Part shown: positions 1 through 64,000 of the stretch, one piece after another | Layout: the number at the start of each line of letters is the position of its first letter | Numbering within the stretch: position 1 is the first letter of the stretch | Source of the DNA: Candidatus Sumerlaeaceae bacterium | Lineage (GTDB): Bacteria; Sumerlaeota; Sumerlaeia; Sumerlaeales; Sumerlaeaceae | Reading direction: 5' to 3' | Length of the DNA: 64,000 nucleotides | NCBI GenBank assembly: GCA_049968255.1 | Contig: JBMFRB010000005.1 | Span: 101,822 to 165,821 of the forward strand | Notes under the pieces: model-generated | What the model saw: the letters and a program-made list of their open reading frames with translations, nothing else | What the model was told of the DNA's origin: nothing | Databases searched by the model: none | Program-made: the position numbers and the translations under genes

Positions 1-208
1 CGCCGCCCGTGTGATCGGTCGCCGGTGTCGGCTGCATGGTGGCAAGGGGAACGACGATCACGTCTACGCCGGCATCGTATGAAGCCGACAGTGAACCAGG
101 AAGCGTCCCATTTTGCGACGCGGTGAAATCTTCTTGCAGGACAACAGCGCCTGACGCAAACGCCGCAACGCCGGCGAAAAGTCCTGCAATAATCAGCTTG
201 CTAAACAT
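1..208 (-). CDS. Secreted protein, N-terminal part (runs off window edge)
   Basis: Not in ORF track; translated by hand from ATG at 208 with GGAGG RBS: MFSKLIIAGLFAGVAAFASGAVVLQEDFTASQNG..., signal peptide, open to position 1. Confidence 0.75.
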   Translation of the reverse strand, partial: MFSKLIIAGLFAGVAAFASGAVVLQEDFTASQNGTLPGSLSASYDAGVDVIVVPLATMQPTPATDHTGG

Positions 209-383
209 TTTTCCCTCCTTACTTGCAAGAATGTGCCTTTTAGGCTATTTTGAAAATTCGAGTATTTTTTTTCGGACACAAGAAGAAAATGAATGCACAA
301 AGGATTCTGGCGCGGATCGCCGCTGATCTTGGACAAGCTGGCGTGATGCATCGGAATTTTGTCTTGGTGTAGGTTTTTTACGT

Positions 384-1784
384 ATGCTGCGAATTCTCAT
401 TATTGATGATGAAATGAAAATGGCGGCTGCGCTGGCGCGAATGCTCGAGCGCGAGGGGCATAGGGTGCAGGCGATGTCGAGCCCCGAAGCCGCGTTGGAA
501 TCGTTAGCAGCGGCGGAGTTCGACGTCGTGCTGTGCGACATGCGTATGCCCTCGATGAGCGGGTTAGAGGTGCTGCAGCGCGCCAAGCGGCTTTTGCCGA
601 GTGTGGATTTTGTCATTATGACCGCTTATGCCGACGCTCGCTCGGCCGTGGAATGCATGAAGCAAGGTGCGCTGGATTATCTCATTAAGCCGTTCGCCAT
701 AGATGAACTGAAACTGCTGCTTCTGCGCGTTGAGGAGACACGGCACTTGCGCGAGGAAAACGCACGCCTGCGCGAGCTGGTGGACGAACGGATCTCCCTA
801 GATAACATCGTGGCAGCGTCGAAGCAGATGCAGGATGTCCTTGCCCGTGCTCGCAAGGTGGCCGCTGCCAACTCGAGTGTGCTGTTGTTGGGCGAAAGTG
901 GCACCGGCAAAGAGGTGCTTGCCAAGGCCATTCACCGCATGAGCCCTCGCGCGCAAAAACCTTTAGTGGTGGTCAATTGCGGCGCTATTCCCGAAACGCT
1001 GCTGGAGAGCGAGCTTTTCGGTCACACACGTGGGGCGTTTACGGGAGCAGTGGACGCCCGCAAAGGAATGTTTGAAATTGCCGACGGCGGCACGATTTTT
1101 CTCGATGAAATTGGCGACCTGCCACTTCATTTGCAAGTGAAGTTGCTGCGCGTGCTTCAAGAGGGAGAAATCCAGCGGATCGGCGAAAGCACGCCCCGCA
1201 AAGTGGACGTGCGCGTCATCGCTGCAACGAATCGCGACCTGGAGGGTCTTGTTGCCGAGGGCAAGTTCCGGCAAGATCTTTATTACCGGCTCAATGTGAT
1301 TCCGATCTATATGCCGCCGCTGCGAGAACGGCGCGAGGACATCCCCCCCCTGATTGAGCATTTCATTGCAAAGTACGCGCCACCAGGCCGGCGCAAGCAG
1401 TTTAGTCCGGAAGCCTTCGCGCTGCTTATGCGCTATGATTATCCGGGCAATGTGCGCGAGCTGGAGAACGCCGTGGAACATGGGGTGGTCCTGAGCGACG
1501 AGGAAATCATCAAAGTTGAGGACCTTCCGCTACAGATTCAGAATGCGGACTGGGAGCGGGTGATCTATCCTGCGCCGTTATCGGAGTCGATGCCCTTGGA
1601 TGAACTCGAGAAACGCGCCATGCTTGCCGCACTCGAGAAAACGAACTATAACATGACACGTGCAGCGGCCCATTTAGGCATCACACGGCGCACGCTCGGT
1701 TATCGGATTAAAAAATATGGCCTGGATGAATATGTGGCGGAAAAGATGCGGCGTCCTGCGCGGAGCAAAAAAGACGCATCATAA
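384..1784 (+). CDS. Sigma54-dependent response regulator (NtrC/AtoC/ZraR family)
   Basis: Receiver domain (IIDDE, DMRMP), Walker A GESGTGKE, GAFTGA, FLDEIGD, C-terminal Fis-type HTH. Confidence 0.96.
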   Translation: MLRILIIDDEMKMAAALARMLEREGHRVQAMSSPEAALESLAAAEFDVVLCDMRMPSMSGLEVLQRAKRLLPSVDFVIMTAYADARSAVECMKQGALDYLIKPFAIDELKLLLLRVEETRHLREENARLRELVDERISLDNIVAASKQMQDVLARARKVAAANSSVLLLGESGTGKEVLAKAIHRMSPRAQKPLVVVNCGAIPETLLESELFGHTRGAFTGAVDARKGMFEIADGGTIFLDEIGDLPLHLQVKLLRVLQEGEIQRIGESTPRKVDVRVIAATNRDLEGLVAEGKFRQDLYYRLNVIPIYMPPLRERREDIPPLIEHFIAKYAPPGRRKQFSPEAFALLMRYDYPGNVRELENAVEHGVVLSDEEIIKVEDLPLQIQNADWERVIYPAPLSESMPLDELEKRAMLAALEKTNYNMTRAAAHLGITRRTLGYRIKKYGLDEYVAEKMRRPARSKKDAS

Positions 1785-4389
1785 ACACGTCCCGGCGCAT
1801 CGCCGCAACTATGACGCCGAGCCGCGACGAACACCAAAAGTCTCGCCGAGCGCTAGCCCGCTGCGGGCAGCTGTGCTGCTAGTGCTGGTCATGGCGTGGT
1901 TTTCCAACGCAAGGGCCACAGATCTTATTGTGCGCATTCACCCAAGCAAAGCCAAGACCGAGGAACTACGGCAGTGGGTCGGTCGTTATGGCCTTTCGAT
2001 TGCGCGGCGCTTGCTCTTGCCTGGGGCTTATCTTGTTTCGTCGTCACAGCCGCCTTCCGTCATTTTGCCGAGGCTGAGAGAAGATCCCGTTATCCTTTAT
2101 GCAACGCCGCAGCGGCGGCTTGAGCTGTGCGCGACGCTGCCAAATGACCCGCTATTTGCCAATCAGTGGCAACTGCGCAACATAGGACAGAACGGCGGCT
2201 TGGCAGGCGCTGACATCAATGTTTCCCAAGCCTGGGATATCACCACGGGCAGCGCCCACACAGTGTTGGCGATTGTGGATAGCGGGGTCGAGCTCACGCA
2301 TCCCGACCTCATTGGCCAAGTGTGGACAAACCCCGGCGAGATTCCTGCTAATGGACTGGACGACGATGCCAACGGTTTCGTGGATGATGTCCACGGGTGG
2401 AATTTCTATAGCAGCTCGCCCGACGTCAGCCCCACGCTCGGCCACGGCACGAACGTGGCAGGGCTAGCGGGCGCTGCGTCGAACAACGGCATCGGCGTGG
2501 CAGGAGTCAATTGGCAGGCCCGACTTATGATTGTGAACATTTTCTCCCCGGCGGGCTACGCGACCGAAGCCGACGCAGCGGACGCTATTGTCTATGCGTG
2601 TGACAACGGCGCACGAGTCATCAATGCGAGTTGGGGAAGTCCGGGCTACTCTCAGCTTCTCACCGACGCTGTCGAGTATGCGCGAAGTAAAGGCGTGCTG
2701 ATCTGTGCGGCCGCGGGGAATTACAATTTTGACGCGGACGAACATCCGTTTTATCCAGCGGCCATTGGTTCGGATGCCTTGCTGGGCGTGGGCGGAACTA
2801 CAAATCGCGACGACTGGATCTACAACTATGGTGCGGCACGAGTGCAGATTGCTGCGCCCGCGAACCTTGTGTACATGGCGCGTTACCCGAGCACTTATGG
2901 CTATGGCAGCGGGACATCTTACGCGGCGCCGCTCGTCACGGGTGCGGCGGGGCTCTTGCTGGCGATTGCGCCGGATGCGCAGGCTGCGAATCTGCGGATG
3001 CGTCTTGTGGCGAATGCGGCCCGGCCGGTCGCCCTTGCGCAGAGAAACGTCGTCGGTGGGCGGCTTGACGTGCTCGCGGCGCTTTCACCTTCGAACACAG
3101 TGCCACTTCCAAAACTCGACATCACGTTTCGTCGTATCGGTGCGCATGGGGCATTGGTTGAGGTTGTCCCGCCGGACGATTGGCCCGCGACCACGACGGC
3201 ACTGGTTCAGATCAAGAAAGCCTTGGGACCAATCACGACCGAGAATTTTCCAGAGCTACCCGAGTGGCGCTTGGCGCGACTGGCTGAGGGCGAGAGGAGG
3301 CTTTTTCTGCTGAACGAGCTCGAGCCGGGGACAGATTACTGGATTGGCGTGCGCACCTACGATGCCGTAGGCATCGCTGGCGATTTGACGACGGCAACTT
3401 TCAGAACCTCCCCCAGCCAGATGATTTTTTATGACTCATGCGACACAACATCGCCTGTGTGGCAGGCTAACGGATTCACGCTTGCCGGTGGCGATGCACA
3501 CACAGGAAGTCTGGCGTGGCAAGACAGTCCCGACACGACCTATACCAGTGGGACAATAGCCACGCTAACCGGAGGTCCGTTCGATATATCTGGACTTGCG
3601 CGACCCCGATTATCATTTTATCTTGAACACTTTTTCCCATCCCGGCTAGCCGAGGGTGATCGCCTTGAAGTTCGGGTAAGTACGGACCATGGTGCGACAT
3701 GGAAGGTGCTGCGCAGGTTCCATGCCACGGTGAGCCCGCTTCGCCGCTTCTGCCTGCCTCTCGACGATCTGGGGCCGGCACCAGCGCTATTCATTCAATT
3801 CCGACTGGTGGCAGATGCCAACGCTTACGTGGATGATGGCGTTTATTTGGACGATATCGCGCTGGAGGAAGCGAAGGGCGACGTGCCTTTCGCTGATGAT
3901 GTGATTGTCGAATCCTACGATTTTTTTGGTGAGGAGAACGGCTTGCCGGAGTTTGAGCGCGTAGGGCCATGGTCTGCCGACGCTGGCAAGAGTAGTGCGC
4001 CGAAACTGGTGGGAGCGGCCGTCTTTTCCGCGGTCGCCGGCACGACCGCAACGCGGGCGAGCTTCATCCCGTTTGTCCCAATGAGCGGAGACTACGAAGT
4101 GTTTCTGAGTCACGGGGCATTGGCCGACGCAGCTCATGTAAAAGTCGAGATCATTCACGCAGATGGGATTGCAGACATGTTTCTGGACCAGTCGAGTGCG
4201 TCGAGCAACCGTTGGATAAGCCTCGGTGTCTTCTCGTTTGTTTACGGACGCGATAAATTGCGAGGACGTGTTTCGATAGACACGGCTACGGCAACTGGCA
4301 CAAAGGTCTTCGCCGACGCTGTGCGGCTGATCCTTGTTCGTCCGGCTGCCGAGAGTTTGGCAGCTAAAGATTGGTCACAATTCGAGTAA
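1717..4389 (+). CDS. Secreted subtilisin-like S8 serine protease with FN3-like, beta-sandwich and Golvesin/Xly-CBD-like C-terminal domains
   Basis: Triad motifs AIVDSG, GHGTNVAG, GTSYAAP; AAAGN oxyanion motif; DDDANGFVDD Ca loop; signal-like LRAAVLLVLVMAWFSNARA; start uncertain. Confidence 0.93.
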   Translation: MAWMNMWRKRCGVLRGAKKTHHKHVPAHRRNYDAEPRRTPKVSPSASPLRAAVLLVLVMAWFSNARATDLIVRIHPSKAKTEELRQWVGRYGLSIARRLLLPGAYLVSSSQPPSVILPRLREDPVILYATPQRRLELCATLPNDPLFANQWQLRNIGQNGGLAGADINVSQAWDITTGSAHTVLAIVDSGVELTHPDLIGQVWTNPGEIPANGLDDDANGFVDDVHGWNFYSSSPDVSPTLGHGTNVAGLAGAASNNGIGVAGVNWQARLMIVNIFSPAGYATEADAADAIVYACDNGARVINASWGSPGYSQLLTDAVEYARSKGVLICAAAGNYNFDADEHPFYPAAIGSDALLGVGGTTNRDDWIYNYGAARVQIAAPANLVYMARYPSTYGYGSGTSYAAPLVTGAAGLLLAIAPDAQAANLRMRLVANAARPVALAQRNVVGGRLDVLAALSPSNTVPLPKLDITFRRIGAHGALVEVVPPDDWPATTTALVQIKKALGPITTENFPELPEWRLARLAEGERRLFLLNELEPGTDYWIGVRTYDAVGIAGDLTTATFRTSPSQMIFYDSCDTTSPVWQANGFTLAGGDAHTGSLAWQDSPDTTYTSGTIATLTGGPFDISGLARPRLSFYLEHFFPSRLAEGDRLEVRVSTDHGATWKVLRRFHATVSPLRRFCLPLDDLGPAPALFIQFRLVADANAYVDDGVYLDDIALEEAKGDVPFADDVIVESYDFFGEENGLPEFERVGPWSADAGKSSAPKLVGAAVFSAVAGTTATRASFIPFVPMSGDYEVFLSHGALADAAHVKVEIIHADGIADMFLDQSSASSNRWISLGVFSFVYGRDKLRGRVSIDTATATGTKVFADAVRLILVRPAAESLAAKDWSQFE

Positions 4390-4465
4390 ACTTTTCAGCA
4401 CCCGGTAGCTATTCAACGGTGTTGGCGTGCCGGCTAAATCCTAAGCGTTGTGAGGATAGCCCTCG

Positions 4466-5155
4466 ATGAGCAAGCAGAATGTTATGTCTGGCCCTCCTCA
4501 GTCAGTGGCTGCGAAGGAGCTAAAAGATCTTCTTCCGCTGGAAGTGCTCATTGCCATTTTCATTGTGGTGGAAGCGCTTATCATTTGGCTAATGGCCCCG
4601 CAGTTTACGCGAGAGTTCACTCGGTGGAAATCGCAACGCTATGCCATGAAAGGCGATTATAAAGCAGCAGCCCAAGAGTTGTACAAGCTTCTGCAAACTC
4701 CTAAAGGCGAGAACAACCCGACCTTTCTCGCGGAGTTGGGTAACTGCTATTATAACCTTGGCGATTACGACAAAAGCATCGAATTCTACCAGCGGGCGCA
4801 AGAGAACCGGATGAACGTCGTTGCAGACCTCGACGACGACTCGCCGCATGAATACCCTGACTTCAACGCCATGATCGGTTTGTGCTATTTCCGCAAAGGC
4901 GATCTCGACAAAGCCGAAGAATATTTCAAAAAGGCCCTGGAAGCAAACCGTTTGGACAAGCTAGCGCACATGAAGCTGGGCGAGATCGAGTTCAAAAAGG
5001 GCAAATACTTGAAGGCCATTGACTATTTCAAATTCGTAGCGCGTGACCCTGCCTACGAAAAGGCTGTGCGCGAGTATTATCAAAAAATCGAAGCAGAACT
5101 CTTCAAGGGCGTAGCGGCCCCTGACAGCGAAGCGCTGACCACACAGTCAAAATAA
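4466..5155 (+). CDS. Membrane-anchored TPR protein
   Basis: N-terminal TM helix; TPR repeats (LGNCYYNLGDYDKSIEFYQRA, IGLCYFRKGDLDKAEEYFKKA). Confidence 0.88.
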   Translation: MSKQNVMSGPPQSVAAKELKDLLPLEVLIAIFIVVEALIIWLMAPQFTREFTRWKSQRYAMKGDYKAAAQELYKLLQTPKGENNPTFLAELGNCYYNLGDYDKSIEFYQRAQENRMNVVADLDDDSPHEYPDFNAMIGLCYFRKGDLDKAEEYFKKALEANRLDKLAHMKLGEIEFKKGKYLKAIDYFKFVARDPAYEKAVREYYQKIEAELFKGVAAPDSEALTTQSK

Positions 5156-5391
5156 TTGTGAGCTGCCAGCTCGAGCAGCAGCCGAATTTTTACGATTCGA
5201 TTCCGCTGCTTGCTCAATAGGATTGTTTTCACTCAGGGGCAATGGTGCGAGTGCGCCTTGCACGGGCGAGGAAGTGCATGAGGCGGGCACATGCCACAGG
5301 ATTCTTAGCGAAAACCATCTCTCGCTGCTTGCACGTTGAGTAAAGTCATAGAGTCTCTGCACTTGTCCTGGATTTTATAATCTCAAATCAA

Positions 5392-5420
5392 TTGACAATC
5401 GGCTCCACGGCTCCTAGAAG
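5392..5420 (+). promoter_or_regulatory. Candidate sigma70 promoter
   Basis: TTGACA-17 nt-TAGAAG, 31 nt upstream of the ATG at 5452. Confidence 0.5.
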
Positions 5421-5451
5421 TCACTAAAAATGGCGATGGAAAGGTGCACAC

Positions 5452-6741
5452 ATGAAAGCGCTCACGGTTGGGGCGTCGGTGATGCTTGTTTTGCTGGCTA
5501 CGACAGGATGGGGAGCTGCGAACACTGAGGGCCAAAAGCAAACAGCTGCCGGAAAAAAAGCAACAGCGCACGTGGCACTGGAGCCGGGGCAAGCCGACTC
5601 TCATATCGGAGAGACCACTCCCTCGGTAACAGAGGAAAAATCGGTCCACTGGACCCATCCGGACACAGAATTTCGCGGCATTTGGTTGCCAGGTAAAGAA
5701 TTACTTGCGACAACGGAAGCGATCGCGCGGAAACTGGATGCTATCGCACGGGCCAATTTTAACGCGGTGCTTCCTGACGCCTATTTTCAGGGCTACGTGA
5801 TTTATCCCAACTCAAACTATCTACCGCAGCTGCCAGCGGCACGTGGTGGCGATCCACTGCGCTCGTTCATCGAAAAGGCGCACAAGCGGGGGCTTGAAGT
5901 CCATGTGTGGCTTGAATATGGCTTCTATGCTTATCACACACCGGATGCCACAAAAGATCCATCGAAGGGCCCGTGGCTCGACGCTCATCCTGAACTTCAG
6001 TCCGTGAGCGCAAAAGGCGACCTCTATGTGCATAATCCCGCGTGGGGTGACTTTTACTCGATGTGCCCATCGAATCCACGGTGCCATGAGCTCATTGCTA
6101 ACATCGCGGCCGAAATTCTGGAACGCTATCCCGTGGAGGGGATTAATCTTGACCGCATTCGGTATGCCGGCGAGAGCTTTTGCTACTGCGACTACTGCAA
6201 AAAGCACTTCAAAGAAGACACGGGGATTGAACTCGTTGAGTTCAAGAAAGGTTCCCAAGGCGAGAAGAAATTCCTCGAATGGAAACGGCAACAGCTCGTG
6301 AAAGCGTTGGAAACCATTCGCAAGCGGGTGAAGAGCGCGCGTCCTGAGGCGGTCCTTACGTCCTATGTGGTCCCACCCGCTGAGAAAGACAATAAAGCGC
6401 AGCCGTGGGATTTGTGGGCAAAAGAGCGACTGCTCGATGCTATTGCCGTGAGCATGTACGGGCGCAGCATTGTCGCCGACGCAGAAAGAGCCGTGAAGAT
6501 CCTCGGCAATGACAAAGATGTTCTCCTCGCAGCCATCTCCTGCGAGGTGCCGTCGTCTGCATACCTAGAGAACATTGAAAAGGCCCGCCGCTATGCTCCA
6601 CTCGGGCAAATTACTTGGTACTCCGGACAGGTGGATGATGATTTGGAAGGTCTTCTCTCTGGTCCTTATGCGAAACCGGCGCGCAGCCCATTTGCGCGCG
6701 AGTTCCACACGAGCGCTTCAGCAACACAGAAGGGCGAGTGA
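5452..6741 (+). CDS. Secreted glycosyl hydrolase-like 10 (GHL10/YddW, DUF187) protein
   Basis: EFRGIW, AHKRGLEVHVWLE, YPVEGINLDRIRY motifs; signal peptide. Confidence 0.85.
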   Translation: MKALTVGASVMLVLLATTGWGAANTEGQKQTAAGKKATAHVALEPGQADSHIGETTPSVTEEKSVHWTHPDTEFRGIWLPGKELLATTEAIARKLDAIARANFNAVLPDAYFQGYVIYPNSNYLPQLPAARGGDPLRSFIEKAHKRGLEVHVWLEYGFYAYHTPDATKDPSKGPWLDAHPELQSVSAKGDLYVHNPAWGDFYSMCPSNPRCHELIANIAAEILERYPVEGINLDRIRYAGESFCYCDYCKKHFKEDTGIELVEFKKGSQGEKKFLEWKRQQLVKALETIRKRVKSARPEAVLTSYVVPPAEKDNKAQPWDLWAKERLLDAIAVSMYGRSIVADAERAVKILGNDKDVLLAAISCEVPSSAYLENIEKARRYAPLGQITWYSGQVDDDLEGLLSGPYAKPARSPFAREFHTSASATQKGE

Positions 6742-7078
6742 CGGATGGCGGTCTCCTCGCGCGACTATCAACACTGCTCTCGCAAGCTGCGCCGGTCCAT
6801 GCCGGCGCGGCTCCATTTTTGAGCGCAAGGACGTGCAGCTTTTTCATTGTGCATGGATGTAAAAAATCTTAATTACTTGCTGATTTTATAACATCTTGCT
6901 AATTTACGCAGATGCTAGATGGTGTGACTATAGATGCGCGGGCTAGGTTTTTAGGGTTTTTGCGCCTTCATGCATGCGATCTTGGTTTAGCCCACACTGA
7001 CAGTACGAAAAAGCATGAATGGGTGAGAGGGAACATGGTATCTTTATTTGGCAATTTATCCAATTAGGAGAAAACAAA

Positions 7079-7696
7079 ATGGTTGATCCGAAGTCGTTTT
7101 TCGAGATGGGTCTCGCTTTTCACGGACACAAATGCCCGGCCATGCCAATGGGTTTGCGGGTCGGGGCAGCGGCGATGAACGCTCTGGGAGTCGAACGCGC
7201 AAAAGATGGCCAGCTCGTCGCTCTCGTTGAGATTGGCGACGATCATTGTGCGACTTGTTTTGCGGATGGCATCCAAGTTATAACGGGCTGCACATTCGGC
7301 AAAGGCAATATCCAGAAGCTTGGCTACGGCAAGTGGGGAGTGACCCTAATTGAAAAGAACACAAGGCGTGCGGTTCGCGTGACGCCAAAGGCTGAAGCAA
7401 TGAAAGCAAACAAACAGACGGCCTTCTTTTCCGAATATCGAGAGAAAGGCATCCCCGCTTCGAAGGTTCCCTCGGAAGTGGTTGACCCGCTCATTGAGCG
7501 AGTTCTCAGTGCTCCTCAAGAAGCTCTCCTCATCGTGAGTCCAGTGTTTGACTATGCGTGGCAAGATCCACCACACTCATTTGAGAGCTTCGTGTGCGAG
7601 GAATGTGGCGAAATGACCGTCGAGCCTTACGGGCGGTTGTTCGGCGAAAAACGAGTATGTATCCCGTGCCGACAGAAAGTGGCCGGTAGGGCGTGA
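7079..7696 (+). CDS. FmdE/FwdE-family metal-binding protein with C-terminal zinc finger
   Basis: FHGHKCP, CFADGIQVITGCTFGKGN, C-terminal CEECGE...CIPC; AGGAG RBS before ATG 7079. Confidence 0.9.
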   Translation: MVDPKSFFEMGLAFHGHKCPAMPMGLRVGAAAMNALGVERAKDGQLVALVEIGDDHCATCFADGIQVITGCTFGKGNIQKLGYGKWGVTLIEKNTRRAVRVTPKAEAMKANKQTAFFSEYREKGIPASKVPSEVVDPLIERVLSAPQEALLIVSPVFDYAWQDPPHSFESFVCEECGEMTVEPYGRLFGEKRVCIPCRQKVAGRA

Positions 7697-7722
7697 GAAC
7701 TCGAGAATAGGGACACCGATCT

Positions 7723-9012
7723 GTGATGGAGAAAAATTGGGCGCAAAATTTGGAGGGCGGCAGCCAAGACGGAGAGGCTGTGCGCCCTCCTCGCCTCCGT
7801 GAAATTGCGTGGCAGTTTCTCAAAATTGGTGCAACTGGGTTTGGCGGTGGGGTCGCTGTCATTGCTCTCCTTGAGCGCGAATGTGTGCAACATAAACGTT
7901 GGCTCACGGCAGATGAATTTGTTCATGGGGTGAGCCTTGGGCAAATCTTGGGCTCGTTTGCAGTAAACACGTCGTTTTTCGTGGGATACCGTTTGCGTGG
8001 ACTCATCGGGGGATTGGTGGCCATGGTGGCATTCCTGGCTCCCTCCGTGACGCTGGTCATTGGGTTGTCATGGCTCTATTTTGCGACGAAGAAGATTCCT
8101 TCCATCCAGCAGGCGATGCTCGGTGCCACACCGGTTGTCATTGCTTTGATCGCAAGTGCCGGCACCTCGCTCGGCAAGAATATGTTACGGGGAATCATTC
8201 ACGACCTGCTGGCCTTCGTTGGATTGGCTGGGACTCTTTATCATGTCCCGTTGCTCGAACTACTCCCTCTTGGAGCGCTAGTTGGCATAGTCGCCAAGCT
8301 TGGGAACCATAGGGATGCAGAAAAAGAGAGTGTGGGCCCAGGGCACAGAGGTAAGCGCGGCCCGTCGCCGACACCGGCTGGCGCGGCACTCCCTCTTGGA
8401 AGCAGCGTGGGACTGGTGACCACTGGCACACTCTCCGGCAAAGGAACAGCAGTAACGTCGGCGGCAGCAGCGTCGTTTGGACTGGGTGCGCTCCTGTTTC
8501 TTTTTTTGAAAGTCGGCTGCGGTTTTTTCGGCGGCGGTTATGTCCTGGTGCCGCTACTTCAACATGAGCTTGTCTTGCAGCGAGGACTCCTTACGGTCCG
8601 GGAATTTGTCGACGGTGTGGCAATCAGCCAGCTTACTCCCGGGCCGATCGCTGTGCTGGCGACGTTTGTGGGCTACCGCTTCGGCGGGGCGTTAGGGGCA
8701 ATACTGGCCACCGTCGCCCTCTATATCCCCGCTACTGTGCTCATGGCGGGGCTTTCACGCGCATACACACGCCTGCGCCACCTCTCGATGGTCAAGCATC
8801 TTTTGGGAGGACTTGGTCCCGTCATTGTGGGAATGATCTTTGCCAGTGCGGTGCAACTTGCCCCCCACAGCAGCTTATCGCTCGAACATCCCCTGGGAAT
8901 CATTCTGTGCGCTGGCTCATATTTACTGATGAGGCGCAACTGGCATCCAGCACTTCTGCTTGCTGCTGGTGCCGCTCTAGGAAGCACATTTCCGAGCGCA
9001 TTCATTCAATGA
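7723..9012 (+). CDS. chrA: Chromate ion transporter (CHR family, long-chain)
   Basis: Two repeats FLKIGATGFGGG / FLKVGCGFFGGG, SQLTPGP motif, multiple TMs. Confidence 0.92.
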   Translation: MMEKNWAQNLEGGSQDGEAVRPPRLREIAWQFLKIGATGFGGGVAVIALLERECVQHKRWLTADEFVHGVSLGQILGSFAVNTSFFVGYRLRGLIGGLVAMVAFLAPSVTLVIGLSWLYFATKKIPSIQQAMLGATPVVIALIASAGTSLGKNMLRGIIHDLLAFVGLAGTLYHVPLLELLPLGALVGIVAKLGNHRDAEKESVGPGHRGKRGPSPTPAGAALPLGSSVGLVTTGTLSGKGTAVTSAAAASFGLGALLFLFLKVGCGFFGGGYVLVPLLQHELVLQRGLLTVREFVDGVAISQLTPGPIAVLATFVGYRFGGALGAILATVALYIPATVLMAGLSRAYTRLRHLSMVKHLLGGLGPVIVGMIFASAVQLAPHSSLSLEHPLGIILCAGSYLLMRRNWHPALLLAAGAALGSTFPSAFIQ

Positions 9013-9923
9013 GCACAGTTGGCCAACACTCTCTCAATCACGGCCGAGCGATGGACCGGCGGCTGGTCGCTGCGATTGGGCTGAATGCTTTGACCGTGGC
9101 AACGGAGATCATCGGCGGACTGATGTCCGGGAGCTTGGCGCTGCTCAGCGACGCGCTGCATAATTTCACAGATGTGGCGGCGCTGGCCCTTGCTCTGGCG
9201 GCGCGAATTGTCGCTCGTCGCCGGCCGAGCTTGCGCCACACTTTCGGATTTCATCGGCTCGAGATTATCGCTGCATTTGTAAACGGGGCCACGCTTCTCA
9301 TCGTGGCAACGCTTGTCGTGCACGAAGCGTTGGTCCGGCTTTTTTCTCCTGTGGCCGTGAACCAACAGATCATGCTTGTCGTCGCACTTGTCGGTCTTGG
9401 GGCCAATCTCTTCTCAGTCGTCTTGCTCCATCGCCATGACAGTGAAGACATCAACATTCGAGCTGCCTTCCTGCATCTGTTGCAGGATACGCTTTCGTCG
9501 GTTGTGGTTGTCATCGCAGCATTGTTTGCGCAAAAGGCGTGGGGTCGCTATTTGGATCCTTTGGCATCGATCTTGGTGATTTCGCTCATTTGTTTGGGAA
9601 CCTACCGGCTGGTTCGGCGGGCGCTACACATTTTGATGCAAGGCACGCCGCCTGGCGTCGCCATCGAGGAGTTGCGGGCTGACATCGTCGCGCACTTCGG
9701 TCTCGCCGACATGCGCCACATCCATGTGTGGGAACTAGGTACCGGCTATCACGTGCTGACAGCTCACTTGGTTACCGGGCCTGACGGCGTCGTGCCGCTC
9801 CTACAACGCGTGCCAGAAATTCGCGAGTATTTGCGACGGGAATGGCACATCGAGCATGCGACACTGGAGGTTGAACCTGTCCCCTCAGAACATTGCTCAT
9901 TGGATTATCATCCGGAGAGCTGA
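9009..9923 (+). CDS. czcD: Cation diffusion facilitator (CzcD/ZitB-like) metal efflux transporter
   Basis: SLALLSDALHNFTD, NIRAAFLHLLQD, HIHVW, HATLEVE; ATGA overlap with chrA stop. Confidence 0.92.
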   Translation: MSTVGQHSLNHGRAMDRRLVAAIGLNALTVATEIIGGLMSGSLALLSDALHNFTDVAALALALAARIVARRRPSLRHTFGFHRLEIIAAFVNGATLLIVATLVVHEALVRLFSPVAVNQQIMLVVALVGLGANLFSVVLLHRHDSEDINIRAAFLHLLQDTLSSVVVVIAALFAQKAWGRYLDPLASILVISLICLGTYRLVRRALHILMQGTPPGVAIEELRADIVAHFGLADMRHIHVWELGTGYHVLTAHLVTGPDGVVPLLQRVPEIREYLRREWHIEHATLEVEPVPSEHCSLDYHPES

Positions 9924-9941
9924 TTAGTTCTCGCCGGAGGT

Positions 9942-10757
9942 TTAGCTCACCCCGTCGCGGTCAAGAATGGCCGTCCACCGGCCATGGCGATACATCACGC
10001 GAATGGGAAGGTCGAAAAGCTCGCTGAGCCGCCGTGAGCAAAGCGTCGTGCGGATAGGGCCAGCAGCGAGCACACGTCCTGCACGCAAGAGCAGGGCATG
10101 GGTAAATATTTCTGTTATTTCCTCGACGTGATGTGTGGTTAGCACAAGGGTGGGGGCACTCGGCCTCTGCGAAACAAGCTCGAGTGTGTGCAAAACGAAT
10201 TCGCGACCAGCCAAATCGAGGCCTGCGCAAGGCTCGTCGAGAATCACAATCTCGGGTTTCCGCATGAGTGCCCGAGCAATGAGCAGGCGCTGGCGCTCGC
10301 CGGTGCTCATTGCTCCAAAGGGCTTTTCGAGCAAGTCTTGTGTGTGCGTTTCGACTGCGGTTTGCACGACGTGGCGAAGTTCCGCTGATGTGGGGGGGTC
10401 GAAAAGGTTGAGATGTGCGCGCGCCCCCGTGATAAGAACTTCGGCCCCGACGAGGTCAGGCCGAATCATTCGCATCAGAGGTTCGCTGACAAAAGCAATG
10501 CGGCGGCGCAACTGCGTGAGGTCCACTGCGCCGAAGCGATGACGCAGGACACAAACCTCGCCCTCGGTCGGCCACAGATACCCGCACAGAATGTTCAATA
10601 AGGTCGTCTTGCCTGCACCGTTGGGACCGTAGAGAACCCAATGCTCGCCGCTGCGCACTGTCCACGAAACGCCATCGAGAATCCGGCGATTCTCACGTTC
10701 AAGCGTGATATTGTTCAGCGCGATAACTTCGTCATAGTCTGTCGTTTTTTGCTCCAC
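9942..10757 (-). CDS. ABC transporter ATP-binding protein (ModF/YlmA-like)
   Basis: GPNGAGKT, MSTGERQR, ILDEPCAGLD, THHVEEI. Confidence 0.92.
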   Translation of the reverse strand: MEQKTTDYDEVIALNNITLERENRRILDGVSWTVRSGEHWVLYGPNGAGKTTLLNILCGYLWPTEGEVCVLRHRFGAVDLTQLRRRIAFVSEPLMRMIRPDLVGAEVLITGARAHLNLFDPPTSAELRHVVQTAVETHTQDLLEKPFGAMSTGERQRLLIARALMRKPEIVILDEPCAGLDLAGREFVLHTLELVSQRPSAPTLVLTTHHVEEITEIFTHALLLRAGRVLAAGPIRTTLCSRRLSELFDLPIRVMYRHGRWTAILDRDGVS

Positions 10758-10770
10758 TGATGACGTCCTT

Positions 10771-11862
10771 ATGAATGATGCTCGGGGGGCAATGCAATGT
10801 CACAGCCAAACATGTTGGGTATCATCCAGAACTGCTATCGCAACAAAAGGGCTTCTTATTCTCGCACTGATGTTTTGTTATCAATTTTCGAGCACTTTTG
10901 CCGCAGCGGAGACTACACGTAGCAGCGAATTGCTCTTCGAGCGGCGAGCATTCCCCCAGCTCAATCTCGAAGTGGATTACACGCCGGCAGATGCTCGGTG
11001 GGTCGACGACGTTGTGGCGCGCACCGATAGTGCGCGGCGTATCCTGAATAAGTTGATGCCTGATGCTTTGCTCGCGAACGTACGCGTGGTGATCGCTCCG
11101 ACGAAAGAAACATTTTTGGCTCTTGTGGGTGGATGGGCAGAGCACTCCGCTGCTGTGGCTTTGCGCACTCGCCCGATTCCAACGATCGTGATCAACGCCG
11201 ATGCGTTGCGAACTGTGCCCCCCGTGGAATTCTCGCGCACGCTGTTGCACGAGCTTGTGCACTGCTATCTTGGTCTGCGCCTCAAAACTTCTCTGCCGCG
11301 TTGGTTCGAAGAAGGGGTGGCTGTGATCGCAGCCGATGAAGTGAACTTCGATGACGCTGCTGAGGTCGCGATTGCTGCCTTATTGCACAGGACTATTCCC
11401 CTCCGCGAGCTTGCTTGGCATTTTCCCTCCCAAGCGGAGCGGCAGCGGCTGGCATATCGTCAATCGGCTTCTGTCGTGCGGTTTCTCATGAACGAACAAG
11501 GGGGCACACTCTCGTCGCTCCTTGAGCCCTTTCTTGGTCCCGATGGTGAGCGACGCATTGCAGAACTGTGGAACCCACTCTACCTCGAACCACTGGAGCT
11601 GCGCTGGAAGCACTCTGTCATTTCGTGGCAGAGCTGGGTTATTGCGCTATCGCGCTCTGGCTCCTTCTGGGTGCTTGTTGCGCTCTTGACAGTGCTTGCG
11701 TGGTATCTCCGAAAGCAGCGCAGTATAGCTCAGCGCCGCCAATGGGAGGAAGAAGAGCGCATCTATGGTGTGTTCGATGAAGATGAACGACAAAAGCCAG
11801 CCCTTGAAGAGCGCGAAAAAGAGCAAGAAGATGGGGCACGGCCCCCGTGGTACGGGGGTTGA
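10771..11862 (+). CDS. Peptidase MA-like (gluzincin) protein with C-terminal TM anchor
   Basis: HELVH (HExxH) followed by PRWFEEG; signal peptide; C-terminal TM and acidic tail. Confidence 0.82.
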   Translation: MNDARGAMQCHSQTCWVSSRTAIATKGLLILALMFCYQFSSTFAAAETTRSSELLFERRAFPQLNLEVDYTPADARWVDDVVARTDSARRILNKLMPDALLANVRVVIAPTKETFLALVGGWAEHSAAVALRTRPIPTIVINADALRTVPPVEFSRTLLHELVHCYLGLRLKTSLPRWFEEGVAVIAADEVNFDDAAEVAIAALLHRTIPLRELAWHFPSQAERQRLAYRQSASVVRFLMNEQGGTLSSLLEPFLGPDGERRIAELWNPLYLEPLELRWKHSVISWQSWVIALSRSGSFWVLVALLTVLAWYLRKQRSIAQRRQWEEEERIYGVFDEDERQKPALEEREKEQEDGARPPWYGG

Positions 11863-11865
11863 AAT

Positions 11866-12249
<384 letters not shown>

Positions 12250-13620
12250 TTAGGCCGCATAGGCACTCTCGCCGTGCTGCGTGAGGTCGAGACCCATACG
12301 CTCGTCGTCTTCACTCACACGCAGGCCGATTGTCTTGTCCACGAGCTTGAGGATCAAGAACGATACGAGCGCCGTGTAAGCAAGCGTGGCAACCACCGCA
12401 ACCGCTTGCACCGCGAGCAGGCGCAGCCCACCATGGATGAGGCCCTGATTCGCACCGATCGATGGGTTGATCCAGTTGCTCGCGAAGACGCCCGTGAGCA
12501 GCGCCCCCAGGGTGCCACCGACTCCGTGAACGCCGAAGGCATCGAGGGCATCATCAATACCTCGGCGGGCACGCCAGGTCACAGCCCACGCACATACAAC
12601 ACCTGCTATGCCGCCAATGACCAAAGCTGCGATTGGGCCCACATAACCCGAAGCGGGAGTAATCGCAACCAAACCAGCAACGGCGCCTGAGGCAATGCCA
12701 AGCGCCGTCGGCTTCTCTTTCTCGAACCAATCGTAAAGCAGCCAGGCGACTGCGCCGCCACATGCTCCGCAGTGCGTGGCAACGAACGCAGCGACAGCCA
12801 CCGAGCCACTGCTCAACGCACTCCCTGCATTGAAACCAAACCATCCGAACCAGAGCAAGCCGGCACCCAAAAGCGTGAAAGGCAAGGAGTGCGGCAAGAA
12901 AGGAGTGCGCGGGAATCCGCGGCGAGGCCCAATCATGAGGGCCGCCAGGAGCGCAGTGATGCCGCTGGTCATGTGGACAACAGTGCCCCCCGCGAAATCA
13001 AGGGAGCCGATTTGCTTGAGCCAGCCTTTTTCACTCCACACCCAATGGGCGACTGGATCATAGACAAGGGTAGTCCAAAGGACCACGAAAACAAGATAAG
13101 CTTTAAACTTCATTCGCTCGGCGAAGGCACCAGCTATGAGCGCGGGTGTGATAATTGCAAACATGCACTGATAAATCATAAACACGCGGTGCGGAACGGT
13201 CGCGCTGTAGACGGCGTATGGAGTGAGTCCAACGGCACGACCGCCGAACCAATTGAGTGAACCAAGAAATCCAAAGTCTCCGACGCGGAGCGATGAGGGG
13301 CCAAAGGCGAGGGAGTAACCAAAAAGGTACCACTGCACAGTGACGACGCCGAGCGCCACAAAGCAATGCATGGCAACAGACAGCACATTCTTGGCTCTGA
13401 CCAAACCGCCATAAAAAAAGGCCAATGCTGGAGTCATGAGCATGACCAGCGCGGCGCTCATGATGAGAAAGGCAGTGTCGGCCTTATCAATACTGCTTTC
13501 GGATCCGTGCGCGGAAGGAACGGCGACACGGCCCGCAAGGATCAAAACAAGGAAGCCCAGGGCGGAAAACTTCAGAATGCTCGCGGGAAAACCATATCGT
13601 GTCCTCGTAAGATTGCGCAT
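12250..13620 (-). CDS. amtB: Ammonium transporter
   Basis: LMTPALAFFYGG, DFAGGTVVH, LWFGWFGFNAGS, DAFGVHGVGG, GLDLTQHGE; ATG 13620 chosen to fit upstream sigma54 site. Confidence 0.97.
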   Translation of the reverse strand: MRNLTRTRYGFPASILKFSALGFLVLILAGRVAVPSAHGSESSIDKADTAFLIMSAALVMLMTPALAFFYGGLVRAKNVLSVAMHCFVALGVVTVQWYLFGYSLAFGPSSLRVGDFGFLGSLNWFGGRAVGLTPYAVYSATVPHRVFMIYQCMFAIITPALIAGAFAERMKFKAYLVFVVLWTTLVYDPVAHWVWSEKGWLKQIGSLDFAGGTVVHMTSGITALLAALMIGPRRGFPRTPFLPHSLPFTLLGAGLLWFGWFGFNAGSALSSGSVAVAAFVATHCGACGGAVAWLLYDWFEKEKPTALGIASGAVAGLVAITPASGYVGPIAALVIGGIAGVVCAWAVTWRARRGIDDALDAFGVHGVGGTLGALLTGVFASNWINPSIGANQGLIHGGLRLLAVQAVAVVATLAYTALVSFLILKLVDKTIGLRVSEDDERMGLDLTQHGESAYAA

Positions 13621-13674
13621 AGCTTCTCTATTCCAGTCGTGTTGAGTCGTTTCCACGTATGGAACGAACGTTCC

Positions 13675-13690
13675 AGCAAGTACTGGGCCA
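13675..13690 (-). promoter_or_regulatory. Sigma54 (-24/-12) promoter of amtB-glnK
   Basis: Minus strand TGGCCCAGTACTTGCT = GG-N10-GC, one mismatch to TGGCACN5TTGCW. Confidence 0.75.
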
Positions 13691-13750
13691 ACGCGCTGGA
13701 GCTGAATTTATGCACGATGCCGAGCGAATCCCCGCGGGTTATGCTTCGAT

Positions 13751-13770
13751 TGCACCAGACGGGTGGTGCT
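13751..13770. promoter_or_regulatory. Candidate NtrC-type enhancer site
   Basis: TGCACCAGACGGGTGGTGCT resembles TGCACCA-N3-TGGTGCA (perfect left arm), ~60-80 nt upstream of the -24 box. Confidence 0.45.
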
Positions 13771-13854
13771 TTGTTAGCGCTTGGGTGCTGCAACGGCAGC
13801 AGCTCCGTGGGGGCAGGCACGGGTTGTCCACCCCGGTTGCGAAGGTAACATCTC

Positions 13855-16800
13855 TTATTCCGTGACGAGCGGATAAGCACGGATTTCGATGCGGTCTATG
13901 GTGAAGTTCCCTTCTTCGAGCAGACCGTTGGGCGGAGGACTCAGTGTATCCAAGAGATCGAAGCCAACGCGCAAATCTCGCCGTGACGGCGAATTGAGGC
14001 CGGGCCCCGGCTCGGCGGTGATATTCGGCATTCTTGCTGACAAATCGCCTGAGATGTCTGGGCGAATGTCGAGACTCATCGGCGTGTGGAAAATCATCGT
14101 GTACCAACCGCCGGTGGTCTCACTTCCCAGTTTGTCGGGATTGCTCGAACCGATACCGGGCAAAGCTTGCGCGGCAATCGTGTTGTTGATTGTCCCAGCG
14201 GAAAGCGCTCCACCGATCTCGAGTTTCTGCGACCACGAGAAGCGAATCGAGCGCGCCCGGAACCGGAGCTGTGGATTGCGGTTCGAGCTCGAGGTGGAGC
14301 TTGCGTGGAAACGGATCTTATATTGCTTGCCAGGCTCGACACGCAGACGGGCGGCATAATTGGCATCCGTCCCGAAATCGATAGCGGCAACTCCCAAACG
14401 CGTTCCGCCGAGCTGATTATTGAATCCCTCCGAGCTCACAGTGACGCCGAAGGGGCCCTCTGCGTAGGCTGGCGCGTAATTGTTGTCGCGCACGCCGTAA
14501 TCGCCCTCTGTCCCTGACGTGAAGACCATGCTGAAAAGATCCTTCACAGCACCCGGCCGCGAGGATGCAAGCTCGCCCGCATCGCTGCTGGTGGGCGCGA
14601 ACGTCTTCACCGGTGCGACAGAATTCGGAATCGTGCTCGCCGGATAGGTGCCGAGCACGAGTTCTGTGAGGGCGATATAGCCGCTGTCCTGAGGGAATGT
14701 GGCATAGGCCTCGAAGCCGGCAGCGATGCCTTCGGTGCCGCCGTTTGCCAAAAGGTAAGGAACGTCCACGGGATCGAAATCCACGCGATAGAGCGAAGGT
14801 TTTGTGGGATCGGTGGAAGGCCGCAGCTCCTGCTCAAGCAACTCATCCGAAGCAGACATATTTGTGTGATTGAACACTTCGAGCATCGCGTTCTGTGCGT
14901 AGCGCACGGCCAAGCGGAGCCGCAGATTAGGAATGGCATTGAAACTTGAGCCCGAGCCGTAGACGTAGAACTTTCCGCGCACGTATTTGTCCGTGCCGAC
15001 GGCGCTATAGGGTAGCCATTTTGTGCTGTCGGTCATCCAGCCGGCCACTCGATAGCGCGAAGGATCGGAGACGACGCTGGCGCGCAGGGCCGTGTGCGCC
15101 TGAACGTAATCCACCGATGTGGCATTGTTTGGTGTGCGCACGAACGTGTTCCAGCCAGCAGCCGTGGTCAAGGCATCCTGATAGGCCGGCGTAAATGGCG
15201 GTGGGAAGAAGAAATCCAGCGTCCGTTTCATGACGGAATCGCGCGCGTCCTCGTCCACGATAGTCTCGAAGGGGAAGGCGAGGTACACCAGCTTATACGA
15301 CCCCGCATATTGAACGCCCGCGACCGCGCCAGTTGTGCTGGCCGCCATCGTGTAGCGCGCATCGTCGAAATAGAGGTGCCCCTCGTTCGCACTGCCGGTC
15401 TTCGAGACCTGAATTGAATCGAAGCGAACGTTGGGACCATCGATGACATTGTTCGATGCATTAGCCCAGACCGTCGCGGGATCGCTCTGCAAGTTCCAGC
15501 GGATCTCGCGCCAACCGGTGAAATTGATCATGAGCCAGTTGTTTACGTAGATCTCGTTGTCTGAATCGCGCAGCGCAATTCGCACGCTATGCCCCGAGCC
15601 GTCGCCGTAGATCCAGATCGAGAAGGTGCTGGTAGCGGGTAGCTCTGGCAATGCGCTGTTGTAAAGGCGGATAAAATTGCCAGTGCCCCAGACGTAGTAA
15701 AGGTCACCCGATCCCGCTGCGCGCAGGACAGGTGTTGTAGCAATGCTGAAAGCTGACGCAGCGTCTGCGTTCGTTTGGGAGCTGTAGTTCGGATCCTTCC
15801 AACCTCCGATGGTTTCGAAATCATCGAGCTGAGAACTACCGCCACCATAATAAAGGGCCGCTAGAGAGCCACCGCTGGTGGTGATGACGTCAGGGTAGCG
15901 TACAGCGTATCGGGGGCCCGTCCCATCATCGAAAGCAAAGCTTCCCAAGCCGGCAAAAATGTTGCCGGTCGCCGGCAAGACGGTATTCACGCCGGAGCTA
16001 TCGGCCACATAGTTGGCGCGTAACACCGTGTCCACAAACGTGGTTGAACCGCCCCGATCAAGATCCCACGCAATCTCTGCGCCGCTTATGAAAAGTTTAC
16101 CGCCAGCATTAAGATAATTTGTTATCTTTGTTTGCTGCACGGGGGTGATCGAGATGTCGGTGGTCGGGTCGGTCGTGCTGACTTCCGCCTGGATACCACC
16201 AATCCAGATAACGGCAGCATAATTCGCCAGATCCACGTAGTTGAGTTCGATCGCCTCGTCCTCGCACGAATCGAACGCAATGCTGCGTCCCCAAGCAGCT
16301 ACAGCGTTAGCATGCTCGGTGATGTAATCGAAGGTGTTCATCTTTGCAAGCCGCTGGCGGTAGAGCGTGCTGCCGCTCCAGGGCACAGCCTGACGTGTCG
16401 CGATGTCGAGTTTGTCAAAGCCATTCACAATAAGGACCTTCGGCGCTTGGGGATCGGACGATGTGCGCACTGCCATGACTTCTGTGGGAAAGCTTTCCCC
16501 ACCTTGGTTCGTGGCGGTGACGTAGAAGAAGTAGTTGGTGTCGGGTGTCAATCCGCTCAGAACGTAAGTGGTTGTTGCACCGCCACTAATTTCGATAGGG
16601 GCAGGAAATGCACGGCCATGACTGCTGACGTAGAGCCGATAACCGGTTGCGGCGTCGCCGCGCACACCTTGCGAATCGGTCAACGGCTGATCCCACTGCA
16701 GGCGCACCGACGTGGGGCCCGTCTGCACAACCCGGAAGTTGCGGGGCGGCTCCGGCAGCAAGTAAACGGGTGTACCGTTGCGATTGGCCCAGAACTTCAC

Positions 16801-18738
16801 AATGCCTTGATAAATCGCCCGACCCATGACTTGCCGGAACTTCGGATCATGGTAAAGCGCCATGTCCGTTGCGTTGTCGTGAAATAGCCATTCGCCGAGG
16901 AAAATGGGCATGAGGTCGCCTACGTTCGAGGGGCTGTTTTCGCTATAAGTACCGTAACGCTTGCCTATGCCATGATTGATGAATTGGCTACTGTAACCTT
17001 TCTGACAGTCATTGAGCACCTCATCGTGGACGAAGTTGCGGAAGGTATCGTGCCACGTGCCCTCGTAGCCGGTGTAGACGTAAGTGTCCATACCGCGCGC
17101 TGTTCCGTCGAAGGCGTTCGTGTGTGAACTAATAAAGACGCTGTCCTGCGCGGGTGCGCCATAGGCCACGGCGGCATCGCGAAGCCACCGGCCAAAACGC
17201 GGCCGTGCTGGCCAGCCATCTTGCTCGTCGTTTCCTGAACCGTCGTAAAGCGAACTTGGAGCACCGCTATATTGGATGTGATAGCGTGCTTCTTCCTCAA
17301 AGCGCGGCTTGCCGCTTGTCCCCGCGTTGCCGCGGGTGATGAGCCCCATGCCGCCGCCAAATCGCACAGCGTCGGCGCTGACGTAATGTGTAGTTGAGCT
17401 CGAATCGTTTAGCAGCTCGACGCTGGCCCGTGTCTGATTTACTCCGCTTTCAAAGTAGAAGGTGCCAAGGTAAATCCACGTGAAACGGCGCATCCGTTGG
17501 TCAACGTAAGCGTCGGTGGAGCCGCCGGCGTGATAAATTCGATAGTGAGCCTGCGGTGAGCGATTTGTGTAGGCCCCATGCGTGACGTAGACATTATACC
17601 AGCCGTCAGCAGGAATTTGGGGAACCCACCGCGCCGTTGCGGTCGGGGTGCCCGTGACACATTGCACCAGCCGATTCGTGCCAGAGGTGAACGGGTCTAC
17701 CCCTGAGGGATAAGGGGCAAAACCATTCTTGTAGCCGGCAAGGGAACTATTGAACCAGCCACTCCCTGTTTCGTAGTACCCTTTTGTGCCATCCCAGCCA
17801 TCGTCGTTGTCCACCACAACCATGTTGGGATTGAAGTCGGATTCGCGCACACTGAAGACATCCGCCCCAGCGTTATAGCAGTAGGCCCACACCCACTGAT
17901 TCACAAGCTCAACGTTAGAGAAATCCTCGATATTTTCTTGGCTGAAGCCGCGCTGAAGTCCCCAGTAATCCGATGTGTCACGCCACGTCCAGCCGTGGCC
18001 AGGATTGAGATAGACCGCCTTGCCAGTCAATGCGCCGGTGGGTCGAAGGCCAGCCGGCCGGGGATATTGATTGAGGCGAGGTTCGCTCTCTGGAGCAGGC
18101 GGGCTGGACGGGCTGGTTGCCTGATCGCCAACAGCAGGTGCTTTTGCAGTATCCGGCGTCGTATCAACGGGTGGGGGCGACTCATGGGGGAGCAGCGTGT
18201 CGAGCGGCACAAATTCCGTCGATTTCTGGGCTCGTGCATAGATCGCAAAAGACCGGACGGGCAATTGCTGAAGATTGCGGATGACCGCCTCTGAGATGCG
18301 ATCGAAACGCGCTTGCACTGCGGCAGGTGAACTCACAAAATCGTCGGGGAAAGTGAAATAGACCGCGATCTCGTCGCCACGCACAACGACATCGCTTAGC
18401 GACGTCGCTAAGGGAAATGCCACCGTTGCAGCATCGTCGCGCTGCAGAGTCTTATAGCCTTCGAGAACGGCCTGAAGGATGGCACGTGCCCTTGTGGCAA
18501 GATCTTGAGTATCCGCCTGCAAGAGTTCGGGCCGCTTGATCGTCACATACCCATCGGACGTGGGCAAAAGCACAACGGGTACGCTCGACTTGGCCCGTTG
18601 GCTGGGCCATGGCCGACCTTCGGCATCTAAACCCAGGTCGCTGAGCTTATCATGCGATGCTGGTTCGGCTCCAAGCGGGAAAAAGCTTACGGTCGAGAAA
18701 ACGACCACGAGCAATGCCGTAGCGCGAAACAAAATCAT
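13855..18738 (-). CDS. Large secreted N-acetylmuramoyl-L-alanine amidase (Amidase_3, Xly-like architecture) with Golvesin-like insert, FN3 and unknown C-terminal domain
   Basis: Signal peptide; Zn motifs VYLNPGHG, ENIED, SHTNA, EWLFHDN; inserted ...ADAVRFGGG domain; FN3 (PPRNFRV...GLTPDTNYFFYVTATNQGGES); VLIVNGFD domain. Confidence 0.82.
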   Translation of the reverse strand: MILFRATALLVVVFSTVSFFPLGAEPASHDKLSDLGLDAEGRPWPSQRAKSSVPVVLLPTSDGYVTIKRPELLQADTQDLATRARAILQAVLEGYKTLQRDDAATVAFPLATSLSDVVVRGDEIAVYFTFPDDFVSSPAAVQARFDRISEAVIRNLQQLPVRSFAIYARAQKSTEFVPLDTLLPHESPPPVDTTPDTAKAPAVGDQATSPSSPPAPESEPRLNQYPRPAGLRPTGALTGKAVYLNPGHGWTWRDTSDYWGLQRGFSQENIEDFSNVELVNQWVWAYCYNAGADVFSVRESDFNPNMVVVDNDDGWDGTKGYYETGSGWFNSSLAGYKNGFAPYPSGVDPFTSGTNRLVQCVTGTPTATARWVPQIPADGWYNVYVTHGAYTNRSPQAHYRIYHAGGSTDAYVDQRMRRFTWIYLGTFYFESGVNQTRASVELLNDSSSTTHYVSADAVRFGGGMGLITRGNAGTSGKPRFEEEARYHIQYSGAPSSLYDGSGNDEQDGWPARPRFGRWLRDAAVAYGAPAQDSVFISSHTNAFDGTARGMDTYVYTGYEGTWHDTFRNFVHDEVLNDCQKGYSSQFINHGIGKRYGTYSENSPSNVGDLMPIFLGEWLFHDNATDMALYHDPKFRQVMGRAIYQGIVKFWANRNGTPVYLLPEPPRNFRVVQTGPTSVRLQWDQPLTDSQGVRGDAATGYRLYVSSHGRAFPAPIEISGGATTTYVLSGLTPDTNYFFYVTATNQGGESFPTEVMAVRTSSDPQAPKVLIVNGFDKLDIATRQAVPWSGSTLYRQRLAKMNTFDYITEHANAVAAWGRSIAFDSCEDEAIELNYVDLANYAAVIWIGGIQAEVSTTDPTTDISITPVQQTKITNYLNAGGKLFISGAEIAWDLDRGGSTTFVDTVLRANYVADSSGVNTVLPATGNIFAGLGSFAFDDGTGPRYAVRYPDVITTSGGSLAALYYGGGSSQLDDFETIGGWKDPNYSSQTNADAASAFSIATTPVLRAAGSGDLYYVWGTGNFIRLYNSALPELPATSTFSIWIYGDGSGHSVRIALRDSDNEIYVNNWLMINFTGWREIRWNLQSDPATVWANASNNVIDGPNVRFDSIQVSKTGSANEGHLYFDDARYTMAASTTGAVAGVQYAGSYKLVYLAFPFETIVDEDARDSVMKRTLDFFFPPPFTPAYQDALTTAAGWNTFVRTPNNATSVDYVQAHTALRASVVSDPSRYRVAGWMTDSTKWLPYSAVGTDKYVRGKFYVYGSGSSFNAIPNLRLRLAVRYAQNAMLEVFNHTNMSASDELLEQELRPSTDPTKPSLYRVDFDPVDVPYLLANGGTEGIAAGFEAYATFPQDSGYIALTELVLGTYPASTIPNSVAPVKTFAPTSSDAGELASSRPGAVKDLFSMVFTSGTEGDYGVRDNNYAPAYAEGPFGVTVSSEGFNNQLGGTRLGVAAIDFGTDANYAARLRVEPGKQYKIRFHASSTSSSNRNPQLRFRARSIRFSWSQKLEIGGALSAGTINNTIAAQALPGIGSSNPDKLGSETTGGWYTMIFHTPMSLDIRPDISGDLSARMPNITAEPGPGLNSPSRRDLRVGFDLLDTLSPPPNGLLEEGNFTIDRIEIRAYPLVTE

Positions 18739-18871
18739 CCTTACCCTCTCCTTTGCAGCACGCCGTTGGCTGCAACGCGTGCCGACCTAATCATAAAACA
18801 AACTCCGCAGCCCAAACGGAAGATTCAACGACAATACGGACGCTTTTGGAGCGATCTCATGCATGATTTCG

Positions 18872-19789
18872 TCAAAAGCACACCAGTTTCTGGATTGCAT
18901 CACGCAACGATCGCGCTGCTTCTGCGATCATTTTCGTCACATCGCCGCCGCTTGCTGCTGGAAACATGATCGAACGCGACGCATTGATGAGAAATCGCGG
19001 ATTTTCACGAGCTCCGATCGCATCAAGGATGTCCTCAAGGCTGCCCCCCTGCGCGCCGACACCTGGCACAAGAAAAGGCAACGTTGGGGCAACTTCGCGC
19101 ACACGGGCAGCATATTCAGGGCGGGTGGCTCCCACGACTAATCCGACATTGTCGTATTCATTCCACGCGACCGCTTTTTCCGCTATTTTAAGATAAAGAT
19201 CGTTTTTTAGCAAGAAATCTTCCGCGCCGGGGTTCGAGGTCAAGCACAGGAGGAAGACTCCACGCTCAGGCCACTGCAAAAAGGGCTCGATGGCATCCTT
19301 GCCCATGAGAGGATTCACTGTCGCCGCGTCGAAATGCGCCTGCTCAAAAATTGCGCGAGCATATTGGCGGGAAGTATTTCCAATGTCTCCGCGCTTGCCG
19401 TCGAAAATGACAAGCTGCTCCCCACCCAATTCGCGTACGAGTTCCGGTATGCCGACGCCTCCACCCATCTCCAGCTCGAAAAAAGCCGCGTTTGGTTTGA
19501 AGGCTGCAGCATAGGGAGCGGTTGCGCGCACTACAAGTTCACAAGCTAACTGTTTGGCGACTTCGGGTTCTTCGACGAGCTGTTCTGGGGGAACGCGCAC
19601 CGGTTTCGACGCAGCAATCCCCTCGCCACTCGTGAGAAAATTTAAAGTCAGAGGCTGCGCTTCGAGTATGGCCAAAAGTTCCTTGCGCATCGACCGAAGC
19701 ACGCTCTCGTGCTCAGGGTCCAGCCCAACGCACAGATGAGATCGTTGGCGCTGACACGCTTGAACAAGGCGCTGGTTGAAACTCACCAT
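18872..19789 (-). CDS. pyrF: Orotidine-5'-phosphate decarboxylase
   Basis: LCVGLDP, FKPNAAFFE, DGKRGDIGNT, TSNPGA, PGVGAQGG, INASRSI. Confidence 0.95.
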   Translation of the reverse strand: MVSFNQRLVQACQRQRSHLCVGLDPEHESVLRSMRKELLAILEAQPLTLNFLTSGEGIAASKPVRVPPEQLVEEPEVAKQLACELVVRATAPYAAAFKPNAAFFELEMGGGVGIPELVRELGGEQLVIFDGKRGDIGNTSRQYARAIFEQAHFDAATVNPLMGKDAIEPFLQWPERGVFLLCLTSNPGAEDFLLKNDLYLKIAEKAVAWNEYDNVGLVVGATRPEYAARVREVAPTLPFLVPGVGAQGGSLEDILDAIGARENPRFLINASRSIMFPAASGGDVTKMIAEAARSLRDAIQKLVCF

Positions 19790-19849
19790 CGTTTTTCCCT
19801 TCCCAGACTTCAGTGGCTATGTCGAAGACGCCAGTAACTGTACATGTGC

Positions 19850-22800
19850 TTAGAGCAAAACGGTCAAAAGGTTGATGCCGGGCTTCCGCAGCCTCACGCG
19901 CAGTCGGAGTCCGTCGCGCTGGATGTCGGGAATTGGCACTGGAGCATCGTTGATCTCGAGGCTGCGCATGGGGCGCGGTAGCACAAATTCCACTGTGTCC
20001 GGCGGGTAGCGGTTGTCGAATTGCGCTTCGATTTTCATTCGGCCCTTTTCCAAGGGCAAGATACTGCCGCCCAGAAAGGCACATTTGCCCCAATTCGCAA
20101 GATAGACCTTGGCTCGCAAGGGCTGCATGACTTCGGCCAGGACTGGCGGCGCCAACCACCAGAACTCGCGATTGACACGCGCTCGCTCAACGCGCTCATG
20201 CGCCTGCTCGGGGCCGTCGAGATTCATTCGCACGCGCAGATAAATTTGCGGCAGCGTGATATAGCCTGAGTTGTTGCGGTAGATCGTGCGGAAGGGGTAG
20301 CGATACGCACCCTCATCCCAGTTGGGATAGGCAGCATCAAAAATTCGGACATAGCGTGTGACTGCAGCTTCTGCATATTTGCGCAACAGATCGAACAGTT
20401 CGGGCTGAACGCCGTTGCCAGAGATGAGAGAGGTCACGTTCCAAGGATAGCGATCGAGCTCTCCTGCGAGGAATCCTTCGCCTTCGTGAAATCCGACGAC
20501 AAGGCGCGAGCTCGCTTGGAGCAAACCGAGCTCTTGGGCATATTCGTTGTAAGCAAAGCGACTGACAGCAGGCACAGCAGCCCGCGCAGCAGCATACAAA
20601 CCGTAAAGAAATTCCTCGGTGCGGCCTGTTTCACGCGCAAGCTTTGCATAGGCGAGCATCCCGGCGTAGGTGGCATTCGTGCAGTCGCCAGCACCGGTGC
20701 CATGGCCATGCACGCCGTTAGACGCCCTGAGCCATTCCCAATCGTCGGTCACAGCAAACCAGGAAAACATTCTTTCAACCGCCTGCCAGTTTTTGGCAAC
20801 CCATTCCCATTCGCCAAGGTATTTGACGGATGTATAAAGGCCGTACAGCGAGAGGCCATTGCCCCAGTCCTGATCGTAGCGATCGAAGTAGGGGCCCTCG
20901 ATGAAATAGCTCCACCAGAAGCGCAGGCCAGAAAACGGCTCGACTGAGTCGTACCACAAGTCACGCTGAAGATAGGCGGGCAGAATGGCCCGGGTATTGG
21001 CCACAAGTTTTTCGCGAAGATCTGGGGTAAGAAAGCTATAGGCCTGGAACGCTTGTGTGCGCCCCTTATAAAGCACGTCCACACCAGGCGCCGTTATTGT
21101 TGTTGCCAACTCAGAACACGATTCGTTGAGCAGGGCTTTGAGCTCTGGTTGCCCAGGCACAGCCAAAAGGCCTCGCTCATCGAGCGGTGGCACGGGCAGA
21201 TCGTAGTGCCAAACATGGAGGGGGCTGCTAGTGCGTAATGTGGGGGCGATCTTCTTTTTGCCGCCCGCCGCGAGGATCGCCGAAACCCCTCTCGCCTGGG
21301 CAAAAAGGGGACCGGTAAACGTCACCACACCGGTCGCTGTTGTTTCCGGCGTGCGAGCGGGATAGCCGAGCGCCTTTTGCACGAAATTCACTTGAGGCGG
21401 AAGAACGAGGTAGGGCGAGAAATCAGCCGGAAGTGGAATTGGGCTTTCGAATCGTGTCAGCTGATAGATCCTCACAAAGTTCAAATCGGGAGAAACCCGA
21501 AAGTACTCGTCGGTGGCGGTGGGAAACCACAACCCAAGTCTGAGCCATGATTGAAGGGTTTGGGAAGCCTCGGTTGGTGGCACGTCGGCAAGGGCAGCCA
21601 CAATGCTCTGCCAGGACTGTTCCGCGCCAAGCACCTCCCGGACACGAATACCGAATGGGTAAACTACATGAAGGCGCGGTGGCTTTTTGCTTTTGCCCAC
21701 GCGCCCCACGGCGAGGTCCACGGCCCCATCCTTTTCTGTGAGGTTGCCTGCGCCATCGGTTATTAGGGTCAAAGCTGGGCATGTTTTGCCTTTTCGCGAG
21801 ACAAAAAGGTAAGCCTCTCCCTCAGCAATGGCGGGAACGCCAAGAACACTCGCCAGCGTGGCTGGAGGTATTCTCAGCGCGGAAACAGGTTGCTCGCCGC
21901 TGGCACGCAAAACCAGAGCATCTCCCTCTTCGAGCTGGAAAACTGCGCCTGGATAGAAGACGTGGGAGCGAACGCTATAGCGAATTTGGGCGCCTTGATA
22001 GTTTCCCTGCACCCGCAATGCTTTGTGCCACGCATCAATGCCGGCGTCGGTCTTGTCGCGCGCGATCTCGACGTTGGTTACTGCATCGAGGCGCACACGA
22101 AACTCGGGTGGGAAACGATTCTGCACACCTGTGGGGCCCACTTCGGTCACGGCAGGCAATCCGTCGGAAAAGAACAGGCCGAAGCGCCCAAACCCTGGGC
22201 GCTTGTTGAGGATAAGTGAGCCCGAAGCCTCGGGATCGGCAGCGACAACGGCGGCGAGTGCCTCATGGGTGGCGATCGCAGAAGCCACGGCTGGCCGGAT
22301 TGGCAGTTCGAGAGCTTGCGGCGGGCGAGGCACAAAGGCAAGCGTGAGCGGTTCGCGACGGATGCCCACTTGCGAACGCCCGAAGCAACCGCGCAGCTTA
22401 ATGGCTAAAACGTTACGTCCCTCGACAAAAGCGGTCGGCGGGATATAATAGGTGCGCGGCACGCCGAGATCGGAAATTCCTCTCCCACTGGTTTTGCCGA
22501 CAATCTGGCCGTTGAAATAAGTTTCATCGTCGCCGTCGAGATCGCCAATCGTGAGTAAGGCACCGAAACTCGACTGGCCGGGTACTTCGACAAGAGTGAA
22601 AAGCGTAAGAGACTCAGCATTGCCCAACGACAGCAACTTGATGGGTGGGATGGGTTTGGCACGAGAGGTGACTTGGTCGGCTGAAGCCGACGGCGAGAGT
22701 TCGGACGAAACGAACCACTTTACACGGGACAGATCCACACCACGAAACTGCACATCCGCTGCACCACACTCCGTGGAAGCCGCGCACGCGGGACACAAGC

Positions 22801-22852
22801 AATGGAAAGCCCCTGCCACGGATGCTAAGGCCACAAAAAGAGCTCGTCTCAT
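19850..22852 (-). CDS. Large secreted hypothetical protein with galactose-binding-like domain; possible carbohydrate-active enzyme
   Basis: Signal peptide MRRALFVALASVAGA..; DDETYFNGQIVGKT...RTYYIP...GRNVLAIKL beta-sandwich; aromatic-rich helical C-terminal half; start uncertain. Confidence 0.65.
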   Translation of the reverse strand: MRRALFVALASVAGAFHCLCPACAASTECGAADVQFRGVDLSRVKWFVSSELSPSASADQVTSRAKPIPPIKLLSLGNAESLTLFTLVEVPGQSSFGALLTIGDLDGDDETYFNGQIVGKTSGRGISDLGVPRTYYIPPTAFVEGRNVLAIKLRGCFGRSQVGIRREPLTLAFVPRPPQALELPIRPAVASAIATHEALAAVVAADPEASGSLILNKRPGFGRFGLFFSDGLPAVTEVGPTGVQNRFPPEFRVRLDAVTNVEIARDKTDAGIDAWHKALRVQGNYQGAQIRYSVRSHVFYPGAVFQLEEGDALVLRASGEQPVSALRIPPATLASVLGVPAIAEGEAYLFVSRKGKTCPALTLITDGAGNLTEKDGAVDLAVGRVGKSKKPPRLHVVYPFGIRVREVLGAEQSWQSIVAALADVPPTEASQTLQSWLRLGLWFPTATDEYFRVSPDLNFVRIYQLTRFESPIPLPADFSPYLVLPPQVNFVQKALGYPARTPETTATGVVTFTGPLFAQARGVSAILAAGGKKKIAPTLRTSSPLHVWHYDLPVPPLDERGLLAVPGQPELKALLNESCSELATTITAPGVDVLYKGRTQAFQAYSFLTPDLREKLVANTRAILPAYLQRDLWYDSVEPFSGLRFWWSYFIEGPYFDRYDQDWGNGLSLYGLYTSVKYLGEWEWVAKNWQAVERMFSWFAVTDDWEWLRASNGVHGHGTGAGDCTNATYAGMLAYAKLARETGRTEEFLYGLYAAARAAVPAVSRFAYNEYAQELGLLQASSRLVVGFHEGEGFLAGELDRYPWNVTSLISGNGVQPELFDLLRKYAEAAVTRYVRIFDAAYPNWDEGAYRYPFRTIYRNNSGYITLPQIYLRVRMNLDGPEQAHERVERARVNREFWWLAPPVLAEVMQPLRAKVYLANWGKCAFLGGSILPLEKGRMKIEAQFDNRYPPDTVEFVLPRPMRSLEINDAPVPIPDIQRDGLRLRVRLRKPGINLLTVLL

Positions 22853-23220
22853 GATCTTTGGCCAAAAGCGGCCGAATTTGATCTTCGCGAACGTCATGCG
22901 TGATCTAGGCTCTTCCGAACGGAACGCAATTCCTGCAACCGAAAAGCGGGTGGGCACAGGGTGCGTCGCCGAACGCAAAGTTGCATAACACGCTGAGAAA
23001 GAAAAATGACGGGACAGAGGCCACCCGTATCTGGGGAAAAAAAGAAACTCAGAGAAGACTTTTGTGGCTATTTGGGTTGCAAAGGGGTTTTAAACCGATC
23101 TAATCATATGCATTGTGCATTTCACGAATAAGGCGGGAAACGCAGACCATGCGCCATAACGCGGCCACGTTCTTCTCGCACAGCGATACCTTGGATGTGG
23201 GAAGTTCTAGCGTCCACTCC

Positions 23221-25995
23221 ATGTCACCGAAAGTGATCTCTTGGTGGCCTTTGAGGGAAATTCTCACTTTGCTCGCAGTGGTGGCCCTGGTTGGGCGAGG
23301 TTTCGCTGCTTTCCCCTCGCCAGATGACTGGCGCGACATAACGATTTATCAAATTATCACTGACCGATGGGACGACGGTGATCCCTCCAACAACACGCTC
23401 AACACCACGTACAACCCAAGTGCCGGGGACAAAACACACGGTGGCGACTTCAAAGGCATCCAGCGTCGGCTAACGTACCTTGAAGCCTTAGGCATAAACG
23501 CCATCTGGATCTCCCCCATACCACTCAACGCTTATGGGGAGTATCACGGCTATGCGGCGCGCAACTTTACGCAGGTGGATCCACATTGGGGCACGTTGGC
23601 CGACCTGCAGGCGATGGTAGCAGCTTGTCACGCGCGCGGAATTGGCGTGATTCTCGATGTTGTGTGTAACCATGGCGGCAACCTCTTCAACGATAACCCC
23701 TATTTGGCGCCGCCCGCCAGCTACACGCTGGCCTATCGCGATCCATCGCGGACACATGCTGCTCCCTTCAGCTCGACAGCGTACTGGCACTCGCAGGGGT
23801 CCATTGGCAATTGGACGGACCCTGAGCAAATTTTAGGGGAGCTTTTCGGGCTCGATGATCTCAAAACTGAGGACCCATACGTTCGCACGCAGCTCACGAA
23901 CATTTGGTCGAATTGGATCACTGCAACGGACGTCGACGGCTTTCGCATTGATACGGTGAAGCACGTCGAGATGGGTTTTTGGCAAACGTGGGCACCTGCT
24001 GTTCGAGCCAACGCAGCCAGCTTCGGTAAAGCGAATTTTTTTATGTTCGGCGAGGTGTTCGAGGGCAGTGAATCAAAGTGTGGCTCATACACAGGCACGA
24101 TGGCCGGTGGGGCTTTTGCTTTGGACAGCGTGCTTGATTATCCGCAGTACTATCGCACAAACAGCGTCTTTGGCACAGCATCCGACGGAGCCCAGTCCCT
24201 CGCAGACCATTTCAGTGCGCTGCCAATTTACTACGATCCTGCGGCGCAGTATCGGCTGGTTACCTTTCTAGATAATCATGACAATCCGCGTTTCCTCTCG
24301 TCGACATATGCAAATAATAAGATTGCACGTCTTCATGCAGCCCTTGTTTACTTACTAACGTCGTACGGGGTCCCGTGTGTTTACTATGGAACCGAGCAGT
24401 ACTTCAATGGTGGCGGCGACCCATATTGCCGCGAAGACATGTTCGATGGACAGTTCGAGTTTGGCCCTTCCCTAGGCAATAATTTTGATCAGACGAGTTT
24501 CGGATATCGCCTCATCCGTGAGCTCAATCAGTTGCGACGCAGCTACAGCGCGTTGCGTCGCGGGTCGCTAGTTATTCGTGAAGTAAGTAGCTCGCCGGGC
24601 ATCTTCGCCTATTCACGCATTGACGGGAGTCAGGAGGTGCTCGTCGTCGTCAACACGTCGGACAGCGCAAAAAGCGGCGCAGCGTGGCAGACAACCTTCG
24701 CGCCCGGGACGGTGCTCGTGAATCTTTTCGATCCTTCGCAGACAGTAACGGTCAACTCATCGCAAAAGGTCCCTGCAGGCACTCCCATCGTCGGAAACGG
24801 TTATGCGGTTTTCGTGCCGGTGACAAACGCCGTGGATTTTGAGCCAGAAGTTGTGTCAGTGAGCGTTGCCCAGGGGGATTCGCTCGTCACGCCGTTGGAT
24901 CCTCTTACGGTCAGTTTTAGTAAACCAATGAATCGCGCAAGCGTGACGGCGGCGCTCGCGTTTGACCCAGTCGTGACAGGAACCCTGACTTGGGATTCGA
25001 ATTCGAGCGTCCTCACCTTTACGCCGTCAGGCACATGGCCGAGCCTGTCGAACATGCGGCTGTTCATCTCTGCAAGCGCGCTCGACGCCACAGGCCAGCC
25101 CCTGCGAGGTGGGTTTGAGCGGGAATTCCGAACAGTTTATTCAAGCGGGAGCACGGGAGGCGGAACTGCGGATCCCACCATCGATGGCACAATCATCGGC
25201 GATCCGCGCTGGCATACGCCGGTGGCCATTCAGACTGTGCAAACTGGCTTTGGCGATAACACGGATCCCACACCTGATGGCAACAGCGGCGGGAGTGAGC
25301 TCGACCAGCTTTTCGTCACCTCCACAACCACCACACTTTACCTTGCCGTGGCGGGAAATTTGGAACCAAACGGCAACGCCATCATTCTCATGTTTGATAC
25401 GAACGGCCTGGCTGGAGGGGCAAGTGTTTTGGACGCCACCGGCGCAACCTCCACGTGGCTGGGCTCGGTGCCTAATAGTGCTGCCGGCACGAAAATGCCA
25501 ACGGGTTTCACCCCCGATATTATCCTGGAAGTGCAGGCGCACTCGCCGAACCAGACATTAAGCCTTTACGCCTATAGTTTCGACGCTACGGGCAAACTGG
25601 CAAGCGAAGACACCGTCGGCCAGGTGGAGGCGACCCCGGGCTTTCCGACAGCCGACACAATCACGGGAACGATCAGAGGCACAAGTTACACTTTTCAGCT
25701 AGCCCTGAACAACAGCCACACCGGCCCAGTGAGCGCGGGCAGTTCCGCTGCAAATCCGACGGGCGCCGGCGCCGCAACCGGCCTCGAAATCGGGATTCCA
25801 CTTTCGCTGCTCGGGAATGGCCCTTATCAGATACTTGTCGGGCTGACGGGCGCAAGCGGCTTTTGGTCGAATCAGTTTCTGCCACCGATGAACCCTGGGA
25901 CAAACCGTGGCTGGCGTCCAGACCTTTCAACGCGCGGCATCACTCCTTACACATACTATCTGCCGGTCACCCTTAGCAGAGTGGAAATGGATTAG
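23221..25995 (+). CDS. Secreted GH13 alpha-amylase/cyclomaltodextrinase-like protein with Ig-like (Big_5) and C-terminal accessory domain
   Basis: IYQIITDRW, GGDFKGI, YHGY, DVVCNH, GFRIDTVKH, GEVF, FLDNHD; FSKPMNRASV Ig-like domain; signal peptide. Confidence 0.93.
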   Translation: MSPKVISWWPLREILTLLAVVALVGRGFAAFPSPDDWRDITIYQIITDRWDDGDPSNNTLNTTYNPSAGDKTHGGDFKGIQRRLTYLEALGINAIWISPIPLNAYGEYHGYAARNFTQVDPHWGTLADLQAMVAACHARGIGVILDVVCNHGGNLFNDNPYLAPPASYTLAYRDPSRTHAAPFSSTAYWHSQGSIGNWTDPEQILGELFGLDDLKTEDPYVRTQLTNIWSNWITATDVDGFRIDTVKHVEMGFWQTWAPAVRANAASFGKANFFMFGEVFEGSESKCGSYTGTMAGGAFALDSVLDYPQYYRTNSVFGTASDGAQSLADHFSALPIYYDPAAQYRLVTFLDNHDNPRFLSSTYANNKIARLHAALVYLLTSYGVPCVYYGTEQYFNGGGDPYCREDMFDGQFEFGPSLGNNFDQTSFGYRLIRELNQLRRSYSALRRGSLVIREVSSSPGIFAYSRIDGSQEVLVVVNTSDSAKSGAAWQTTFAPGTVLVNLFDPSQTVTVNSSQKVPAGTPIVGNGYAVFVPVTNAVDFEPEVVSVSVAQGDSLVTPLDPLTVSFSKPMNRASVTAALAFDPVVTGTLTWDSNSSVLTFTPSGTWPSLSNMRLFISASALDATGQPLRGGFEREFRTVYSSGSTGGGTADPTIDGTIIGDPRWHTPVAIQTVQTGFGDNTDPTPDGNSGGSELDQLFVTSTTTTLYLAVAGNLEPNGNAIILMFDTNGLAGGASVLDATGATSTWLGSVPNSAAGTKMPTGFTPDIILEVQAHSPNQTLSLYAYSFDATGKLASEDTVGQVEATPGFPTADTITGTIRGTSYTFQLALNNSHTGPVSAGSSAANPTGAGAATGLEIGIPLSLLGNGPYQILVGLTGASGFWSNQFLPPMNPGTNRGWRPDLSTRGITPYTYYLPVTLSRVEMD

Positions 25996-26000
25996 AAGCG

Positions 26001-26030
26001 AAAGAGAACCGCGGCGCTCGGTTCCTCTTT
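26001..26030. terminator. Imperfect hairpin after amylase gene
   Basis: AAAGAGAACCG...CGGTTCCTCTTT just after the stop. Confidence 0.4.
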
Positions 26031-26494
26031 CATTCCGCTAGGCTGTGAAATCAGCTCCTCTGTCACGGCGCTTACCAATGTTAGAGCCACCCTGCTGCCC
26101 TGAGCGCGCGGCTGAAAGCCTGAAAACAAACGACACGGCGTTCGCAGTATCAAGCGGTTACTGCAAAGAAATTGAAAACTAAGCAAAAAGAACTGGTTCG
26201 ACTTCTGACGTGGTTAATGCCCCAAGCCTCGCCTTATTATGCTCAAATGCTTTCCGAAGTATGTAGGGCGTCGGAATTTCCCCCTGAGCAAGGGCTGCAA
26301 ACTGCCATCCTCGGCAGAGAATGTTTCGAGTGAGCATAGATTGCTCGAGACCTCAGAAGCCGGAGTAAGTTCCTACTGCACTGGCGCAGTGCCGCTGCAG
26401 GGGCATTACATGCGAGTGCTCACGTACCTTTCTTTTTCCTTTCGTGCGGATCTTGCAGCTTTTCTTCGCAAAAGGGGAATGGCTACTGCGCCTT

Positions 26495-27205
26495 TTACTG
26501 CTCCGCGTCGCTGGGGCGCGTGGCAACCGGGACGATCTCTCGGCAACGTGGAAAGTTCACGCAGCCATAAAACGACTCCCCTGGGCGGTTTCTATGCTTT
26601 GCCGAGCGCAAGACCATCGGCACTTTACACTTTGGGCATATCGGGACCTGATCCTGATCCGACAGCTGTGATTTCTGCGAGGTATCGCTCGTGGCGGGGG
26701 ATGAACCTAGGTATGGCGCAAGAAGCTCCCTCAGTTGTGCCTGATTGTAAGCTTTTTTCAGCTTGATCCGCAAAAGCGGCAAACCTGCACTGCCAAAGAC
26801 GTTGTCCACGAAAAGATCCCGCCGCTCGCGTGACTCGCGCGAATGACTCGAATCGTCGAGTTCGACGGCGAAGACCGGGTGCCACCGCGGCCGGCGCACT
26901 ATGAGAAAATCAACATGTTTCATTGCTATTTTGTTGAAATACTTATAATGATCCCTCTGCGTCTTTACGAAGAAAATATCTGCTAGTCGAACCTTGGGCA
27001 CAACCGCCAACTCCTGCGGCAAAACTTTTTCTAGCAGGTAAATGAATTCGAGCTCGCCGTCACTAAGAAAAGAATCCGTGACGCAGTAAGGAAGCTCCAG
27101 TCTCTGCTGGGGTTTTATCCCCAGTAGTGCTGAGAGAATGCTAAACAGGCATCCACGCGGTTTTTCTTTTTCTGGCGCAGATCTTTGACCATTGCTCATC
27201 GTCAT
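26495..27205 (-). CDS. DUF2726 protein with C-terminal topoisomerase-type C4 zinc ribbon
   Basis: PKVRLADI, KHVDFLI, AVELDDSSH, RDLFVD; CPKCKVPMVLR...FYGCVNFPRC. Confidence 0.9.
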   Translation of the reverse strand: MTMSNGQRSAPEKEKPRGCLFSILSALLGIKPQQRLELPYCVTDSFLSDGELEFIYLLEKVLPQELAVVPKVRLADIFFVKTQRDHYKYFNKIAMKHVDFLIVRRPRWHPVFAVELDDSSHSRESRERRDLFVDNVFGSAGLPLLRIKLKKAYNQAQLRELLAPYLGSSPATSDTSQKSQLSDQDQVPICPKCKVPMVLRSAKHRNRPGESFYGCVNFPRCREIVPVATRPSDAEQ

Positions 27206-28380
27206 ACTTTCTCCTCCACATCGCCGCCATTCATCGCGGCTTTGAGAATGTGTTCAAGTTCGCTATTCGTCAGTTCGATGGGATTGGCCTTCATGGAGCT
27301 CGCGCGGCACGCCTTGGCAATTGCGTCAGGAATGAGTTCCTCTCTGAGTCCAAGTTGAGACAGTGACGGGACTTGTAATTTGCTAACAAATTGTGCTAAC
27401 CACTGGGCTAACATTTCGGGTTCAGCGTCGGGGTTACCTGTCAAAAGCGTAGCCGCTTCAGCATACCGTCGCAAAGCCTCCGAAGTAGGCTTGCGCTGGC
27501 GCAGCGCGGCGATGTTCGTGGCTACCACTGCTGGAATGAGTGCAGCACAAAGGACACCATGCGGCGCTTTGAGGAGGCCGCCAAGTGGACCAGCGAAACC
27601 ATGAGCTGCGCCTAGCCCTGCATTTGCGAGGGCGATACCGCTGAAAAAAGCAGCAAGAAGCATATCGCTGCGAGCATGGAGGTCGTGTGGCGTGCTGACG
27701 ACGCGAGGTAAGGCGCAAAATCCGCGGCGCAGCCCTTCGCGACATACTGCATCGGTGAGAGGATTAGCTCGGCGGCAAACAAAGGCTTCGAGCAGTTGCG
27801 TGAGAGCATCAAGCCCACTGGCAAGCGTCTGCTGGTGCGGCAACGTGAGTGTGAGTTCGGGATCAAGAATCACCGCCGCTGGAACAAGATGCACGCTGCG
27901 CATACTCACCTTAATGCGTTTTGTAGGGACGTCTAGCACAGCATTGCGCGTTGCTTCGGATCCTGTGCCTGCTGTTGTGGGAATGGCAATAAACGGCGCT
28001 GCAGGCCGCACGAGCGGTTTTCCTTCCCCCACGACTTCGAGATAATCGAGAAGCACGCCGCCGTTAGTGAGCAAGCCTGCAACCGCCTTGCCAACATCGA
28101 GAACGCTGCCGCCCCCAATCGCCACGACAAACTGTACCTCAGCCTGGCGCGCACGGCTCAAAGCTTGCTCGACATCCTCAATCGAAGGCTCACTTTCGAC
28201 GTTGTGAACGATAAATTGGACGCCACAGGTATCGAGTATTTCAGCAACGCGGGCAGCGCGCTGCGGACTGCGCCCAGTGACTATGAGTGCGCGTCTCCCC
28301 GCGCCGTGGACAAGTTCGGGAAGCCCACTCAACGCGCCGAGGCCGAAGCGTACACATCGCGGAAACACCCAATCAAACAC
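27202..28380 (-). CDS. Iron-containing alcohol dehydrogenase
   Basis: [42 protein letters not shown]. Confidence 0.93.
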
Positions 28381-28687
28381 TGTCCCAGCCGTCCTCCCCC
28401 GGGAAGATGTTTCGGAATTTGATGCTGGTCCGTGGATCGGCCATCATGGCAGCAACCGTATCGCGCCAACGCAGGTAGTGGGCCGTGTGTTTATGAGCAG
28501 CGGCGGCTGCTTCATCGCGGTAAACTTCCACCAGCACAAAGCGCGTCAGGTCTTCGAGCTCTTGGATCACATCGAAGCGGGCCACTCCTGGTTCTGCCAC
28601 GCTGTTGCGCGCATTATCAAGCGTTGCCTCGATGAACGACTGGACGCACTCCGGCTTTACGTGGACAAAAACGTGGACAATGTGCAC
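28373..28687 (-). CDS. ABM-family monooxygenase (LsrG/YgiN-like)
   Basis: [31 protein letters not shown]; GTG start after GGAGG. Confidence 0.85.
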
Positions 28688-28945
28688 ACGCAATTCCTCC
28701 TGGCGCAGAGACTCAGACAGTTGGTGAGTGCTATACACAAAAGGACTTTCCGTGACAAGAGCTTTTCATGATTCCGTGCCGCCTTGACAGTAGCCACAGT
28801 AGCGGCGCGAACAGAGGACAGAGAAAAAGAATCGCAAGATTGGCCAGCAAGGGCAAGGTCTCGTCCACCAACGAAAAAGATCCGCTCTCTCGACATGATC
28901 CGAGAGAGCGGAACGGTTTCGGTGTTTTTCCGCGCGATTGCTTGC

Positions 28946-29188
28946 TTACTTTGCGGGGCACGCAAAGATGCTGGCGATGCCATCACCCACGGCGCCGACA
29001 AACATAGCAGTGCCATGGAACACTGCCGCTACCGGTGCCAATGGGTTGAAGCACGGGGCTGTATACACTGGCTCACAAACGACAACCTTCTTCGGAGCGT
29101 GGGACTTCTTCGGCGCAGCTTTTGCCTCACCCACGAGCGGAACTGCAGCAAGTGCTGCGATCGTCGCTACAGTGAGAAGCTTCTTCAT
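28946..29188 (-). CDS. Small secreted hypothetical protein (80 aa)
   Basis: GGAGG RBS, MKKLLTVATIAALAAVPLVGEAKA signal peptide. Confidence 0.72.
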   Translation of the reverse strand: MKKLLTVATIAALAAVPLVGEAKAAPKKSHAPKKVVVCEPVYTAPCFNPLAPVAAVFHGTAMFVGAVGDGIASIFACPAK

Positions 29189-29457
29189 TGCATCAACCTC
29201 CATTCCTCAAGAATATCTAACAACCTTGCGGTTCTTCTTCTATATTACCGACAGTATGCACTAGTTTTGCAAGAGTAAAATTGTAAGGAAAGTTTGATGT
29301 TTGCAGTCGGCAGTAGGGTGGCTTTGTCGCTCAAGGTAGCAATTTTGCCTTGAACCCACTTTCGGCTGGGGTGTTCATCAAAATTCCTTTTGTTCGTCAC
29401 TCGCGGGCGAACGGCGGACAAACAAAACGTGGCTAAGATTCAAGGACCAGAGGCGAA

Positions 29458-30678
29458 GTGAGAACCAAAGAAGATTATCTGAACGCGGCGGGCAAGTTCT
29501 TGACGCCCAATTATGGCGAACGCGAGCTCATTCTGGTTCGCGGTGCAGGATGCCAAGTGTGGGATATTGATGGCAACGAGTATCTCGATTTTCTTGCAGG
29601 TATTAGTGTCAACAACCTTGGTCACTGCCCACCTGCCGTAGTACAAGCTCTCGAACAACAAATCCGCCAGTTCATGCACTGTTCGAATTTTTATATCATT
29701 CCGTCCCAAACGGAGCTGGCGGCCCTTCTGTGTGAGCTTTCCTTCGCTGATCGCTGTTTTTTTTGCAACAGTGGGGCAGAAGCCAATGAGGCTGCTATCA
29801 AGTTAGCCCGTCTAAGGGCTAAAAAGACATATGGCCCGGACCGATACGAGATTGTGACCATGCGCAATTCATTCCACGGCCGCACGCTCGCCACAATCTC
29901 GGCCACGGGCCAGGAGAAAGTGCAGAAAGGCTTTGAGCCGCTCGTGCCCGGCTTCGTGTACGCCAATTTTAATGACCTTGAGAGCGTCGAGCGTGCTATT
30001 GGTAAACGCACATGTGCTATTATGGTGGAACCTGTTCAGGGCGAGGGCGGAGTCGTGCCCGCCACGAGCGAATTCTTGCGGGGGCTGCGGCGCCTTTGCG
30101 ACGAGCATGGTCTGCTGCTGATTTTCGACGAAGTGCAGTGCGGCATGGGGCGCTGCGGGCGGTTATTCGCCCACCAGGTGTATGGCGTAGATCCCGACAT
30201 CATGACACTAGCAAAAGCCTTGGGCAACGGATATCCGATTGGCGCGATGTTGGCACGCGAGGAAGTCGCAACGCTGCTGACGCCTGGCACGCATGGCTCG
30301 ACGTTTGGCGGAAATCCGCCCGCATGTGCCGCCGCTCTGGCCGTGCTGCGTGAGATGGCAACGCACAACTGGCCAGCTCACGCGCAAAAGATCGGAGCCG
30401 CGTTCATAGAAATGCTACGGCAGCGCATTGGCCTGCTGCCGAATGTTAAAGAAATTCGCGGCCTTGGCCTTATGGTGGGCATCGAGCTCACACATGCCGG
30501 CGCAAGGGTCGTGAAAGAGTGCCTGAAGCGGGGACTCATCATCAACTGCACGATGGGCAACGTTCTACGGCTTCTGCCGCCGCTCATAGTGACGCAATCT
30601 GAATGCGAGAGAGCTGCCGCGATAATTAGCGAAGTTCTGCAACTCGACGAGGTCAAAGAAGCGGCCAACCCCAGTTGA
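29458..30678 (+). CDS. argD: Acetylornithine aminotransferase
   Basis: NSGAEANEAAIK, SFHGRT, EPVQGEGGV, DEVQCG, AKALGNG, HGSTFGGNP. Confidence 0.95.
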   Translation: MRTKEDYLNAAGKFLTPNYGERELILVRGAGCQVWDIDGNEYLDFLAGISVNNLGHCPPAVVQALEQQIRQFMHCSNFYIIPSQTELAALLCELSFADRCFFCNSGAEANEAAIKLARLRAKKTYGPDRYEIVTMRNSFHGRTLATISATGQEKVQKGFEPLVPGFVYANFNDLESVERAIGKRTCAIMVEPVQGEGGVVPATSEFLRGLRRLCDEHGLLLIFDEVQCGMGRCGRLFAHQVYGVDPDIMTLAKALGNGYPIGAMLAREEVATLLTPGTHGSTFGGNPPACAAALAVLREMATHNWPAHAQKIGAAFIEMLRQRIGLLPNVKEIRGLGLMVGIELTHAGARVVKECLKRGLIINCTMGNVLRLLPPLIVTQSECERAAAIISEVLQLDEVKEAANPS

Positions 30679-30715
30679 GCGACCTCTTCTTCAAGGATCA
30701 AATTTCTAAGCGAGG

Positions 30716-31672
30716 GTGACCAAGATGCGCGATTATTTGCGAGCGACCGATTTCGACACTCAGATCACGCTCGAGCTTTTTCAGCTCGCAGCTGCAATGA
30801 AGGCGCGAGCCAAGCGACGAGAGTTTTTGGACGTTCTAAGGGGGATGTCGGGTGTTTTGCTTTTCCAGAAGCCGTCGCTGCGCACGCGCGTCACCTTCGA
30901 GTTAGCGATCCAGCAGCTTGGCGGCTATGCTATGTATCTTTCACCCGCTGAGGTGGGTATGGGAAAACGCGAGAGCATTTACGACGTGGGGAAAAATCTC
31001 GAGCGCTGGGTGGACATTGTCATCGCCCGTGTTTTCGCCCAAAAGGATGTGGAGGACCTTGCTGCCGCAACTCAGCCGCCGGTGATCAATGCGCTCAGCG
31101 ACGATGAGCATCCGTGTCAGGCCATGGCAGATTTTTTCACCCTTTACGAAAAAGGTGTGGAGTGGAAGAATTTCCGTTTCGCCTACATTGGCGATGGCAA
31201 CAACGTTTGCCACTCCCTGATGATCACCGCAGCAAATCTCGGTGTGGAAATGCGCGTGGCTTCGCCTAATGGCTACGAGCCGCTCGCGGAAGTCGTTACG
31301 GAGGCACAACGGCGCAATGGACTCAGCGGTGGGAAACTCATCCTCACGCATGATCCGCGCGAGGCTGTGCACAATGCCAACGCTGTTTACACAGACGTGT
31401 GGGCCAGTATGGGGGAGGAGCACGAAGCTGAACAACGCAAGGCGATTTTCCAGCCTTATCAGGTTAATGCGGCGCTGATGGCTTACGCAGCGCCTGGCGC
31501 GTTCGTGATGCACGATCTGCCTGCTCATCGCGGTGAGGAAATCACCGATGAAGTCATGGATGGTCCTCATTCTATCATTTTTGACCAGGCAGAGAATCGC
31601 CTGCACATCCAGAAGGCTATCATTCTCGAATGTTTAGGGCTGCGAGAGAAAGTTACAGCGATGCTGCGCTAG
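30716..31672 (+). CDS. argF: Ornithine carbamoyltransferase
   Basis: KPSLRTR, HPCQ, GDGNNV, TDVWASMG, HDLPAHRGEE, QAENRLH. Confidence 0.94.
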   Translation: MTKMRDYLRATDFDTQITLELFQLAAAMKARAKRREFLDVLRGMSGVLLFQKPSLRTRVTFELAIQQLGGYAMYLSPAEVGMGKRESIYDVGKNLERWVDIVIARVFAQKDVEDLAAATQPPVINALSDDEHPCQAMADFFTLYEKGVEWKNFRFAYIGDGNNVCHSLMITAANLGVEMRVASPNGYEPLAEVVTEAQRRNGLSGGKLILTHDPREAVHNANAVYTDVWASMGEEHEAEQRKAIFQPYQVNAALMAYAAPGAFVMHDLPAHRGEEITDEVMDGPHSIIFDQAENRLHIQKAIILECLGLREKVTAMLR

Positions 31673-31820
31673 GCGCTGTTCATTTTGTCACGGGTAAAGA
31701 GCGCTGTCGGGCCAACAGGCGTCAATGAGATAGAACGCGCAGCGGCACGGTGAAGTCGAGCGGGCGTTTCTGGCAAAAACGTAAGACATCACGTCGCAGC
31801 AAGATCTATCGTTTGCCTTC

Positions 31821-33083
31821 TCAGTTGCCGCTTTCCTCGCCATGGCTATTTGTACGTGAGGATTCGGCAACAGGCGCCGACGGCACGGGCGCGGGTTGTG
31901 CTTCTTCGATCATACGGACGGCGCGCTGACTGAGGGGGAACCGAAGCACGACAGTTGTTCCCTTGCCGACGTGGCTTTGGATCTGAATTTTCCCGCCATG
32001 CTCTTCAACTATACGCGACACGATGGCAAGACCGAGCCCCGTGCCTGTGGCCTTCGTGGTGAAGAAGGGCTCCTGGATTCGGTCGAGATCCTGAGCGGAG
32101 ATGCCATGGCCATTGTCGCGCACTCGAATGACATAATGGTCCCTGTGAAGCTCCGTCGCGATCTCAATCATTGCTCCCTCGACACCAGAGAGCGCCTCGA
32201 GAGCGTTTTTGAGTAAGTTGAGCAACACCTGCGTCATTTGATTGGGATCGAAATCCACGGGCGGGATTTCATAGTCGAGCGACGTCACCAGCCTTACACC
32301 CCGCGCTTCGGCCTCGGGACGAATTGTTTGCAACACACGCTCGATGTGGTAGTTCACGTTCGCCCTTTGCAACATAGGCCGAGAGGGACGCACGGCGGCG
32401 AGAAATTCGTTCACCACGCAACCGAGTCGCTTGATTTCCTCAACAATGATGTCGGAGGACTGAAGCTGACGCTGCATCTCTAGGGAACGCGCGCGCTTGA
32501 CCTTTTGCCGCAACGCACGCTGCAAAAGCTGCGCGTGGATCTGCAGTGAGTTCAGAGGGTTTTTAATCTCATGGGCGAGCCCAGCTGCAAGGGTGGCCAT
32601 CTGTTTCCAGTACTCGGCGCGACGCCGCTGTTCCTCGGCTCGATACCAAGCGGTCACATCTCGAACGACAATCGTGAGAAGCTCGGAGAACTCATGGTCG
32701 GATTGAAACTTGAAAGGACTAAGCGAAATTTGTAGCCACCGTTGCTCATGGCCGGGCAGCTCGACCTCAAATTGCCTTTCTTCGCTTTCTCCAAGCAGGA
32801 AACGAGTGATCTTCTTGGCGATCTCGGAGGGAATGGGAAATTCGGTGAGCCGACGCCCGATGGGTTTCGATGGCGTGGCAAGCCCAAGCAGGCGCCAGAC
32901 TGCCTCATTGGCCAAAAGAATCTCCAGATTCGAACGCACAACCAGAAGACCATCCGCCAGCGCATCGATGATTTTCCGGAGGAAATCGCGGTCGCGCAGC
33001 AGACTTGAGAATATCGCTTCAGCCTGTTGCTCGTCAGCTTTGGTTATCTTTTTGACAAATTTCTCGGATACTCGTTGCCCCAT
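31821..33083 (-). CDS. Cytoplasmic PAS sensor histidine kinase (NtrB-like)
   Basis: PAS domain, AHEIKNPL, NLLKNA, DNGHG, FFTTKATGTGLGL; no TM. Confidence 0.93.
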   Translation of the reverse strand: MGQRVSEKFVKKITKADEQQAEAIFSSLLRDRDFLRKIIDALADGLLVVRSNLEILLANEAVWRLLGLATPSKPIGRRLTEFPIPSEIAKKITRFLLGESEERQFEVELPGHEQRWLQISLSPFKFQSDHEFSELLTIVVRDVTAWYRAEEQRRRAEYWKQMATLAAGLAHEIKNPLNSLQIHAQLLQRALRQKVKRARSLEMQRQLQSSDIIVEEIKRLGCVVNEFLAAVRPSRPMLQRANVNYHIERVLQTIRPEAEARGVRLVTSLDYEIPPVDFDPNQMTQVLLNLLKNALEALSGVEGAMIEIATELHRDHYVIRVRDNGHGISAQDLDRIQEPFFTTKATGTGLGLAIVSRIVEEHGGKIQIQSHVGKGTTVVLRFPLSQRAVRMIEEAQPAPVPSAPVAESSRTNSHGEESGN

Positions 33084-33178
33084 AACGCTGTCATCCTCCG
33101 CGTAGCCTCACAGATTATAGACGGCATCTCTTGGCTACGAACTGAACTCCTTCTGCCCTGGAAATATCCAAGTACCGG

Positions 33179-34591
33179 TCATTTTGAATCTGCTCTTCGC
33201 CTCAGGACAGTGAGACAAAAGCCGTCGAGCTCGGGCCACTCAGGCCATGTCGAAAAAACTTGGCCGGCGACAGATGGAAACAAGTTGCCGAGGCGCTCGG
33301 GCATGGCCAACATAAAATCTTCATGGCTGGCGAGAAAATGTGCTACTACCTCGTGATTTTCGCTGCGCAGGGGCGAGCAGGTCGCGTAAACAATCCGGCC
33401 GCCCGGCCGAACCAACTGCGCGGCAAGCATGAGCAGATCGCGCTGGGTCTCGGCAAAGCTGGCAAGGCTCGCCAGCGTCGCACGCCAACGAACTTCGGGA
33501 TGGCGCCGCACAGTCCCAAGGGCTGAACAGGGAGCGTCTACGAGCACGGCGTCGTAACACTGTGCCTTATTGTGCGCTAGAAGACATATCTCCTCGTAGG
33601 GCCGAATCTCAACGCCCGGCGTTTGCAGTCGTGCAAGATTTTCTTGCAAAAGCTCCAGACGTTTCGTGTCGCGATCTGTGGCATGAATTGTGGCCCGCCC
33701 ACAAGCAAGCTCAGCAAGGTGGGTCGTCTTGCCGCCTGGTGCAGCACAGAGATCGAGCACTTGCTCGCCAGGCCGAGGATCAAGAGCAAGGGAGACGAGC
33801 TGGCTTGCCTCATCCTGAACGTAGAAGGACCCTTGTTGAAAAGTCCAGTGTGCCAAAGCGTTGGCAAAATCCTGTGGTGAGTTCAAGATGAGGGCAGTGG
33901 GAACGATGTCGCTCGGATGGGAGAAGATGCCGTCCGCTGCCCAACAGCTAGCTAATTCGCTAGGCGTGGTGCGCAGGATGTTCACACGAACCGTCGCACG
34001 CGGTTCTTCATTGAGCCATGAAAGTAGCTTCAAAGTGCTGGGCTGGCCATAAGTATCGAGGAATGCTTGCACGAGCCATCGCGGCTGCGACCACCGGACG
34101 GAAAGGTCGTAGGCAGGATCGCCGGTGGACGGATAGTTTAGGTTTTCCTGCGAAGCAAGGGCGCGGCCAACGGCGTTGAGAAAACGGATAGCTCCGGCGG
34201 ACAAGTGCAATGCTTTGCCGATTTCCACCGCATCACTCACCGCTGCATATGACGGCACGCGATCTAAAAAGTGACGCTGAGCACTGATCATCCGAAAGAG
34301 ATTCAGGATCGATGGGTCCGTGGACGATTTCTTCGCGTGCAGACGCTGCTGAATTTGGTAATCAAGTGTGAGCAGGTGACGAAGGACGGTGAGAACAATC
34401 GCAAAAGCAAGGCGACGATCAGGGGCGCTGAGACCCAGGGCCGCAGCGGACCGGCGGACCGCCTCCGGGGCATCTAGTTCTTGCCCGCCAAGAACGGCTG
34501 AGAGAACATGGAACGCCACCCATCGGGCAGGCGAGCACCGAGGCGATGGTTGGCGCAGGCAGTGCGGTTTGAGGCTGACCTTTTTCATCAT
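33179..34591 (-). CDS. rsmB: 16S rRNA m5C967 methyltransferase RsmB/Sun
   Basis: NusB-like N-terminus, VQDEASQ, DLCAAPGGKT, DAPCSALG, YATCS. Confidence 0.92.
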   Translation of the reverse strand: MMKKVSLKPHCLRQPSPRCSPARWVAFHVLSAVLGGQELDAPEAVRRSAAALGLSAPDRRLAFAIVLTVLRHLLTLDYQIQQRLHAKKSSTDPSILNLFRMISAQRHFLDRVPSYAAVSDAVEIGKALHLSAGAIRFLNAVGRALASQENLNYPSTGDPAYDLSVRWSQPRWLVQAFLDTYGQPSTLKLLSWLNEEPRATVRVNILRTTPSELASCWAADGIFSHPSDIVPTALILNSPQDFANALAHWTFQQGSFYVQDEASQLVSLALDPRPGEQVLDLCAAPGGKTTHLAELACGRATIHATDRDTKRLELLQENLARLQTPGVEIRPYEEICLLAHNKAQCYDAVLVDAPCSALGTVRRHPEVRWRATLASLASFAETQRDLLMLAAQLVRPGGRIVYATCSPLRSENHEVVAHFLASHEDFMLAMPERLGNLFPSVAGQVFSTWPEWPELDGFCLTVLRRRADSK

Positions 34592-34725
34592 TAGCACGAT
34601 CCGAACCCACGCGTTTCCTGATTCCAGTTGAAACTTTTTACCCGCAAGTGTCATCCGTGATAAATAAAAAGTTGGGCCTGCGCGTTTAGAATTATGATGA
34701 GGTGTGCCCCGAGAAAGTTTTTTCG

Positions 34726-35859
34726 ATGTCATTTTTGCGAAATCCGATAATTCTGACGCGACTATTCTTTGTGCTGATCACTACGCTGGTCGGCTACTGG
34801 GTGGGTCGCGTCCAAGTGCCTTCGCGCGGACTCGACTACTCGATTATTGCGTTCTGCCTCGCGAACATCCTTGTTCTCGTTGAAGTCTCGACGAACATTA
34901 TCTCGTCGAAAAAGATACTCCTGGCAGCTGCAGGTTTGTTAGTCGGCCTTGTGATCGCCTGGTTTGTTTATCCCACGATCCCGCCGAGCGTGTTCGGCTC
35001 AGACATCGAGATGGGGCAGCTTCAAGCGCGCATCATCTGCAACCTTGTGTTTGGTTATCTCGGCATCATTCTTGCCATCAAACACGCAAATCGTTTGAGT
35101 TTCTCGCGTTTGAATTTCATCATGGCTTCGCCAAGCGACACGGCCAAAATTCTCGACACGAGCGTAATCGTGGACGGCCGCATCAAGGATCTCATTGCTA
35201 GCAGCTTTATGCAGGGGAATTTCCTCGTACCGGAGTTTGTGTTGGAGGAACTGCATAAGCTGGCGGATTCTTCGGATCCGAAAAAGCGGGCGCGCGGCCG
35301 CCGAGGACTGGAGATGCTCGACGAAATCAAGGACGTGACAAATCGTCTGGCGATTTGCGAGAAGGATTATCCAGACCATCGCGGGGTGGACCACAAGCTC
35401 ATCGCCCTGGCCAAAGAAATTGGCGGCGAAGTGGTGACGAATGACTACAACCTGCAGAAGATCGCCGAATTCCATCGCGTGCGTGTGATCAACATCAACG
35501 AACTGGCGAACCTGCTCAAGCCGACCGTCTTCGTTGGCGAGACGATCAACCTTTTCATCGCCCGCGAAGGCAAAGAGCCCCACCAAGGCGTGGGCTATCT
35601 TGAAGACGGGACGATGGTGGTGGTCGAGGACGGTCGCAGCCGCATCGGAACCGAGGTGGAGCTGGTTGTGACCTCGATCCACCAAACATCGGCCGGGCGT
35701 ATGGTTTTCGCGCGACCGGCAGACTATGTCCAGACGCCGGTGGATTTGCGAAGCGTCCCCGTAGGAGAGGGCCAGACTCGACGACGTCCCGCGAACAGCG
35801 TGCCTCACCCAGCGCCCGACTATTCGGGGAAACCCGAAACGACTCATCGCGAAGACTGA
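34726..35859 (+). CDS. Membrane PIN/TRAM-domain protein (YacL family)
   Basis: N-terminal TMs, ILDTSVIVDGRI, RGRRGL, TNDYNL, GVGYLEDGTMVVVE. Confidence 0.93.
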   Translation: MSFLRNPIILTRLFFVLITTLVGYWVGRVQVPSRGLDYSIIAFCLANILVLVEVSTNIISSKKILLAAAGLLVGLVIAWFVYPTIPPSVFGSDIEMGQLQARIICNLVFGYLGIILAIKHANRLSFSRLNFIMASPSDTAKILDTSVIVDGRIKDLIASSFMQGNFLVPEFVLEELHKLADSSDPKKRARGRRGLEMLDEIKDVTNRLAICEKDYPDHRGVDHKLIALAKEIGGEVVTNDYNLQKIAEFHRVRVININELANLLKPTVFVGETINLFIAREGKEPHQGVGYLEDGTMVVVEDGRSRIGTEVELVVTSIHQTSAGRMVFARPADYVQTPVDLRSVPVGEGQTRRRPANSVPHPAPDYSGKPETTHRED

Positions 35860-36072
35860 ACCTCTCTAGTTCTGCCTATGGTTGTCGCACGCACTTTTTG
35901 TCACGACTAATCGGGCGCCAGTTTTTCCCAGTCTCCTAATCCTCCTTTTTCGCGACGTTTTTTCCAACAGGAGCAGTTCCACGCACCATGGAGGCCGGTG
36001 AGATGCATGCGAATTTCCAGGGTGCGCGAATATAGAACCGGTTAAGTACCACTCTTTAGGAGAGGCTTGGCG

Positions 36073-36819
36073 ATGAAAAATTTTTATTCATCACGTCGGC
36101 AGTTTCTGGCGTTGCTGGGTGGTTTCCCTGCCGTTGTCGCTTTAGGAAAGGCCCTCGACACGCTCACGACTCCCACGGCGGCTACGTCCGCGCAAGGGGG
36201 ACCGTTCTCGCTCCCACCGCTCCCCTATTCTTACGCTGCACTCGAGCCGGTCATCGACGTGCAAACAATGCATCTGCACCATGATAAACATCATGCAGCT
36301 TACGTAGAAAATCTGAATAAAGCAATCGCGCAGCATCCTGAACTCGCGAGTAGAGGATTGGAGCAGTTGTTGGGTGACCTTGCTCAGGTGCCGGAGAATA
36401 TCCGCACGGCGGTACGAAATCACGGTGGGGGGCACTGGAACCACACTTTCTTCTGGGAGCTAATGAAACCGTCAGGGGCGAACAAGGCAAGCGGCGAGCT
36501 GGCCGATGCCATTCGGGCGACGTTCATGTCTTTCGAGAATTTTCAGGCACGCTTTGAAGAAGCCGGTCTCAAGCTTTTTGGCTCAGGATGGGTGTGGCTC
36601 GTCGTGAATAAGGAGAAAAAGCTAGAGATCCTCACGACTCCCAATCAGGACACACCGCTAGCTGTCGGAGCTCGACCAGTGTTAGGCAACGACGTGTGGG
36701 AGCACGCCTACTATCTCAAGTACCAGAATCGCCGCGGCGAGTATCTAAAAGCGTGGTGGAAGGTCGTCAACTGGGATGTTGCAGCGGCCAACTATGCACA
36801 GGCGCTCAAAGCAAAATAA
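36073..36819 (+). CDS. sodA: Mn superoxide dismutase with Tat signal peptide
   Basis: HHDKHH, NHGGGHWNH, PNQD, DVWEHAYY; N-terminal SRRQFL. Confidence 0.93.
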   Translation: MKNFYSSRRQFLALLGGFPAVVALGKALDTLTTPTAATSAQGGPFSLPPLPYSYAALEPVIDVQTMHLHHDKHHAAYVENLNKAIAQHPELASRGLEQLLGDLAQVPENIRTAVRNHGGGHWNHTFFWELMKPSGANKASGELADAIRATFMSFENFQARFEEAGLKLFGSGWVWLVVNKEKKLEILTTPNQDTPLAVGARPVLGNDVWEHAYYLKYQNRRGEYLKAWWKVVNWDVAAANYAQALKAK

Positions 36820-36987
36820 AGGTGGCAACAATCCCCACACTGCTTAGCTTCCCCTCGTATGGGAATCGTCGCCACGTCAGAACGGTTAGCTTTTTATTTT
36901 GCGAATACGCTTTTGAACGCGAGGGGACGACGAACCTTGCCATCGTCGAACATCGCGAGCGTTTCGTGACGATGCCGCCCGACCCAC

Positions 36988-38001
36988 TCAATCGCCAAGG
37001 ATGATTTCGGACGAATCACCAACATTGAGCCGCGTGTGCGTGCCCACAACCTTCGCATTATCGCTGATGATCGAGCCCTCGAGGATAATTTCGCTGACCT
37101 CGGCGTTTTCGCCAATGATCGAGTTTTTTACGATACATGAGCGAAGTATGGTTCCTGCCGAAATGCTGACGTAGGGGCCGACTATCGAGTTTTCTAGGCG
37201 CGCAGATTCATCAATGGCGACAGGCATGTTGATGACAGAGCCCGGATAGCGGTCCGCTAGCCGCGCATACTCCTCGAGATCCTGGATCTTCATGTCCAGG
37301 AGATCGCGGTTAGTAAGCAACATGGTCTCAGGTTTGCCGCAGTCATACCATCCCTCCACCATGAACACGCGCATTTGATGACCACGTTCCAGAATGAGCT
37401 GGAGGGCATCCGTGAGCTGAAACTCCCCTTTGGTGCGTCTGCCAGCCTGGATATTTTCGTCCAAGCAATCAAAGAGCTGGCGCGGGTTTTTGAGATAATA
37501 GATTCCGACTAGGGCTAAGTTTGACGGAGGTATCTCGGGTTTCTCCACAAGGCGTTTGACGTTTCCCATTTTGTCGAGCTCGACGACGCCGAACCGCCGT
37601 GGATCGTCAACCTTTTTGACACCCAAGGCACTTTCGTCGCGCTCGAAAACAGATTTCAGGTCGGCTTTAAAAATGGTGTCGCCAAGCACGATGAGAACCC
37701 GCTCGTCGTCGTAATGAAAAGGCTTCGCGAGCGACACGGCGTGGCCAAGTCCCAACATCTCCGTCTGCTCGACGAAGTTAGCGCGGAACTTCACCGTGCG
37801 TTGCACATACTCCCGAATCATGTCGCCCTTGTAACCAATGATGAATGTTGTTTCTTCGATGCCAAGGCGAGTAAGCTCGTCGAGAATGTGGCCAAGAATG
37901 GGCTTGCCGGCGACTGGCAAGAGCACCTTCGGCGCGGTATGGGTGTGTGGGCGAAGACGCGTTCCTATACCAGCGACGGGGACGATGGCTTTCAACACCA
38001 T
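36988..38001 (-). CDS. Sugar-1-phosphate nucleotidyltransferase (long-form glucose-1-P thymidylyltransferase-like)
   Basis: AGIGTRLRPHT..PK, LVEKP, GEFQLTDAL, WYDCGK, C-terminal hexapeptide repeats. Confidence 0.9.
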   Translation of the reverse strand: MVLKAIVPVAGIGTRLRPHTHTAPKVLLPVAGKPILGHILDELTRLGIEETTFIIGYKGDMIREYVQRTVKFRANFVEQTEMLGLGHAVSLAKPFHYDDERVLIVLGDTIFKADLKSVFERDESALGVKKVDDPRRFGVVELDKMGNVKRLVEKPEIPPSNLALVGIYYLKNPRQLFDCLDENIQAGRRTKGEFQLTDALQLILERGHQMRVFMVEGWYDCGKPETMLLTNRDLLDMKIQDLEEYARLADRYPGSVINMPVAIDESARLENSIVGPYVSISAGTILRSCIVKNSIIGENAEVSEIILEGSIISDNAKVVGTHTRLNVGDSSEIILGD

Positions 38002-38212
38002 AACTCCTCTTGCTTTCTCTTCGGGACAGGACTTTTCCCGTGCATTCTTTTATCGAACTGGCTGCTGCTTATGGCCAAGATCAAGCACGAAAACTTGCGA
38101 AGTGCATTCGGCACGCGGCTGCGTGTGCGGAAAAGAAGCGGCTCCGCCGGTTTGTTCGGCCGACGGAGCCGTGCTCAGTTGTCACCACAAACGCTCCCGC
38201 CTTCGCTGCAAT

Positions 38213-41065
38213 TTAGCGCTTTTTCGACGCTTTTTTCGTTGCAGCTTTTTTCGCAGGCGCTGTTTTCGCCACTTTGTTGGCAGCCGACTTCTTCGCCGAC
38301 GCTTTCTTCGAAAAAGACGACGCAGGCTTCGGCGGTGCGCTTTCGATCGCGGCCTGAGCGGCAGCAAGCCGTGCTATCGGCACGCGGAACGGCGAGCAGC
38401 TCACGTAATTCATCCCCACGCGATGGCAGAACTTCACCGATGCCGGATCACCACCATGTTCGCCGCAGATACCAACCTTGAGGTCGGGTCGCGTTTCACG
38501 TCCGCGCTCGATCCCCACTCTAATGAGCTCGCCGATGCCGTCCTGATCAATGGTCTGGAAAGGATCATCCTTGAGGATCTTCTTCTCAAGGTAATCAGGC
38601 AGGAACGAGCCAATGTCGTCGCGGCTGAAGCCAAAGCCCATCTGCGTCAGATCGTTCGTGCCAAACGAGAAGAATTCAGCGACTTGGGCGAGTTTGCCCG
38701 CTTGCAGCGCTGCGCGCGGAATTTCGATCATCGTGCCGTAGAGGAACGGCAGCTTGCGCAGACCGAATTTCTGCATGACCTCTTTGGCCACGCGATCCAC
38801 GATCTCCTTCTGGTGCATGAGCTCCGTCTCGATGCACGTGACCGGGATCATAATTTCTGGCAACGCTTTCTTTCCGGCCTTTATAAGCTCTGCAGCTGCT
38901 TCGAGAATCGCGCGTACCTGCATCTCGGTCACTTCGGGATAAGTGATGCCAAGACGCACGCCACGATGGCCGAGCATGGGGTTGTTCTCGCGCAATGCTT
39001 CGGCCCGCTTCTGCAATTCGGCCATATCGATCCCCAACTCTTTGGCCAGTGTCTGGAGCTTTTCTTCGGAATGTGGCACGAATTCATGCAGTGGGGGATC
39101 GAGCAGACGGATTGTGACCGGCCGGCCATTCATGACTTCGAGAGTCGCCTTCACGTCATTTTTGACGAATGGGAAGAGCTCGTCGAGGGCCTTGCGCCGT
39201 TCGTCGCCGGTTTTGCTCATGATCATCTTGCGCAGCAGGAACAGGGGCTTATCGCTCCCCTCGCCATAGAACATGTGCTCCGTGCGGAAAAGACCGATAC
39301 CTTCGGCGCCGAATTTGATGGCTTGTTCAGCATCCTTGGGAGTGTCGGCATTCGTCCGCACGCGGAGCTGGCGGAACCTATCCGCAAGCTTCATGAGCTC
39401 CTGGAAGGGCTTGTTGTGTTCGAGGTCCACGTCGACAAGAGGTAGTTCACCAAGGTAAACTAACCCTTTCGTGCCGTTGAGCGAAATCCAATCGCCCTCT
39501 TTGACCACAACGCCGCTCTTGGTCTTGAACGACTTAAGATCGTGAGCGATCTCAATATCGCTGCAGCCGACGATGCAGCACTTGCCCCAACCACGCGCCA
39601 CAAGCGCGGCGTGGGAGGTCATGCCGCCTTTGCTGGTGAGGATCGCCTGGGCCTTGTGCATGCCGTCGACGTCCTCGGGCGACGTCTCTTCGCGCACCAG
39701 GATGACCTTTTCGCCTTTCGCGGCCCATTGCACTGCATCCTCGGCGGTGAACACGACACGGCCGCGCGCACCACCAGGACCGGCGGGCAAGCCTTTTGCG
39801 ATCGGCGTCGTTTTGAGTTCCACCTTCGGATCAAGCATGGGCAGGAGAAGCTCGAACAACTGATTCGGCGCCACACGCTGCACAGCGGTCGCATCGTCGA
39901 TCAGTCCCTCTTTGTACATTTCCGTGGCCATGCGGACTGCCGCCACGCCATTGCGCTTACCGACGCGGCACTGCAGGATATAGAGCTTGCCTTTCTCAAT
40001 TGTGAACTCGATGTCCTGCATGTCGCGATAATGCTTCTCGAGCCGATCCTGAATGTCGTAGAGCTCGGCGTAAACTTCGGGCATCAGCTCTTTGAGCGTG
40101 GGCAGGTGCCTACTCTGCTCGTTTTTGGATTCGTCGTTGATCGGAGCAGGGGTGCGAATGCCGGCCACCACGTCCTCACCCTGCGCATTGATGAGGTACT
40201 CGCCGTAGAAAATTTTTTCACCCGTGCCGGGATGCCGCGTGAAGGCTACGCCGGTGGCGCTGTCGTCGCCCATGTTGCCGAAAACCATGGACTGCACATT
40301 GACGGCGGTGCCCCATTCATCGGGGATGCGTTCGATGCGGCGGTACTCAACGGCACGTTTGCCGTTCCAGCTCGCAAACACGGCGCCGATCGCGCCCCAA
40401 AGCTGATCCCATGGATCCTGGGGGAAAGCTTTGCCTAGCACTTCTTTGACCTTCGCCTTGAAGGCTTTGACAAGCTCTTGAAGATCCTCCGCCGTCAGAT
40501 CCGTATCGGAGCTATAGTCCTTCTCCTTTTTCACTTCCTCGAGCATCTCATCGAGGATTTTGCGGATTCCCTTGCCATCCTTAGGCTCTATGCCTGCGGC
40601 CTTCTCCATAACGACGTCGGCATACATCATGATCAGGCGCCGATACGCGTCGTAGGCAAAACGGGGGTTATTTGTTTTCTCGATGAGCCCCTGAATGGTC
40701 TTATCGTTGAGACCGACGTTGAGCACGGTCTCCATCATGCCGGGCATGGACTTGCGCGCGCCCGAGCGCACCGACACGAGCAGTGGATTCGACGGATCGC
40801 CAAACTTCTTTTTGGTCAGTTTTTCGACCTTGGCAAGCGCGGCCTCGACCTGCCCTTTCAGCTCGGGCGGGTATTTGCGCCCATGCTGATAATAGTAGGT
40901 ACAGACTTCTGTGGTGATTGTAAAACCCGGCGGCACTGGCAGCCGCAGGTCGGGATGCCCAGCCATCTCGGCAAGGTTGGCACCTTTGCCGCCGAGAAGC
41001 TCTTTCATTGACTCATTGCCGTCGGCGCGACCGCCGCCGAATGAGTAGACGTACTTCTTTGCCAT
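38213..41065 (-). CDS. ppdK: Pyruvate, phosphate dikinase
   Basis: GGKGANLAEM, SVRSGA, GGMTSHAA, GLFRTEHMF, SFGTNDLTQ, GICGEHGG; AGGAGG RBS. Confidence 0.98.
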   Translation of the reverse strand: MAKKYVYSFGGGRADGNESMKELLGGKGANLAEMAGHPDLRLPVPPGFTITTEVCTYYYQHGRKYPPELKGQVEAALAKVEKLTKKKFGDPSNPLLVSVRSGARKSMPGMMETVLNVGLNDKTIQGLIEKTNNPRFAYDAYRRLIMMYADVVMEKAAGIEPKDGKGIRKILDEMLEEVKKEKDYSSDTDLTAEDLQELVKAFKAKVKEVLGKAFPQDPWDQLWGAIGAVFASWNGKRAVEYRRIERIPDEWGTAVNVQSMVFGNMGDDSATGVAFTRHPGTGEKIFYGEYLINAQGEDVVAGIRTPAPINDESKNEQSRHLPTLKELMPEVYAELYDIQDRLEKHYRDMQDIEFTIEKGKLYILQCRVGKRNGVAAVRMATEMYKEGLIDDATAVQRVAPNQLFELLLPMLDPKVELKTTPIAKGLPAGPGGARGRVVFTAEDAVQWAAKGEKVILVREETSPEDVDGMHKAQAILTSKGGMTSHAALVARGWGKCCIVGCSDIEIAHDLKSFKTKSGVVVKEGDWISLNGTKGLVYLGELPLVDVDLEHNKPFQELMKLADRFRQLRVRTNADTPKDAEQAIKFGAEGIGLFRTEHMFYGEGSDKPLFLLRKMIMSKTGDERRKALDELFPFVKNDVKATLEVMNGRPVTIRLLDPPLHEFVPHSEEKLQTLAKELGIDMAELQKRAEALRENNPMLGHRGVRLGITYPEVTEMQVRAILEAAAELIKAGKKALPEIMIPVTCIETELMHQKEIVDRVAKEVMQKFGLRKLPFLYGTMIEIPRAALQAGKLAQVAEFFSFGTNDLTQMGFGFSRDDIGSFLPDYLEKKILKDDPFQTIDQDGIGELIRVGIERGRETRPDLKVGICGEHGGDPASVKFCHRVGMNYVSCSPFRVPIARLAAAQAAIESAPPKPASSFSKKASAKKSAANKVAKTAPAKKAATKKASKKR

Positions 41066-41363
41066 TTACAACCTCCTTTTAGGTTGGCTGTGGCCCGGGT
41101 GCTTTCCCCACACCGCTCGCCGATCCCGACTCACGATCGTTCACCCAAGCGCACAGCATTTTTTCGTGGTTGCACAGAACTAAACGTTCGCAAACAAGCG
41201 CTATTCAACTTTTGCGCCGGTCAAGCACGCTTTGGGGCTCAAAGTTGCATGTCAAAGGGAAATGCTGGCTTTTGCGTTTTTTTTACAAATACGTGGTCCG
41301 CAGCCCTCGCGCCGCGTGAAAGCTGGCTTGACACGGCTGTGAGAAGCTCGCGACGGTAGAAAT

Positions 41364-42008
41364 ATGAAAACGCGATTTTCTCATCTCATCATTCTGGCAA
41401 TTTGTGCCGCAATGCTCGTAGGCTGTGGCAGCGATAAGGATAAAAAGCGCTCCGAAAAAGAACGATCGGCTCGCGTGGCCGTGCGCGCAGAGGAAGTACG
41501 CAAACGCCTAGACGACCTCCAGCATTCGCTGGTGCAGCTCTACCAAGAGACAGAAATCCAGCAGATGAAAATTCGCGCGGCGCAAGAAAATCTGGCCGCT
41601 TTGCGCAAGAGCCTTGGCGAGCTGGCGCGCAGCGAGCGCGCTTATTTGGAAACATCGGCCACCGGAAGCGCCGCCATCGAAGTGCCTCGGCTAAAGTACA
41701 TGGAGGAGCCGCGGGCACCTGAAACAAACAAGAAAAGAAAAGAGAATCGGGCGCTGGAAACACTTCTGCTCCTGGCCTTTGCAGCATTCCTTGTGACGAT
41801 TGGCTACAAGCTCTATCAAAAGAAATCGCGCTCCGAAGAAGACTCCAGCGCGGGCGATAGCGGCGACTCTTACACCATTATCAAGCCGCCGCCTGCCGAT
41901 CAGATGGGCCAGAGCGAAGCCGCGCAAGCCCCCGAGAAGGTGGAACCGCCGCAGGATGAGCCAAAGGCCGGCGAATCCGATAAGCCAAGCAATGACACGT
42001 CAGCATAA
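41364..42008 (+). CDS. Putative lipoprotein with coiled coil and a second TM helix
   Basis: Lipobox LVGC, heptad region, TM LLLLAFAAFLVTIGY, acidic/Pro-rich tail. Confidence 0.72.
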   Translation: MKTRFSHLIILAICAAMLVGCGSDKDKKRSEKERSARVAVRAEEVRKRLDDLQHSLVQLYQETEIQQMKIRAAQENLAALRKSLGELARSERAYLETSATGSAAIEVPRLKYMEEPRAPETNKKRKENRALETLLLLAFAAFLVTIGYKLYQKKSRSEEDSSAGDSGDSYTIIKPPPADQMGQSEAAQAPEKVEPPQDEPKAGESDKPSNDTSA

Positions 42009-42060
42009 ACAAGTTTATTAACCGCCAAGATATTAAGATAAGGAGCTAGCTCGGTCCCTC

Positions 42061-42975
42061 GTGACGTGCGACCTCACTACAAGCGTCGGTCCTTTGACGC
42101 TCAAAAATCCGGTGACCGTCGCATCCGGCACTTTTGGTTACGGACTTGAATTCGCCGAGTTTTATGATCCGGTGCTGCTGGGTGGCATCTTTCTCAAGGG
42201 GCTGACGCGCGAACCACGTGCCGGTAACGAACTACCCCGCCTCGTCGAAACGCCCAGCGGCCTTATCAACTCGATTGGACTGCAGAACATTGGCATCGAG
42301 GAATTCTGCACCCACAAGTGGAGAGAGCTGGAAGGCATTAACACACTCATCGGAGTGAACATCAGCGGGCGCTCGCCAGAGGAATATGCCGAGCTTACGG
42401 AGCGCGCCTCGCAGGTGCCCATCGTCGGAGCTATCGAAGTAAACGTCTCGTGCCCAAATGTCAAAGAAGGCGGCGTGGAATTCGGCCGCTCCGCCGAGCA
42501 TATTCGCACGATCACGCGTGCCTGCGTGGAGGCCAGCCGCGTGCCGGTTATTGTCAAGCTTTCGCCCAACGTGACCGACCTCGTGCCGCTCGCGGCGGCA
42601 GCCATGGAGTCGGGGGCGACCGCCGTGAGCCTCGTCAACACCTTTTTAGCGATGGCCATTGATGCGCAAACGCGCCGCCCAGTACTACGCAATATCTTCG
42701 GCGGGTTGAGCGGCCCCGCGATCAAGCCCATCGCGCTGCGGATGGTGTGGCAGGTGTGGCGCGAGCTGCGCTGCCCCATCATCGGCATGGGGGGCATCAT
42801 GAGCGGCACCGACGCCGTTGAATTCCTGCTAGCCGGTGCAAGCGCTGTGAGCGTGGGTACGGCCAACTTTGTCAATCCGACAGCGGGACGCGATATTTTG
42901 CGCGAGCTTGAGGACTATTGCGAACGCCACGGCGTCCGCCGTGTGCGCGAGCTTGTCGGCGCTGCTCACGCCTGA
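42061..42975 (+). CDS. pyrD: Dihydroorotate dehydrogenase (family 1B catalytic subunit)
   Basis: ASGTFG, INSIGLQN, NVSCPNV, KLSPNVTD, GGLSGPAIKP, GMGGI. Confidence 0.96.
   Translation: MTCDLTTSVGPLTLKNPVTVASGTFGYGLEFAEFYDPVLLGGIFLKGLTREPRAGNELPRLVETPSGLINSIGLQNIGIEEFCTHKWRELEGINTLIGVNISGRSPEEYAELTERASQVPIVGAIEVNVSCPNVKEGGVEFGRSAEHIRTITRACVEASRVPVIVKLSPNVTDLVPLAAAAMESGATAVSLVNTFLAMAIDAQTRRPVLRNIFGGLSGPAIKPIALRMVWQVWRELRCPIIGMGGIMSGTDAVEFLLAGASAVSVGTANFVNPTAGRDILRELEDYCERHGVRRVRELVGAAHA
42883..42969 (+). repeat. Direct repeat copy 1 (pyrD 3' end)
   Basis: Aligns without gaps to 47053-47139, 68/87 nt by hand count. Confidence 0.92.
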
Positions 42976-42979
42976 AGCA

Positions 42980-43080
42980 GGAAAGACGCGCCAGAGAAGA
43001 GGCCTTCTCGTGCACTCAACGGCAGGTGTGGCCACGACTTGTTCGGGAAAGACCCGCCAGAGAAGCGACGTTCTCCTGCA
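42980..43080 (+). repeat. Two 35-nt hairpin-containing direct repeats separated by 31 nt
   Basis: GGAAAGACGCGCCAGAGAAGAGGCCTTCTCGTGCA (42980-43014) vs GGAAAGACCCGCCAGAGAAGCGACGTTCTCCTGCA (43046-43080), 30/35 identical. Confidence 0.85.
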
Positions 43081-43529
43081 ACCCTCTTCCGGCCGCGCCG
43101 CAACGCTAAACCGCCCCACTTTCGCGACATGTCGTTCCCTAGTGGCCGTTCGTTCCAAAGACTAACAAGGGCAATGGGCGCAGCCGACGCGAACTCTGCC
43201 TCACAAAGTGCATGGAAGGTCAGTCATTCGTACTCAGCGCTAACCTCCCGCCATGATACGGCGCTCAGAAGCGTGAGCGCTGCGACCGAGAGGAATTTGT
43301 CCTCACAAGCCACAAATCCACGCCGCAGGAATGCTCCAGGCATCGCGCTGCTACCCTCCCGCTGCCCGAGCCAAGTCCAAAAACAGACAGCGGCGGCTGA
43401 AGGCCAATCCTTGAGCCGCTGCACACAAAAAACTTTCAAAAAAACATTACACCGCGAATAAGTGTTTTTTTTTTTCAATATTCCACAATGGCACATGCCA
43501 ACATATTTTTCTGCAAAAGGAGAAGAACG

Positions 43530-43745
43530 ATGAATCGCTTCACGCTTTTGCCACTCGTGGCTCTCATTTCTCTTGCTCCGGTGCTCGGCTGGTCAGACAC
43601 TCCGCAGTGCTCATGGTCAGCCGACAGAAGGCAGTGCCTCGTAGAGCTTGCAACATGCGAGCCTCCTCTGGCGAGCTGCGGAGGGCAGGGTTTCTGGCAG
43701 AGTGGCCCATGGGCGGGCGACGCAATATGTCACTGCCACGAGTAG
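43530..43745 (+). CDS. Small secreted six-cysteine peptide (71 aa precursor)
   Basis: AAGGAG RBS, signal peptide MNRFTLLPLVALISLAPVLGWS, mature region C-x8-C-x6-C-x6-C-x16-C-x-C. Confidence 0.75.
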   Translation: MNRFTLLPLVALISLAPVLGWSDTPQCSWSADRRQCLVELATCEPPLASCGGQGFWQSGPWAGDAICHCHE

Positions 43746-43755
43746 AGAGTTGAGC

Positions 43756-44724
43756 ATGGAAACAAGGCATCACCTCTTCGTTTTTACATGGGGTCTAGTG
43801 TTTCTATGGTTGGGCGCCGAGGGCATCGGCGCCCAGTCCACCTTGCCGAAAGGCCCTGTTCACCTTGTCCCCGAGCAACTGTCGCTCTGGAAAAATCACA
43901 ATGTTTATTGCCGAAGCCGGTGCGTTGTTGATGATATCCAAGCCAAAACCCAGCATCATTACACTGTCACATCATACCACTTTGGCACTCATGACCTCAT
44001 TATTCATGCAAAAAGCAACCATGCCGAAATCGTTGGATATTGGAATTTTGCACTTAGTACCGCCGACTACTGGATGAGGGGATGCGACCCCTATATCGTT
44101 TTCTTCCCTAAAAGCGGTTTCGAACTCCGTTTCGGTTCACTTGATCCATATTTCAATATATTTGAGAGCGCACGCTGCATTTTCTATGGCTGTGGATTCG
44201 AACACCTCAGCGTGCAATCGGAATTGAATCTTACGACTGTAACACTTTCAGTGTACAGCTCAGACCTCCTAGCCACAAGTACAATATATCATGTCTTCCG
44301 AGACAACCTTGTTGTAGCAAGATTCAAAATAGGAGAAATGGCTGCGCGATATGATAAGAACGGTCGTCTTAATCGCACTGCGGGCCCTCCTTCCTATACC
44401 TTTTACGAAACCTTCGACGACTACCAAACTTCCCATCCATTCTCATTTCCCACTCGGGTAATTTTTCAAGATCAGCCAAGCAATCCCAAGTACTACAAGT
44501 TTGTTCACCAAATTCTTGAAGCAGGACCAATAGACGTCAGTCTGAAGCCGCTCCTTTCTGCTCTTACTAAAAGTCTCCCGCACCGTATTTGTGCCCGTCC
44601 CCACCCCGTACCTATCAGTAGGCTTTTCCGCTCTCGCACATTGCTAGCACAAGCAACTTTCATTCTCATCATTCTGGTCTTAAGTGGGATTTTCTTCCTC
44701 CGAAAGGGAAAGAACCGCTCATAG
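43756..44724 (+). CDS. Hypothetical exported protein with C-terminal TM anchor
   Basis: Signal peptide METRHHLFVFTWGLVFLWLGAEGIGA; beta-rich body; TM then RKGKNRS. Confidence 0.7.
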   Translation: METRHHLFVFTWGLVFLWLGAEGIGAQSTLPKGPVHLVPEQLSLWKNHNVYCRSRCVVDDIQAKTQHHYTVTSYHFGTHDLIIHAKSNHAEIVGYWNFALSTADYWMRGCDPYIVFFPKSGFELRFGSLDPYFNIFESARCIFYGCGFEHLSVQSELNLTTVTLSVYSSDLLATSTIYHVFRDNLVVARFKIGEMAARYDKNGRLNRTAGPPSYTFYETFDDYQTSHPFSFPTRVIFQDQPSNPKYYKFVHQILEAGPIDVSLKPLLSALTKSLPHRICARPHPVPISRLFRSRTLLAQATFILIILVLSGIFFLRKGKNRS

Positions 44725-44787
44725 GGTTGTTTCGCTATTCGGAGTCTATATTTAAGTAAACGTCGGATCTGACAAGAGTGATTTGCT

Positions 44788-47151
44788 ATGAGCAGGCCTA
44801 GCATACATCATTTCGGCGAAACGCGCTTTCCCATTGCCCCTTTATTTGTCACCTTGTGTTCTCTCTTGGTTTGGGCGTTACCCTCACTTTCACTCAGTGG
44901 TTTTTTTGGTAGGTTCTTTTTCTATATGGTACATGGGGGTGCACCTATCGCCTCTGAGCTTGGTGTTCGCCCGTGGATTCTGCTGGTATTTGGTACAATC
45001 GTAGGAATACTGGCTTTCTCCTTGTCTCGAAGGATTGTATGGGTGGGATTTCTGCTGCTAAGTGCTTTCAGCGTCGCACAAGCATCTGTGCTAGACTTTC
45101 CGTGGCCCAAACGTGAGGAAGGAGTTATCTTTTTTGTCGCGCATACGGCTATGTGGCTTTTGCTGCCTTGCATTGTTTGGGCTTACGCAAATACACCTCG
45201 TGTGCGACACTTAATCCGCATAAGCTTTATTCCTCTTGGCGTAATCAATTATTTAACATTCGTTTTATGGTTGTCAAAGTCTAGTGTAGGAATAACTCTT
45301 GCCCCCTACGCTCCCTATGTGATGGACAGCTCAGGCATAAATGAAAATGCTTCGCGCTTCAGCGGAACCCTAAACTCGCCGAATGCGTTGGCTCTACTTG
45401 CCATAGTTACGTGGCCGGCGTTTTTGTCACCGATCCGTGCAGAGTGGTGCCGGTTCTATGCTTCGCTGTTACGAATCATTTCATTGGCCCTTATCTATGT
45501 TATGGTGTTTTTCACATATTCTCGCGCTGCGTATTTGGGCTTGATTGTGCAATTCTGTTTTCTCGCGCCGATAGTTTTTGCCCAAAGCCAAGGCTCGTCA
45601 AAACGAGCTGCAGATCATGCGTTCCTCGCCCTAGGCCTTGCTTGCGTTATAGCTGTTTTAGTGAATTCTGTTCGTCAGCGGGTGATTTCTGCGTTTAGCG
45701 GAGGGACTGATGCATCGATTCTTAATCGTTTGGAAGTTTATTCCGTGGCGTTACGACTTTTATGGGAGCGCCCATTTTGCGGCTGGGGCCCGGGCTCGTT
45801 TGCGCATTTATACAATGTGTTCTATCGCATCCCTGGGGTGAATTATGCTTTCCACGATGTTCACAGTGCATTCTTTTCACGTTTTCTCGACATTGGTTTT
45901 GCGGGTATTTGCCTCGAAGTGATACTACTTCTGGGGCTGTCACCTTTTAAAAATGTCAAGCGGGTTCCTTTGTGGGTTCGGCTGAGTTTCGTCGGAGCAA
46001 TAGTGCCCTCGATTGCAGAAAACGCTTCCCGAGTCACGTTTGCAGTAGACATAGCATGGATATGGATAGCTGCCGTCGTCGTCATATACACGCGAGGAGC
46101 CAACGCTCGGAGTAATAAATGTGATAGCGACAGAACAAGAAGTTTATTATTTACCTGTGCATGTTCCGGACTGTGGCTCATGAATTTCGTGGTTGAGCCC
46201 AAAAACGCGTGCGACCGACTAAACGCTGAATTGAACCGGCTTTGTTCATCACTTGTCGGCAAGACGACCGCCTCTGTGTATATCTCTGATGTCGGAACTG
46301 TTTGGCGCTCGAAGGAGGAGAGAGAGTTTCCAAGTGTTATAGCCTCTATGCTGCTCTTGTCCGAAGCCTCCGTTGCGAAGCCGGAAACGATGATAGACCT
46401 GGTCGATTTCCGCCCTGTACCAGCCATGGAGCGAAACGTTCCCATAATCCTGAAAGCGCCGGAGGCCGCGGCCTATCTGTTGTACGCCTCTGACCCGCTC
46501 GCTGCCCAACGATTAGTTGATCTTTTGCCAGCAGACCTTTTGAGAGAGGTGGCTCGACGAGATTTTAGGTGCGAACCGTTTCATGCGGTGGCTGCTGAGA
46601 ATTTTTGTCCGACGTGCGCTCTGTACGAAATCCCGCGACAACGGGAATTCGTTGGTCGTGGTCTACGCACCTACGCAACCACCGCCACTATCTCGCAGGT
46701 TGCGAATGCTTTTGCCAAAATTCTGGAAACGACGACCTCAGCTGTGGTTCCAATCCGGACTGCGCTGGCTGACTCCCGTGATGAGTGGGGGATGCTTCGT
46801 CATTTAGGGGGCGTAGGTTCTGTCTGGGGCCTCAGTTTTTACTCTGGGCCAAAACGCGAGGAAATAGTGGCCATTCCGCTAACTGGCGGTGGACAGCTTG
46901 TTCTGGCGATGGAGTATGAAGCGAGGCAGAGCATTCCGGCACGTGTCGATTCGGCTGCGAATAAAGTTTTTGCACTTACCGCCTGGCGATGTTGGTGTGT
47001 GCTCCAGGCCGAAGGAGAAGAAACGTTTGTGTCCCTGGCCAAACGCAACCCTGCGGGGTGCGATATCCTGCGCGAGCTTCAGGACTACTGTACGCGCCAC
47101 GGCGTGCGCCATGTGCACGAACTTATCGGTGCCGCACAGCCGCCATGGTAG
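44788..47151 (+). CDS. O-antigen ligase/O-OTase (Wzy_C) family protein fused to degenerate class A beta-lactamase-like domain; C-terminus derived from pyrD
   Basis: RFSGTLNSPNALA, FTYSRAAYLG, RLEVY...ERPFCGWGPGSF, HDVHS; many TMs; soluble C-terminal domain. Confidence 0.8.
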   Translation: MSRPSIHHFGETRFPIAPLFVTLCSLLVWALPSLSLSGFFGRFFFYMVHGGAPIASELGVRPWILLVFGTIVGILAFSLSRRIVWVGFLLLSAFSVAQASVLDFPWPKREEGVIFFVAHTAMWLLLPCIVWAYANTPRVRHLIRISFIPLGVINYLTFVLWLSKSSVGITLAPYAPYVMDSSGINENASRFSGTLNSPNALALLAIVTWPAFLSPIRAEWCRFYASLLRIISLALIYVMVFFTYSRAAYLGLIVQFCFLAPIVFAQSQGSSKRAADHAFLALGLACVIAVLVNSVRQRVISAFSGGTDASILNRLEVYSVALRLLWERPFCGWGPGSFAHLYNVFYRIPGVNYAFHDVHSAFFSRFLDIGFAGICLEVILLLGLSPFKNVKRVPLWVRLSFVGAIVPSIAENASRVTFAVDIAWIWIAAVVVIYTRGANARSNKCDSDRTRSLLFTCACSGLWLMNFVVEPKNACDRLNAELNRLCSSLVGKTTASVYISDVGTVWRSKEEREFPSVIASMLLLSEASVAKPETMIDLVDFRPVPAMERNVPIILKAPEAAAYLLYASDPLAAQRLVDLLPADLLREVARRDFRCEPFHAVAAENFCPTCALYEIPRQREFVGRGLRTYATTATISQVANAFAKILETTTSAVVPIRTALADSRDEWGMLRHLGGVGSVWGLSFYSGPKREEIVAIPLTGGGQLVLAMEYEARQSIPARVDSAANKVFALTAWRCWCVLQAEGEETFVSLAKRNPAGCDILRELQDYCTRHGVRHVHELIGAAQPPW
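47053..47139 (+). repeat. Direct repeat copy 2 (displaced pyrD 3' fragment)
   Basis: Encodes AGCDILRELQDYCTRHGVRHVHELIGAAQ vs PyrD AGRDILRELEDYCERHGVRRVRELVGAAH. Confidence 0.92.
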
Positions 47152-47507
47152 CCCACCGCAAAGCGACCCATTACATCAATGGCTCGGGCCGATCGTAGCC
47201 CGCGCCAAAGTGTGGGATCGGAAGTCCTCCCTATGATTAGCAAGGCCCCCGTTCGGATATGCAGCGATGCTGCAGCGCACGACTGTCGGAAGCTTTGTTG
47301 ATGAGCTCACCCAACTGGCAACTGTCCCCTCCACGGCCGCCGGCGGTTCATGCAAGCTCCCCGTCGTCGCCGGCTCACTTGCGCACTCCGCTAACTCACT
47401 CGCGTAGAAATCCTAACGACCGCCAAGTGACGCCAAAATGATCACGCGCACCAGAAAGTAGAATTCTTCTGTGGTCCCAGAGAGGCTTTGATTGTACTGC
47501 TGGCAGA

Positions 47508-48482
47508 TCAGTGTTCTGTGGTGATGACTTCGAGCGGCGGTGGGCCCACATAGAGATTCACGCGCAGCTCGATGGGGTCGCGATAGCGCCGAACCGTAAA
47601 GATCCCGATGTCCTTCGGGCCAGTGTTGATATTTTCGCCAATACTCACCCGGTACGTATCACCCTCGTGGGCTGGAATGGCAAAGCGTGCGGCGACGGGC
47701 TCGTCCTCCGCGCCGGAGGGCAACGTTAGCGACTCCCTTACGACTGCCTCAAGCGGCGTGAGTGTCACTGGCACATTGATCATCCGGCGAAAGGGCAATT
47801 CATACACGGACACTTCCGCACGCACGACAGGGACGACGGGAAGAAAAAGTGCGCTGGTGGTTTTCGCGTCGCCCACACGCAGGCGAAACCGCCGCTCCGG
47901 GGGATTGCTTGGCCATAAGCGCACCTCCTCGCCAGATAGGGGCTGGTAGTTGGCGAAAATCTCAAGCTCGACTTCGTCAAGTTTTCCCTTGGCTGGAGCG
48001 AGCAAAATGCGCGTGAACCCTCCGCCATTGGTCACAAAGGGACCGCCAACTGTGCTGCCACCATAGCCGTAGATGGCAAAGTCGCTCACGGGCTGCAAAT
48101 TGACGCGATCGAACACGAAGACGCATAAACTGGGAGAAGACGCGGAGGCCGGAGGGAGAGCACTCTTCTCGAACGTAGAAATAATATCCTGCGGAGAGCT
48201 GGTGAGTTCCGGGAGCCATCGCGATCTCGCGGGCTGCCGCGCCACGGTACCCGAAGCGAGGGCGGCTGTCGTGGTCATGGTCGGAGCGCTCTGAGTGTAA
48301 AGCGAGGCTGAAGTGGATGGCGGCTCCACTCGCTTAGCGGCTGGCGATGTCACCGCTGTGGCCGCATCAACATAGACGGCGCGCTGCAGAGTGCTTGTCG
48401 TCAGAGCCGCAGCATGGGGAGCGAAGAACGTTAGTGCGCCCACCACACTCAGCACAATGAACGAATTAATGATCTGCTGCAT
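47508..48482 (-). CDS. Secreted hypothetical protein with S/T/A/P-rich linker and beta-sandwich-like C-terminal region
   Basis: Signal peptide ...VVGALTFFAPHAAA; low-complexity linker; start uncertain (48482 or 48518). Confidence 0.65.
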   Translation of the reverse strand: MQQIINSFIVLSVVGALTFFAPHAAALTTSTLQRAVYVDAATAVTSPAAKRVEPPSTSASLYTQSAPTMTTTAALASGTVARQPARSRWLPELTSSPQDIISTFEKSALPPASASSPSLCVFVFDRVNLQPVSDFAIYGYGGSTVGGPFVTNGGGFTRILLAPAKGKLDEVELEIFANYQPLSGEEVRLWPSNPPERRFRLRVGDAKTTSALFLPVVPVVRAEVSVYELPFRRMINVPVTLTPLEAVVRESLTLPSGAEDEPVAARFAIPAHEGDTYRVSIGENINTGPKDIGIFTVRRYRDPIELRVNLYVGPPPLEVITTEH

Positions 48483-49133
48483 GTTCGAGTCCTCCCATTG
48501 GACGGTCTTCAGCGACACAATATCGATAATTTCTTATCTTTCTATTATAATGTTAAGCCGTGCAAACTATTATGTTATTCGTTTCAAGCCTCTCAGGTTA
48601 TCGTTTTTGCTCAATGATACATCGATCTTAATGCCGCCCCTTTGTGGACAAGGCTCGATGCCCACATCTCTTCACATTTTTTCCGTAATCGAGGTCGCAA
48701 ACTCCGAGTGCATCCGTGCGATAAATTGTCATCGCTGTATTGCCCGGATGCCTGGCCTTTTGCGTCGAGTGGGCTTTGCGGCTTCTGGGGTGCGCCACGA
48801 GAAACCGCCGTTTTGCAGACACTGAATTGCATTGCCCGACTGTGGCCTACTTGGCAAAGCTCAGAAACAACTTTACCAGCAACGCAAGGCTTGGTCTGGC
48901 TGCGGGCCTTGCAGGGGCTTATCCAAGACTACGACTCCGTTTGTCCTAAGCTTAGGATATCGCCTAGCTTTCGCCACCTCGGGAAAGTTTGTGGCCGCGA
49001 ATACCACAGACGCGAGAAGAATGGTAGGGCTGCTTTTTTCTTCATACATGTGGAACTCAGCTAGGCAAACACAATGTGTCGTCATCCTGCGCAACGCCGT
49101 ATTGTTTTGTAGCCTAACTTCTCGTCAACTGGC

Positions 49134-49173
49134 AAAAAAATCAGGGAGGAGACCCACTCGGATCTCCTCCCCT
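49134..49173 (-). terminator. Rho-independent terminator
   Basis: Minus strand GGGAGGAGA-loop-TCTCCTCCC then TGATTTTTTT, downstream of the CDS ending at 49245. Confidence 0.8.
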
Positions 49174-49244
49174 TTCTCGCCTCAGTTTGGCAAGAGGTTA
49201 GCCATCGGCGCTCGCCTCATCGCCAAACCTAGAAACGCAGGCGT

Positions 49245-52200
49245 TTAGTAAGCAGCCCATTCGGTCACACCCGCTGGGAAAGGCTCGGCAACCGCAATGT
49301 CCGAAGCCCCACTGTAAATGACGGTGGCAACAGCGCCCTTTGAGCTCAGACGCAGCACACCGAAGCTCGGGTGCTCCGGATTGCTGATGGACTGCACCAG
49401 CTGGTGCAGGTTATATGTCGGCGCGTTTGGTGTGGCTAGCGTCACCCACGACGTGGGGTTCGTTGGATCACGCGCCACGAGCACTGATTTCTGGCCAAGT
49501 GGGTCAACACCAGCGAATCCGCCCACGTCGGCCACAAGAGTCCAGTCGCCGCTCGGACCCACATCGATACCATCGCCGAGAGCCAGGTGATACGCTCCAG
49601 CCGGATCAACCTTGTTCACGTTGTCCATCGAGTTTGTGTTTCCATTCGCGGCAAGGTTGAATGGCCATCCGCCCGGATCTCCGGGGGCGAAGCTCACCGC
49701 AATCGTCCCACCAGCACCGAGTGCTGCGGAAGTGCTCACCGTCAACATTCTACGCAGCCCCGACGCGGGGTCCACCAGCGGGAAGTCCACGCTGGCAAGA
49801 GCCGCCGTCCCGCGCCAACGCTTGAAGGTGCCTTGAACGAGGGCGATTTCACCGCTTGGGTAGGAGAGAGTTCCCACGTTTGAAGTGTCCATTCCAAGAG
49901 TGAGAGTTCCAGCTCCGCCATTCATCACGAGACGCCCTCTCTTCAGGCTCAGCACCTTGGTGCAGCGGTAATCGCCTGGCAGATTCACACTTCCGTTTGT
50001 CGCGCAGACAATTCCGCCAACATCACCCGGCACGAGAGCACCCGCCGCCTGTCCACTGACATCGCCACAGAATCCCCAGACGCCAACACCCTGGAGCGGT
50101 ACATTACTAAAGGCACCACTGAGGGTCACGCCAGGGAAGTCGCTGGACTGCGGCGGCATGTTGGCAAAGCCAGAGGGGCTATCGGTGGCAAATCCACCGT
50201 TTGCACCCCACGTCACACTGCCGAGACCATTGACCACTCCGCCGCTGCGTGGTGCGAGAGTTCCCTTGATCGTGAGTGTGTTGTTGCAGGTCAGTGTCCC
50301 GAAAATGTGGGCGATTTTACCCGTAGCATCTCCGCCAAGCGTGACCGGATCGTTGCAGGTAAGAGTGACGCCGGAAGGCACCACGAGGTCGCCCGAGATC
50401 GTGATATTCGCGGGCCAAGTCATCGAGTTTGAGATGATGAGTGGTGTAGCGTTGAAGTCACTAGCGGTCGTGTTGTTATTGACCACACTGCCCGCGAGGA
50501 TGACTGGTCCTGTCATCGACGGCTTAAAGGTGGCTGTTGCCCCTATTGTCAGGGTATTCGCGATGGTAGCGGGTAGACCGCCCGACGCGGTATAATTCGC
50601 GCCGTTGAGAATAAGATTACCGAAGCTACGGCCCGAGAATGGGATCGCTGTAGATGTTGCCAAAAATTCCACGGTCGATCCCGGATCAAAAGACCATGCA
50701 CCATAGCTCACCGGAATGTATCCGCTTGGCAAGGCCCCTGGGAAAGGCGTGGCGACACTGCGGCTCGTGTTGAACTGGAGATATCCACCATTTTCGACTT
50801 TGCCCGTCGCGGTGGGATCGAAGTAGTAGATGCTAGTTGAGCCGCCCAGCGTGCCAGGCGCAAATTCGAAACGGCCACCGTTGCGCACATTTACGTCCGG
50901 CGTGGCGGGGTTCAAGTCGCCACCAATGTTGAGAATTTCATTGATGGTCGTCGTCTCGATGCGAAGAGTGATCACGTTGCTTGCGCTTAGAGGATCACCG
51001 ATCGTCAGGGTGCGGCAATTTGCTTCGGCAGTGGAAGAGCTAATCTTAACCGTGTAGGCACTTGTGACATTGGTGTGGTCCAGCACGACATCATCGAGTG
51101 GCGTCGGCACACCGGCGGGTGACCAGTTCCCCGGATCGAACCAGTCGCTGGCATTTAGGCCAGCGCCCAACCACTGCTTCACCGTCCCGGTCGCTGGCGG
51201 GGTGATGGCCCACGAACCAATATAGTTGTTGGTGACCAAGGCAAAGATGTTCGTGCCATCAGTAGCAAAGTCGCCTGTCCCATTTGCGTTAGCATTAGGG
51301 GTTGCGAGTGCGGGACCAAAATCCACCAACTGACCCTGAGCAGGTCCGCTCGTGACATCGGTCACCGAGAAACGCGCGTATGCGTTCGTTGATGCTTTGG
51401 GCAGGCCATGGTGAATGGCGCAATAGTATGTTTTGCCGCCGATCGCCAGTGGCACACCGTGCAGAGCACTCGAGTGCACTCCTGTGATCATGGACTGGAA
51501 CGCCCCAGAATTCGTGTAAACCGCGAGAGCCCCATTCGTTTGATGCCAAATCGCACCCGTCACGGGATCCACATATTCGCCGCGCAACGCGTTTCCGAAA
51601 CCATAGTCCGAAGGCAGCCCCGTCAACGTGATCTCTGAGACGGAAGCCACATTCGTGTTGCTCGTCGGTGGAACTTGGGGGTCTGTGTAGGCGAACTTGT
51701 AGACGGAGTTGAGGATGTTGGCTCGCGCCACACCAACATAGAACTCGACATTAGATCCGCTGACAAGCCGCGCCCAGAATGTGTCACCCACACGCTGCGA
51801 GTAAGCAACGAAGGCTTGAGGGAGCGTTGGGCCCACTGGCGTTGCCTCCGCAGTAGCTGCGTCCGCAGCGCGGTTTGCATAGATAACCTCCGGAGCCCCG
51901 AGGGTATCTTCGCTCGCGCCGGCGGCACCAAACCACCGATAAATCTTGAAAGTTTCGGTCTTGCTGTTGATGGAGAGATTGCACGCATAAACAGCGTAGC
52001 CTGCTGCTCCAAAGTCCACAACCCGAACTTTCACTAGAGGCCGTGTGCCACCTGTAACACCCGTGATATTCATATTACCCACTGTGGCGCCGTCCGCGGC
52101 CTTGAGGACCACAATCCCTGGCGCGCTGGTTGATGAACGCACGACAAGCAAGTGGCCAGTACTGGGGTTGTAGGCCAACCCACGCGTCTCGTTGTCATTT

Positions 52201-52316
52201 TGTATGGGCGCGTTGGGAGCGTCAATGCGCCAGTTCTGCGTTAGCGCGCCAAAAGCGCTCAGCGTACCCGCGAGTGTGAGCCATGCCACTAAGCATGGCA
52301 GTATTCGGTGTCTCAT
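49245..52316 (-). CDS. Large secreted protein: DUF4623-like N-terminal region plus beta-helix/adhesin-like region
   Basis: AAGGAGG RBS, signal peptide; RGLAYN..FKIYRW..RVGD; DWFDPGNWSPAGVP motif; G/T/N-rich beta repeats. Confidence 0.75.
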   Translation of the reverse strand: MRHRILPCLVAWLTLAGTLSAFGALTQNWRIDAPNAPIQNDNETRGLAYNPSTGHLLVVRSSTSAPGIVVLKAADGATVGNMNITGVTGGTRPLVKVRVVDFGAAGYAVYACNLSINSKTETFKIYRWFGAAGASEDTLGAPEVIYANRAADAATAEATPVGPTLPQAFVAYSQRVGDTFWARLVSGSNVEFYVGVARANILNSVYKFAYTDPQVPPTSNTNVASVSEITLTGLPSDYGFGNALRGEYVDPVTGAIWHQTNGALAVYTNSGAFQSMITGVHSSALHGVPLAIGGKTYYCAIHHGLPKASTNAYARFSVTDVTSGPAQGQLVDFGPALATPNANANGTGDFATDGTNIFALVTNNYIGSWAITPPATGTVKQWLGAGLNASDWFDPGNWSPAGVPTPLDDVVLDHTNVTSAYTVKISSSTAEANCRTLTIGDPLSASNVITLRIETTTINEILNIGGDLNPATPDVNVRNGGRFEFAPGTLGGSTSIYYFDPTATGKVENGGYLQFNTSRSVATPFPGALPSGYIPVSYGAWSFDPGSTVEFLATSTAIPFSGRSFGNLILNGANYTASGGLPATIANTLTIGATATFKPSMTGPVILAGSVVNNNTTASDFNATPLIISNSMTWPANITISGDLVVPSGVTLTCNDPVTLGGDATGKIAHIFGTLTCNNTLTIKGTLAPRSGGVVNGLGSVTWGANGGFATDSPSGFANMPPQSSDFPGVTLSGAFSNVPLQGVGVWGFCGDVSGQAAGALVPGDVGGIVCATNGSVNLPGDYRCTKVLSLKRGRLVMNGGAGTLTLGMDTSNVGTLSYPSGEIALVQGTFKRWRGTAALASVDFPLVDPASGLRRMLTVSTSAALGAGGTIAVSFAPGDPGGWPFNLAANGNTNSMDNVNKVDPAGAYHLALGDGIDVGPSGDWTLVADVGGFAGVDPLGQKSVLVARDPTNPTSWVTLATPNAPTYNLHQLVQSISNPEHPSFGVLRLSSKGAVATVIYSGASDIAVAEPFPAGVTEWAAY

Positions 52317-52633
52317 GAGTAAACCCTCCTTGTGTCTCTGATTTTGTGGGAAGTGAAGGTTTTCGTGGTTCTTCTCCTCCACTCACCATGTTTTTTTGCC
52401 AAGCTTTAGTTATGGTTGTCAAGAGACTTCTGCAAAAAAAAACAACAAAAGTGGACCATTTGGTCCGATTTGTCGGACCACGCAGCTGTGCCCAGCATTA
52501 TTGAAGAGTGCATTTCTGGCAGCTGAGAGCAGGACCTTATCTGCCACAGCCACAGCAGCGCTGCGAGCCTTCTTTCATGGAGGGGTTCAGGCGAACACGG
52601 AGCAGCGCTAAGTTGCTGCGAGGGCCCATTGCT

Positions 52634-54250
52634 CTATGAGGCGCGTGGGGGCTGATTTGATTTTCGTGCAGCTTTGATGCGGTACATTTTTTCGTCGGCT
52701 AGGGCGATGAGGTCCATGGGCTCGGCAAAGGGTTCATTGCTGAACGCGATGCCAATGCTTACGCCCACAGAGACCTCGACGTCACCAATGCGAAGTGGCT
52801 GGCGCACAACCTCCTCAAGCCGGTGCGCAAGGTCGTAGACGTGTTGGGGGCTTTCTACGTCTTCCACCAAGACTATAAATTCGTCGCCCCCGATACGCGC
52901 GACAACATCGCTGGGCCGGACAGATGCCGCAAGGCGCGCAGCCATTTGCGCAAGGCAGTCGTCGCCTGTGGTGTGACCATAGTGATCGTTGACGTGTTTG
53001 AAATTATCGAGGTCGAGAAACAAAATAGCAAACTGCTGCTCGGGGTGGCGGCGCACACGCGCCACGGCCCGTTGGAACAGCTCGAGAAAATGGGCTCTGT
53101 TGGGCAACTGGGTAAGTGGATCGTGGTAAGCGCCATGGCGCAATTGCTCCTCGGCGACTTTGCGCCGCGTGATATCGGTCATGCTGCCGGCCATGCGAAT
53201 AGGCTGGCGACGGTCATCGACAATGGCGACTCCGCGGATGTGCATCCAGCGCCACTCGCCACGGCGAGTGACCATGCGAATTTCGACATCGAGCAGACGA
53301 CTTCTCCCTTCGAGATGGTCGCGGATAGCCTGCTGAAAGGCTTCCCGATCTTCGCTGTGAATTCGGGTCAACCATTCGGCTGGCGTTGGACCAACTTCGT
53401 GGTCCTCGTAGCCGAGCAGCCATTTCCACCGCGGAGAATAGAAGATCCTGTTTTGCCTCAAATCCCAATCCCAGATGCCGTCGTTGGCCCCGGTGAGCGC
53501 TAGGCTGAAGCGCTCCTCGCTCTCGCGGAGAGCTTCAGCCATCTTGGTCCGATCCTCGAGCAGTTCCGTAAGCGCGCGGCGCCAACGCTTGAGCCGCAAC
53601 ACCAAGCCTACCCACGTCATTGAAGAGATCAGCAATACACCAAACCAGGACAACAGCGCGGTCCCGTAAGCTGAGCTCAATCTGATCCTGAGGGAATGCA
53701 GGTGTGGGGCGTTTTCGTCGCTCAGGAGTGAAAGCAGCGAGCGCAAGTGGGATCTTTCGAGCATGTAAGCTGATGTCTGGAGGATCTCTATTGCCGAGGT
53801 TGTCTTGCCTTCCGATGCTAGCTGGATAGCCGCCACTTCGTAGCGACTCACGACAAGAGAAGCCGAGGAAACCTGCTCAGCGAGGCGGCAGAGCTTTTCA
53901 TTGCCGAGTTTAACAAGCGATTCGACCAAGGCGTCGAACTCAGCGACGTAATTCGCGCGTTGCGTAAGATAATGGTCCCCCTGAGCCTGCACATACGCCA
54001 AAGTCGTGGTGCCAATGTTCTCGTCGGCTACGAGCAACCGCTGATGTGCGTCACAAAGCAGTGATCGAAGTTTCTCGTACTCTTGGCGAACACGCACCGC
54101 ATCGAAAATCGTAAAGACGCCCAGTATGATAAGCGCGATTGTCAGTAGAATAGCAAAAACAACGCTAGTCAGGCGCCACTCATAGTCGCGCAGGACTTTC
54201 CCGTATGACCTGGCAACTGGGCTTTTCTCTGCAGTGTCCAGTTTGCTCAC
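52634..54250 (-). CDS. Membrane diguanylate cyclase (periplasmic helical sensor, PAS, GGDEF)
   Basis: Two TMs, GANDGIWDWD PAS, HDPLTQLPNR, DLDNFKHVND, RIGGDEF with RxxD (RPSD). Confidence 0.94.
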   Translation of the reverse strand: MSKLDTAEKSPVARSYGKVLRDYEWRLTSVVFAILLTIALIILGVFTIFDAVRVRQEYEKLRSLLCDAHQRLLVADENIGTTTLAYVQAQGDHYLTQRANYVAEFDALVESLVKLGNEKLCRLAEQVSSASLVVSRYEVAAIQLASEGKTTSAIEILQTSAYMLERSHLRSLLSLLSDENAPHLHSLRIRLSSAYGTALLSWFGVLLISSMTWVGLVLRLKRWRRALTELLEDRTKMAEALRESEERFSLALTGANDGIWDWDLRQNRIFYSPRWKWLLGYEDHEVGPTPAEWLTRIHSEDREAFQQAIRDHLEGRSRLLDVEIRMVTRRGEWRWMHIRGVAIVDDRRQPIRMAGSMTDITRRKVAEEQLRHGAYHDPLTQLPNRAHFLELFQRAVARVRRHPEQQFAILFLDLDNFKHVNDHYGHTTGDDCLAQMAARLAASVRPSDVVARIGGDEFIVLVEDVESPQHVYDLAHRLEEVVRQPLRIGDVEVSVGVSIGIAFSNEPFAEPMDLIALADEKMYRIKAARKSNQPPRAS

Positions 54251-54382
54251 TTCCCCGCTGTTTTCTGCACCAAATTATTTTGCTTCGGCAAGCAGCTGTT
54301 GAGTAGCGCAAGATGACAATAGATCACCGTGCCCCACACAAAGCAAGGGGAATGCCCCCGTTTAGCCAGAAACAAAATTAAA

Positions 54383-54416
54383 TGCGGGGAAGGGAACGTG
54401 AGTTCCTTTCCCCGCA
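54383..54416 (-). terminator. Rho-independent terminator of ahcY
   Basis: 15-bp stem TGCGGGGAAAGGAAC/GTTCCCTTCCCCGCA followed by TTTAATTTTGTTT on the minus strand. Confidence 0.82.
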
Positions 54417-54439
54417 GAAGCTACAGGGTCTAAGCACTC

Positions 54440-55873
54440 TCAGTAGCGGTAGTGCTCGGGCTTGAACGGCCCGTCGATCGGAACACCAATATAAGCAGCC
54501 TGCTTCGGCGTTAGCTTAGTGAGCTTCGCTCCCAGCCTGTCGAGGTGGAGGCGCGCCACCATCTCGTCAAGCTCTTTTGGCAAGACGTAGACCTTTTTCT
54601 GGTACTTGCCCGTGTTGCGATTTGTCCACAGCTCGATCTGCGCCAGGGTCTGATTAGTGAAACTGTTGCTCATCACAAAGCTCGGATGGCCTGTGGCGCA
54701 GCCAAGATTCACGAGCCGTCCGCGCGCTAGCACAGTGAGGCGCTTACCGTTAGGCCATTCGATCTGATCCACCTGAGGTTTTATCTCGTGCACTTTGAGA
54801 TTCGGATCATTATAGAGAGAGTTGACCTGGATTTCAGAATCGAAGTGACCAATGTTACAGACAATCGCCTCGTTCTTCATCCGATCCATGTGTTCGCGCG
54901 TGATGACGTCCACGTTGCCGGTGGCGGTGATAAAGATGTCGCCCCACTCGCAAGCTTCATCCATTGTGACGACTTCGTAGCCTTCCATGCACGCTTGGAG
55001 GGCACAGATTGGATCAATCTCGGTGATGTAAACGCGCGCGCCCATGCCACGCAGAGCCTGAGCACATCCCTTGCCAACATCGCCGTAGCCGCAAACGACG
55101 CATTTCTTGCCGGCGATCATCACGTCGGTCGCACGTTTGATGCCATCAATGAGCGACTCGCGGCAGCCGTACAAGTTATCAAATTTACTTTTTGTCACAG
55201 AATCATTGACGTTGATGGCTGGAAAACGCAACCGCCCTTGTTTTTCCATCTCGTAAAGCCGATGCACGCCGGTGGTTGTTTCCTCGCTCACACCAACGAT
55301 GCCTTTGGCCATATTGCGCCAGAAACGCGGGTCTTCGTCGAGCGTGTCGTTGAGCAGACGATCCACGATCGCTAGCTCTTCGCACTCTTCACTGATGGGA
55401 GGCTTCTGGCCAGTGCGCTCGAACTCTTCTTCGCGCTCGCAGCCGCGATGGATGAGCAGCGTGGCATCACCGCCGTCATCCACGAGCAAAGTGGGGCCGC
55501 CCTCATGCATCAATGCCCACTTGGTGAACTGCCAGTATTCCTCGAGCGTTTCCCCCTTGTAGGCGAACACGGGGATTCCTGCGGCAGCAATGGCTGCTGC
55601 AGCATGGTCCTGCGTGGAGAAAATGTTGCAGCTGGCCCATCGCACTGAGGCACCCAAGGCAACGAGGGTCTCGATAAGCACAGCGGTTTGAATTGTCATG
55701 TGCAGCGAACCAGAGATGCGGGCACCTGCAAGGGGCTTCTTCGGTCCGAACTCCTTGCGCACAGCCATCAAGCCGGGCATCTCGTGCTCCGCCATGCGAA
55801 TTTCTTCGCGTCCCCACTTGGCGAGAGAAATGTCTTTCACCATGTAGGGCGGAATTGCAGTGGTCACCGTCAT
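54440..55873 (-). CDS. ahcY: Adenosylhomocysteinase
   Basis: [59 protein letters not shown]. Confidence 0.98.
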
Positions 55874-55979
55874 TGCAATCGTCCTTCCTTTGTGTGTGTA
55901 GGGAACCGCTAAAGAGAACAGGCGCCGGGCGTGGCGTGCCATCGCACGGCGGCTCACACATGGCGCAACTGTTTTAGCC

Positions 55980-56990
55980 TTACGGTTCCTTTTCTGTCCA
56001 GCCTGCAGAAGCTGAACAAACTTTTCTTTTTCGCGCGATCAGGCAATAAAGGCGCGGCAGGGGCGCCAGATCATGATCGGGACGCGGCGGTGTGGACACA
56101 TCCCAGAGCTCGAACTCTTCGAACCCAGCTTCGGCTAGCCATGCACGCAACAGATCAGGGGCGATGCCCGCGCGACGGTCACCCATCTGACGACGAAATG
56201 TCTCGTTTTCATAAGGATAATATTCGAGCACAAGGGCTTGCCCGGTGGGGGCGAGCGATCGGCCGAGCTCGAACACAGCGGGACGGATATCAGCAAGGTG
56301 GTGGAGAATCAAAACTAAGAGGGCAAGATCTACTTCGCCCGCTTCCAGTGGCAGCTCCGCCAGATCCCCTTCGCGCAGAGCGACGTTGTCGAGCTTGAGC
56401 TCAGCGACGCGGCGGCGTGCCAGCTCCAGCATTCCCCGGCTCGAATCAACAGCGACAATTCTTCGGAAATGGCGAGCCAGAACAGGCAAAAGATAACCTG
56501 TCCCAGTGCCCAAGTCCGCGACGGTCCACTCCTTGGGGAGCAAATGCAATAGCGTTTCGAGATGGAATGTTGGGCCGAAACAATCTTCACGTAACGCGTC
56601 CCAATGGGCAGCCATGCGGTCGAAAAAAGAGGCATTGTCGCCTGCCCGCAGGGCCAGCACTCGTTCGAGCGATTGGCGTAGCCCAGGGGAAAGATGTTCA
56701 GCTGCCAGGAGTGCCAGGAGATCCCGCCGCAGCGGGGCATCGAACGCATCAGGCTCTGGGGCAAGAGTTGCGCGATAGAAGGTGGCCGGACCGGCAGCGC
56801 GGTCGCTGACGAGTCCTGCTTCGCGAAGCACTTTGAGATGCCGGCTGACACTGGATTGGGGCATGTCGAAAATACGGACGAGCTCACTGACCGTGAGCTC
56901 CTCGCAATTGAGAACATGCAGAATTCTCAGACGCGTCGGGTCAGCTAAGGCTTTGAAGAAGGTACTTATCGCGAGCGGTTTAATCATCAC
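55980..56990 (-). CDS. sahR: SahR-type regulator (ArsR HTH + SAM-binding methyltransferase domain)
   Basis: [13 protein letters not shown]...[11 protein letters not shown]; VADLGTGTG; directly upstream of ahcY. Confidence 0.88.
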
Positions 56991-57299
56991 TATATCCGGA
57001 TGAGCTGTTACGTGTAAAAAATTACGCCGACCTCGATTCTTCTATTCAGCCAGGTGCTACCAGAAAAATACGATGTAAGTTGCCTTTTTACAATTTAGTA
57101 ATCACAAAGGTGCAAGTTTGTGCATTTTTCTCTTGCGACTGCGTCTTTGCTAGGGGCTGTGTGCGCGAAACTCACTGTTTCTCCGGGAAGGAGCGTTTTG
57201 CCATCGGTCTGGCTTTCTCGGGGGAATTCGCGAGACAGGGGGTATCGGTAATCATAAAGGCCGTGACCCCAAGGCGTCGCCAAACTGGGAGTTATGGGC

Positions 57300-57752
57300 A
57301 TGAGTCTTCTAGAACGCTACGATCTGGGCTTCGCCAAGCTGGTAGAATCCTTCCGTGCGCTTAAGGACGAAGCGGAGCGGCTGATGATGCTCATCGAGTT
57401 TGCAAGCTGTTACGTGGATCCGCCGCCGGCTGTGGCATCGCGGCCCTTTCCGGCAGAATGCAAACTCCCAGGCTGCGACTGCGACGTCTATTTTTGGGCT
57501 CTTATGCGTGAGGACCGTCGTCTTGATTTCTATTTTGCGGTGGACTGCGCAGAGGGCGTTTCCGCCAAGGCCTTTGCGGTCATTCTCTCGCGCACTCTCA
57601 CGGGCGCAGACCTAGAGGCAATCGCCCGGATCCCGCGCGAATGCGTGGCCATTATTTTCGGTGAACTTATCACACCAGAAAAAAAAGCCACACTGGAGGC
57701 TATGCTGGAAGCTGTGCGCCAAGCTGCCCAGGATGTGCTTGGCGAATCTTAG
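57300..57752 (+). CDS. sufE: SufE/CsdE-family sulfur acceptor
   Basis: KLPGCDCDVYF matches the Cys-bearing SufE motif; size ~150 aa. Confidence 0.78.
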   Translation: MSLLERYDLGFAKLVESFRALKDEAERLMMLIEFASCYVDPPPAVASRPFPAECKLPGCDCDVYFWALMREDRRLDFYFAVDCAEGVSAKAFAVILSRTLTGADLEAIARIPRECVAIIFGELITPEKKATLEAMLEAVRQAAQDVLGES

Positions 57753-58969
57753 CCAGAGCGAAAGAAATCCGCAATTTCCTGGATTGGCCACGGGGGGCGC
57801 GGCACGCACGTTGTGATAAGATGGGGCGTGGGCATGGCATAGGAGCTGCCGGCGTGGCAATAGATGCCGAGCTCCTCGAGCAGCGCCAGGGCCACACTTT
57901 CATCAGAGGCGATGGCCGCAGGAAGTGGAACGGGGAGATAGACGCCACCTTCGGGGCGTGATACTGCAAATCCCTGGCCTTGCCATTGCGCAACGAGAGC
58001 GCTCATGCGGTGGCGATATTTCTGTGCGAACTGCTGGCAAATCGCTAGCGACTGGCTGGACAATAAGGCGGGCAGTGCGGCCTGGACAATTTCGCTGACG
58101 GGGAGAAAAGTGTCGGATGCGTACTCGAGTGCGGATACAAACGCACGAGTAAGCTCGCGATCACTGCCTTCCACCACCATCCAGCCCGCTTTCAGTCCAG
58201 GCAAAGAAAGCATTTTAGAGAGTCCATTGAGAGTGACGCAAAGGGGGGCCGTAAATTCGCTAGGCCGCGGGACGTATGGCGCATCGTGAAGAAACTCGCA
58301 AAAGACTTCGTCGAAAACAATGGGAAGCCGATGACGCATGGCAATCGTGGCAATTTCACAAAGCTCTTCGATGTTGGCCACCATTCCCGTGGGATTGTGC
58401 GGTGACACAAGGACAAGTGCGCACGTGTGTGGCGTGATTTGAAACTCGATCTCTTCGGGATTGAGGCGCCAGGCACCCGTCGCCTTATGTTCGAGATGGT
58501 ACGAGCGAACCTGCAAGCCTGCCAAACGGGCCAAGTCGTCAAAAAGCGGGTAAGTTGGAGCTGGGCACAGGACATTTCCGCCTGGCCGTGCGAGTAGCCG
58601 GAATGTATACCAGTAGGCCATACTGGTTCCCGGGGTCAGAACGACTTGTTCGGGCGAGATAGAGCCATGATAAGCGGCGACAGCTTCGCGCGCGGCAATC
58701 TGGCCTCGCGGATCTGGCTTATAGAAGTGCGCGGTGACACATGCGTCGGCAATCGCTTGCGCGAGTCGCTCGGGAGGATATTCGAAGCCATGCTCTTGCG
58801 GGTTGGCCTGGATGAAATCGAAGACAGGTTCGCCGCGCCGTCTTCGCTGCTCAAGCGCTAAGGCGAGGGGCGAAGCAATGGGATCGCCCCATTCGCTTAA
58901 GAGTGGCGCAAGAACTCGCTTGGCATTACCTGACGAGTGAACTCCCATCCCGATCTGATTCGCGCTCAA
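57749..58969 (-). CDS. Class I/II PLP-dependent aminotransferase
   Basis: SPHNPTG, DEVF, GLSKMLSLPGLKAGW. Confidence 0.9.
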   Translation of the reverse strand: MSANQIGMGVHSSGNAKRVLAPLLSEWGDPIASPLALALEQRRRRGEPVFDFIQANPQEHGFEYPPERLAQAIADACVTAHFYKPDPRGQIAAREAVAAYHGSISPEQVVLTPGTSMAYWYTFRLLARPGGNVLCPAPTYPLFDDLARLAGLQVRSYHLEHKATGAWRLNPEEIEFQITPHTCALVLVSPHNPTGMVANIEELCEIATIAMRHRLPIVFDEVFCEFLHDAPYVPRPSEFTAPLCVTLNGLSKMLSLPGLKAGWMVVEGSDRELTRAFVSALEYASDTFLPVSEIVQAALPALLSSQSLAICQQFAQKYRHRMSALVAQWQGQGFAVSRPEGGVYLPVPLPAAIASDESVALALLEELGIYCHAGSSYAMPTPHLITTCVPRPPWPIQEIADFFRSG

Positions 58970-60135
58970 TGCTGCGCGGCGGAGACGTAAACAGCGGCCA
59001 CGCGCGCCGGACGCTGGGCGGGGAGCACATCGACCAGCTCGTACTCGCGCGTACCGACGCCTAGGCTTTCGAGATAGGCCGGCGCCTTGTACGGATCTTT
59101 GTAAGGGCCGTGCACCTGCTGGAAAGGATGGCCAGCATGGGGCTGGAATTCCATCGAGAGTGGCAGAGCCTCTTGGTCAATTCGATATTTAGCCGCCATG
59201 TCAAGCACGGCCGTGTCAACAGCCACGATGTCGTCGGAGCCAAAGACGCCGAGATCTGGGAGGATCGGCTGACCGGTGAACCCAAAACAATCACACACGG
59301 TGTGGATTTGGGTAGCGAGGTTAATGAACACCGCCTTGCCCGGTTCAAAAGTTGAAAGGACGATTTTCGCAGATATGGCGCATGCCTCCTGGAATGCCCA
59401 GAAGTTCTCAGGTCGAATAAACAAAGACCCCTCTGGGGCCACCTTGAGGCAGCGCCCGCATTGGTTGCACATTTCGTAATGTAGGTGAAGATGCCCCGGG
59501 CGATCCTTGTCCTCTACTAACGCCTCGAACGGACACGCGTCCATGATCGCTTTGCGTTTGTCAGTGTCTGTGCACTTTTCGGGAAACCAGTAGGGGTCGA
59601 AGTGGTTTGTGTCGTGAATGGCGCTTCGTGTGGGGGTCATCATGCACCCGAGGGCAAGATTCTTGATGGCAGCTCCAAACCCGCAAGAGGGATGGCCTTT
59701 CACATGGGCCAGGTCAATAAGGAAAGTTGCGTCAGCAATCATGCCTCCGAGTCGCCACTCTTCGATGTTCTTGTAGAGGTACTTGTGGACATAATAATAC
59801 TTTTCGTCCGGGCCGCCCACGGGATAGATCGAACAGCCCAAAGTCTCGGGTGTGTAGCCGCGCTGGGCGGCGGTGGCAACCGCTCCCGCCAAATCGGTCA
59901 CGAAAGGCTTTCCCCCGCCATCGAGCACAGCTTTTACCACCCGGCGCACGAAAACGGGGTGAATCGTTGAATAACCAACGTTGCCGCCGAGGTGCATTTT
60001 GATCGCGACTGTTTCCCCCTTGACGCGGTCACGCAGATGGAGCGCGTCGAGAATTTTGTCGAGTTTCATGGGAAGGGTTTCAGTGGCATCGAGCCGCGAT
60101 TGCTTAGGAGACCCGTAGAACACCTTGGCTGCCAT
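58966..60135 (-). CDS. DUF362 Fe-S protein
   Basis: VAIKMHLG, HVKGHPSCGFGAAIKNLALGC, ferredoxin-like CNQCGRC, CDC, DIVAVD. Confidence 0.88.
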   Translation of the reverse strand: MAAKVFYGSPKQSRLDATETLPMKLDKILDALHLRDRVKGETVAIKMHLGGNVGYSTIHPVFVRRVVKAVLDGGGKPFVTDLAGAVATAAQRGYTPETLGCSIYPVGGPDEKYYYVHKYLYKNIEEWRLGGMIADATFLIDLAHVKGHPSCGFGAAIKNLALGCMMTPTRSAIHDTNHFDPYWFPEKCTDTDKRKAIMDACPFEALVEDKDRPGHLHLHYEMCNQCGRCLKVAPEGSLFIRPENFWAFQEACAISAKIVLSTFEPGKAVFINLATQIHTVCDCFGFTGQPILPDLGVFGSDDIVAVDTAVLDMAAKYRIDQEALPLSMEFQPHAGHPFQQVHGPYKDPYKAPAYLESLGVGTREYELVDVLPAQRPARVAAVYVSAAQH

Positions 60136-60392
60136 CGTTGCTTTGCCTCCGTCGAAAAATCTTTTAGTTTCTAAATATCAGCTAACCTAATAGAACGTTC
60201 AAAATCTTTTTAGCCCAACCTCGCAAAGGACTGTGGGGTGGAGCGCAGAAAGGGGCCGTGGGCAAGTTAGGGTGGGCCTAAGGGGGATGGAAAAACGAAC
60301 GGCGATGCGAATCGGACTTGACGTAGCTCTTTTTCTAGACTGCCACACGGTCTGTGGAAAATTTTGCGTTATTCGTGCGAGGGACTCGGGGA

Positions 60393-60866
60393 ATGCAAAG
60401 TGCGAAAGAATCGGATGTGGCGACGCGGTGGCAGATTGAGCCGGTGAATTGGAACTCGCCAACAGCCGAATACCTGAAAGCAATTCGCTTGCAGGTGTTT
60501 GTGGAGGAGCAGGGTTTTTCACAGGAGGAAGAGTTCGACCAGTTTGATGAAGAAGCCTACCACGTGCTTGCTCTTGATCCCCAGGGCAAGCCGTGCGGGA
60601 CGGGAAGGCTCTATCGCGATCTCTTGCATCCAGGTTCTGCTCGGATTGGGCGAATGGCTGTGCTGAGCCAGGCGCGCAGAACTGGTTGTGGCCGAGCCAT
60701 TGTCCGGCACCTTATCGCTGAGGCGAAGAAACGCGGTTTTCGACGCATCGTGCTTAGTGCCCAGGAACATGCCATAGGGTTCTATCAACGCCAAGGATTT
60801 ACACCCACAGGACCCCACTATCTTGACACGCACGTGCTGCACCAGGACATGGTGCTTTATTTGTAA
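60393..60866 (+). CDS. GNAT acetyltransferase (YjcF/ElaA-like)
   Basis: IRLQVFVEEQ, IGRMAV..RRTGCG, LSAQ..AIGFYQRQGF. Confidence 0.9.
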   Translation: MQSAKESDVATRWQIEPVNWNSPTAEYLKAIRLQVFVEEQGFSQEEEFDQFDEEAYHVLALDPQGKPCGTGRLYRDLLHPGSARIGRMAVLSQARRTGCGRAIVRHLIAEAKKRGFRRIVLSAQEHAIGFYQRQGFTPTGPHYLDTHVLHQDMVLYL

Positions 60867-60996
60867 GCAGACCTGCGGCCGATAATCGAAAGCTCGCGTT
60901 GCAGCGAAACACAAGAAGCGGTGGCTTGCTAGAAAGTTCGGACATTGTGCAGATTTTCGGACGAGGGGCATAGTCGAAAGCTAAAGGAGTGATCAT

Positions 60997-61914
60997 ATGA
61001 GCAAGCCCAATTTCCCCCACGAGTTTCACCCTTACGTCATCGGAATCGGCGAAGTTCTTTGGGATTTATTTCCGGATAATCGCCGCGTGGGAGGGGCGCC
61101 GCTAAATTTTGCCTACTTCTGCGGCCGGTTAGGAGCACGAAGTGCGGTGATTAGCAGGGTGGGCAAAGATGAGGAGGGACGAGCGCTCATCGAAGCCATC
61201 GCGCAGCTCGGCGTAGAAACGTCACTCATTCAGGTGGACCAGGAAAAACCGACGGGAATGGTGCGTGTGACGGTTGGCCCGAACGGGATCCCGGAATTCG
61301 AGTGCCCGGAAGATACTGCATGGGATTATATCGAGGCAACTGCCGAGGCCATGGAAGCCGCCAAAACAGCGGACATTCTTGGTTTCGGCACTTTGGCACA
61401 ACGAAAAGACCCGTCGTGGAAAACAATTCATCGTTTACTAGCACAAGCAAAACCCGAGTGTTTGCGCGTCTGCGACGTAAACCTTCGGCAGCAGTACTAC
61501 TCGCCCGAGTTCCTGACCGAGAGCTTCATTCAGTCTGATATAGTGAAACTCAACGAAGTGGAACTTGGGATCGTGAAAAATGTGTTGAAAATCGGGCCTA
61601 GCGACGACCAGGCGGCTAGACACTTGGTGGAGACATTCGACCTCACCGCTCTCGTACTCACGCTTGGCCCGCATGGCGCGAAAGCTTGGTCGGAAAACGA
61701 TTACGCGGAACAGGCCGGACTCGTGGTGCGAGTACGCGATACCGTGGGTAGCGGAGATGCCTTCGTGGCCACCTTTGCCATGGAGATTGCGCGTGGCAGC
61801 TCGCTCGCCAATGCGCTTTACTGGGCAAACACCGCAGGGGCGTACCTGGCAACCCAAGTCGGTGCCACGCCGGAATTCAGTTGGGAGCTGCTGCGCAGTT
61901 TTTCTCGCCGCTAA
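60997..61914 (+). CDS. PfkB-family sugar kinase (fructokinase-like)
   Basis: GEVLWD, GGAPLN, DVNLR, VKLNEVE, DTVGSGDAF. Confidence 0.92.
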   Translation: MSKPNFPHEFHPYVIGIGEVLWDLFPDNRRVGGAPLNFAYFCGRLGARSAVISRVGKDEEGRALIEAIAQLGVETSLIQVDQEKPTGMVRVTVGPNGIPEFECPEDTAWDYIEATAEAMEAAKTADILGFGTLAQRKDPSWKTIHRLLAQAKPECLRVCDVNLRQQYYSPEFLTESFIQSDIVKLNEVELGIVKNVLKIGPSDDQAARHLVETFDLTALVLTLGPHGAKAWSENDYAEQAGLVVRVRDTVGSGDAFVATFAMEIARGSSLANALYWANTAGAYLATQVGATPEFSWELLRSFSRR

Positions 61915-62096
61915 GCAGGCATCGAGGCCAAACAGATAGGACCCCCTCTGGGTCGGCGTCAGGTTCCTTTTTGATTTGAAATCATGCCAGGCTCTACTGC
62001 ACCAATAAAGGTTTTACGAAGAGTGGCGGGCAAGATTTGCGTTGTGAGTGTCGAGCAATTACAACAACCTGGCAAAATGATAAAAAGGATATAAAA

Positions 62097-63407
62097 ATGA
62101 TGGGCATAGTAGAAGAGATTCGTGGCACTTCCTTGGGTTCACCGCAGGATGAGAATGGCGTGGCGCAGGGCTTGCGGTGCACGACAAATCTGGTGCATCG
62201 TACGTGTTTGCTGGCATTTTTCGCGGCTGCGATCTTACTCATTTCAGCTACGGCGCTCTACGCGCTACCCGCCAAAGGAGTTTGCCCGATCAATAACCGC
62301 GAGTATATTGCGGCCGTGCGCAAGCTCGTGCAGCATGCGCATTCCAGCATCGCGATTATGCTCTATCAGACGCGCTTTTACGAAGAGTACCCCGACACGC
62401 AGACGAACCATCTGCTGCGTGATCTCATCGAAGCGAAACTGCGCGGGGTGGACGTGAAAATCCTCATAGACACCGGTTCGTGGAACCCGAGCAGCAAAAA
62501 CGAATATAACTTGGATTTCGTGGATCGGCTGACGACTTCCGGAATCGAGATCTGGGAGGATTCGCCTGAAGACGTGAGCCACGAGAAGGTGATCTGCGTG
62601 GATGATGATTTCACGGTCGTGTCATCGCACAACTGGACCTACTACTCGATTGCAAAGAACAACGAGGTGGCCGTGGTGATTGAATCGCAGCCGGTCAATG
62701 AGTTTTTCCGCCACTACTTTACGCTGCGGTGCAACGAGGGGAAGCCGCTGCGCAATGCCAAGGGAGCACCGCAGTGGCCAACTCGCACGCCAGGCTCTCG
62801 GCTGTCAGTTGAGGAGCTGGGGCTGCGCATGTATCCTGTGGACGACGTGACACCGATGACAAACCGTGTGTTTTTCCCCACAATGCACGAAGCTCTGCTG
62901 TCCGCAACGCGTTCGATCACGGTTGTGCAGCGAAGCATTACCATGGCCGACCGCCCACACCCCATGCCGGGTGAAAAGCTTTTGCCAGGCCGGCCGGCGA
63001 GCGAAGTCAATGTGCTGCTCGATGACCTCATTGCGGCACACAAACGAGGAGTGGATGTGACGGTGGTGCTGGACCAGACAGAAGATTTTCAGGACTCGAC
63101 GAATGACGAAACTGCGGACTACCTGAAATCTCATGGTGTGCGCGTGCTACGCGACGACCTGCAAACGCAGACCCACGCAAAGCTTGTGGTCATCGACGAT
63201 CGCTGGGTGTCCGTGGGATCAACGAACTGGACTCCGCCTGCACTGGAATCGGGCAACGAAGCAAGTGTGCTCGTAACCGGTGCGGCCATAAATAAAGTGT
63301 ATCGCGATTATGTACAGGCAGTGTTGGAGAATGCCGCACCCTATCAGAAGGTCGCGAAGGACATCTGGAAAACCCCTTCGGCAAGCCGTTCAAAGCCCAA
63401 GCGTTAG
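62097..63407 (+). CDS. Exported phospholipase D-like protein with two HKD motifs
   Basis: HEKVICVD..SSHNW and HAKLVVID..GSTNW; hydrophobic signal segment; start uncertain (62097 or 62193). Confidence 0.88.
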   Translation: MMGIVEEIRGTSLGSPQDENGVAQGLRCTTNLVHRTCLLAFFAAAILLISATALYALPAKGVCPINNREYIAAVRKLVQHAHSSIAIMLYQTRFYEEYPDTQTNHLLRDLIEAKLRGVDVKILIDTGSWNPSSKNEYNLDFVDRLTTSGIEIWEDSPEDVSHEKVICVDDDFTVVSSHNWTYYSIAKNNEVAVVIESQPVNEFFRHYFTLRCNEGKPLRNAKGAPQWPTRTPGSRLSVEELGLRMYPVDDVTPMTNRVFFPTMHEALLSATRSITVVQRSITMADRPHPMPGEKLLPGRPASEVNVLLDDLIAAHKRGVDVTVVLDQTEDFQDSTNDETADYLKSHGVRVLRDDLQTQTHAKLVVIDDRWVSVGSTNWTPPALESGNEASVLVTGAAINKVYRDYVQAVLENAAPYQKVAKDIWKTPSASRSKPKR

Positions 63408-63557
63408 TTGGTATTGGGTCCGAAGGCTACGATTGTTACCAGTGAGCGACTGGGTGTCAGGGAGGAGCATTCCCACACACTCGTATGTTGAATGCGCGGG
63501 GATTTCCCTTCAAAAGTACGAGGCACGAGAGCCACAAGCCGTAGGAGTAAACAAGCT

Positions 63558-64000
63558 ATGCCCCTAAACGACGAGGCCATGCCCAGAGCAACCCCAAATG
63601 TTGCCGCATCCGGCGAAGGAGGTGGCGACGAAGAAGATTTCGAGCAATTGCTCGAGTCTTACCTAGCCGAAACGCCGCACGTCGAAATCGGAAAGTTGAC
63701 GCAAGCGCGTGTCATTTCAATTTCGAAAGAGTACGTGCTGGTGGATGTGGGCGATAAAGCCGAGGGCATCGTCCCCATTAGTGAATTCACGGATTACCAC
63801 GGGCAGGTGAGCGTGAAAGAGGGGGACATAGTCGATGTTGTTATCCGCGGCCGTGACCCGGAAACGGGCCAGGTGCTTGTCTCACGCGAGCAAGCAAGGC
63901 GGCAGGCCTCGTGGCAGAAAGTGGCTGAGGCGCAGGAGAAGAACTATCCCGTCCACGGCTTCGTCACAAAAGTCATTCAGGGCAAAGGCTTGCTCGTGGA
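63558..64000 (+). CDS. rpsA: 30S ribosomal protein S1 (5' part)
   Basis: Not in ORF track; AGGAG RBS; ...DFEQLLESYL...YVLVDVGDKAEGIVPISEF...; open to window end. Confidence 0.88.
   Translation, partial: MPLNDEAMPRATPNVAASGEGGGDEEDFEQLLESYLAETPHVEIGKLTQARVISISKEYVLVDVGDKAEGIVPISEFTDYHGQVSVKEGDIVDVVIRGRDPETGQVLVSREQARRQASWQKVAEAQEKNYPVHGFVTKVIQGKGLLV

Follow-up and report, generated by a model that had tools for sequence, protein, structure and literature searches.

The window analysed here, a stretch of 64,000 nucleotides from a Sumerlaeota bacterium (the source genome), contains two 3' ends of pyrD, and the second is read as the C-terminus of a cell-surface sugar ligase. This raises the question of how one locus came to hold two ends of the same housekeeping gene, and how one of them was joined to a ligase. 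A first-pass annotation had proposed that an element integrated in pyrD and supplied a replacement 3' end, and that a later deletion removed its integrase side together with the ligase stop codon. All genomes compared below are MAGs.

Two pyrD ends and a fused ligase

The pyrD gene (42061-42975, + strand) encodes a dihydroorotate dehydrogenase of 304 aa and is intact; the protein scores 255 bits against PF01180 (residues 5-285) and can be aligned with its relatives over its whole length. Near its 3' end lies copy 1 of the repeat (42883-42969), which aligns without gaps to copy 2 (47053-47139) at 68 of 87 nt and 22 of 29 aa, exactly as first described. A recount over the 29 codons gave 12 identical, 10 synonymous and 7 non-synonymous, in agreement with the earlier figure of 10 synonymous changes among 17 differing codons. 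Across 127,828 placements of the 87-mer, counting either strand of the window, the runner-up scored only 43/87 (mean 22.5, sd 4.4), so the match between the copies is far above chance. The same pair was recovered by a repeat finder within the window, and copy 2 was recovered by a whole-genome protein search at E=4.2e-8. The longest identical run common to the two copies is 11 nt. A recent tandem duplication was considered and rejected, since identity between the copies is 78% and the sequences that follow them are unrelated.

Both ends have the marks of coding sequence. The piece that closes the ligase (T3, 47063-47151, + strand) consists of 26 matching codons, three extra codons and a stop. 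It is 78.2% identical at the nucleotide level to the upstream pyrD end (T1, 42786-42975, + strand, which includes copy 1), with pS 0.52 and pN 0.12. For comparison, the pyrD bodies of the source genome and of G002, a congeneric Candidatus Sumerlaeota MAG that was compared over the 64-kb window, are 75.2% identical, with pS 0.73 and pN 0.084. These values indicate that both tails evolved as working pyrD, as the first-pass annotation had suggested.

The ligase ORF (44788-47151, + strand, 787 aa) belongs to the Wzy_C family, its domain (PF04932) being found at residues 232-374 with 54.8 bits (gathering cut-off 31.7); the search of NCBIfam gave only a sub-threshold match to IctB (50.5 vs 366 bits). 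Residues 1-758 are native ligase, and the remainder is the pyrD tail, which is indeed read in the pyrD frame. The G002 ligase (773 aa) is identical through residue 758 and then continues for 15 further codons to its own stop, beyond which a decayed second ligase copy follows. The proposed loss of the ligase stop was thus borne out: compared with the otherwise 100% identical G002 gene, the fused ORF is missing the final 15 codons and the stop, and a pyrD-like tail was found in none of the five ligase homologues examined. Conservation among these homologues stops about 25 residues short of the junction, and the tails beyond that point vary.

The junction itself could be narrowed down. Positions 47053-47062 (+ strand), with which copy 2 opens, are 100% identical to the G002 ligase, whose homology ends at 47062, and 8 of the 10 are identical to pyrD copy 1. 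These nucleotides are therefore native ligase sequence as well and constitute a junction microhomology, located 47 nt before the ligase stop. The pyrD-derived piece proper begins somewhere between 47053 and 47063. In the window, the codon at 47059-47061 is TGC for Cys, with the base of the ligase type, whereas the database member P0121 has an Arg codon of the pyrD type there. The two known versions of the fused ligase differ in this codon alone, and its variable base lies inside the microhomology. Three more proteins in the databases, encoded on contigs from JGI and NCBI, have the fused C-terminus as well.

The tract shared with a second species

Comparison with G002 revealed a sharp switch of identity inside pyrD, at 42785/42786. 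In the 186 nt to the left (42600-42785), the source genome and G002 show 51 differences (72.6% identity). From 42786 to 47062, they differ by one 1-nt indel (43465) and one SNP (44311), in addition to one scaffold N-gap in G002. This unstranded tract of 4,277 bp (42786-47062) is thus 99.95% identical, while elsewhere in the window the identity to G002 is 68-81%; the GC content of the tract is 44-48%, against 56-61% in the flanks. On the left, the tract begins 97 nt before the repeat; on the right, it ends at the junction between ligase and pyrD tail. The repeat that had been used to delimit the islet (42883-47139) is real, but the relevant unit is the exchanged tract.

The tract comprises the last 190 nt of pyrD, ORF85, ORF358 and the ligase minus its final 15 codons. 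The pyrD gene is accordingly a mosaic relative to G002: all 31 amino acid differences fall in residues 2-242 and none in residues 243-304. Two 48-nt direct repeats with 77% identity (42967-43014 and 43033-43080, + strand), noticed through a repeat search and reading of the sequence, begin at the last two pyrD codons plus the stop, and each contains a short hairpin. ORF85 (43488-43745, + strand) encodes a small, Cys-rich hypothetical protein with a signal-peptide-like start, of which a weak, 29%-identical remnant is present in the second ligase unit of G002. ORF358 (43648-44724, + strand; likely start ATG 43756) has a hydrophobic C-terminal segment. Neither ORF matched Pfam or NCBIfam, and an atlas search with ORF358 returned only unnamed clusters at 0.93-0.94, while matches at 0.85 lead to TP_0789-like proteins.

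The best reading of these sequences is that the tract moved very recently between two Sumerlaeota species. The two species involved are hot-spring bacteria. Since the tracts are 99.95% identical and the G002 ligase is intact, the fused junction is very young under any model. A scan of genome contigs for the ligase matched only the record corresponding to G002, a protein search found only the ligase's own cluster, and for the tail or the downstream DNA no matches beyond the copies already described were obtained, in 2 of 13 family genomes (the source genome and G002).

The direction of the transfer is less clear. P0002 and P0127 have the same pyrD body as G002, yet show 8 differences in residues 248-294, so that the pyrD tail of the G002 MAG appears, on this comparison, to be itself imported. 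If so, the transfer may have run in either direction. In two species, the left edge falls within one and the same stretch of 20 nt in pyrD (codons 242-248), and it may represent the crossover of G002 rather than that of the source genome. A crossover hot spot in the longest identical pyrD run was also considered and rejected, as such runs do not exceed 17 nt in the sequences compared and are not centred on the edge.

The position of the second pyrD end was examined through gene order in relatives. Downstream of T3 follows an intergenic stretch (47152-47507, unstranded) without detectable similarity to G002 or to the islet-free genome L055, and then three genes on the - strand: ORF336 (47508-48518), which encodes a secreted-looking protein; ORF1045 (49245-52382), which encodes a large protein and lies downstream of ORF336 in G002 and L055 as well; and a gene for a PAS-GGDEF protein (52634-54250). 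In L055 the order is PPDK-ORF214-pyrD-ORF336-ORF1045-GGDEF, with the ORF336 homologue directly after pyrD, and in G006 pyrD directly abuts the GGDEF gene. It follows that copy 2 stands where a pyrD end belongs. An empty site, as an insertion implies, is seen in L055 and G006 as far as gene order is concerned; the intergenic sequences fail to align, and no empty site was found within the species, nor was a pre-event allele of the source lineage found among the genomes and sequences searched.

Evidence on the junctions also comes from Logan contigs. One contig of run X1 covers 47037-47250 with no differences, and another covers 42543-42879; the junction contig has only 26 nt to the left of the junction, which is under the 31-nt bridging rule, and X1 is possibly the source sample. 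In run X3, one contig joins the pyrD body of the source genome to the tract (42605-42845) with no differences, and another carries an intact ligase end of the G002 type; this pair would suit an intermediate whose ligase was still whole, and thus a deletion at a later time. Run X2 has the G002-type left junction within one contig, and run X5 has islet pieces that are 94-100% identical, together with a flank piece that is 93% identical; the X5 pieces hint that the islet may be older in the source lineage. None of the Logan contigs joins across the islet or has an empty-site form, and the parts that X2, X3 and X5 leave uncovered carry no weight.

Origin of the second pyrD end

The explanation that we favour, though with no better than an even chance of being correct, is an inter-species recombination anchored in pyrD, combined with an illegitimate microhomology join to the displaced resident tail. 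The 3' region of pyrD would have served as the homologous anchor for the incoming DNA, the other end of which would have had no homologous partner in the source genome. That end may then have been joined illegitimately, at the 10-nt microhomology, to the resident pyrD tail (47063-47151), which would have kept its ancestral place upstream of ORF336. With a one-in-three chance of a frame match, the resident tail would supply the last 29 residues of the ligase. Such an outcome is what homology-facilitated illegitimate recombination (HFIR) predicts, and an integrase would be unnecessary. The first part of this scheme, a homologous crossover at one end of the tract, is matched by the rise from 72.6% to 99.95% identity inside pyrD. 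The second is matched by the microhomology at 47053-47062, with 8 of its 10 nt identical to pyrD, where the usual HFIR joint has 3-10 bp of microhomology according to the account in PMC3240628.

On this explanation, the incoming DNA brought a replacement pyrD 3' end, the one now in use, as the first-pass annotation held, and copy 2 is what remains of the former pyrD tail, fused in frame to a truncated ligase, again as it held; what falls away is the site-specific element with its integrase. Copy 2 would be the resident's own tail. As to the route of entry, which we infer, homologues of ComEC (PF03772) and DprA (PF02481) are present in the genome; the same families occur in 10 of 14 and 11 of 14 control genomes, respectively, so they would be permissive for DNA uptake at most. 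The join may have been made within the import event, a single step being only slightly favoured over insertion followed by deletion.

This leads to the first alternative, in which there were two steps and no dedicated element: a longer island entered pyrD earlier by recombination and displaced the resident tail, and a recent microhomology-mediated deletion then took away the end of the ligase together with whatever followed it, perhaps a second ligase unit like that of G002, and ~100 nt from the start of the displaced pyrD piece. It is the earlier order of events without the integrase. We regard it as unlikely but worth serious consideration. In G002, about 4 kb of decayed island can indeed follow the ligase, X3 holds both the left junction of the source genome and an intact ligase end, and X5 has diverged islet pieces beside its 93%-identical flank piece. 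However, the X3 contigs may stem from two organisms, one extra event is needed, and no carrier of a longer displaced fragment was found; in G002 itself, a second pyrD tail was absent within 18 kb (tblastn and blastn-short). In the G002 pseudogene, a ligase alignment extends weakly into the tail region, which was dismissed as noise. The four residues unique to copy 2 against 14 relatives, among them a Gln for an otherwise invariant His, are compatible with some drift after displacement, but the excess of unique changes is small (an estimated ~5 vs 1, which is not significant).

The identity of the native tail bears on the next alternative. Residues 243-304 of pyrD are 87.1% identical to the tail of the G002-like populations (P0002/P0127), and the body is 87.2% identical. 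Copy 2 is the outlier: it shares only 19-20 of 29 residues with the G002-like tail, and its nearest tail is T1 (22 of 29). When it was asked by protein comparison which copy is closer to vertical pyrD, copy 1 matched the native tail expected for the source genome no worse than copy 2 did. These comparisons could mean that copy 1 is native and copy 2 the newcomer, or that the displacement of copy 2 is older and was followed by drift. In the former case, the event would be the mirror image of the one that we favour: with the islet already resident, DNA of an islet-free relative (a pyrD tail, intergenic DNA and the end of ORF336) came in by homology on the right and by an illegitimate join inside the ligase on the left, and the ligase end and the DNA downstream of it were deleted, as an incomplete 'cure' of the island. 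The GC3 of T1 (67.7%) is nearer to that of the source-genome body (73.6%) than to that of the G002 body (59.9%), and G002 was demonstrably a recipient of the tract. Nevertheless, with homology on both sides, an ordinary double crossover deleting the whole islet would be expected instead of an illegitimate join. A foreign right flank was tested for and rejected: in all five genes (ORF336, ORF1045, GGDEF, PPDK and ORF214), the source genome and G002 are sisters relative to L055, and no sign of foreign DNA is present to the right of copy 2, where the end of ORF336 is identical to G002 at 51 of 60 positions. This mirror course of events is considered improbable.

A site-specific integrative element at the pyrD 3' end, whose integrase side was later deleted, is more doubtful still. 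The duplicated 3' end of the target gene and the foreign GC content speak for such an element, as does the occurrence of the same tract in two species with left edges in the same 20-nt interval; this common edge, however, requires only the single crossover of G002. The postulated integrase was not recovered: recombinase and transposase Pfam families are absent from the three islet ORFs and from a set of 27 ORFs, 19 of which come from the G002 island beyond the intact ligase. None of these 19 ORFs (at least 60 aa each) beyond the G002 ligase stop had any Pfam match. An identical attL/attR core is absent at the island edges, where the copies are 78% identical with no common run longer than the 11 nt given above. 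The repeat begins 97 nt downstream of the left edge, and G002 lacks a displaced tail. Searches of phages, plasmids and viral contigs found no copy elsewhere. No tRNA was found, the only Rfam match was to an miRNA, at chance level and not within the islet, and promoter and terminator counts were at the level of shuffled sequence. A Campbell-type circle crossover as the sole event was rejected on reasoning from the tract edge, because the second copy would then begin at the crossover and measure at least 190 nt, instead of beginning at the equivalent of 42883.

An assembly or binning artefact, i.e., a contig made chimeric from co-occurring populations, is hardly credible: the MAGs do come from communities holding both forms, and the record matching G002 has a coverage of 4.35 and a scaffold gap inside the islet, but the source sequences share at most ~10 nt at the right junction, which we reason is too short for a jump in a de Bruijn graph, separately assembled Logan contigs contain the junction k-mers, the X2 left junction lies in a single contig, and proteins encoded on three or more other contigs, which derive from two sources, have the fused tail, in one case with another codon at the junction.

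Related exchanges and meaning for the family

Some genomic islands integrate at the 3' terminus of a tRNA or protein gene, for which they bring a substitute end. The present locus resembles them in the duplicated 3' end of the target, the gene kept intact by the incoming copy and the foreign composition, but it lacks an integrase, an identical att core and a displaced end in the second carrier. In enterobacteria, gnd hitch-hikes with exchanged O-antigen clusters through crossovers inside this neighbouring housekeeping gene. There too a surface-glycan locus is exchanged by recombination and the housekeeping neighbour becomes a mosaic; however, both flanks are homologous, and neither a duplicated gene end nor a chimera results.

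The closest parallel is HFIR, which PMC3240628 describes as experimentally demonstrated in Streptococcus pneumoniae, Acinetobacter baylyi and Pseudomonas stutzeri. In that process, homology serves to integrate the foreign DNA at one end, while its other end is attached by an illegitimate microhomology join, and foreign genes come to lie beside the anchor. The present case differs in that the process is deduced from genome comparison in an uncultivated phylum, with an anchor that is only ~75% identical overall, and in that the joint lies inside the anchor gene's own tail, which gives a partial duplication and an in-frame chimera. HFIR was also proposed, with no integrase found by the account in PMC5361080, for the T6SS effector-immunity modules of Vibrio cholerae and for the orphan 3' ends of Rhs/CDI systems. 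As described in that account, the upstream anchor is likewise conserved, and a new module enters while the old 3' part is pushed downstream as an orphan; the anchor there belongs to the variable system, and the orphans stay separate genes. Here, by contrast, a housekeeping gene provides the anchor, and the incoming gene has become fused to the orphan piece.

Taken together, the locus is a clean natural example of an already known process, and neither a new kind of element nor a new mechanism. A more speculative suggestion, which we hold to be improbable, is that the event was caught near the act, the two junction versions being segregants of one heteroduplex, and that the pyrD 3' end is a standing docking site. 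If the heteroduplex reading were true, the joint would stem from imperfectly matched annealed strands, and both versions would be alive in the hot-spring population.

For annotators, the locus holds a warning, as the last 29 residues of the ligase are pyrD-derived and uninformative on its function. It also indicates that one illegitimate joint can yield a chimeric protein in the same stroke. Its main value is as a well-delimited case, from an uncultivated phylum, in which recombination anchored in a housekeeping gene carries a surface-glycan islet over a species boundary, a boundary made visible by the contrast between flanking DNA of ~75% identity and a tract of 99.95%. The interval from pyrD to the GGDEF gene is a variable surface-gene region in this family, and, if the docking-site reading is true, Sumerlaeota species would trade surface-glycan islets there without mobile-element machinery.

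The repeated pyrD tail and the exchanged tract

Segments 42883-42969 (copy 1) and 47053-47139 (copy 2) align without gaps (68/87 nt; 22/29 amino acids), and the second-best 87-mer among the 127,828 placements scored in the window reached only 43/87. Copy 1 is the end of pyrD (42061-42975; PF01180, 255 bits). Copy 2 is read in the pyrD frame as the terminus of a 787-aa ORF (44788-47151) with a Wzy_C O-antigen-ligase domain at residues 232-374. The repeat and its reading frame stand as described in the first-pass annotation, as does the tally of the 29 codons (12 identical, 10 synonymous, 7 non-synonymous). Copy 2 and T1, the pyrD 3' end containing copy 1, share 78.2% nt identity (pS 0.52, pN 0.12), near the divergence between the pyrD bodies of this genome and a congeneric MAG, G002 (75.2%; pS 0.73, pN 0.084). 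This indicates that each tail evolved as part of a working pyrD, as had been proposed, and that the two did so in separate lineages.

The host genome of the window amounts to 3.1 Mb in 31 contigs, and every genome compared is a MAG. G002 is collinear over the entire window at 68-81% nt identity. A search for exchanged tracts between the two, covering the 64-kb window, revealed a 4,277-bp tract (42786-47062) that is 99.95% identical, the only departures being an indel of one nucleotide (43465), a single SNP (44311) and a scaffold gap of Ns on the G002 side. The 186 nt adjoining it on the left (42600-42785) contain 51 differences. The left edge is within pyrD, where it falls at codon 242 and so 97 nt upstream of copy 1; the right edge coincides exactly with the ligase/copy-2 junction. 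The two pyrD proteins differ at 31 positions in residues 2-242 and at none in 243-304. The record matching G002 has a low coverage (4.35) and is scaffolded within the islet, the DNA between both tails; its 98-N gap between ORF358 and the ligase (10165-10264 of locus L034), with ends duplicated over ~100 nt, is an assembly feature and not biology.

Besides the ligase, the islet holds a small Cys-rich ORF (ORF85, 43488-43745) and ORF358 (43648-44724), neither with a match in Pfam or NCBIfam; in the atlas, ORF358 matches unnamed clusters only. The GC content is 44-48% across 43750-46250 versus 56-61% outside. No tRNA, Rfam family, recombinase or transposase was found in the islet. A 48-nt direct repeat, 77% identical (42967-43014 and 43033-43080), starts at the last two pyrD codons and stop, with a short hairpin in each copy; possible explanations are the duplication of a terminator and a trace left by some former event at this position.

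Gene order and pyrD tails in relatives

The gene order of a relative's metagenome contig, L055 (pyrD 82-83% identical), is PPDK-ORF214-pyrD-ORF336-ORF1045-GGDEF without the islet, and in the complete genome G006 the GGDEF gene directly abuts pyrD. Copy 2, 357 nt upstream of the ORF336 stop, therefore occupies the expected place of the pyrD end. The suggested empty site is seen in L055 and G006 at the level of gene order; the intergenic DNA does not align, and no such site was found within this species. Gene content between pyrD and the PAS-GGDEF gene convergent to it evidently varies: G006 has no gene there, L055 two unknown secreted-looking ones, this genome five ORFs (42976-52633) and G002 more. 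ORF1045 (49245-52382, minus strand; 1,045 aa) has a signal-peptide-like start, is 65-76% identical in G002 and L055, and gave no match in Pfam or NCBIfam. The pyruvate phosphate dikinase (38213-41065, minus strand) ends in ~40 residues rich in Lys and Ala, a basic C-terminal tail resembling histone H1.

Up to residue 758 the G002 ligase is identical to the one here; 15 further codons lead to its own stop (773 aa). Four remoter full-length homologues in the family (25-29% identity) have variable tails soon after a conserved Trp/Cys-rich motif; a pyrD-like tail occurs in none of the five examined. Beyond the G002 ligase, ~4 kb precede the ORF336 and ORF1045 homologues. They contain a weak ORF85-like remnant and, after it, a second ligase copy that has decayed, with many stops and frameshifts (L034 3875-5588; G002:C15:12874-14587), which makes the G002 island a tandem of two diverged units. 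No second pyrD tail was found in the 18 kb of G002 examined.

Two database proteins, P0002 and P0127, have the same pyrD body as G002 (P0128) but another version of the last 57 residues, with 8 differences in residues 248-294. This indicates that the tail of the G002 MAG was itself imported, with G002 as a recipient; on these sequences, its species too has a mosaic pyrD 3' end. Compared with the G002-native type, T1 (residues 243-304) shows 87.1% identity and the body 87.2%. The tail closest to copy 2 is T1 (22/29, versus 19-20/29 for the G002-native type). Five positions distinguish those two tails; copy 2 has the T1 residue at three of them and the G002-native residue at none. It has four unique residues, including Gln where His is invariant in 14 relatives. 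By these comparisons T1 and copy 2 derive from a pair of related lineages, both on the side of the split that leads to this genome, and either could be its native tail.

Origin of the fused ligase

As the tracts are 99.95% identical and the G002 ligase is intact, both must descend from a tract whose ligase was still intact; whatever the model, ligase and tail were therefore joined very recently. At the joint, 10 nt of native ligase sequence are 8/10 identical to pyrD; microhomology of such size is reported for the joints of homology-facilitated illegitimate recombination (HFIR; PMC3240628).

The reading we favour, with about even confidence, is that DNA of a related lineage recombined homologously within pyrD while its other end became attached to the resident pyrD tail through an illegitimate join. 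The islet would thereby have been inserted and the working pyrD end replaced, and the old tail would extend the truncated ligase, its reading frame matching by chance. Homologues of ComEC and DprA are present in this genome; being common in control genomes, they are only permissive.

A deletion following the same insertion is a less likely version. It is hinted at by Logan contigs of hot-spring metagenomes, in which the junction was checked: run X3 has the left junction of this genome (42605-42845, 0 differences) and a contig with an intact G002-type ligase end, and X5 has islet pieces 94-100% identical together with a 93% identical flank piece. The residues peculiar to copy 2 also speak for it, although these data do not tell it apart from the one-step version. 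The mirror event, with copy 2 as the import, is improbable, as no foreign DNA was found to its right: all five flanking genes pair this genome with G002 and leave L055 outside. Still more improbable is a site-specific element that has since lost its integrase, as neither an integrase nor an identical core was found. The integrase side that the first-pass annotation supposed to have been deleted was not seen in G002, where none of the 19 ORFs (each at least 60 aa) beyond the intact ligase matches Pfam.

An assembly artefact is scarcely credible, since at most ~10 nt are common to both source sequences at the junction, which makes a graph-assembly jump implausible. Run X1, maybe the source sample, has this genome's flanks with 0 differences, and its contigs cross the left edge (42543-42879) and the right junction (47037-47250), but the latter has only 26 nt left of the junction, below the 31-nt bridging rule. 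A contig of X2 joins the G002 body to the tract, and no islet-skipping contig occurs among the Logan contigs. Independently of these runs, the fused C-terminus was found in database proteins P0121 (JGI contig), P0122 and P0124 (NCBI contigs). The single difference between P0121, which is from another assembly, and the window in 741 aa is the junction codon (47059-47061), Arg (pyrD type) versus Cys (ligase-type base); this codon of the fused ligase is thus polymorphic.

Parallels with known systems

The hitch-hiking of gnd with O-antigen loci is a parallel to this pattern, the overall working of which resembles HFIR. It lacks two defining features of a site-specific island, an integrase and an identical core. 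It also works like the displacement model proposed for the effector modules of the Vibrio cholerae T6SS and for Rhs orphan ends, in which a module coming in is anchored by a conserved upstream segment and the former 3' part is displaced downstream (PMC5361080). The process is already known and the instance new; a small peculiarity is that the incoming gene has taken up the orphan end.

Follow-up and report, generated by a model that had tools for sequence, protein, structure and literature searches.

A recurrent Sumerlaeaceae envelope module with a Wzy_C protein bearing a PBP-like domain, an anchored protein of predicted LolA fold and a six-cysteine peptide

Wzy_C enzymes complete lipopolysaccharide (LPS), polymerise glycans and carry out bacterial O-glycosylation, and they are tools for bioconjugate vaccines. 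Most of the characterised Wzy_C proteins (WaaL, Wzy) use lipid-linked acceptors, and all characterised members known to us draw their glycan from an undecaprenyl-diphosphate carrier; sequence alone, to our knowledge, does not yet reveal which acceptor an enzyme uses. In glycocins the sugar is attached inside the cytoplasm by soluble, nucleotide-sugar-dependent GT2 enzymes. Proteins of the LolA fold bind lipids, and the LolA/LolB superfamily includes the mycobacterial glycolipid carriers LprG and LppX. According to a study of PglL enzymes, two arginines and one histidine of the Wzy_C motif are functional residues common to WaaL and PglL, the PglL_A motif (PF15864) separates PglL O-oligosaccharyltransferases (O-OTases) from WaaL, and 21 of 31 pglL homologues adjoin a pilin gene (PMC3643930).

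The window analysed here, a stretch of 64,000 nucleotides, comes from an uncultured hot-spring bacterium of Candidatus Sumerlaeota (family Sumerlaeaceae). We know of no cultured representative of this phylum. A sequence-only reading of the window had pointed to three closely spaced, co-directional genes, and all three ORFs were found as described. They form a genuine operon encoding a six-Cys peptide (71 aa), an anchored protein (322 aa) and a Wzy_C protein (787 aa), a module that recurs in related bacteria without a described function. The features of the locus, positions counted from the first nucleotide of the window, are as follows.

42061-42975, + strand: pyrD (dihydroorotate dehydrogenase; Pfam DHO_dh, E 1e-75)
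42976-43529, + strand: non-coding islet leader with a 48-nt imperfect direct repeat, an AT-rich stretch and the sequence AAGGAG
43530-43745, + strand: six-Cys pre-peptide, Sec-type, 71 aa (translation, hydrophobicity, framework homologues)
43756-44724, + strand: exported anchored protein, 322 aa; predicted LolA/LolB-like beta-barrel at about aa 30-280, C-terminal helix and basic tail
44788-47151, + strand: islet enzyme ORF, 787 aa (Pfam Wzy_C)
44788-46122, + strand: polytopic Wzy_C domain (WaaL/Wzy/PglL superfamily; Pfam match at nt 45481-45909)
46123-47043, + strand: membrane helix, then a predicted periplasmic pseudoenzyme domain of class-A beta-lactamase/PBP-A fold (AF2, Foldseek, motifs)
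47053-47151, + strand: displaced 3' end of the native pyrD, in frame with the enzyme as its last ~28 codons (repeat, alignment)

The islet lies in an AT-richer block, as had been claimed, with a GC content of 0.44-0.48 at 44000-45999 against 0.55-0.64 in the flanks. The reported absence of LPS or exopolysaccharide genes nearby also held: no polysaccharide locus was found within ~20 kb (22 flanking ORFs scanned), and the sole sugar-related match among these ORFs was an NTP_transferase (36988-37998). The two copies of the imperfect repeat in the leader occupy 42967-43014 and 43033-43080, and an Rfam search of 42976-43529 gave no match at E ≤ 1. Comparison with a ~95%-identical natural variant indicated purifying selection on all three genes, the listed differences being synonymous in 4/4 cases for the peptide, 3/4 for the anchored protein and 15/19 for the enzyme. 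That the three genes form a functional unit is supported.

The Wzy_C HMM search proposed as a check in the sequence-only reading (PF04932) matched aa 232-374 of the enzyme with an E-value of 1.2e-14 (54.8 bits against a cut-off of 31.7), and five orthologues likewise exceed the cut-off. The protein is polytopic, with at least 11 strongly hydrophobic segments, and the motifs quoted for it (RxxGxxxxPN, TxSR, GWGPGSF and HxxH) are all present in the translation. A 73-aa loop (aa 293-365) contains invariant D308, S310, N313, R314, R328-P-F, G332/G334/G336, D357, H359 and S360. Across six orthologues of 23-25% identity, R246, R298, R314, R328 and H359 are invariant, in line with the Arg and His conservation expected of the large periplasmic loop; their putative counterparts in WaaL are R215, R288 and H338. 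Wzy_C_2 had no match at the islet locus, and a profile of the enzyme reached no WaaL chain in the PDB. The genome encodes 11 Wzy_C paralogues, among which the islet enzyme alone has the C-terminal domain described below and these neighbours, the six-Cys peptide included.

The C-terminal domain (~300 residues) was modelled by AF2 with a pLDDT of 90.4, and Foldseek gave matches of E 6e-10 to 6e-9, probability 1.0 and TM 0.55-0.71, with TM 0.57-0.71 for BEL-1, PER-2, PBP-A and CTX-M. It is predicted to be periplasmic because the loop before the last helix carries five Lys/Arg residues. Like class A beta-lactamases and PBP-A (Beta-lactamase2), it has the fold and a nucleophile-type serine in the equivalent position: in a profile alignment to PSE-4, this Ser pairs with S70. 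The residue pairing with K73, however, is an Ala. The domain has S516-x-x-A519 (S-V-I-A) in place of SxxK, S-D-P in place of SDN and Y-S-G in place of KTG, a C607-x-x-C610 loop occupies the place of the omega loop, and R690-E-E is conserved; unlike those enzymes, it is fused to a membrane glycosyltransferase. The domain is a pseudoenzyme: the catalytic Lys73, SDN and KTG are gone, a conserved CxxC loop has been acquired, and the combination of a confident PBP fold with dead catalytic motifs is typical of a binding module. Two distant Wzy_C fusions (P0017, P0018) have a Beta-lactamase2 Pfam match and keep SxxK, SDN and KSG, and the stand-alone relatives P0027 and P0028 have SxxK, SDN and KTG intact. 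The PBP domain of the distant fusions, apparently still active, hints that the ancestral connection was with peptidoglycan and not with protein glycosylation.

The second gene had been described as encoding an exported protein with a C-terminal transmembrane segment, in agreement with the hydrophobic segments found at aa 7-25 and 290-308, the latter followed by a basic tail. Pfam and NCBIfam models, LolA-type models included, gave no match at E ≤ 0.1. The AF2 model was of moderate confidence (pLDDT 62); its top Foldseek matches were of the LolA superfamily (E 1.3e-6, probability 1.0, TMt 0.53-0.57), and in a VIA-align comparison with 48,161 chains the top 12 were all LolA/LolB (Z 9.6-12.5). 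The nearest named Atlas clusters, TP_0789-like and MucB_RseB (0.84-0.85), serve as a lead only. The protein is thus predicted to be a membrane-tethered periplasmic protein of LolA/LolB fold. It shares with LolA/LolB carriers a predicted unclosed antiparallel beta-barrel and a gene adjoining that of an envelope-biogenesis membrane protein. It differs from them in being tethered by a C-terminal transmembrane helix, known carriers being soluble or lipoproteins, and in having no sequence-family match, the fold assignment coming from the model of pLDDT 62. As modelled, the fold would suit a partner that handles lipids no less than a passive acceptor. L-(T/S)-K-G, the best-conserved Ser/Thr motif, also occurs in paralogues without an enzyme gene beside them and has disappeared from one enzyme-bearing lineage (G009); it therefore does not mark a sequon.

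The claimed Sec-type 71-aa peptide has an N-terminal hydrophobic segment at aa 4-22 and six Cys in its mature part (~49 aa, net charge -4), with Cys gaps of 8, 6, 6, 16 and 1, a CxC at the end and presumably three disulfides. The Shine-Dalgarno sequence AAGGAG lies 8 nt ahead of its ATG. Only 26 of the 23,620 ORFs of 40-130 aa in the whole genome fit a loose version of the six-Cys framework, and the islet peptide is one of just three that also have a signal-like N-terminus. The gene neighbourhood search for small Cys-rich ORFs, another suggested check, found an ORF with a signal peptide and six Cys in matching spacing directly upstream of the gene pair in three of six lineages, including two other genera (G004, G006). 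The arrangement is beyond chance because the framework is rare genome-wide and recurs upstream of the orthologous pair in these two genera. The peptides of the three genera are 24-29% identical, with framework and position kept. No peptide was found in the fetched loci of G011, G012 and G009 or by HMM searches, no homologue appeared by sequence search outside the three genera, and no similarity was detected in the PDB or Atlas; the Atlas model was poor (pLDDT 0.42).

In all six lineages that hold the enzyme (G000/G002, where G000 is the window genome, G012, G011, G004, G006 and G009), the genes for the anchored protein and the long Wzy_C enzyme lie side by side in one direction, either overlapping or with little space between them. 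The module occurs in 7 of 13 Sumerlaeaceae genomes and in none of 62 other genomes of the phylum. Its surroundings differ by lineage and are mostly housekeeping genes, not polysaccharide clusters; both this setting and the peptides in three of the six lineages support the sequence-only reading. A quick tree places the peptide-bearing lineages as three of the four context-known lineages inside a well-supported core clade. The islet thus appears to be a self-contained, horizontally mobile envelope module that, among the genomes searched, is confined to Sumerlaeaceae.

The function we favour, tentatively, is that of a periplasmic Wzy_C transferase putting an undecaprenyl-linked glycan on an exported partner encoded in the module. 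On the periplasmic side of the inner membrane, the enzyme would draw the glycan from an undecaprenyl-diphosphate carrier and pass it en bloc to an exported partner that is dedicated to it and encoded alongside. The always-present anchored protein would be the likeliest acceptor and the six-Cys peptide an additional client that can be dispensed with; three of six lineages keep the pair but lack the peptide, which is therefore not the sole acceptor. The dead PBP-like domain, lying over the active site, may act as an acceptor-binding platform. Both neighbours of the enzyme carry Sec-type N-termini. The sequence-only reading had likened the enzyme to oligosaccharyltransferases encoded beside their acceptors, and this stands in part: adjacency in 6/6 lineages, the housekeeping loci and the invariant loop residues speak for it, whereas PglL_A is absent and the neighbours are not pilins. 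PglL_A gave no match at E ≤ 0.1 on the islet enzyme or in the whole genome, and PilO likewise lacks the PglL_A and Wzy_C_2 motifs (PMC3643930). Neither neighbour is a pilin, has a low-complexity Ser/Thr/Ala/Pro stretch or matches Pfam at E ≤ 0.1.

PglL, PilO (TfpO), PglS and TfpM share with the islet enzyme a polytopic Wzy_C design, a position outside polysaccharide loci, adjacent co-directional genes for exported proteins and conserved Arg/His in a periplasmic loop (PMC3643930, PMC9829042). By analogy, the placement of the module resembles that of O-OTases encoded beside acceptors in the first of these accounts (PMC3643930). The module differs from them in the missing PglL_A, in having a six-Cys Sec peptide and a predicted LolA-fold protein as neighbours rather than type IV pilins, and in the extra ~300-aa pseudo-PBP domain, of which no description was found in the literature searched.

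Nearly as likely as glycan transfer to an exported partner, though in itself somewhat unlikely, is an envelope glycoconjugate ligase with a LolA-like carrier, in which the Wzy_C protein would either polymerise an undecaprenyl-diphosphate-linked glycan or join it to an acceptor, be this a lipid or peptidoglycan. The LolA-fold protein would then accommodate the acyl or prenyl part of the substrate or product, the PBP-like domain would dock on the stem peptides of peptidoglycan, and the six-Cys peptide would be an accessory factor and not a substrate. The obligatory partner has a predicted LolA/LolB fold, which would fit a carrier role better than an acceptor role, and a ligase accords with the survival of the pair where the peptide is missing, with the catalytic motifs kept in P0017 and P0018, and with the lipid-linked acceptors of most characterised Wzy_C proteins. 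The islet enzyme also shares its Pfam family and polytopic design with WaaL and Wzy, and LpxC and WaaA are present in the organism, which therefore makes lipid A. However, the enzyme lies outside any LPS or O-antigen locus: glycan-synthesis and LPS core genes are absent beside the module in the window, and none recur across the six lineages. It is also far from the curated RfaL model (NCBIfam), which it does not match and for which one orthologue (G012) scored 29.6 bits against a cut-off of 277. The PBP motifs, moreover, are dead in its own subfamily, and a ligase gives no role to a peptide whose framework and position are kept across three genera.

A more specific form of glycan transfer, which we regard as unlikely, is that a small disulfide-rich peptide is here glycosylated outside the cytoplasm, which would make the module the first system of this kind. 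The dead PBP domain and its CxxC loop would capture the Sec-exported three-disulfide peptide, the Wzy_C protein would decorate it en bloc as an O-oligosaccharyltransferase from an undecaprenyl-linked glycan, and the tethered LolA-fold protein would assist by holding the lipid-linked donor or handing the product on. As in the glycocins sublancin and glycocin F, a small, putatively disulfide-bonded secreted peptide is encoded beside a glycosyltransferase gene, but the candidate enzyme here is a periplasm-facing Wzy_C protein of GT-C type.

It is quite unlikely that the peptide is a Sec-dependent disulfide-rich bacteriocin, an antimicrobial with a defensin framework and perhaps with lipid-linked cell-wall precursors as its target, which the two membrane proteins protect or process and whose immunity genes persist as orphans in peptide-less lineages. 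The patchy distribution of the module, its very recent exchange between congeners and the decayed second enzyme copy adjoining it in the congener G002 are in keeping with this. So is the fit of two of the three peptides to the bacterial CS-alpha-beta defensin expression, CX(2,18)CX(3)CX(2,12)CX(4,17)CXC plus a signal peptide, given in PMC11561630. These two have the C-x3-C and C-terminal C-x-C, and all share a signal peptide and six Cys with the cis-defensins xanthusin and actifensin of that account (PMC11561630). The window peptide fails the expression, with six residues and not three between Cys2 and Cys3. The G-x-C before the fourth Cys, present in all bacterial defensins reported in the same study, is missing (preceding residues A-S, R-W and Q-R), the Cys4-Cys5 loop is long (12-16 residues), and Sumerlaeota lies outside the three phyla reported there (PMC11561630). 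Mature net charges are -4, +2 and 0, and the peptides are therefore not consistently cationic. The lack of PDB or Atlas similarity also speaks against a defensin, and the sole peptide variant seen, with synonymous differences alone, does not suggest an arms race. Invariant Wzy_C catalytic residues, moreover, would serve no evident purpose in an immunity protein. We know of no link between defensins and a Wzy_C enzyme. The arrangement with the decayed copy in G002 resembles, by analogy, what PMC5361080 outlines for effector-immunity modules, which are displaced through homology-facilitated illegitimate recombination.

That the small ORF is there by chance, beside a unit of two large genes, is disfavoured and exceedingly improbable: the confinement of its homologues to three genera and its poor model would suit such a frame, but it has a canonical ribosome-binding site and a signal-peptide-like N-terminus, a Cys framework and position shared by three genera, a combination of framework and signal-like start found in just 3/23,620 small ORFs, and only synonymous natural differences (4/4).

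The module is a compact, conserved case of an enzyme with its own PBP-derived periplasmic domain, putatively for binding, and two candidate partners, and acceptor choice should therefore be directly testable in a laboratory host. It adds a domain architecture apparently not reported before, in which Wzy_C is joined to a PBP-like domain in catalytically intact and dead forms, a putative family of membrane-tethered LolA-fold proteins and a new family of secreted six-Cys peptides.

The islet is a very recent horizontal arrival from a congener by pyrD-anchored recombination. Compared with G002, the window shows 20-28 mismatches per 100 bp up to 42785 and only two from there to 47062, so that a near-identical islet sits in a backbone of only ~76-81% identity, and the final 190 bp of pyrD (42786-42975) arrived with it. 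A direct repeat (42883-42968 and 47053-47138) is 79% identical, the enzyme tail and the pyrD C-terminus are 77% identical at the protein level, and a three-way alignment placed ~10-13 nt of microhomology at the right joint, about 47050-47062. The islet entered through a left crossover inside pyrD and a right microhomology joint, an event that duplicated the 3' end of pyrD and joined it in frame to the enzyme. The 787-aa ORF as enzyme throughout was accordingly rejected, its last ~28 residues being the pyrD remnant. The recent insertion and this pyrD tail, like the C-terminal domain and the LolA fold, had escaped the sequence-only reading. The footprint is a clean natural case of one-sided homologous plus illegitimate recombination yielding an in-frame gene fusion, and a contig of run X3 spans the joint (47037-47250) without any difference.

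The three genes of the islet lie in a genome of 3.1 Mb that is 96% complete, and all were found as open reading frames at the following positions.

43530-43745: peptide ORF (71 aa), co-directional with the other two
43756-44724: anchored-protein ORF (322 aa), beginning 10 nt past the peptide stop
44788-47151: Wzy_C enzyme ORF (787 aa), co-directional with the other two

A canonical AAGGAG stands 8 nt ahead of the peptide ATG. The peptide has a single hydrophobic segment, at its N-terminus, and six Cys in the mature part (gaps 8,6,6,16,1), and the 322-aa protein has hydrophobic segments at both termini with a basic tail after the C-terminal one. For the 787-aa protein, which contains at least 11 strongly hydrophobic segments, the Pfam Wzy_C score over aa 232-374 exceeds the curated cut-off (E 1.2e-14). 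GC content falls to 0.44-0.48 inside the islet, compared with 0.55-0.64 outside, and the 22 flanking ORFs (~20 kb on each side) include no member of an LPS/EPS pathway except one NTP_transferase, 5.5 kb upstream. The ORFs, the Wzy_C match, the GC drop and the scan of flanking genes thus confirm the observation made in the sequence-only reading, i.e. a Sec-type six-Cys peptide, an exported protein with a C-terminal transmembrane segment and a Wzy_C enzyme encoded together in an AT-richer block, with LPS/EPS genes absent nearby. A search of Rfam with 42500-48000 (E<=1) gave zero matches, and promoter-like and terminator-like matches showed no excess over the shuffled expectation.

In the enzyme, a 73-aa loop (aa 293-365) carries the invariant residues D308, S310, N313, R314, R328-P-F, G332/G334/G336, D357, H359 and S360, and R246, after the helix preceding this loop, is invariant too. 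According to PMC3643930, WaaL and PglL share three functionally important residues of the Wzy_C motif (two Arg, one His), and PilO is another enzyme without the PglL motifs. Judged by its conservation as a whole, the catalytic loop of the enzyme is intact. Neither PglL_A nor Wzy_C_2 gave a match on the enzyme. Lacking the motif that marks PglL, and differing from WaaL both by the curated model and by its locus, the enzyme is filed under neither; by sequence it is a member of the Wzy_C superfamily. In its working, the enzyme would come closest to O-OTases whose genes adjoin those of their acceptors. Eleven Wzy_C-matching ORFs are present in the 3.1 Mb of the window's genome; ten pass the Pfam cut-off, and several of the eleven are unusually long (open frames 655-1057 aa), so further C-terminal extensions may exist.

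The last ~300 residues of the enzyme, preceded by a Lys/Arg-rich loop and one more helix, must be periplasmic according to the predicted topology. This C-domain was modelled with a pLDDT of 90.4 from a 26-row alignment, made up of 6 genome-derived rows and 20 of the 34 family matches (those omitted either repeated a genome row or were too short or weak). In Foldseek, the top structural matches were class A β-lactamases and PBP-A, with E values from 6e-10 upwards and TM 0.55-0.71, and the sequence profile reaches PSE-4 (E 8e-4), with an invariant Ser pairing with Ser70 and an invariant Ala with Lys73. The SDN position is occupied by S-D-P and the KTG position by Y-S-G, and a conserved CxxC is found in a low-confidence loop (domain residues 149-178) that corresponds, by the succession of helices and strands, to the omega loop. 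The family comprises 34 matches (E<=0.001) among 1.84 billion representatives, 21 of them with Wzy_C (20 of the 33 scanned and the window's own protein), the other 13 being 9 short fragments, 3 stand-alone β-lactamase-family proteins and 1 likely spurious match. Within the phylum, 7 of 13 Sumerlaeaceae genomes carry the domain and none of the 62 others does, and a word-indexed homologue search with it returned nothing besides the protein itself. Three distant metagenomic fusions of Wzy_C (P0017, P0018 and P0025) match Pfam Beta-lactamase2, and SxxK, SDN and KSG are kept in P0017 and P0018; the window's subfamily is therefore regarded as a degenerate offshoot of a Wzy_C-PBP fusion. With a lipid-linked-glycan transferase and an apparently active PBP-type domain on the same chain, P0017 and P0018 are formally reminiscent of the pairs of cell-wall glycan polymerase and transpeptidase.

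The model of the anchored protein, based on 5 rows, was of moderate quality (pLDDT 62). Foldseek placed the LolA superfamily at the top (E 1.3e-6), and the 12 best matches of VIA-align against 48,161 chains were all LolA or LolB (Z 9.6-12.5, 145-210 residues aligned), i.e. two independent aligners concur on this moderate model that the predicted fold is that of LolA. The nearest named clusters in the Atlas were TP_0789-like/MucB_RseB, which is a lead only, and the nearest unnamed ones (0.93-0.94) belong to Planctomycetota and Verrucomicrobiota; the family of tethered LolA-like proteins may therefore extend beyond the module. Solo paralogues without an adjacent Wzy_C gene were seen in G006, G012, G066 and G009 (loci L055 4738-5925, L056 5864-6787, L057 6100-7035 and L058 200-1165). 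The conserved L-(T/S)-K-G of the anchored protein was considered as a sequon and rejected; the solo paralogues have the same motif, which is thus not diagnostic.

When 41 related genomes were searched with the enzyme, full-length relatives (25-29% identity) came up in the Sumerlaeaceae genomes G012, G011, G004 and G006, and G009 yielded a more distant relative. In all five, the same-strand gene directly upstream of the enzyme encodes a protein of 299-353 aa that starts like a signal peptide and has a helix and a basic tail at its C-terminus, and four of these proteins are recognisable homologues of the window's 322-aa protein (17-23% identity). The surroundings of the pair differ from genome to genome and are as follows.

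G012: mscL
G011: sulfatase
G004: PMT_2 protein and succinyl-CoA ligase
G006: flavoprotein
G009: DNA polymerase III delta'

The MscL homologue adjoining the module in G012 (L036 5124-5546) has a C-terminal extension with CxxC...CxxC that is zinc-ribbon-like. Directly upstream of the pair in G004 and G006 lies a small ORF whose product begins like a signal peptide and contains six Cys (gaps 8,3,7,16,1 and 12,3,6,12,1, respectively), with 24 and 29% identity to the window's peptide. In G012, G011 and G009, neither ORF listing nor a frame-independent framework scan nor three-frame reading detected a six-Cys ORF near the pair, and an HMM built from the three peptides and applied to 75 genomes of the phylum gave no peptide match there; three-frame reading and the framework scan of the fetched loci detected no decayed peptide gene upstream of these pairs either. 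Of the 23,620 small ORFs in the window's genome, 26 fit the loose six-Cys framework, and 3 of these have a signal-like start as well. Among the 11 Wzy_C paralogues this enzyme alone has a six-Cys neighbour, and the genome contains one copy each of the C-domain, the anchored protein and the peptide. When metagenomes were scanned with the enzyme alignment, one locus proved relevant (L060, from the same organism as G006), the other two matches covering the Wzy_C core only. Distant paralogues with both Wzy_C and the C-domain (G004 C28 and C35; G006 at 3.26 Mb) have no peptide or anchored-protein neighbours.

In a quick maximum-likelihood tree of 23 rows (9 from genomes and 14 full-length proteins from metagenomes, fragments excluded), the enzymes of the window's genome, G004, G006 and G011+G012 formed one clade with 100% SH-aLRT and unresolved internal order, and that of G009 fell outside this core clade, among paralogues. 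Of the 4 core-clade lineages with genomic context, 3 therefore have the peptide, and the simplest history would be an ancestral three-gene unit with one loss.

Searches with the peptide in Pfam, NCBIfam, PADLOC, PDB sequences and the Atlas yielded nothing usable. The regular expression with which bacterial CS-αβ defensins were mined in PMC11561630 fits two of the three peptides. The G-x-C ahead of Cys4, which that paper describes as present in all of its bacterial defensins, is absent in all three. The Cys2-Cys3 spacing of the window's peptide is six residues instead of three, and the net charges of the three peptides are -4, +2 and 0. Together, these features led us to call the peptides 'defensin-framework-like' and not to file them as defensins. 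Complex prediction of the peptide with the C-domain and the LolA-like domain scored 0.00 without controls, and carries no weight either way.

The sequence-only reading proposed that the enzyme places a lipid-linked glycan on the disulfide peptide or the anchored protein, and we tentatively retain a dedicated protein or peptide O-glycosylation system, with the roles of partner, client and platform changed. The donor would be an undecaprenyl-diphosphate-linked glycan handled at the periplasmic face, as suggested by the Wzy_C family. The anchored protein rather than the peptide would be the constant partner, the peptide would be a second and dispensable client, and the dead PBP domain may be a platform for acceptor binding. 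Nearly as likely is that the enzyme is instead a ligase of glycolipids or cell-wall glycoconjugates, served by the LolA-fold protein as a carrier of lipid, a reading favoured by the predicted fold of the anchored protein, by the intact PBP motifs of the distant relatives and by the retention of the pair in lineages without the peptide. The host encodes LpxC and WaaA, so lipid-A-based acceptors exist. That the islet specifies a Sec-dependent, disulfide-rich bacteriocin together with self-protection genes is improbable, and some quite different function takes up the probability left over. The parts of the module are of known kinds; glycosylation is a proposed function. In the literature searched, we found no description of Wzy_C fused to a β-lactamase-fold domain, of a constant LolA-fold partner for an O-antigen-ligase-type enzyme or of this six-Cys peptide. 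We know of no cultures from the host phylum; the module is compact enough for direct testing.

Comparison with G002, a congener that belongs to a different species and carries a near-identical islet, indicates that the islet is a very recent import. The backbones are ~81% identical at 39060-41831 and ~76% in pyrD up to 42785, whereas 42786-47062 differs by two mismatches only, besides a ~100-bp tandem duplication in G002. The imported stretch includes the last 190 bp of pyrD (42786-42975). The direction of transfer was evidently from a G002-like donor to the window's lineage, because the window carries a truncated subset. A direct repeat (42883-42968 and 47053-47138, 79% identical) is the duplicated pyrD 3' end, and the last ~28 residues of the 787-aa ORF have 77% identity to the pyrD C-terminus. 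The final codons of this ORF are, by this comparison, not the enzyme's own; the G002 enzyme has 773 aa, with residues 1-759 identical to the window's and then 14 further codons of its own. At the right joint, the two genomes diverge after the common ...GCGGGGTGCG, which is also the beginning of the pyrD remnant. The footprint thus combines a left crossover within pyrD, a right joint at 10-13-nt microhomology and a second copy of the final ~95 bp of pyrD in the recipient's version, 79% identical to the incoming copy and so diverged as much as the backbone. The recipient's own pyrD 3' end (47053-47151) was pushed aside and now continues the enzyme gene in frame. Such a footprint, homologous on one side and illegitimate on the other, is the product expected of homology-facilitated illegitimate recombination of a linear fragment, as defined in PMC3240628. 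An integrase-type island was considered and rejected, the 4.2 kb being without a recombinase and the joints fitting linear-fragment recombination.

Directly past the pyrD stop, in the imported leader, lies a 48-nt imperfect direct repeat (42967-43014 and 43033-43080, 77% identical) without an Rfam match. Two secreted-looking proteins encoded at 47508-48518 (-; 336 aa) and 49245-52382 (-; 1045 aa) have no Pfam match, and the gene of the former is syntenic in G002 with 68% nucleotide identity. Past the G002 enzyme there are ~4 kb with a decayed second enzyme gene, and then a homologue of the window's next gene. This second Wzy_C/C-domain gene (L035, G002:C15:6000-25000, locus coordinates ~6870-8590) is 22-26% identical with 3-5 in-frame stops, and the tandem duplication in G002 is located at the end of the anchored-protein gene; the decayed copy and the duplication suggest turnover of modules at the pyrD-downstream site.

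Contigs from public sequencing runs, compared over 41800-48700 of the window, show the islet and its joints independently; a search for sequencing runs listed no RNA run. One contig of run X3 spans the window-type joint (47037-47250) with zero differences. In run X2, one contig ends at 47062 with the G002-type continuation and another covers the window-type left crossover region (42605-42845) without differences, and this run may hold either both strains together or an intermediate with the full island. Run X4 contains a third variant of the islet, ~95% identical, in which 4/4 listed differences in the peptide gene, 3/4 in the anchored-protein gene and 15/19 in the enzyme gene are synonymous; these counts come from single low-depth contigs, and sequencing errors would not favour synonymous sites. 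The operon is conserved, mobile and under purifying selection.

Follow-up and report, generated by a model that had tools for sequence, protein, structure and literature searches.

The stretch of DNA analyzed here (64,000 nucleotides; hereafter the window) comes from a 3.1 Mb genome, G000, of the Sumerlaeota, which are described as an uncultured phylum (PMC8092238). A sequence-only reading of the window pointed out that two unrelated secreted proteins, a 1023-aa beta-helix protein and an S8 protease, end in a similar short peptide, and proposed that this peptide is a sorting tag without a transmembrane (TM) segment, specific to the lineage. This raises the question of whether the shared tail is a real tag and, if so, what it does and what recognizes it.

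Translation yielded both tails as they had been given, PAGVTEWAAY with its stop codon (49245-49277, minus strand) and SLAAKDWSQFE with its stop codon (4354-4389, plus strand). The features of the window that concern the tag are listed in Table 1.

Table 1. Tails and tagged genes in the window.
Feature	Position	Strand	Basis
C-terminal tag PAGVTEWAAY of the 1023-aa beta-helix protein	49248..49277	-	Translation; stop codon 49245-49247
Gene of the tagged secreted beta-helix protein, 1023 aa from MRHRIL...	49245..52316	-	ORF list
Weak/degenerate tag SLAAKDWSQFE of the S8 protease	4354..4386	+	Translation; stop codon 4387-4389
S8 subtilase gene with C-terminal Golvesin_C domain	1717..4389	+	Pfam and sequence
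5' end of a third tagged gene	1..208	-	Genome-wide list and window offset

The beta-helix protein, identical to P0121 (1023 aa), starts with the signal-peptide-like sequence MRHRILPCLVAWLTLAGTLSAFG and has no Pfam or NCBIfam family match. An AF2 model built from six sequences (mean pLDDT 51) predicts the strands of a central parallel beta-helix-like region at about residues 540-710 with a pLDDT of 70-83, and the last 11 residues have a pLDDT below 50; the model is too poor and therefore unfit for a fold search. V1017, W1020 and Y1023 are invariant across five to six aligned orthologs that share 63-77% identity, and judged by its residues this tail is a good member of the tag class. The 890-codon ORF of the protease matches Peptidase_S8 (PF00082, 5.8e-40) and Golvesin_C (PF25275, 1.6e-13). 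It contains an internal hydrophobic leader, LRAAVLLVLVMAWFSNARA, and the true start probably lies inside the ORF, ahead of this leader. The tail of the protease fits [DE]Wxx[YF]x$, yet it has Q in place of L and stays below our PSSM threshold of 12; by its sequence it is a poor match and a weak member of the class. A paralogous S8 protease encoded elsewhere in G000 (C1:118386-120944) ends in VPTRVSSWELE, which belongs to a second tail class described below. A third tagged gene, of which only the 5' end lies in the window, encodes a protein of 262 aa (G000 C5:101241-102029) ending in GASAVTDWTLYE, and its tag sits 581 bases ahead of the first base of the window.

We then counted the tails in the whole genome, which is 95.75% complete. 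Its 2285 genes are the output of a crude home-made dicodon caller, whose start errors are irrelevant to the tail counts because C-termini are set by stop codons alone. The regular expression proposed in the sequence-only reading matched 23 of the 2285 C-termini, against 0.5 expected from its 68 internal occurrences, and 20 of these 23 proteins were signal-peptide-like (SP-like), compared with 975 of the 2285 genes overall, a status assigned by a home-made heuristic rule that over-calls. That reading had made its proposal depend on enrichment of the motif on secreted proteins, and the motif is indeed enriched there. Similar numbers were obtained with [DE]Wxx[YF]x{0,1}$ (23 matches, 19 of them SP-like, against 0.5 expected; Poisson p ~2e-30). 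A core motif derived from other genomes gave 13 matches in G000 against 0.12 expected, and none on reversed proteins or among 8128 non-called ORFs of at least 100 codons. With the PSSM, which was built from the same seeds as those it scores, 25 ORF ends reached the threshold, compared with 3 of 892,027 internal positions. On the widest list of carriers, 27 of 32 proteins were SP-like (Fisher p = 3e-5 for the strict form); among the exceptions, one is truncated at a contig end and another, P0001, has its real start downstream. The tail therefore exists as a class of its own, is enriched in this genome and restricted to C-termini, and goes with exported proteins.

The consensus of the tail is P-x(1-3)-[TSA]-[ASG]-[VI]-x-[DE]-W-x-L-[YF]-(x)-stop. 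The earlier consensus, A-x-x-[DE]-W-x-x-[FY], was close to this, but its core is better written as [VI]-x-[DE]-W-x-L-[YF] followed by no or one residue. A second tail class has the form LP[VT]xLSx[FW]x[VIL]E, and about 31 proteins of G000 bear either this or the main tag. When 56 tails of 36 residues were aligned, W was invariant, and L and Y were conserved in at least 90%, at a mean column identity of 18%. The shared part comprises the last ~9 residues only, and upstream of position -7 the tails cannot be aligned; T, N, S and P are over-represented in the 13 residues preceding the tag. The copies differ in their codons and stop codons, and hence selection acts on the peptide. About one-third of the tags of G000 have an extra residue (E, D, Q, K or R) after the Y/F, as do most tags of families f2, f4, f7 and f8, and the residue before W varies in some Sumerlaeota families: where f1 has D/E-W, f7 has R-R-W, f4 has H-W and f8 has S/N-W. 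This optional residue and the variable position before W point to loose recognition and argue against the carboxyl end being read strictly.

The carriers are unrelated to each other. They include a GH18 protein, a GH57 protein with a CBM, two S8 proteases, a polysaccharide deacetylase with Golvesin_C, a Kelch protein and an NF038122 metalloprotease, as well as choice-of-anchor X (carrier L016), fn3 and LamG-like proteins and many that belong to no family. What we found is thus one short, modular tail on many unrelated proteins, confined to C-termini and to exported proteins.

The metalloprotease family allows the tail to be compared with other C-terminal elements at a defined position. In the tagged members, the domain ends in D[IM]GW and the tail starts directly behind it. 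At the same junction, the homologs P0041 and P0060 carry a PEP-CTERM, 21 of the 120 metalloprotease homologs listed carry a FlgD_ig/T9SS C-terminal domain (CTD), and 3 among those listed carry a dockerin (PF00404); CFI-box-CTERM is also present, and other homologs end without any tail. The tag is positionally equivalent to known anchors on homologous metalloproteases, and because it replaces PEP-CTERM, T9SS CTD or dockerin at one junction, this family supports a sorting role independently. In the AF2 model of the tagged metalloprotease (mean pLDDT 93.4), the pLDDT falls from 98 at residues 281-290 to 68 and then to 40 over the tail. None of the 75 homolog loci from outside the Sumerlaeota bears the tail; the sampling beyond the phylum, comprising these loci and 55 genomes, is small relative to bacterial diversity.

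The range of the tag was determined with a strict DNA pattern and with controls, both run on 75 genomes from the Sumerlaeota and 50 from other phyla. The pattern gave 217 matches against 7 controls in the Sumerlaeota, including both other classes of the phylum (G001 and G074), and 3 matches against 4 controls in the other phyla. The remaining Sumerlaeota families carry variant tails, and genomes first scored as tag-negative turned out to bear such variants; because no clean tag-negative lineage exists, phylogenetic profiling within the phylum was dropped. Within the sampled genomes, the tail is phylum-wide and specific to Sumerlaeota. Together with the enrichment in G000, these counts bear out the proposal of a short, TM-less and lineage-specific tag.

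How does the tag compare with known C-terminal signals? The tripartite signals PEP-CTERM, LPXTG, GlyGly-CTERM, MYXO-CTERM and PGF-CTERM likewise place one signal on many unrelated exported proteins, following a general logic outlined in PMC1569441, PMC3237569 and PMC11980579. However, they combine a signature motif with a TM helix and a basic tail, and are handled by a membrane-bound or intramembrane enzyme. The tag has no membrane-spanning segment or basic tail, and therefore cannot work as a classical sortase-type tripartite signal. The C-termini of G000 include none of the PEP-CTERM class (PEP motif, TM helix, Arg-rich end), the 95.75% complete genome has no match to exosortase (PF09721) or sortase (PF04203), and the tails contain neither LPXTG nor a TM segment. 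The T9SS CTD (PF18962, PF13860-type) resembles the tag in lacking a TM segment and in marking hydrolases that diderm bacteria export by Sec, but it folds into a domain of 70-100 residues, whereas the tag is a linear peptide of ~10 residues. The ends of the carriers gave no Pfam or NCBIfam CTD match (PF18962, TIGR04183), and PF18962 was found as single matches in 3 of the 75 Sumerlaeota genomes and not in G000. The sequence-only reading had excluded such elements for the two proteins of the window, and the exclusion extends to the whole genome: G000, a diderm with T2SS and T4P secretins, lacks T9SS CTD, exosortase and sortase, so its exported enzymes need another route or anchor.

Two further systems deserve comparison. 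Dockerins, too, are C-terminal modules on extracellular enzymes, and they dock to cohesin non-covalently; if the tag is an anchor, we think that it would be most like a dockerin in its working. A dockerin is, however, a Ca-binding domain of ~70 residues with a known partner, whereas the tag has no known cohesin-like partner. S8 proteases with dockerin-like tails are found in Sumerlaeota family f2. The beta-signal of BAM substrates resembles the tag in its C-terminal position and aromatic end, and is read in the periplasm. The OMP-like proteins of G000 end in F after alternating hydrophobic residues (LFHFTFTSAF, QTIYKF, LEYKF); the register of the tag differs from this, and its carriers are soluble enzymes, on which no autotransporter or outer-membrane beta-barrel domain was detected with Pfam and NCBIfam.

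For the machinery, we clustered 1051 proteins from 60 loci (~20 kb each) that surround tag sites of 8 other genomes and from the neighborhoods in G000. The only recurrent neighbor of note was a GspG-like pseudopilin family (15 loci, 5 same-strand adjacent pairs); histidine kinases, glycosyltransferases and ABC parts also recurred. Pseudopilins were rejected as a specific partner, their signature being present in 73 of the 75 genomes in 10-124 copies regardless of the form of the tag. Secretins (PF00263) were rejected likewise: they occur in all 75 genomes, those without the canonical tag have the higher copy numbers, and there is no correlation. A giant secretin is present in 69 of the 75 genomes, whatever the tag form; a PDB sequence search with it matched the secretin core alone. 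Secretins have TPR pilotins, and these offer a simpler reading of the TPR region of the giant secretin than a role as receptor; outside family f1 the TPR part is not conserved, and to name the TPR-bearing giant secretin of G000 as the receptor would be only a guess. A complex prediction of the pseudopilin globular domain with 36-residue tails scored 0.01, which counts neither for nor against binding, and an Atlas search (scores 0.76) was uninformative. Neighborhood clustering and the pseudopilin and secretin profiles over the 75 genomes thus brought up no receptor or machinery gene. The titles and abstract beginnings returned by a literature search contain no description of this Sumerlaeota tail.

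We consider it likely that the tail is a short, linear C-terminal tag of Sumerlaeota, free of a membrane anchor, that serves sorting or surface attachment after Sec export. We infer its sorting function, its non-covalent recognition and the compartment concerned as follows. The passenger would first be exported by Sec, judging solely from the SP-like N-termini. The tag, joined by a flexible Pro-rich linker to ~30 otherwise unrelated proteins per genome, would act as a sorting signal once this export is done. A phylum-specific receptor in the periplasm or the outer membrane would bind the extended peptide non-covalently, by groove binding or strand addition, and the folded enzyme would be passed across the outer membrane or held at the cell surface. 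On homologous proteins of other phyla, the same role falls to PEP-CTERM, the T9SS CTD or dockerin.

A more specific form of this reading and several rival explanations have to be weighed as well. Peroxisomal import in eukaryotes uses a C-terminal signal, PTS1, which is recognized by PEX5. The tag might be a bacterial counterpart, that is, an export signal that takes folded proteins across the diderm outer membrane and is read in the periplasm by a Sumerlaeota-specific T2SS-like component. The analogy is a functional one, in that unrelated, folded proteins end in a very short, linear signal; PTS1 has a soluble receptor and differs from the tag in domain of life, compartment and motif. We regard this version as rather unlikely; its candidate readers would be the phylum-wide giant secretin, with its N-terminal extension of ~1200 residues, or a cargo-adaptor pseudopilin. 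It is unlikely, too, that the tail is a minimal or remnant sortase-type signal akin to IPTL-CTERM (TIGR04174), cut near V-x-D/E-W and transferred to a surface acceptor with the anchor dispensable. IPTL-CTERM is also a C-terminal signal on diverse exported proteins, and in 16 genuine domains taken from Methylococcales genomes the sequence P-x-x-P-IPTLSEW[AG]... precedes a TM segment and basic residues. The motif IPTLSEW[AG] shares with the tag the hydrophobic residue at -3, the acidic one at -1, W at 0, a small one at +1 and the upstream Pro-Thr, and the second tail class (LP[VT]xLSx[FW]) is nearer still; this likeness is the case for kinship. It spans, however, four to five positions of a short motif, for which convergence or chance may suffice, and whereas in IPTL-CTERM a membrane-spanning helix and a cluster of basic residues follow, the tag stops 3-4 residues past W, so that without a membrane anchor the substrate would not be held at a membrane enzyme. 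The TIGR04174 model (27 positions, cut-off 20.5 bits) found nothing real in the 75 Sumerlaeota genomes, its one marginal match covering model positions 7-25, the TM part, and the last 50 residues of 20 carriers matched no NCBIfam model at E-values up to 10. We know of no enzyme for IPTL-CTERM itself, and the absence of exosortase and sortase from G000 also speaks against this origin.

It is quite unlikely that the tail is recognized by a PDZ-type protease of the periplasm or by a C-terminal processing peptidase, as a mark for maturation or regulated degradation or as an envelope-stress signal. PDZ ligands are extreme C-termini with a hydrophobic or aromatic end, as the tag is, OMP C-termini (YxF) activate DegS, and G000 encodes one S41 peptidase. 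Against this, S41 peptidases occur almost everywhere (in 10 of 14 control genomes), whereas the tag is found in one phylum; the further residue on many tags shifts the carboxylate and the P0/P-2 register; the conserved V(-3), D/E(-1), W(0) and L(+2) do not fit P0/P-2 logic; and a degradation tag is not expected in the slot that PEP-CTERM, CTD or dockerin occupies on homologs. Within the beta-helix family of the window, position +2 can be A, L, R or S and the tail closely follows a beta-rich region, as it would if it were an end-cap strand of the preceding domain, inherited by common descent of C-terminal domains and not a signal. This is very improbable, as the tail follows unrelated domains (TIM barrels, subtilases, a metalloprotease, Kelch, LamG-like and others), no sequence upstream of position -7 can be aligned, metalloprotease homologs fold equally well tail-less or with other anchors, and a low-pLDDT tail adjoins a domain at pLDDT 98. 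Finally, only two instances are visible in the window, the one on the S8 protease being weak, and a chance likeness could be suspected; the excess over expectation in G000 and over controls in the phylum refutes this, and we give it virtually no weight.

C-terminal sorting tags have repeatedly led to new envelope machineries, among them the sortase, exosortase, rhombosortase, T9SS and myxosortase systems. To our knowledge, every bacterial C-terminal sorting tag is either a folded domain or a tripartite signal that includes a membrane anchor. A TM-less tag of ~10 residues on ~30 extracellular enzymes per genome, throughout a phylum, implies an undescribed kind of recognition system. If the tag feeds a secretin pathway, it would bear on the long-standing question of substrate choice by type II-like systems, and if the PTS1-like reading by a secretin-based system were true, the tag would give such a pathway its first secretion signal defined by sequence. 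A short, transferable tag may also be useful in engineering surface display or secretion. For the Sumerlaeota themselves, which are thought to be polymer scavengers (PMC8092238), the tag provides a means to list the exoproteome, with its chitinases, amylases and proteases, from sequence alone.

The sequence-only reading had noticed that two unrelated secreted proteins of the window, a beta-helix protein and an S8 protease, end in a shared short motif. Both tails are translated as written: one terminates a 1023-aa protein with a signal-peptide-like (SP-like) start, for which no Pfam or NCBIfam family was found, and the other an S8 subtilase bearing a Golvesin_C domain. All five orthologs of the beta-helix protein (63-77% identity) end in V-x-[ES]-W-x-x-Y, with V1017, W1020 and Y1023 invariant in the alignment. 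The S8 protease gene is followed, after a gap of 77 bases, by a gene whose 229-aa product combines a single N-terminal TM segment with TPR-like repeats. Close to the beta-helix gene lie those of a 787-aa multi-pass protein, which carries a Wzy_C (O-antigen ligase) domain and whose C-terminal half is long and soluble, and, adjoining it, of a 336-aa signal-peptide protein without a family.

Coordinates of tails and genes (C, contig of the window's genome; L, studied locus)
Feature	Position	Strand	Remark
PAGVTEWAAY-stop, beta-helix protein	window 49245-49277	-	translation
SLAAKDWSQFE-stop, S8 subtilase	window 4354-4389	+	translation
229-aa protein	window 4466-5155	+	
787-aa Wzy_C protein	window 44788-47151	+	
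336-aa protein	window 47508-48518	-	
VSEWEFY-stop	C6:254100-254123	-	
Second-class tail protein	C1:118386-120944		
Second-class tail protein	C4:241266-244094		
Second-class tail protein	C8:83538-84548		
Second-class tail protein	C4:115114-115815		
Giant secretin	C2:23566-28296		outside the window; L116:2667-7397
GspG-like pseudopilin (example)	C5:256499-257131		
Row of tagged and pseudopilin genes	L071:6148-11144	-	genome G064

The window corresponds to C5:101822-165821 of a genome of 3.12 Mb in 31 contigs. In this genome, 2285 genes were called by a dicodon log-odds model (genome coverage 88%), the C-termini being set by stop codons alone. The regular expression proposed at the outset, [AV]x{1,2}[DEN]Wxx[YF]x{0,2}$, matched 23 C-termini versus 0.5 expected from its 68 internal occurrences, and SP-like N-termini were present in 20 of these 23 proteins versus 975 of all 2285 by a lax, home-made heuristic. 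The pattern [DE]Wxx[YF]x{0,1}$ likewise gave 23 matches, 19 of them SP-like, versus 0.5 expected (p about 2e-30). A core motif derived from other genomes matched 13 times versus 0.12 expected, never on reversed proteins, and at none of 8128 non-called ORFs of at least 100 codons. A PSSM, circular in that it was made from the same matches, scored at least 12 at 25 ORF ends versus 3 of 892,027 internal positions. The sequence-only reading had staked its claim on enrichment at the C-termini of secreted rather than cytoplasmic proteins, and these counts, the SP-like share and the controls bear it out; given 23 matches where half a match was expected, there is virtually no probability that the likeness of the tails arose by chance. 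Since the copies differ in codons and stop codons, it is the peptide that is conserved and not a DNA repeat. The 2285-gene list lacks one further canonical tail, VSEWEFY-stop, which is encoded roughly 100 bases away from the end of a contig.

Of the 32 proteins in the widest list, 31 are credible carriers. By Pfam and NCBIfam families, the carriers are mutually unrelated: they include a GH18 chitinase, a GH57 protein with CBM25/53, two to three S8 proteases, a polysaccharide deacetylase with Golvesin_C, Kelch, fn3 and choice-of-anchor X repeat proteins, an NF038122-type metalloprotease, a pseudopilin-derived protein, and many proteins without any family.

We tabulated 80 tails from nine genomes relative to the tryptophan (position 0), with D/E at -1 by selection. 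Positions -7 and -6 are often P, -5 is T/S/A in 70 tails, -4 is A/S/G, -3 is V/I in 65 tails, +2 is L and +3 is Y/F, followed by the stop codon or one further residue. Among 56 aligned 36-residue tails, W alone is invariant, L and Y reach at least 90%, and mean column identity is 18%; the tag is therefore limited to about 9-10 residues, which follow a T/S/N/P-rich linker. A second tail class, LP[VT]xLSx[FW]x[VIL]E, terminates four proteins of the window's genome, all SP-like, versus 0.01 expected, with no internal occurrence. In other genomes, this class terminates paralogs of tagged proteins, including metalloprotease paralogs in G034, G037, G038, G046 and G061. Both classes share a hydrophobic residue at -3, an aromatic one at 0 and a hydrophobic one at +2.

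The pattern V-x-[DE]-W-x-[LF]-Y-stop, searched at the DNA level, gave 217 matches versus 7 reversed-pattern controls in 75 Sumerlaeota genomes, with at least one match in 42 of them (10 versus 0 in the window's genome), and 3 versus 4 in 50 genomes outside the phylum. A looser pattern exceeded its control by at least 5 in 30 of the 75 genomes (our count from the table), including all 13 of the window's family and both that belong to other classes; it was at background in five more genomes (Omnitrophota, Kiritimatiellales, Rubripirellula, Eisenbacteria and Calditrichaceae). In Sumerlaeota families without the canonical form, metalloprotease and S8 homologs end in VNDWQVLE, RSTWMLY, SWQLYQ, NWSLYR, FWELYD or RDWTLYE. 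Allowing one extra codon yielded tails such as VRDWNLYE, VRRWRLYD and VAHWELYR, in excess of controls in G003 (7 versus 1), G009 (6 versus 1) and G005 (7 versus 2), and without excess in G017 (5 versus 5) or G002 (0 versus 1). The tag is thus phylum-wide with lineage flavours, and these variants leave no clean negative group for phylogenetic profiling. In one family, f2, the C-terminus of some S8 proteases consists of dockerin-like DxNxDG repeats in place of the tag (loci L107, L110 and L112; genomes G002 and G003), which hints at a possible cohesin-dockerin system in that lineage.

Sumerlaeota are diderm, and secretins occur in all 75 genomes. The window's genome has three: one belongs to a T2SS operon (gspF, H, J, K, L, M and D) and one to pilMNOPQ, while the third is a 1576-aa giant that bears TPR repeats in its N-terminal part and whose gene comes after a 671-aa PilM-like gene. 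PDB relatives of the giant secretin cover the secretin core only; its remainder is kept in 69 of the 75 genomes, as ORFs of 1200-2000 aa. Clustering of carrier neighbourhoods picked out a single family next to the carriers, an abundant one of GspG-like pseudopilins (21 genes in the window's genome; loci L036, L039, L055, L063, L066, L071, L078 and L080) with the signature FTLIELLIVVAIIAILAAIAVPNFLEAQ ... TTPIAY ... YDPTNGT[VI]SxGDI, present in 73 of 75 genomes at 10-124 copies. Five members directly adjoin tagged genes on the same strand. One operon-like row comprises a tagged FG-GAP-like protein (ending GVNDWTLY), a pseudopilin and a 1071-aa protein ending MVKDWTRY. A predicted complex of one pseudopilin with tails gave no answer and was weighed neither for nor against.

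No Pfam or NCBIfam model overlaps the tails, even when the C-terminal 50 residues of 20 carriers were searched at E <=10, and we found no description of the tail in NCBIfam release 20, in Pfam or in the papers listed by literature searches, judged by their titles and opening abstract lines. The T9SS CTD model PF18962 is absent from the window's genome and has single matches in 3 of the 75 genomes. No PEP-CTERM-like class was found among the C-termini of the window's genome; an exosortase or sortase route was rejected, neither enzyme being found there. Its OMP-like proteins end in F, in a register unlike the tag's. The closest likeness is to IPTL-CTERM: 16 genuine domains of Methylococcales have the form P-x-x-P-IPTLSEW[AG]x[IL], then a TM helix and basic residues, and have in common with the tag an upstream Pro-Thr, the hydrophobic -3, acidic -1, W and small +1. 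The second tail class comes nearer still to IPTL-CTERM. However, the tag has no membrane anchor, and the IPTL-CTERM model is absent from the phylum save one marginal match in 75 genomes. The tag thus resembles IPTL-CTERM without being a member, and we consider it unlikely that it is a cleaved signal of that kind. That it serves as a PDZ or protease ligand is slightly less probable again, and a structural end-cap would be most improbable.

The strongest argument for a modular signal comes from the metalloproteases, in which the tail takes the slot of known surface-sorting signals. A search with the 302-aa carrier P0001 gave 1058 homologs at E <=1e-5. Among the 120 listed, what follows D[IM]GW, the end of the shared domain, is a W-x-L-Y tail or close variant in 17, FlgD_ig/T9SS CTD in 21, dockerin PF00404 in three and PEP-CTERM in P0041 and, with a PF07589 match, in P0060; a CFI-box-CTERM protein is also listed, and the rest have other modules or nothing. 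Across 77 loci of named genomes, the tail was present in one of two Sumerlaeota loci versus none of 75 others, which carry PEP-CTERM (Kiritimatiellales, Rubripirellula, Polyangia), T9SS CTD (Eisenbacteria, Krumholzibacteria, Bacteroidetes) or dockerin-like ends. The AF2 model of P0001 (66 sequences; mean pLDDT 93.4) stays at 98 up to residue 290, then falls to 68 and 40 over the tail. The proposal that the shared tail is a sorting tag is supported by this slot, by the unrelated SP-like carriers and by the Sumerlaeota range. In these bacteria it probably acts after Sec as a sorting tag that directs proteins either to export across the outer membrane or to retention at the surface, and it would be recognized non-covalently as an extended peptide.
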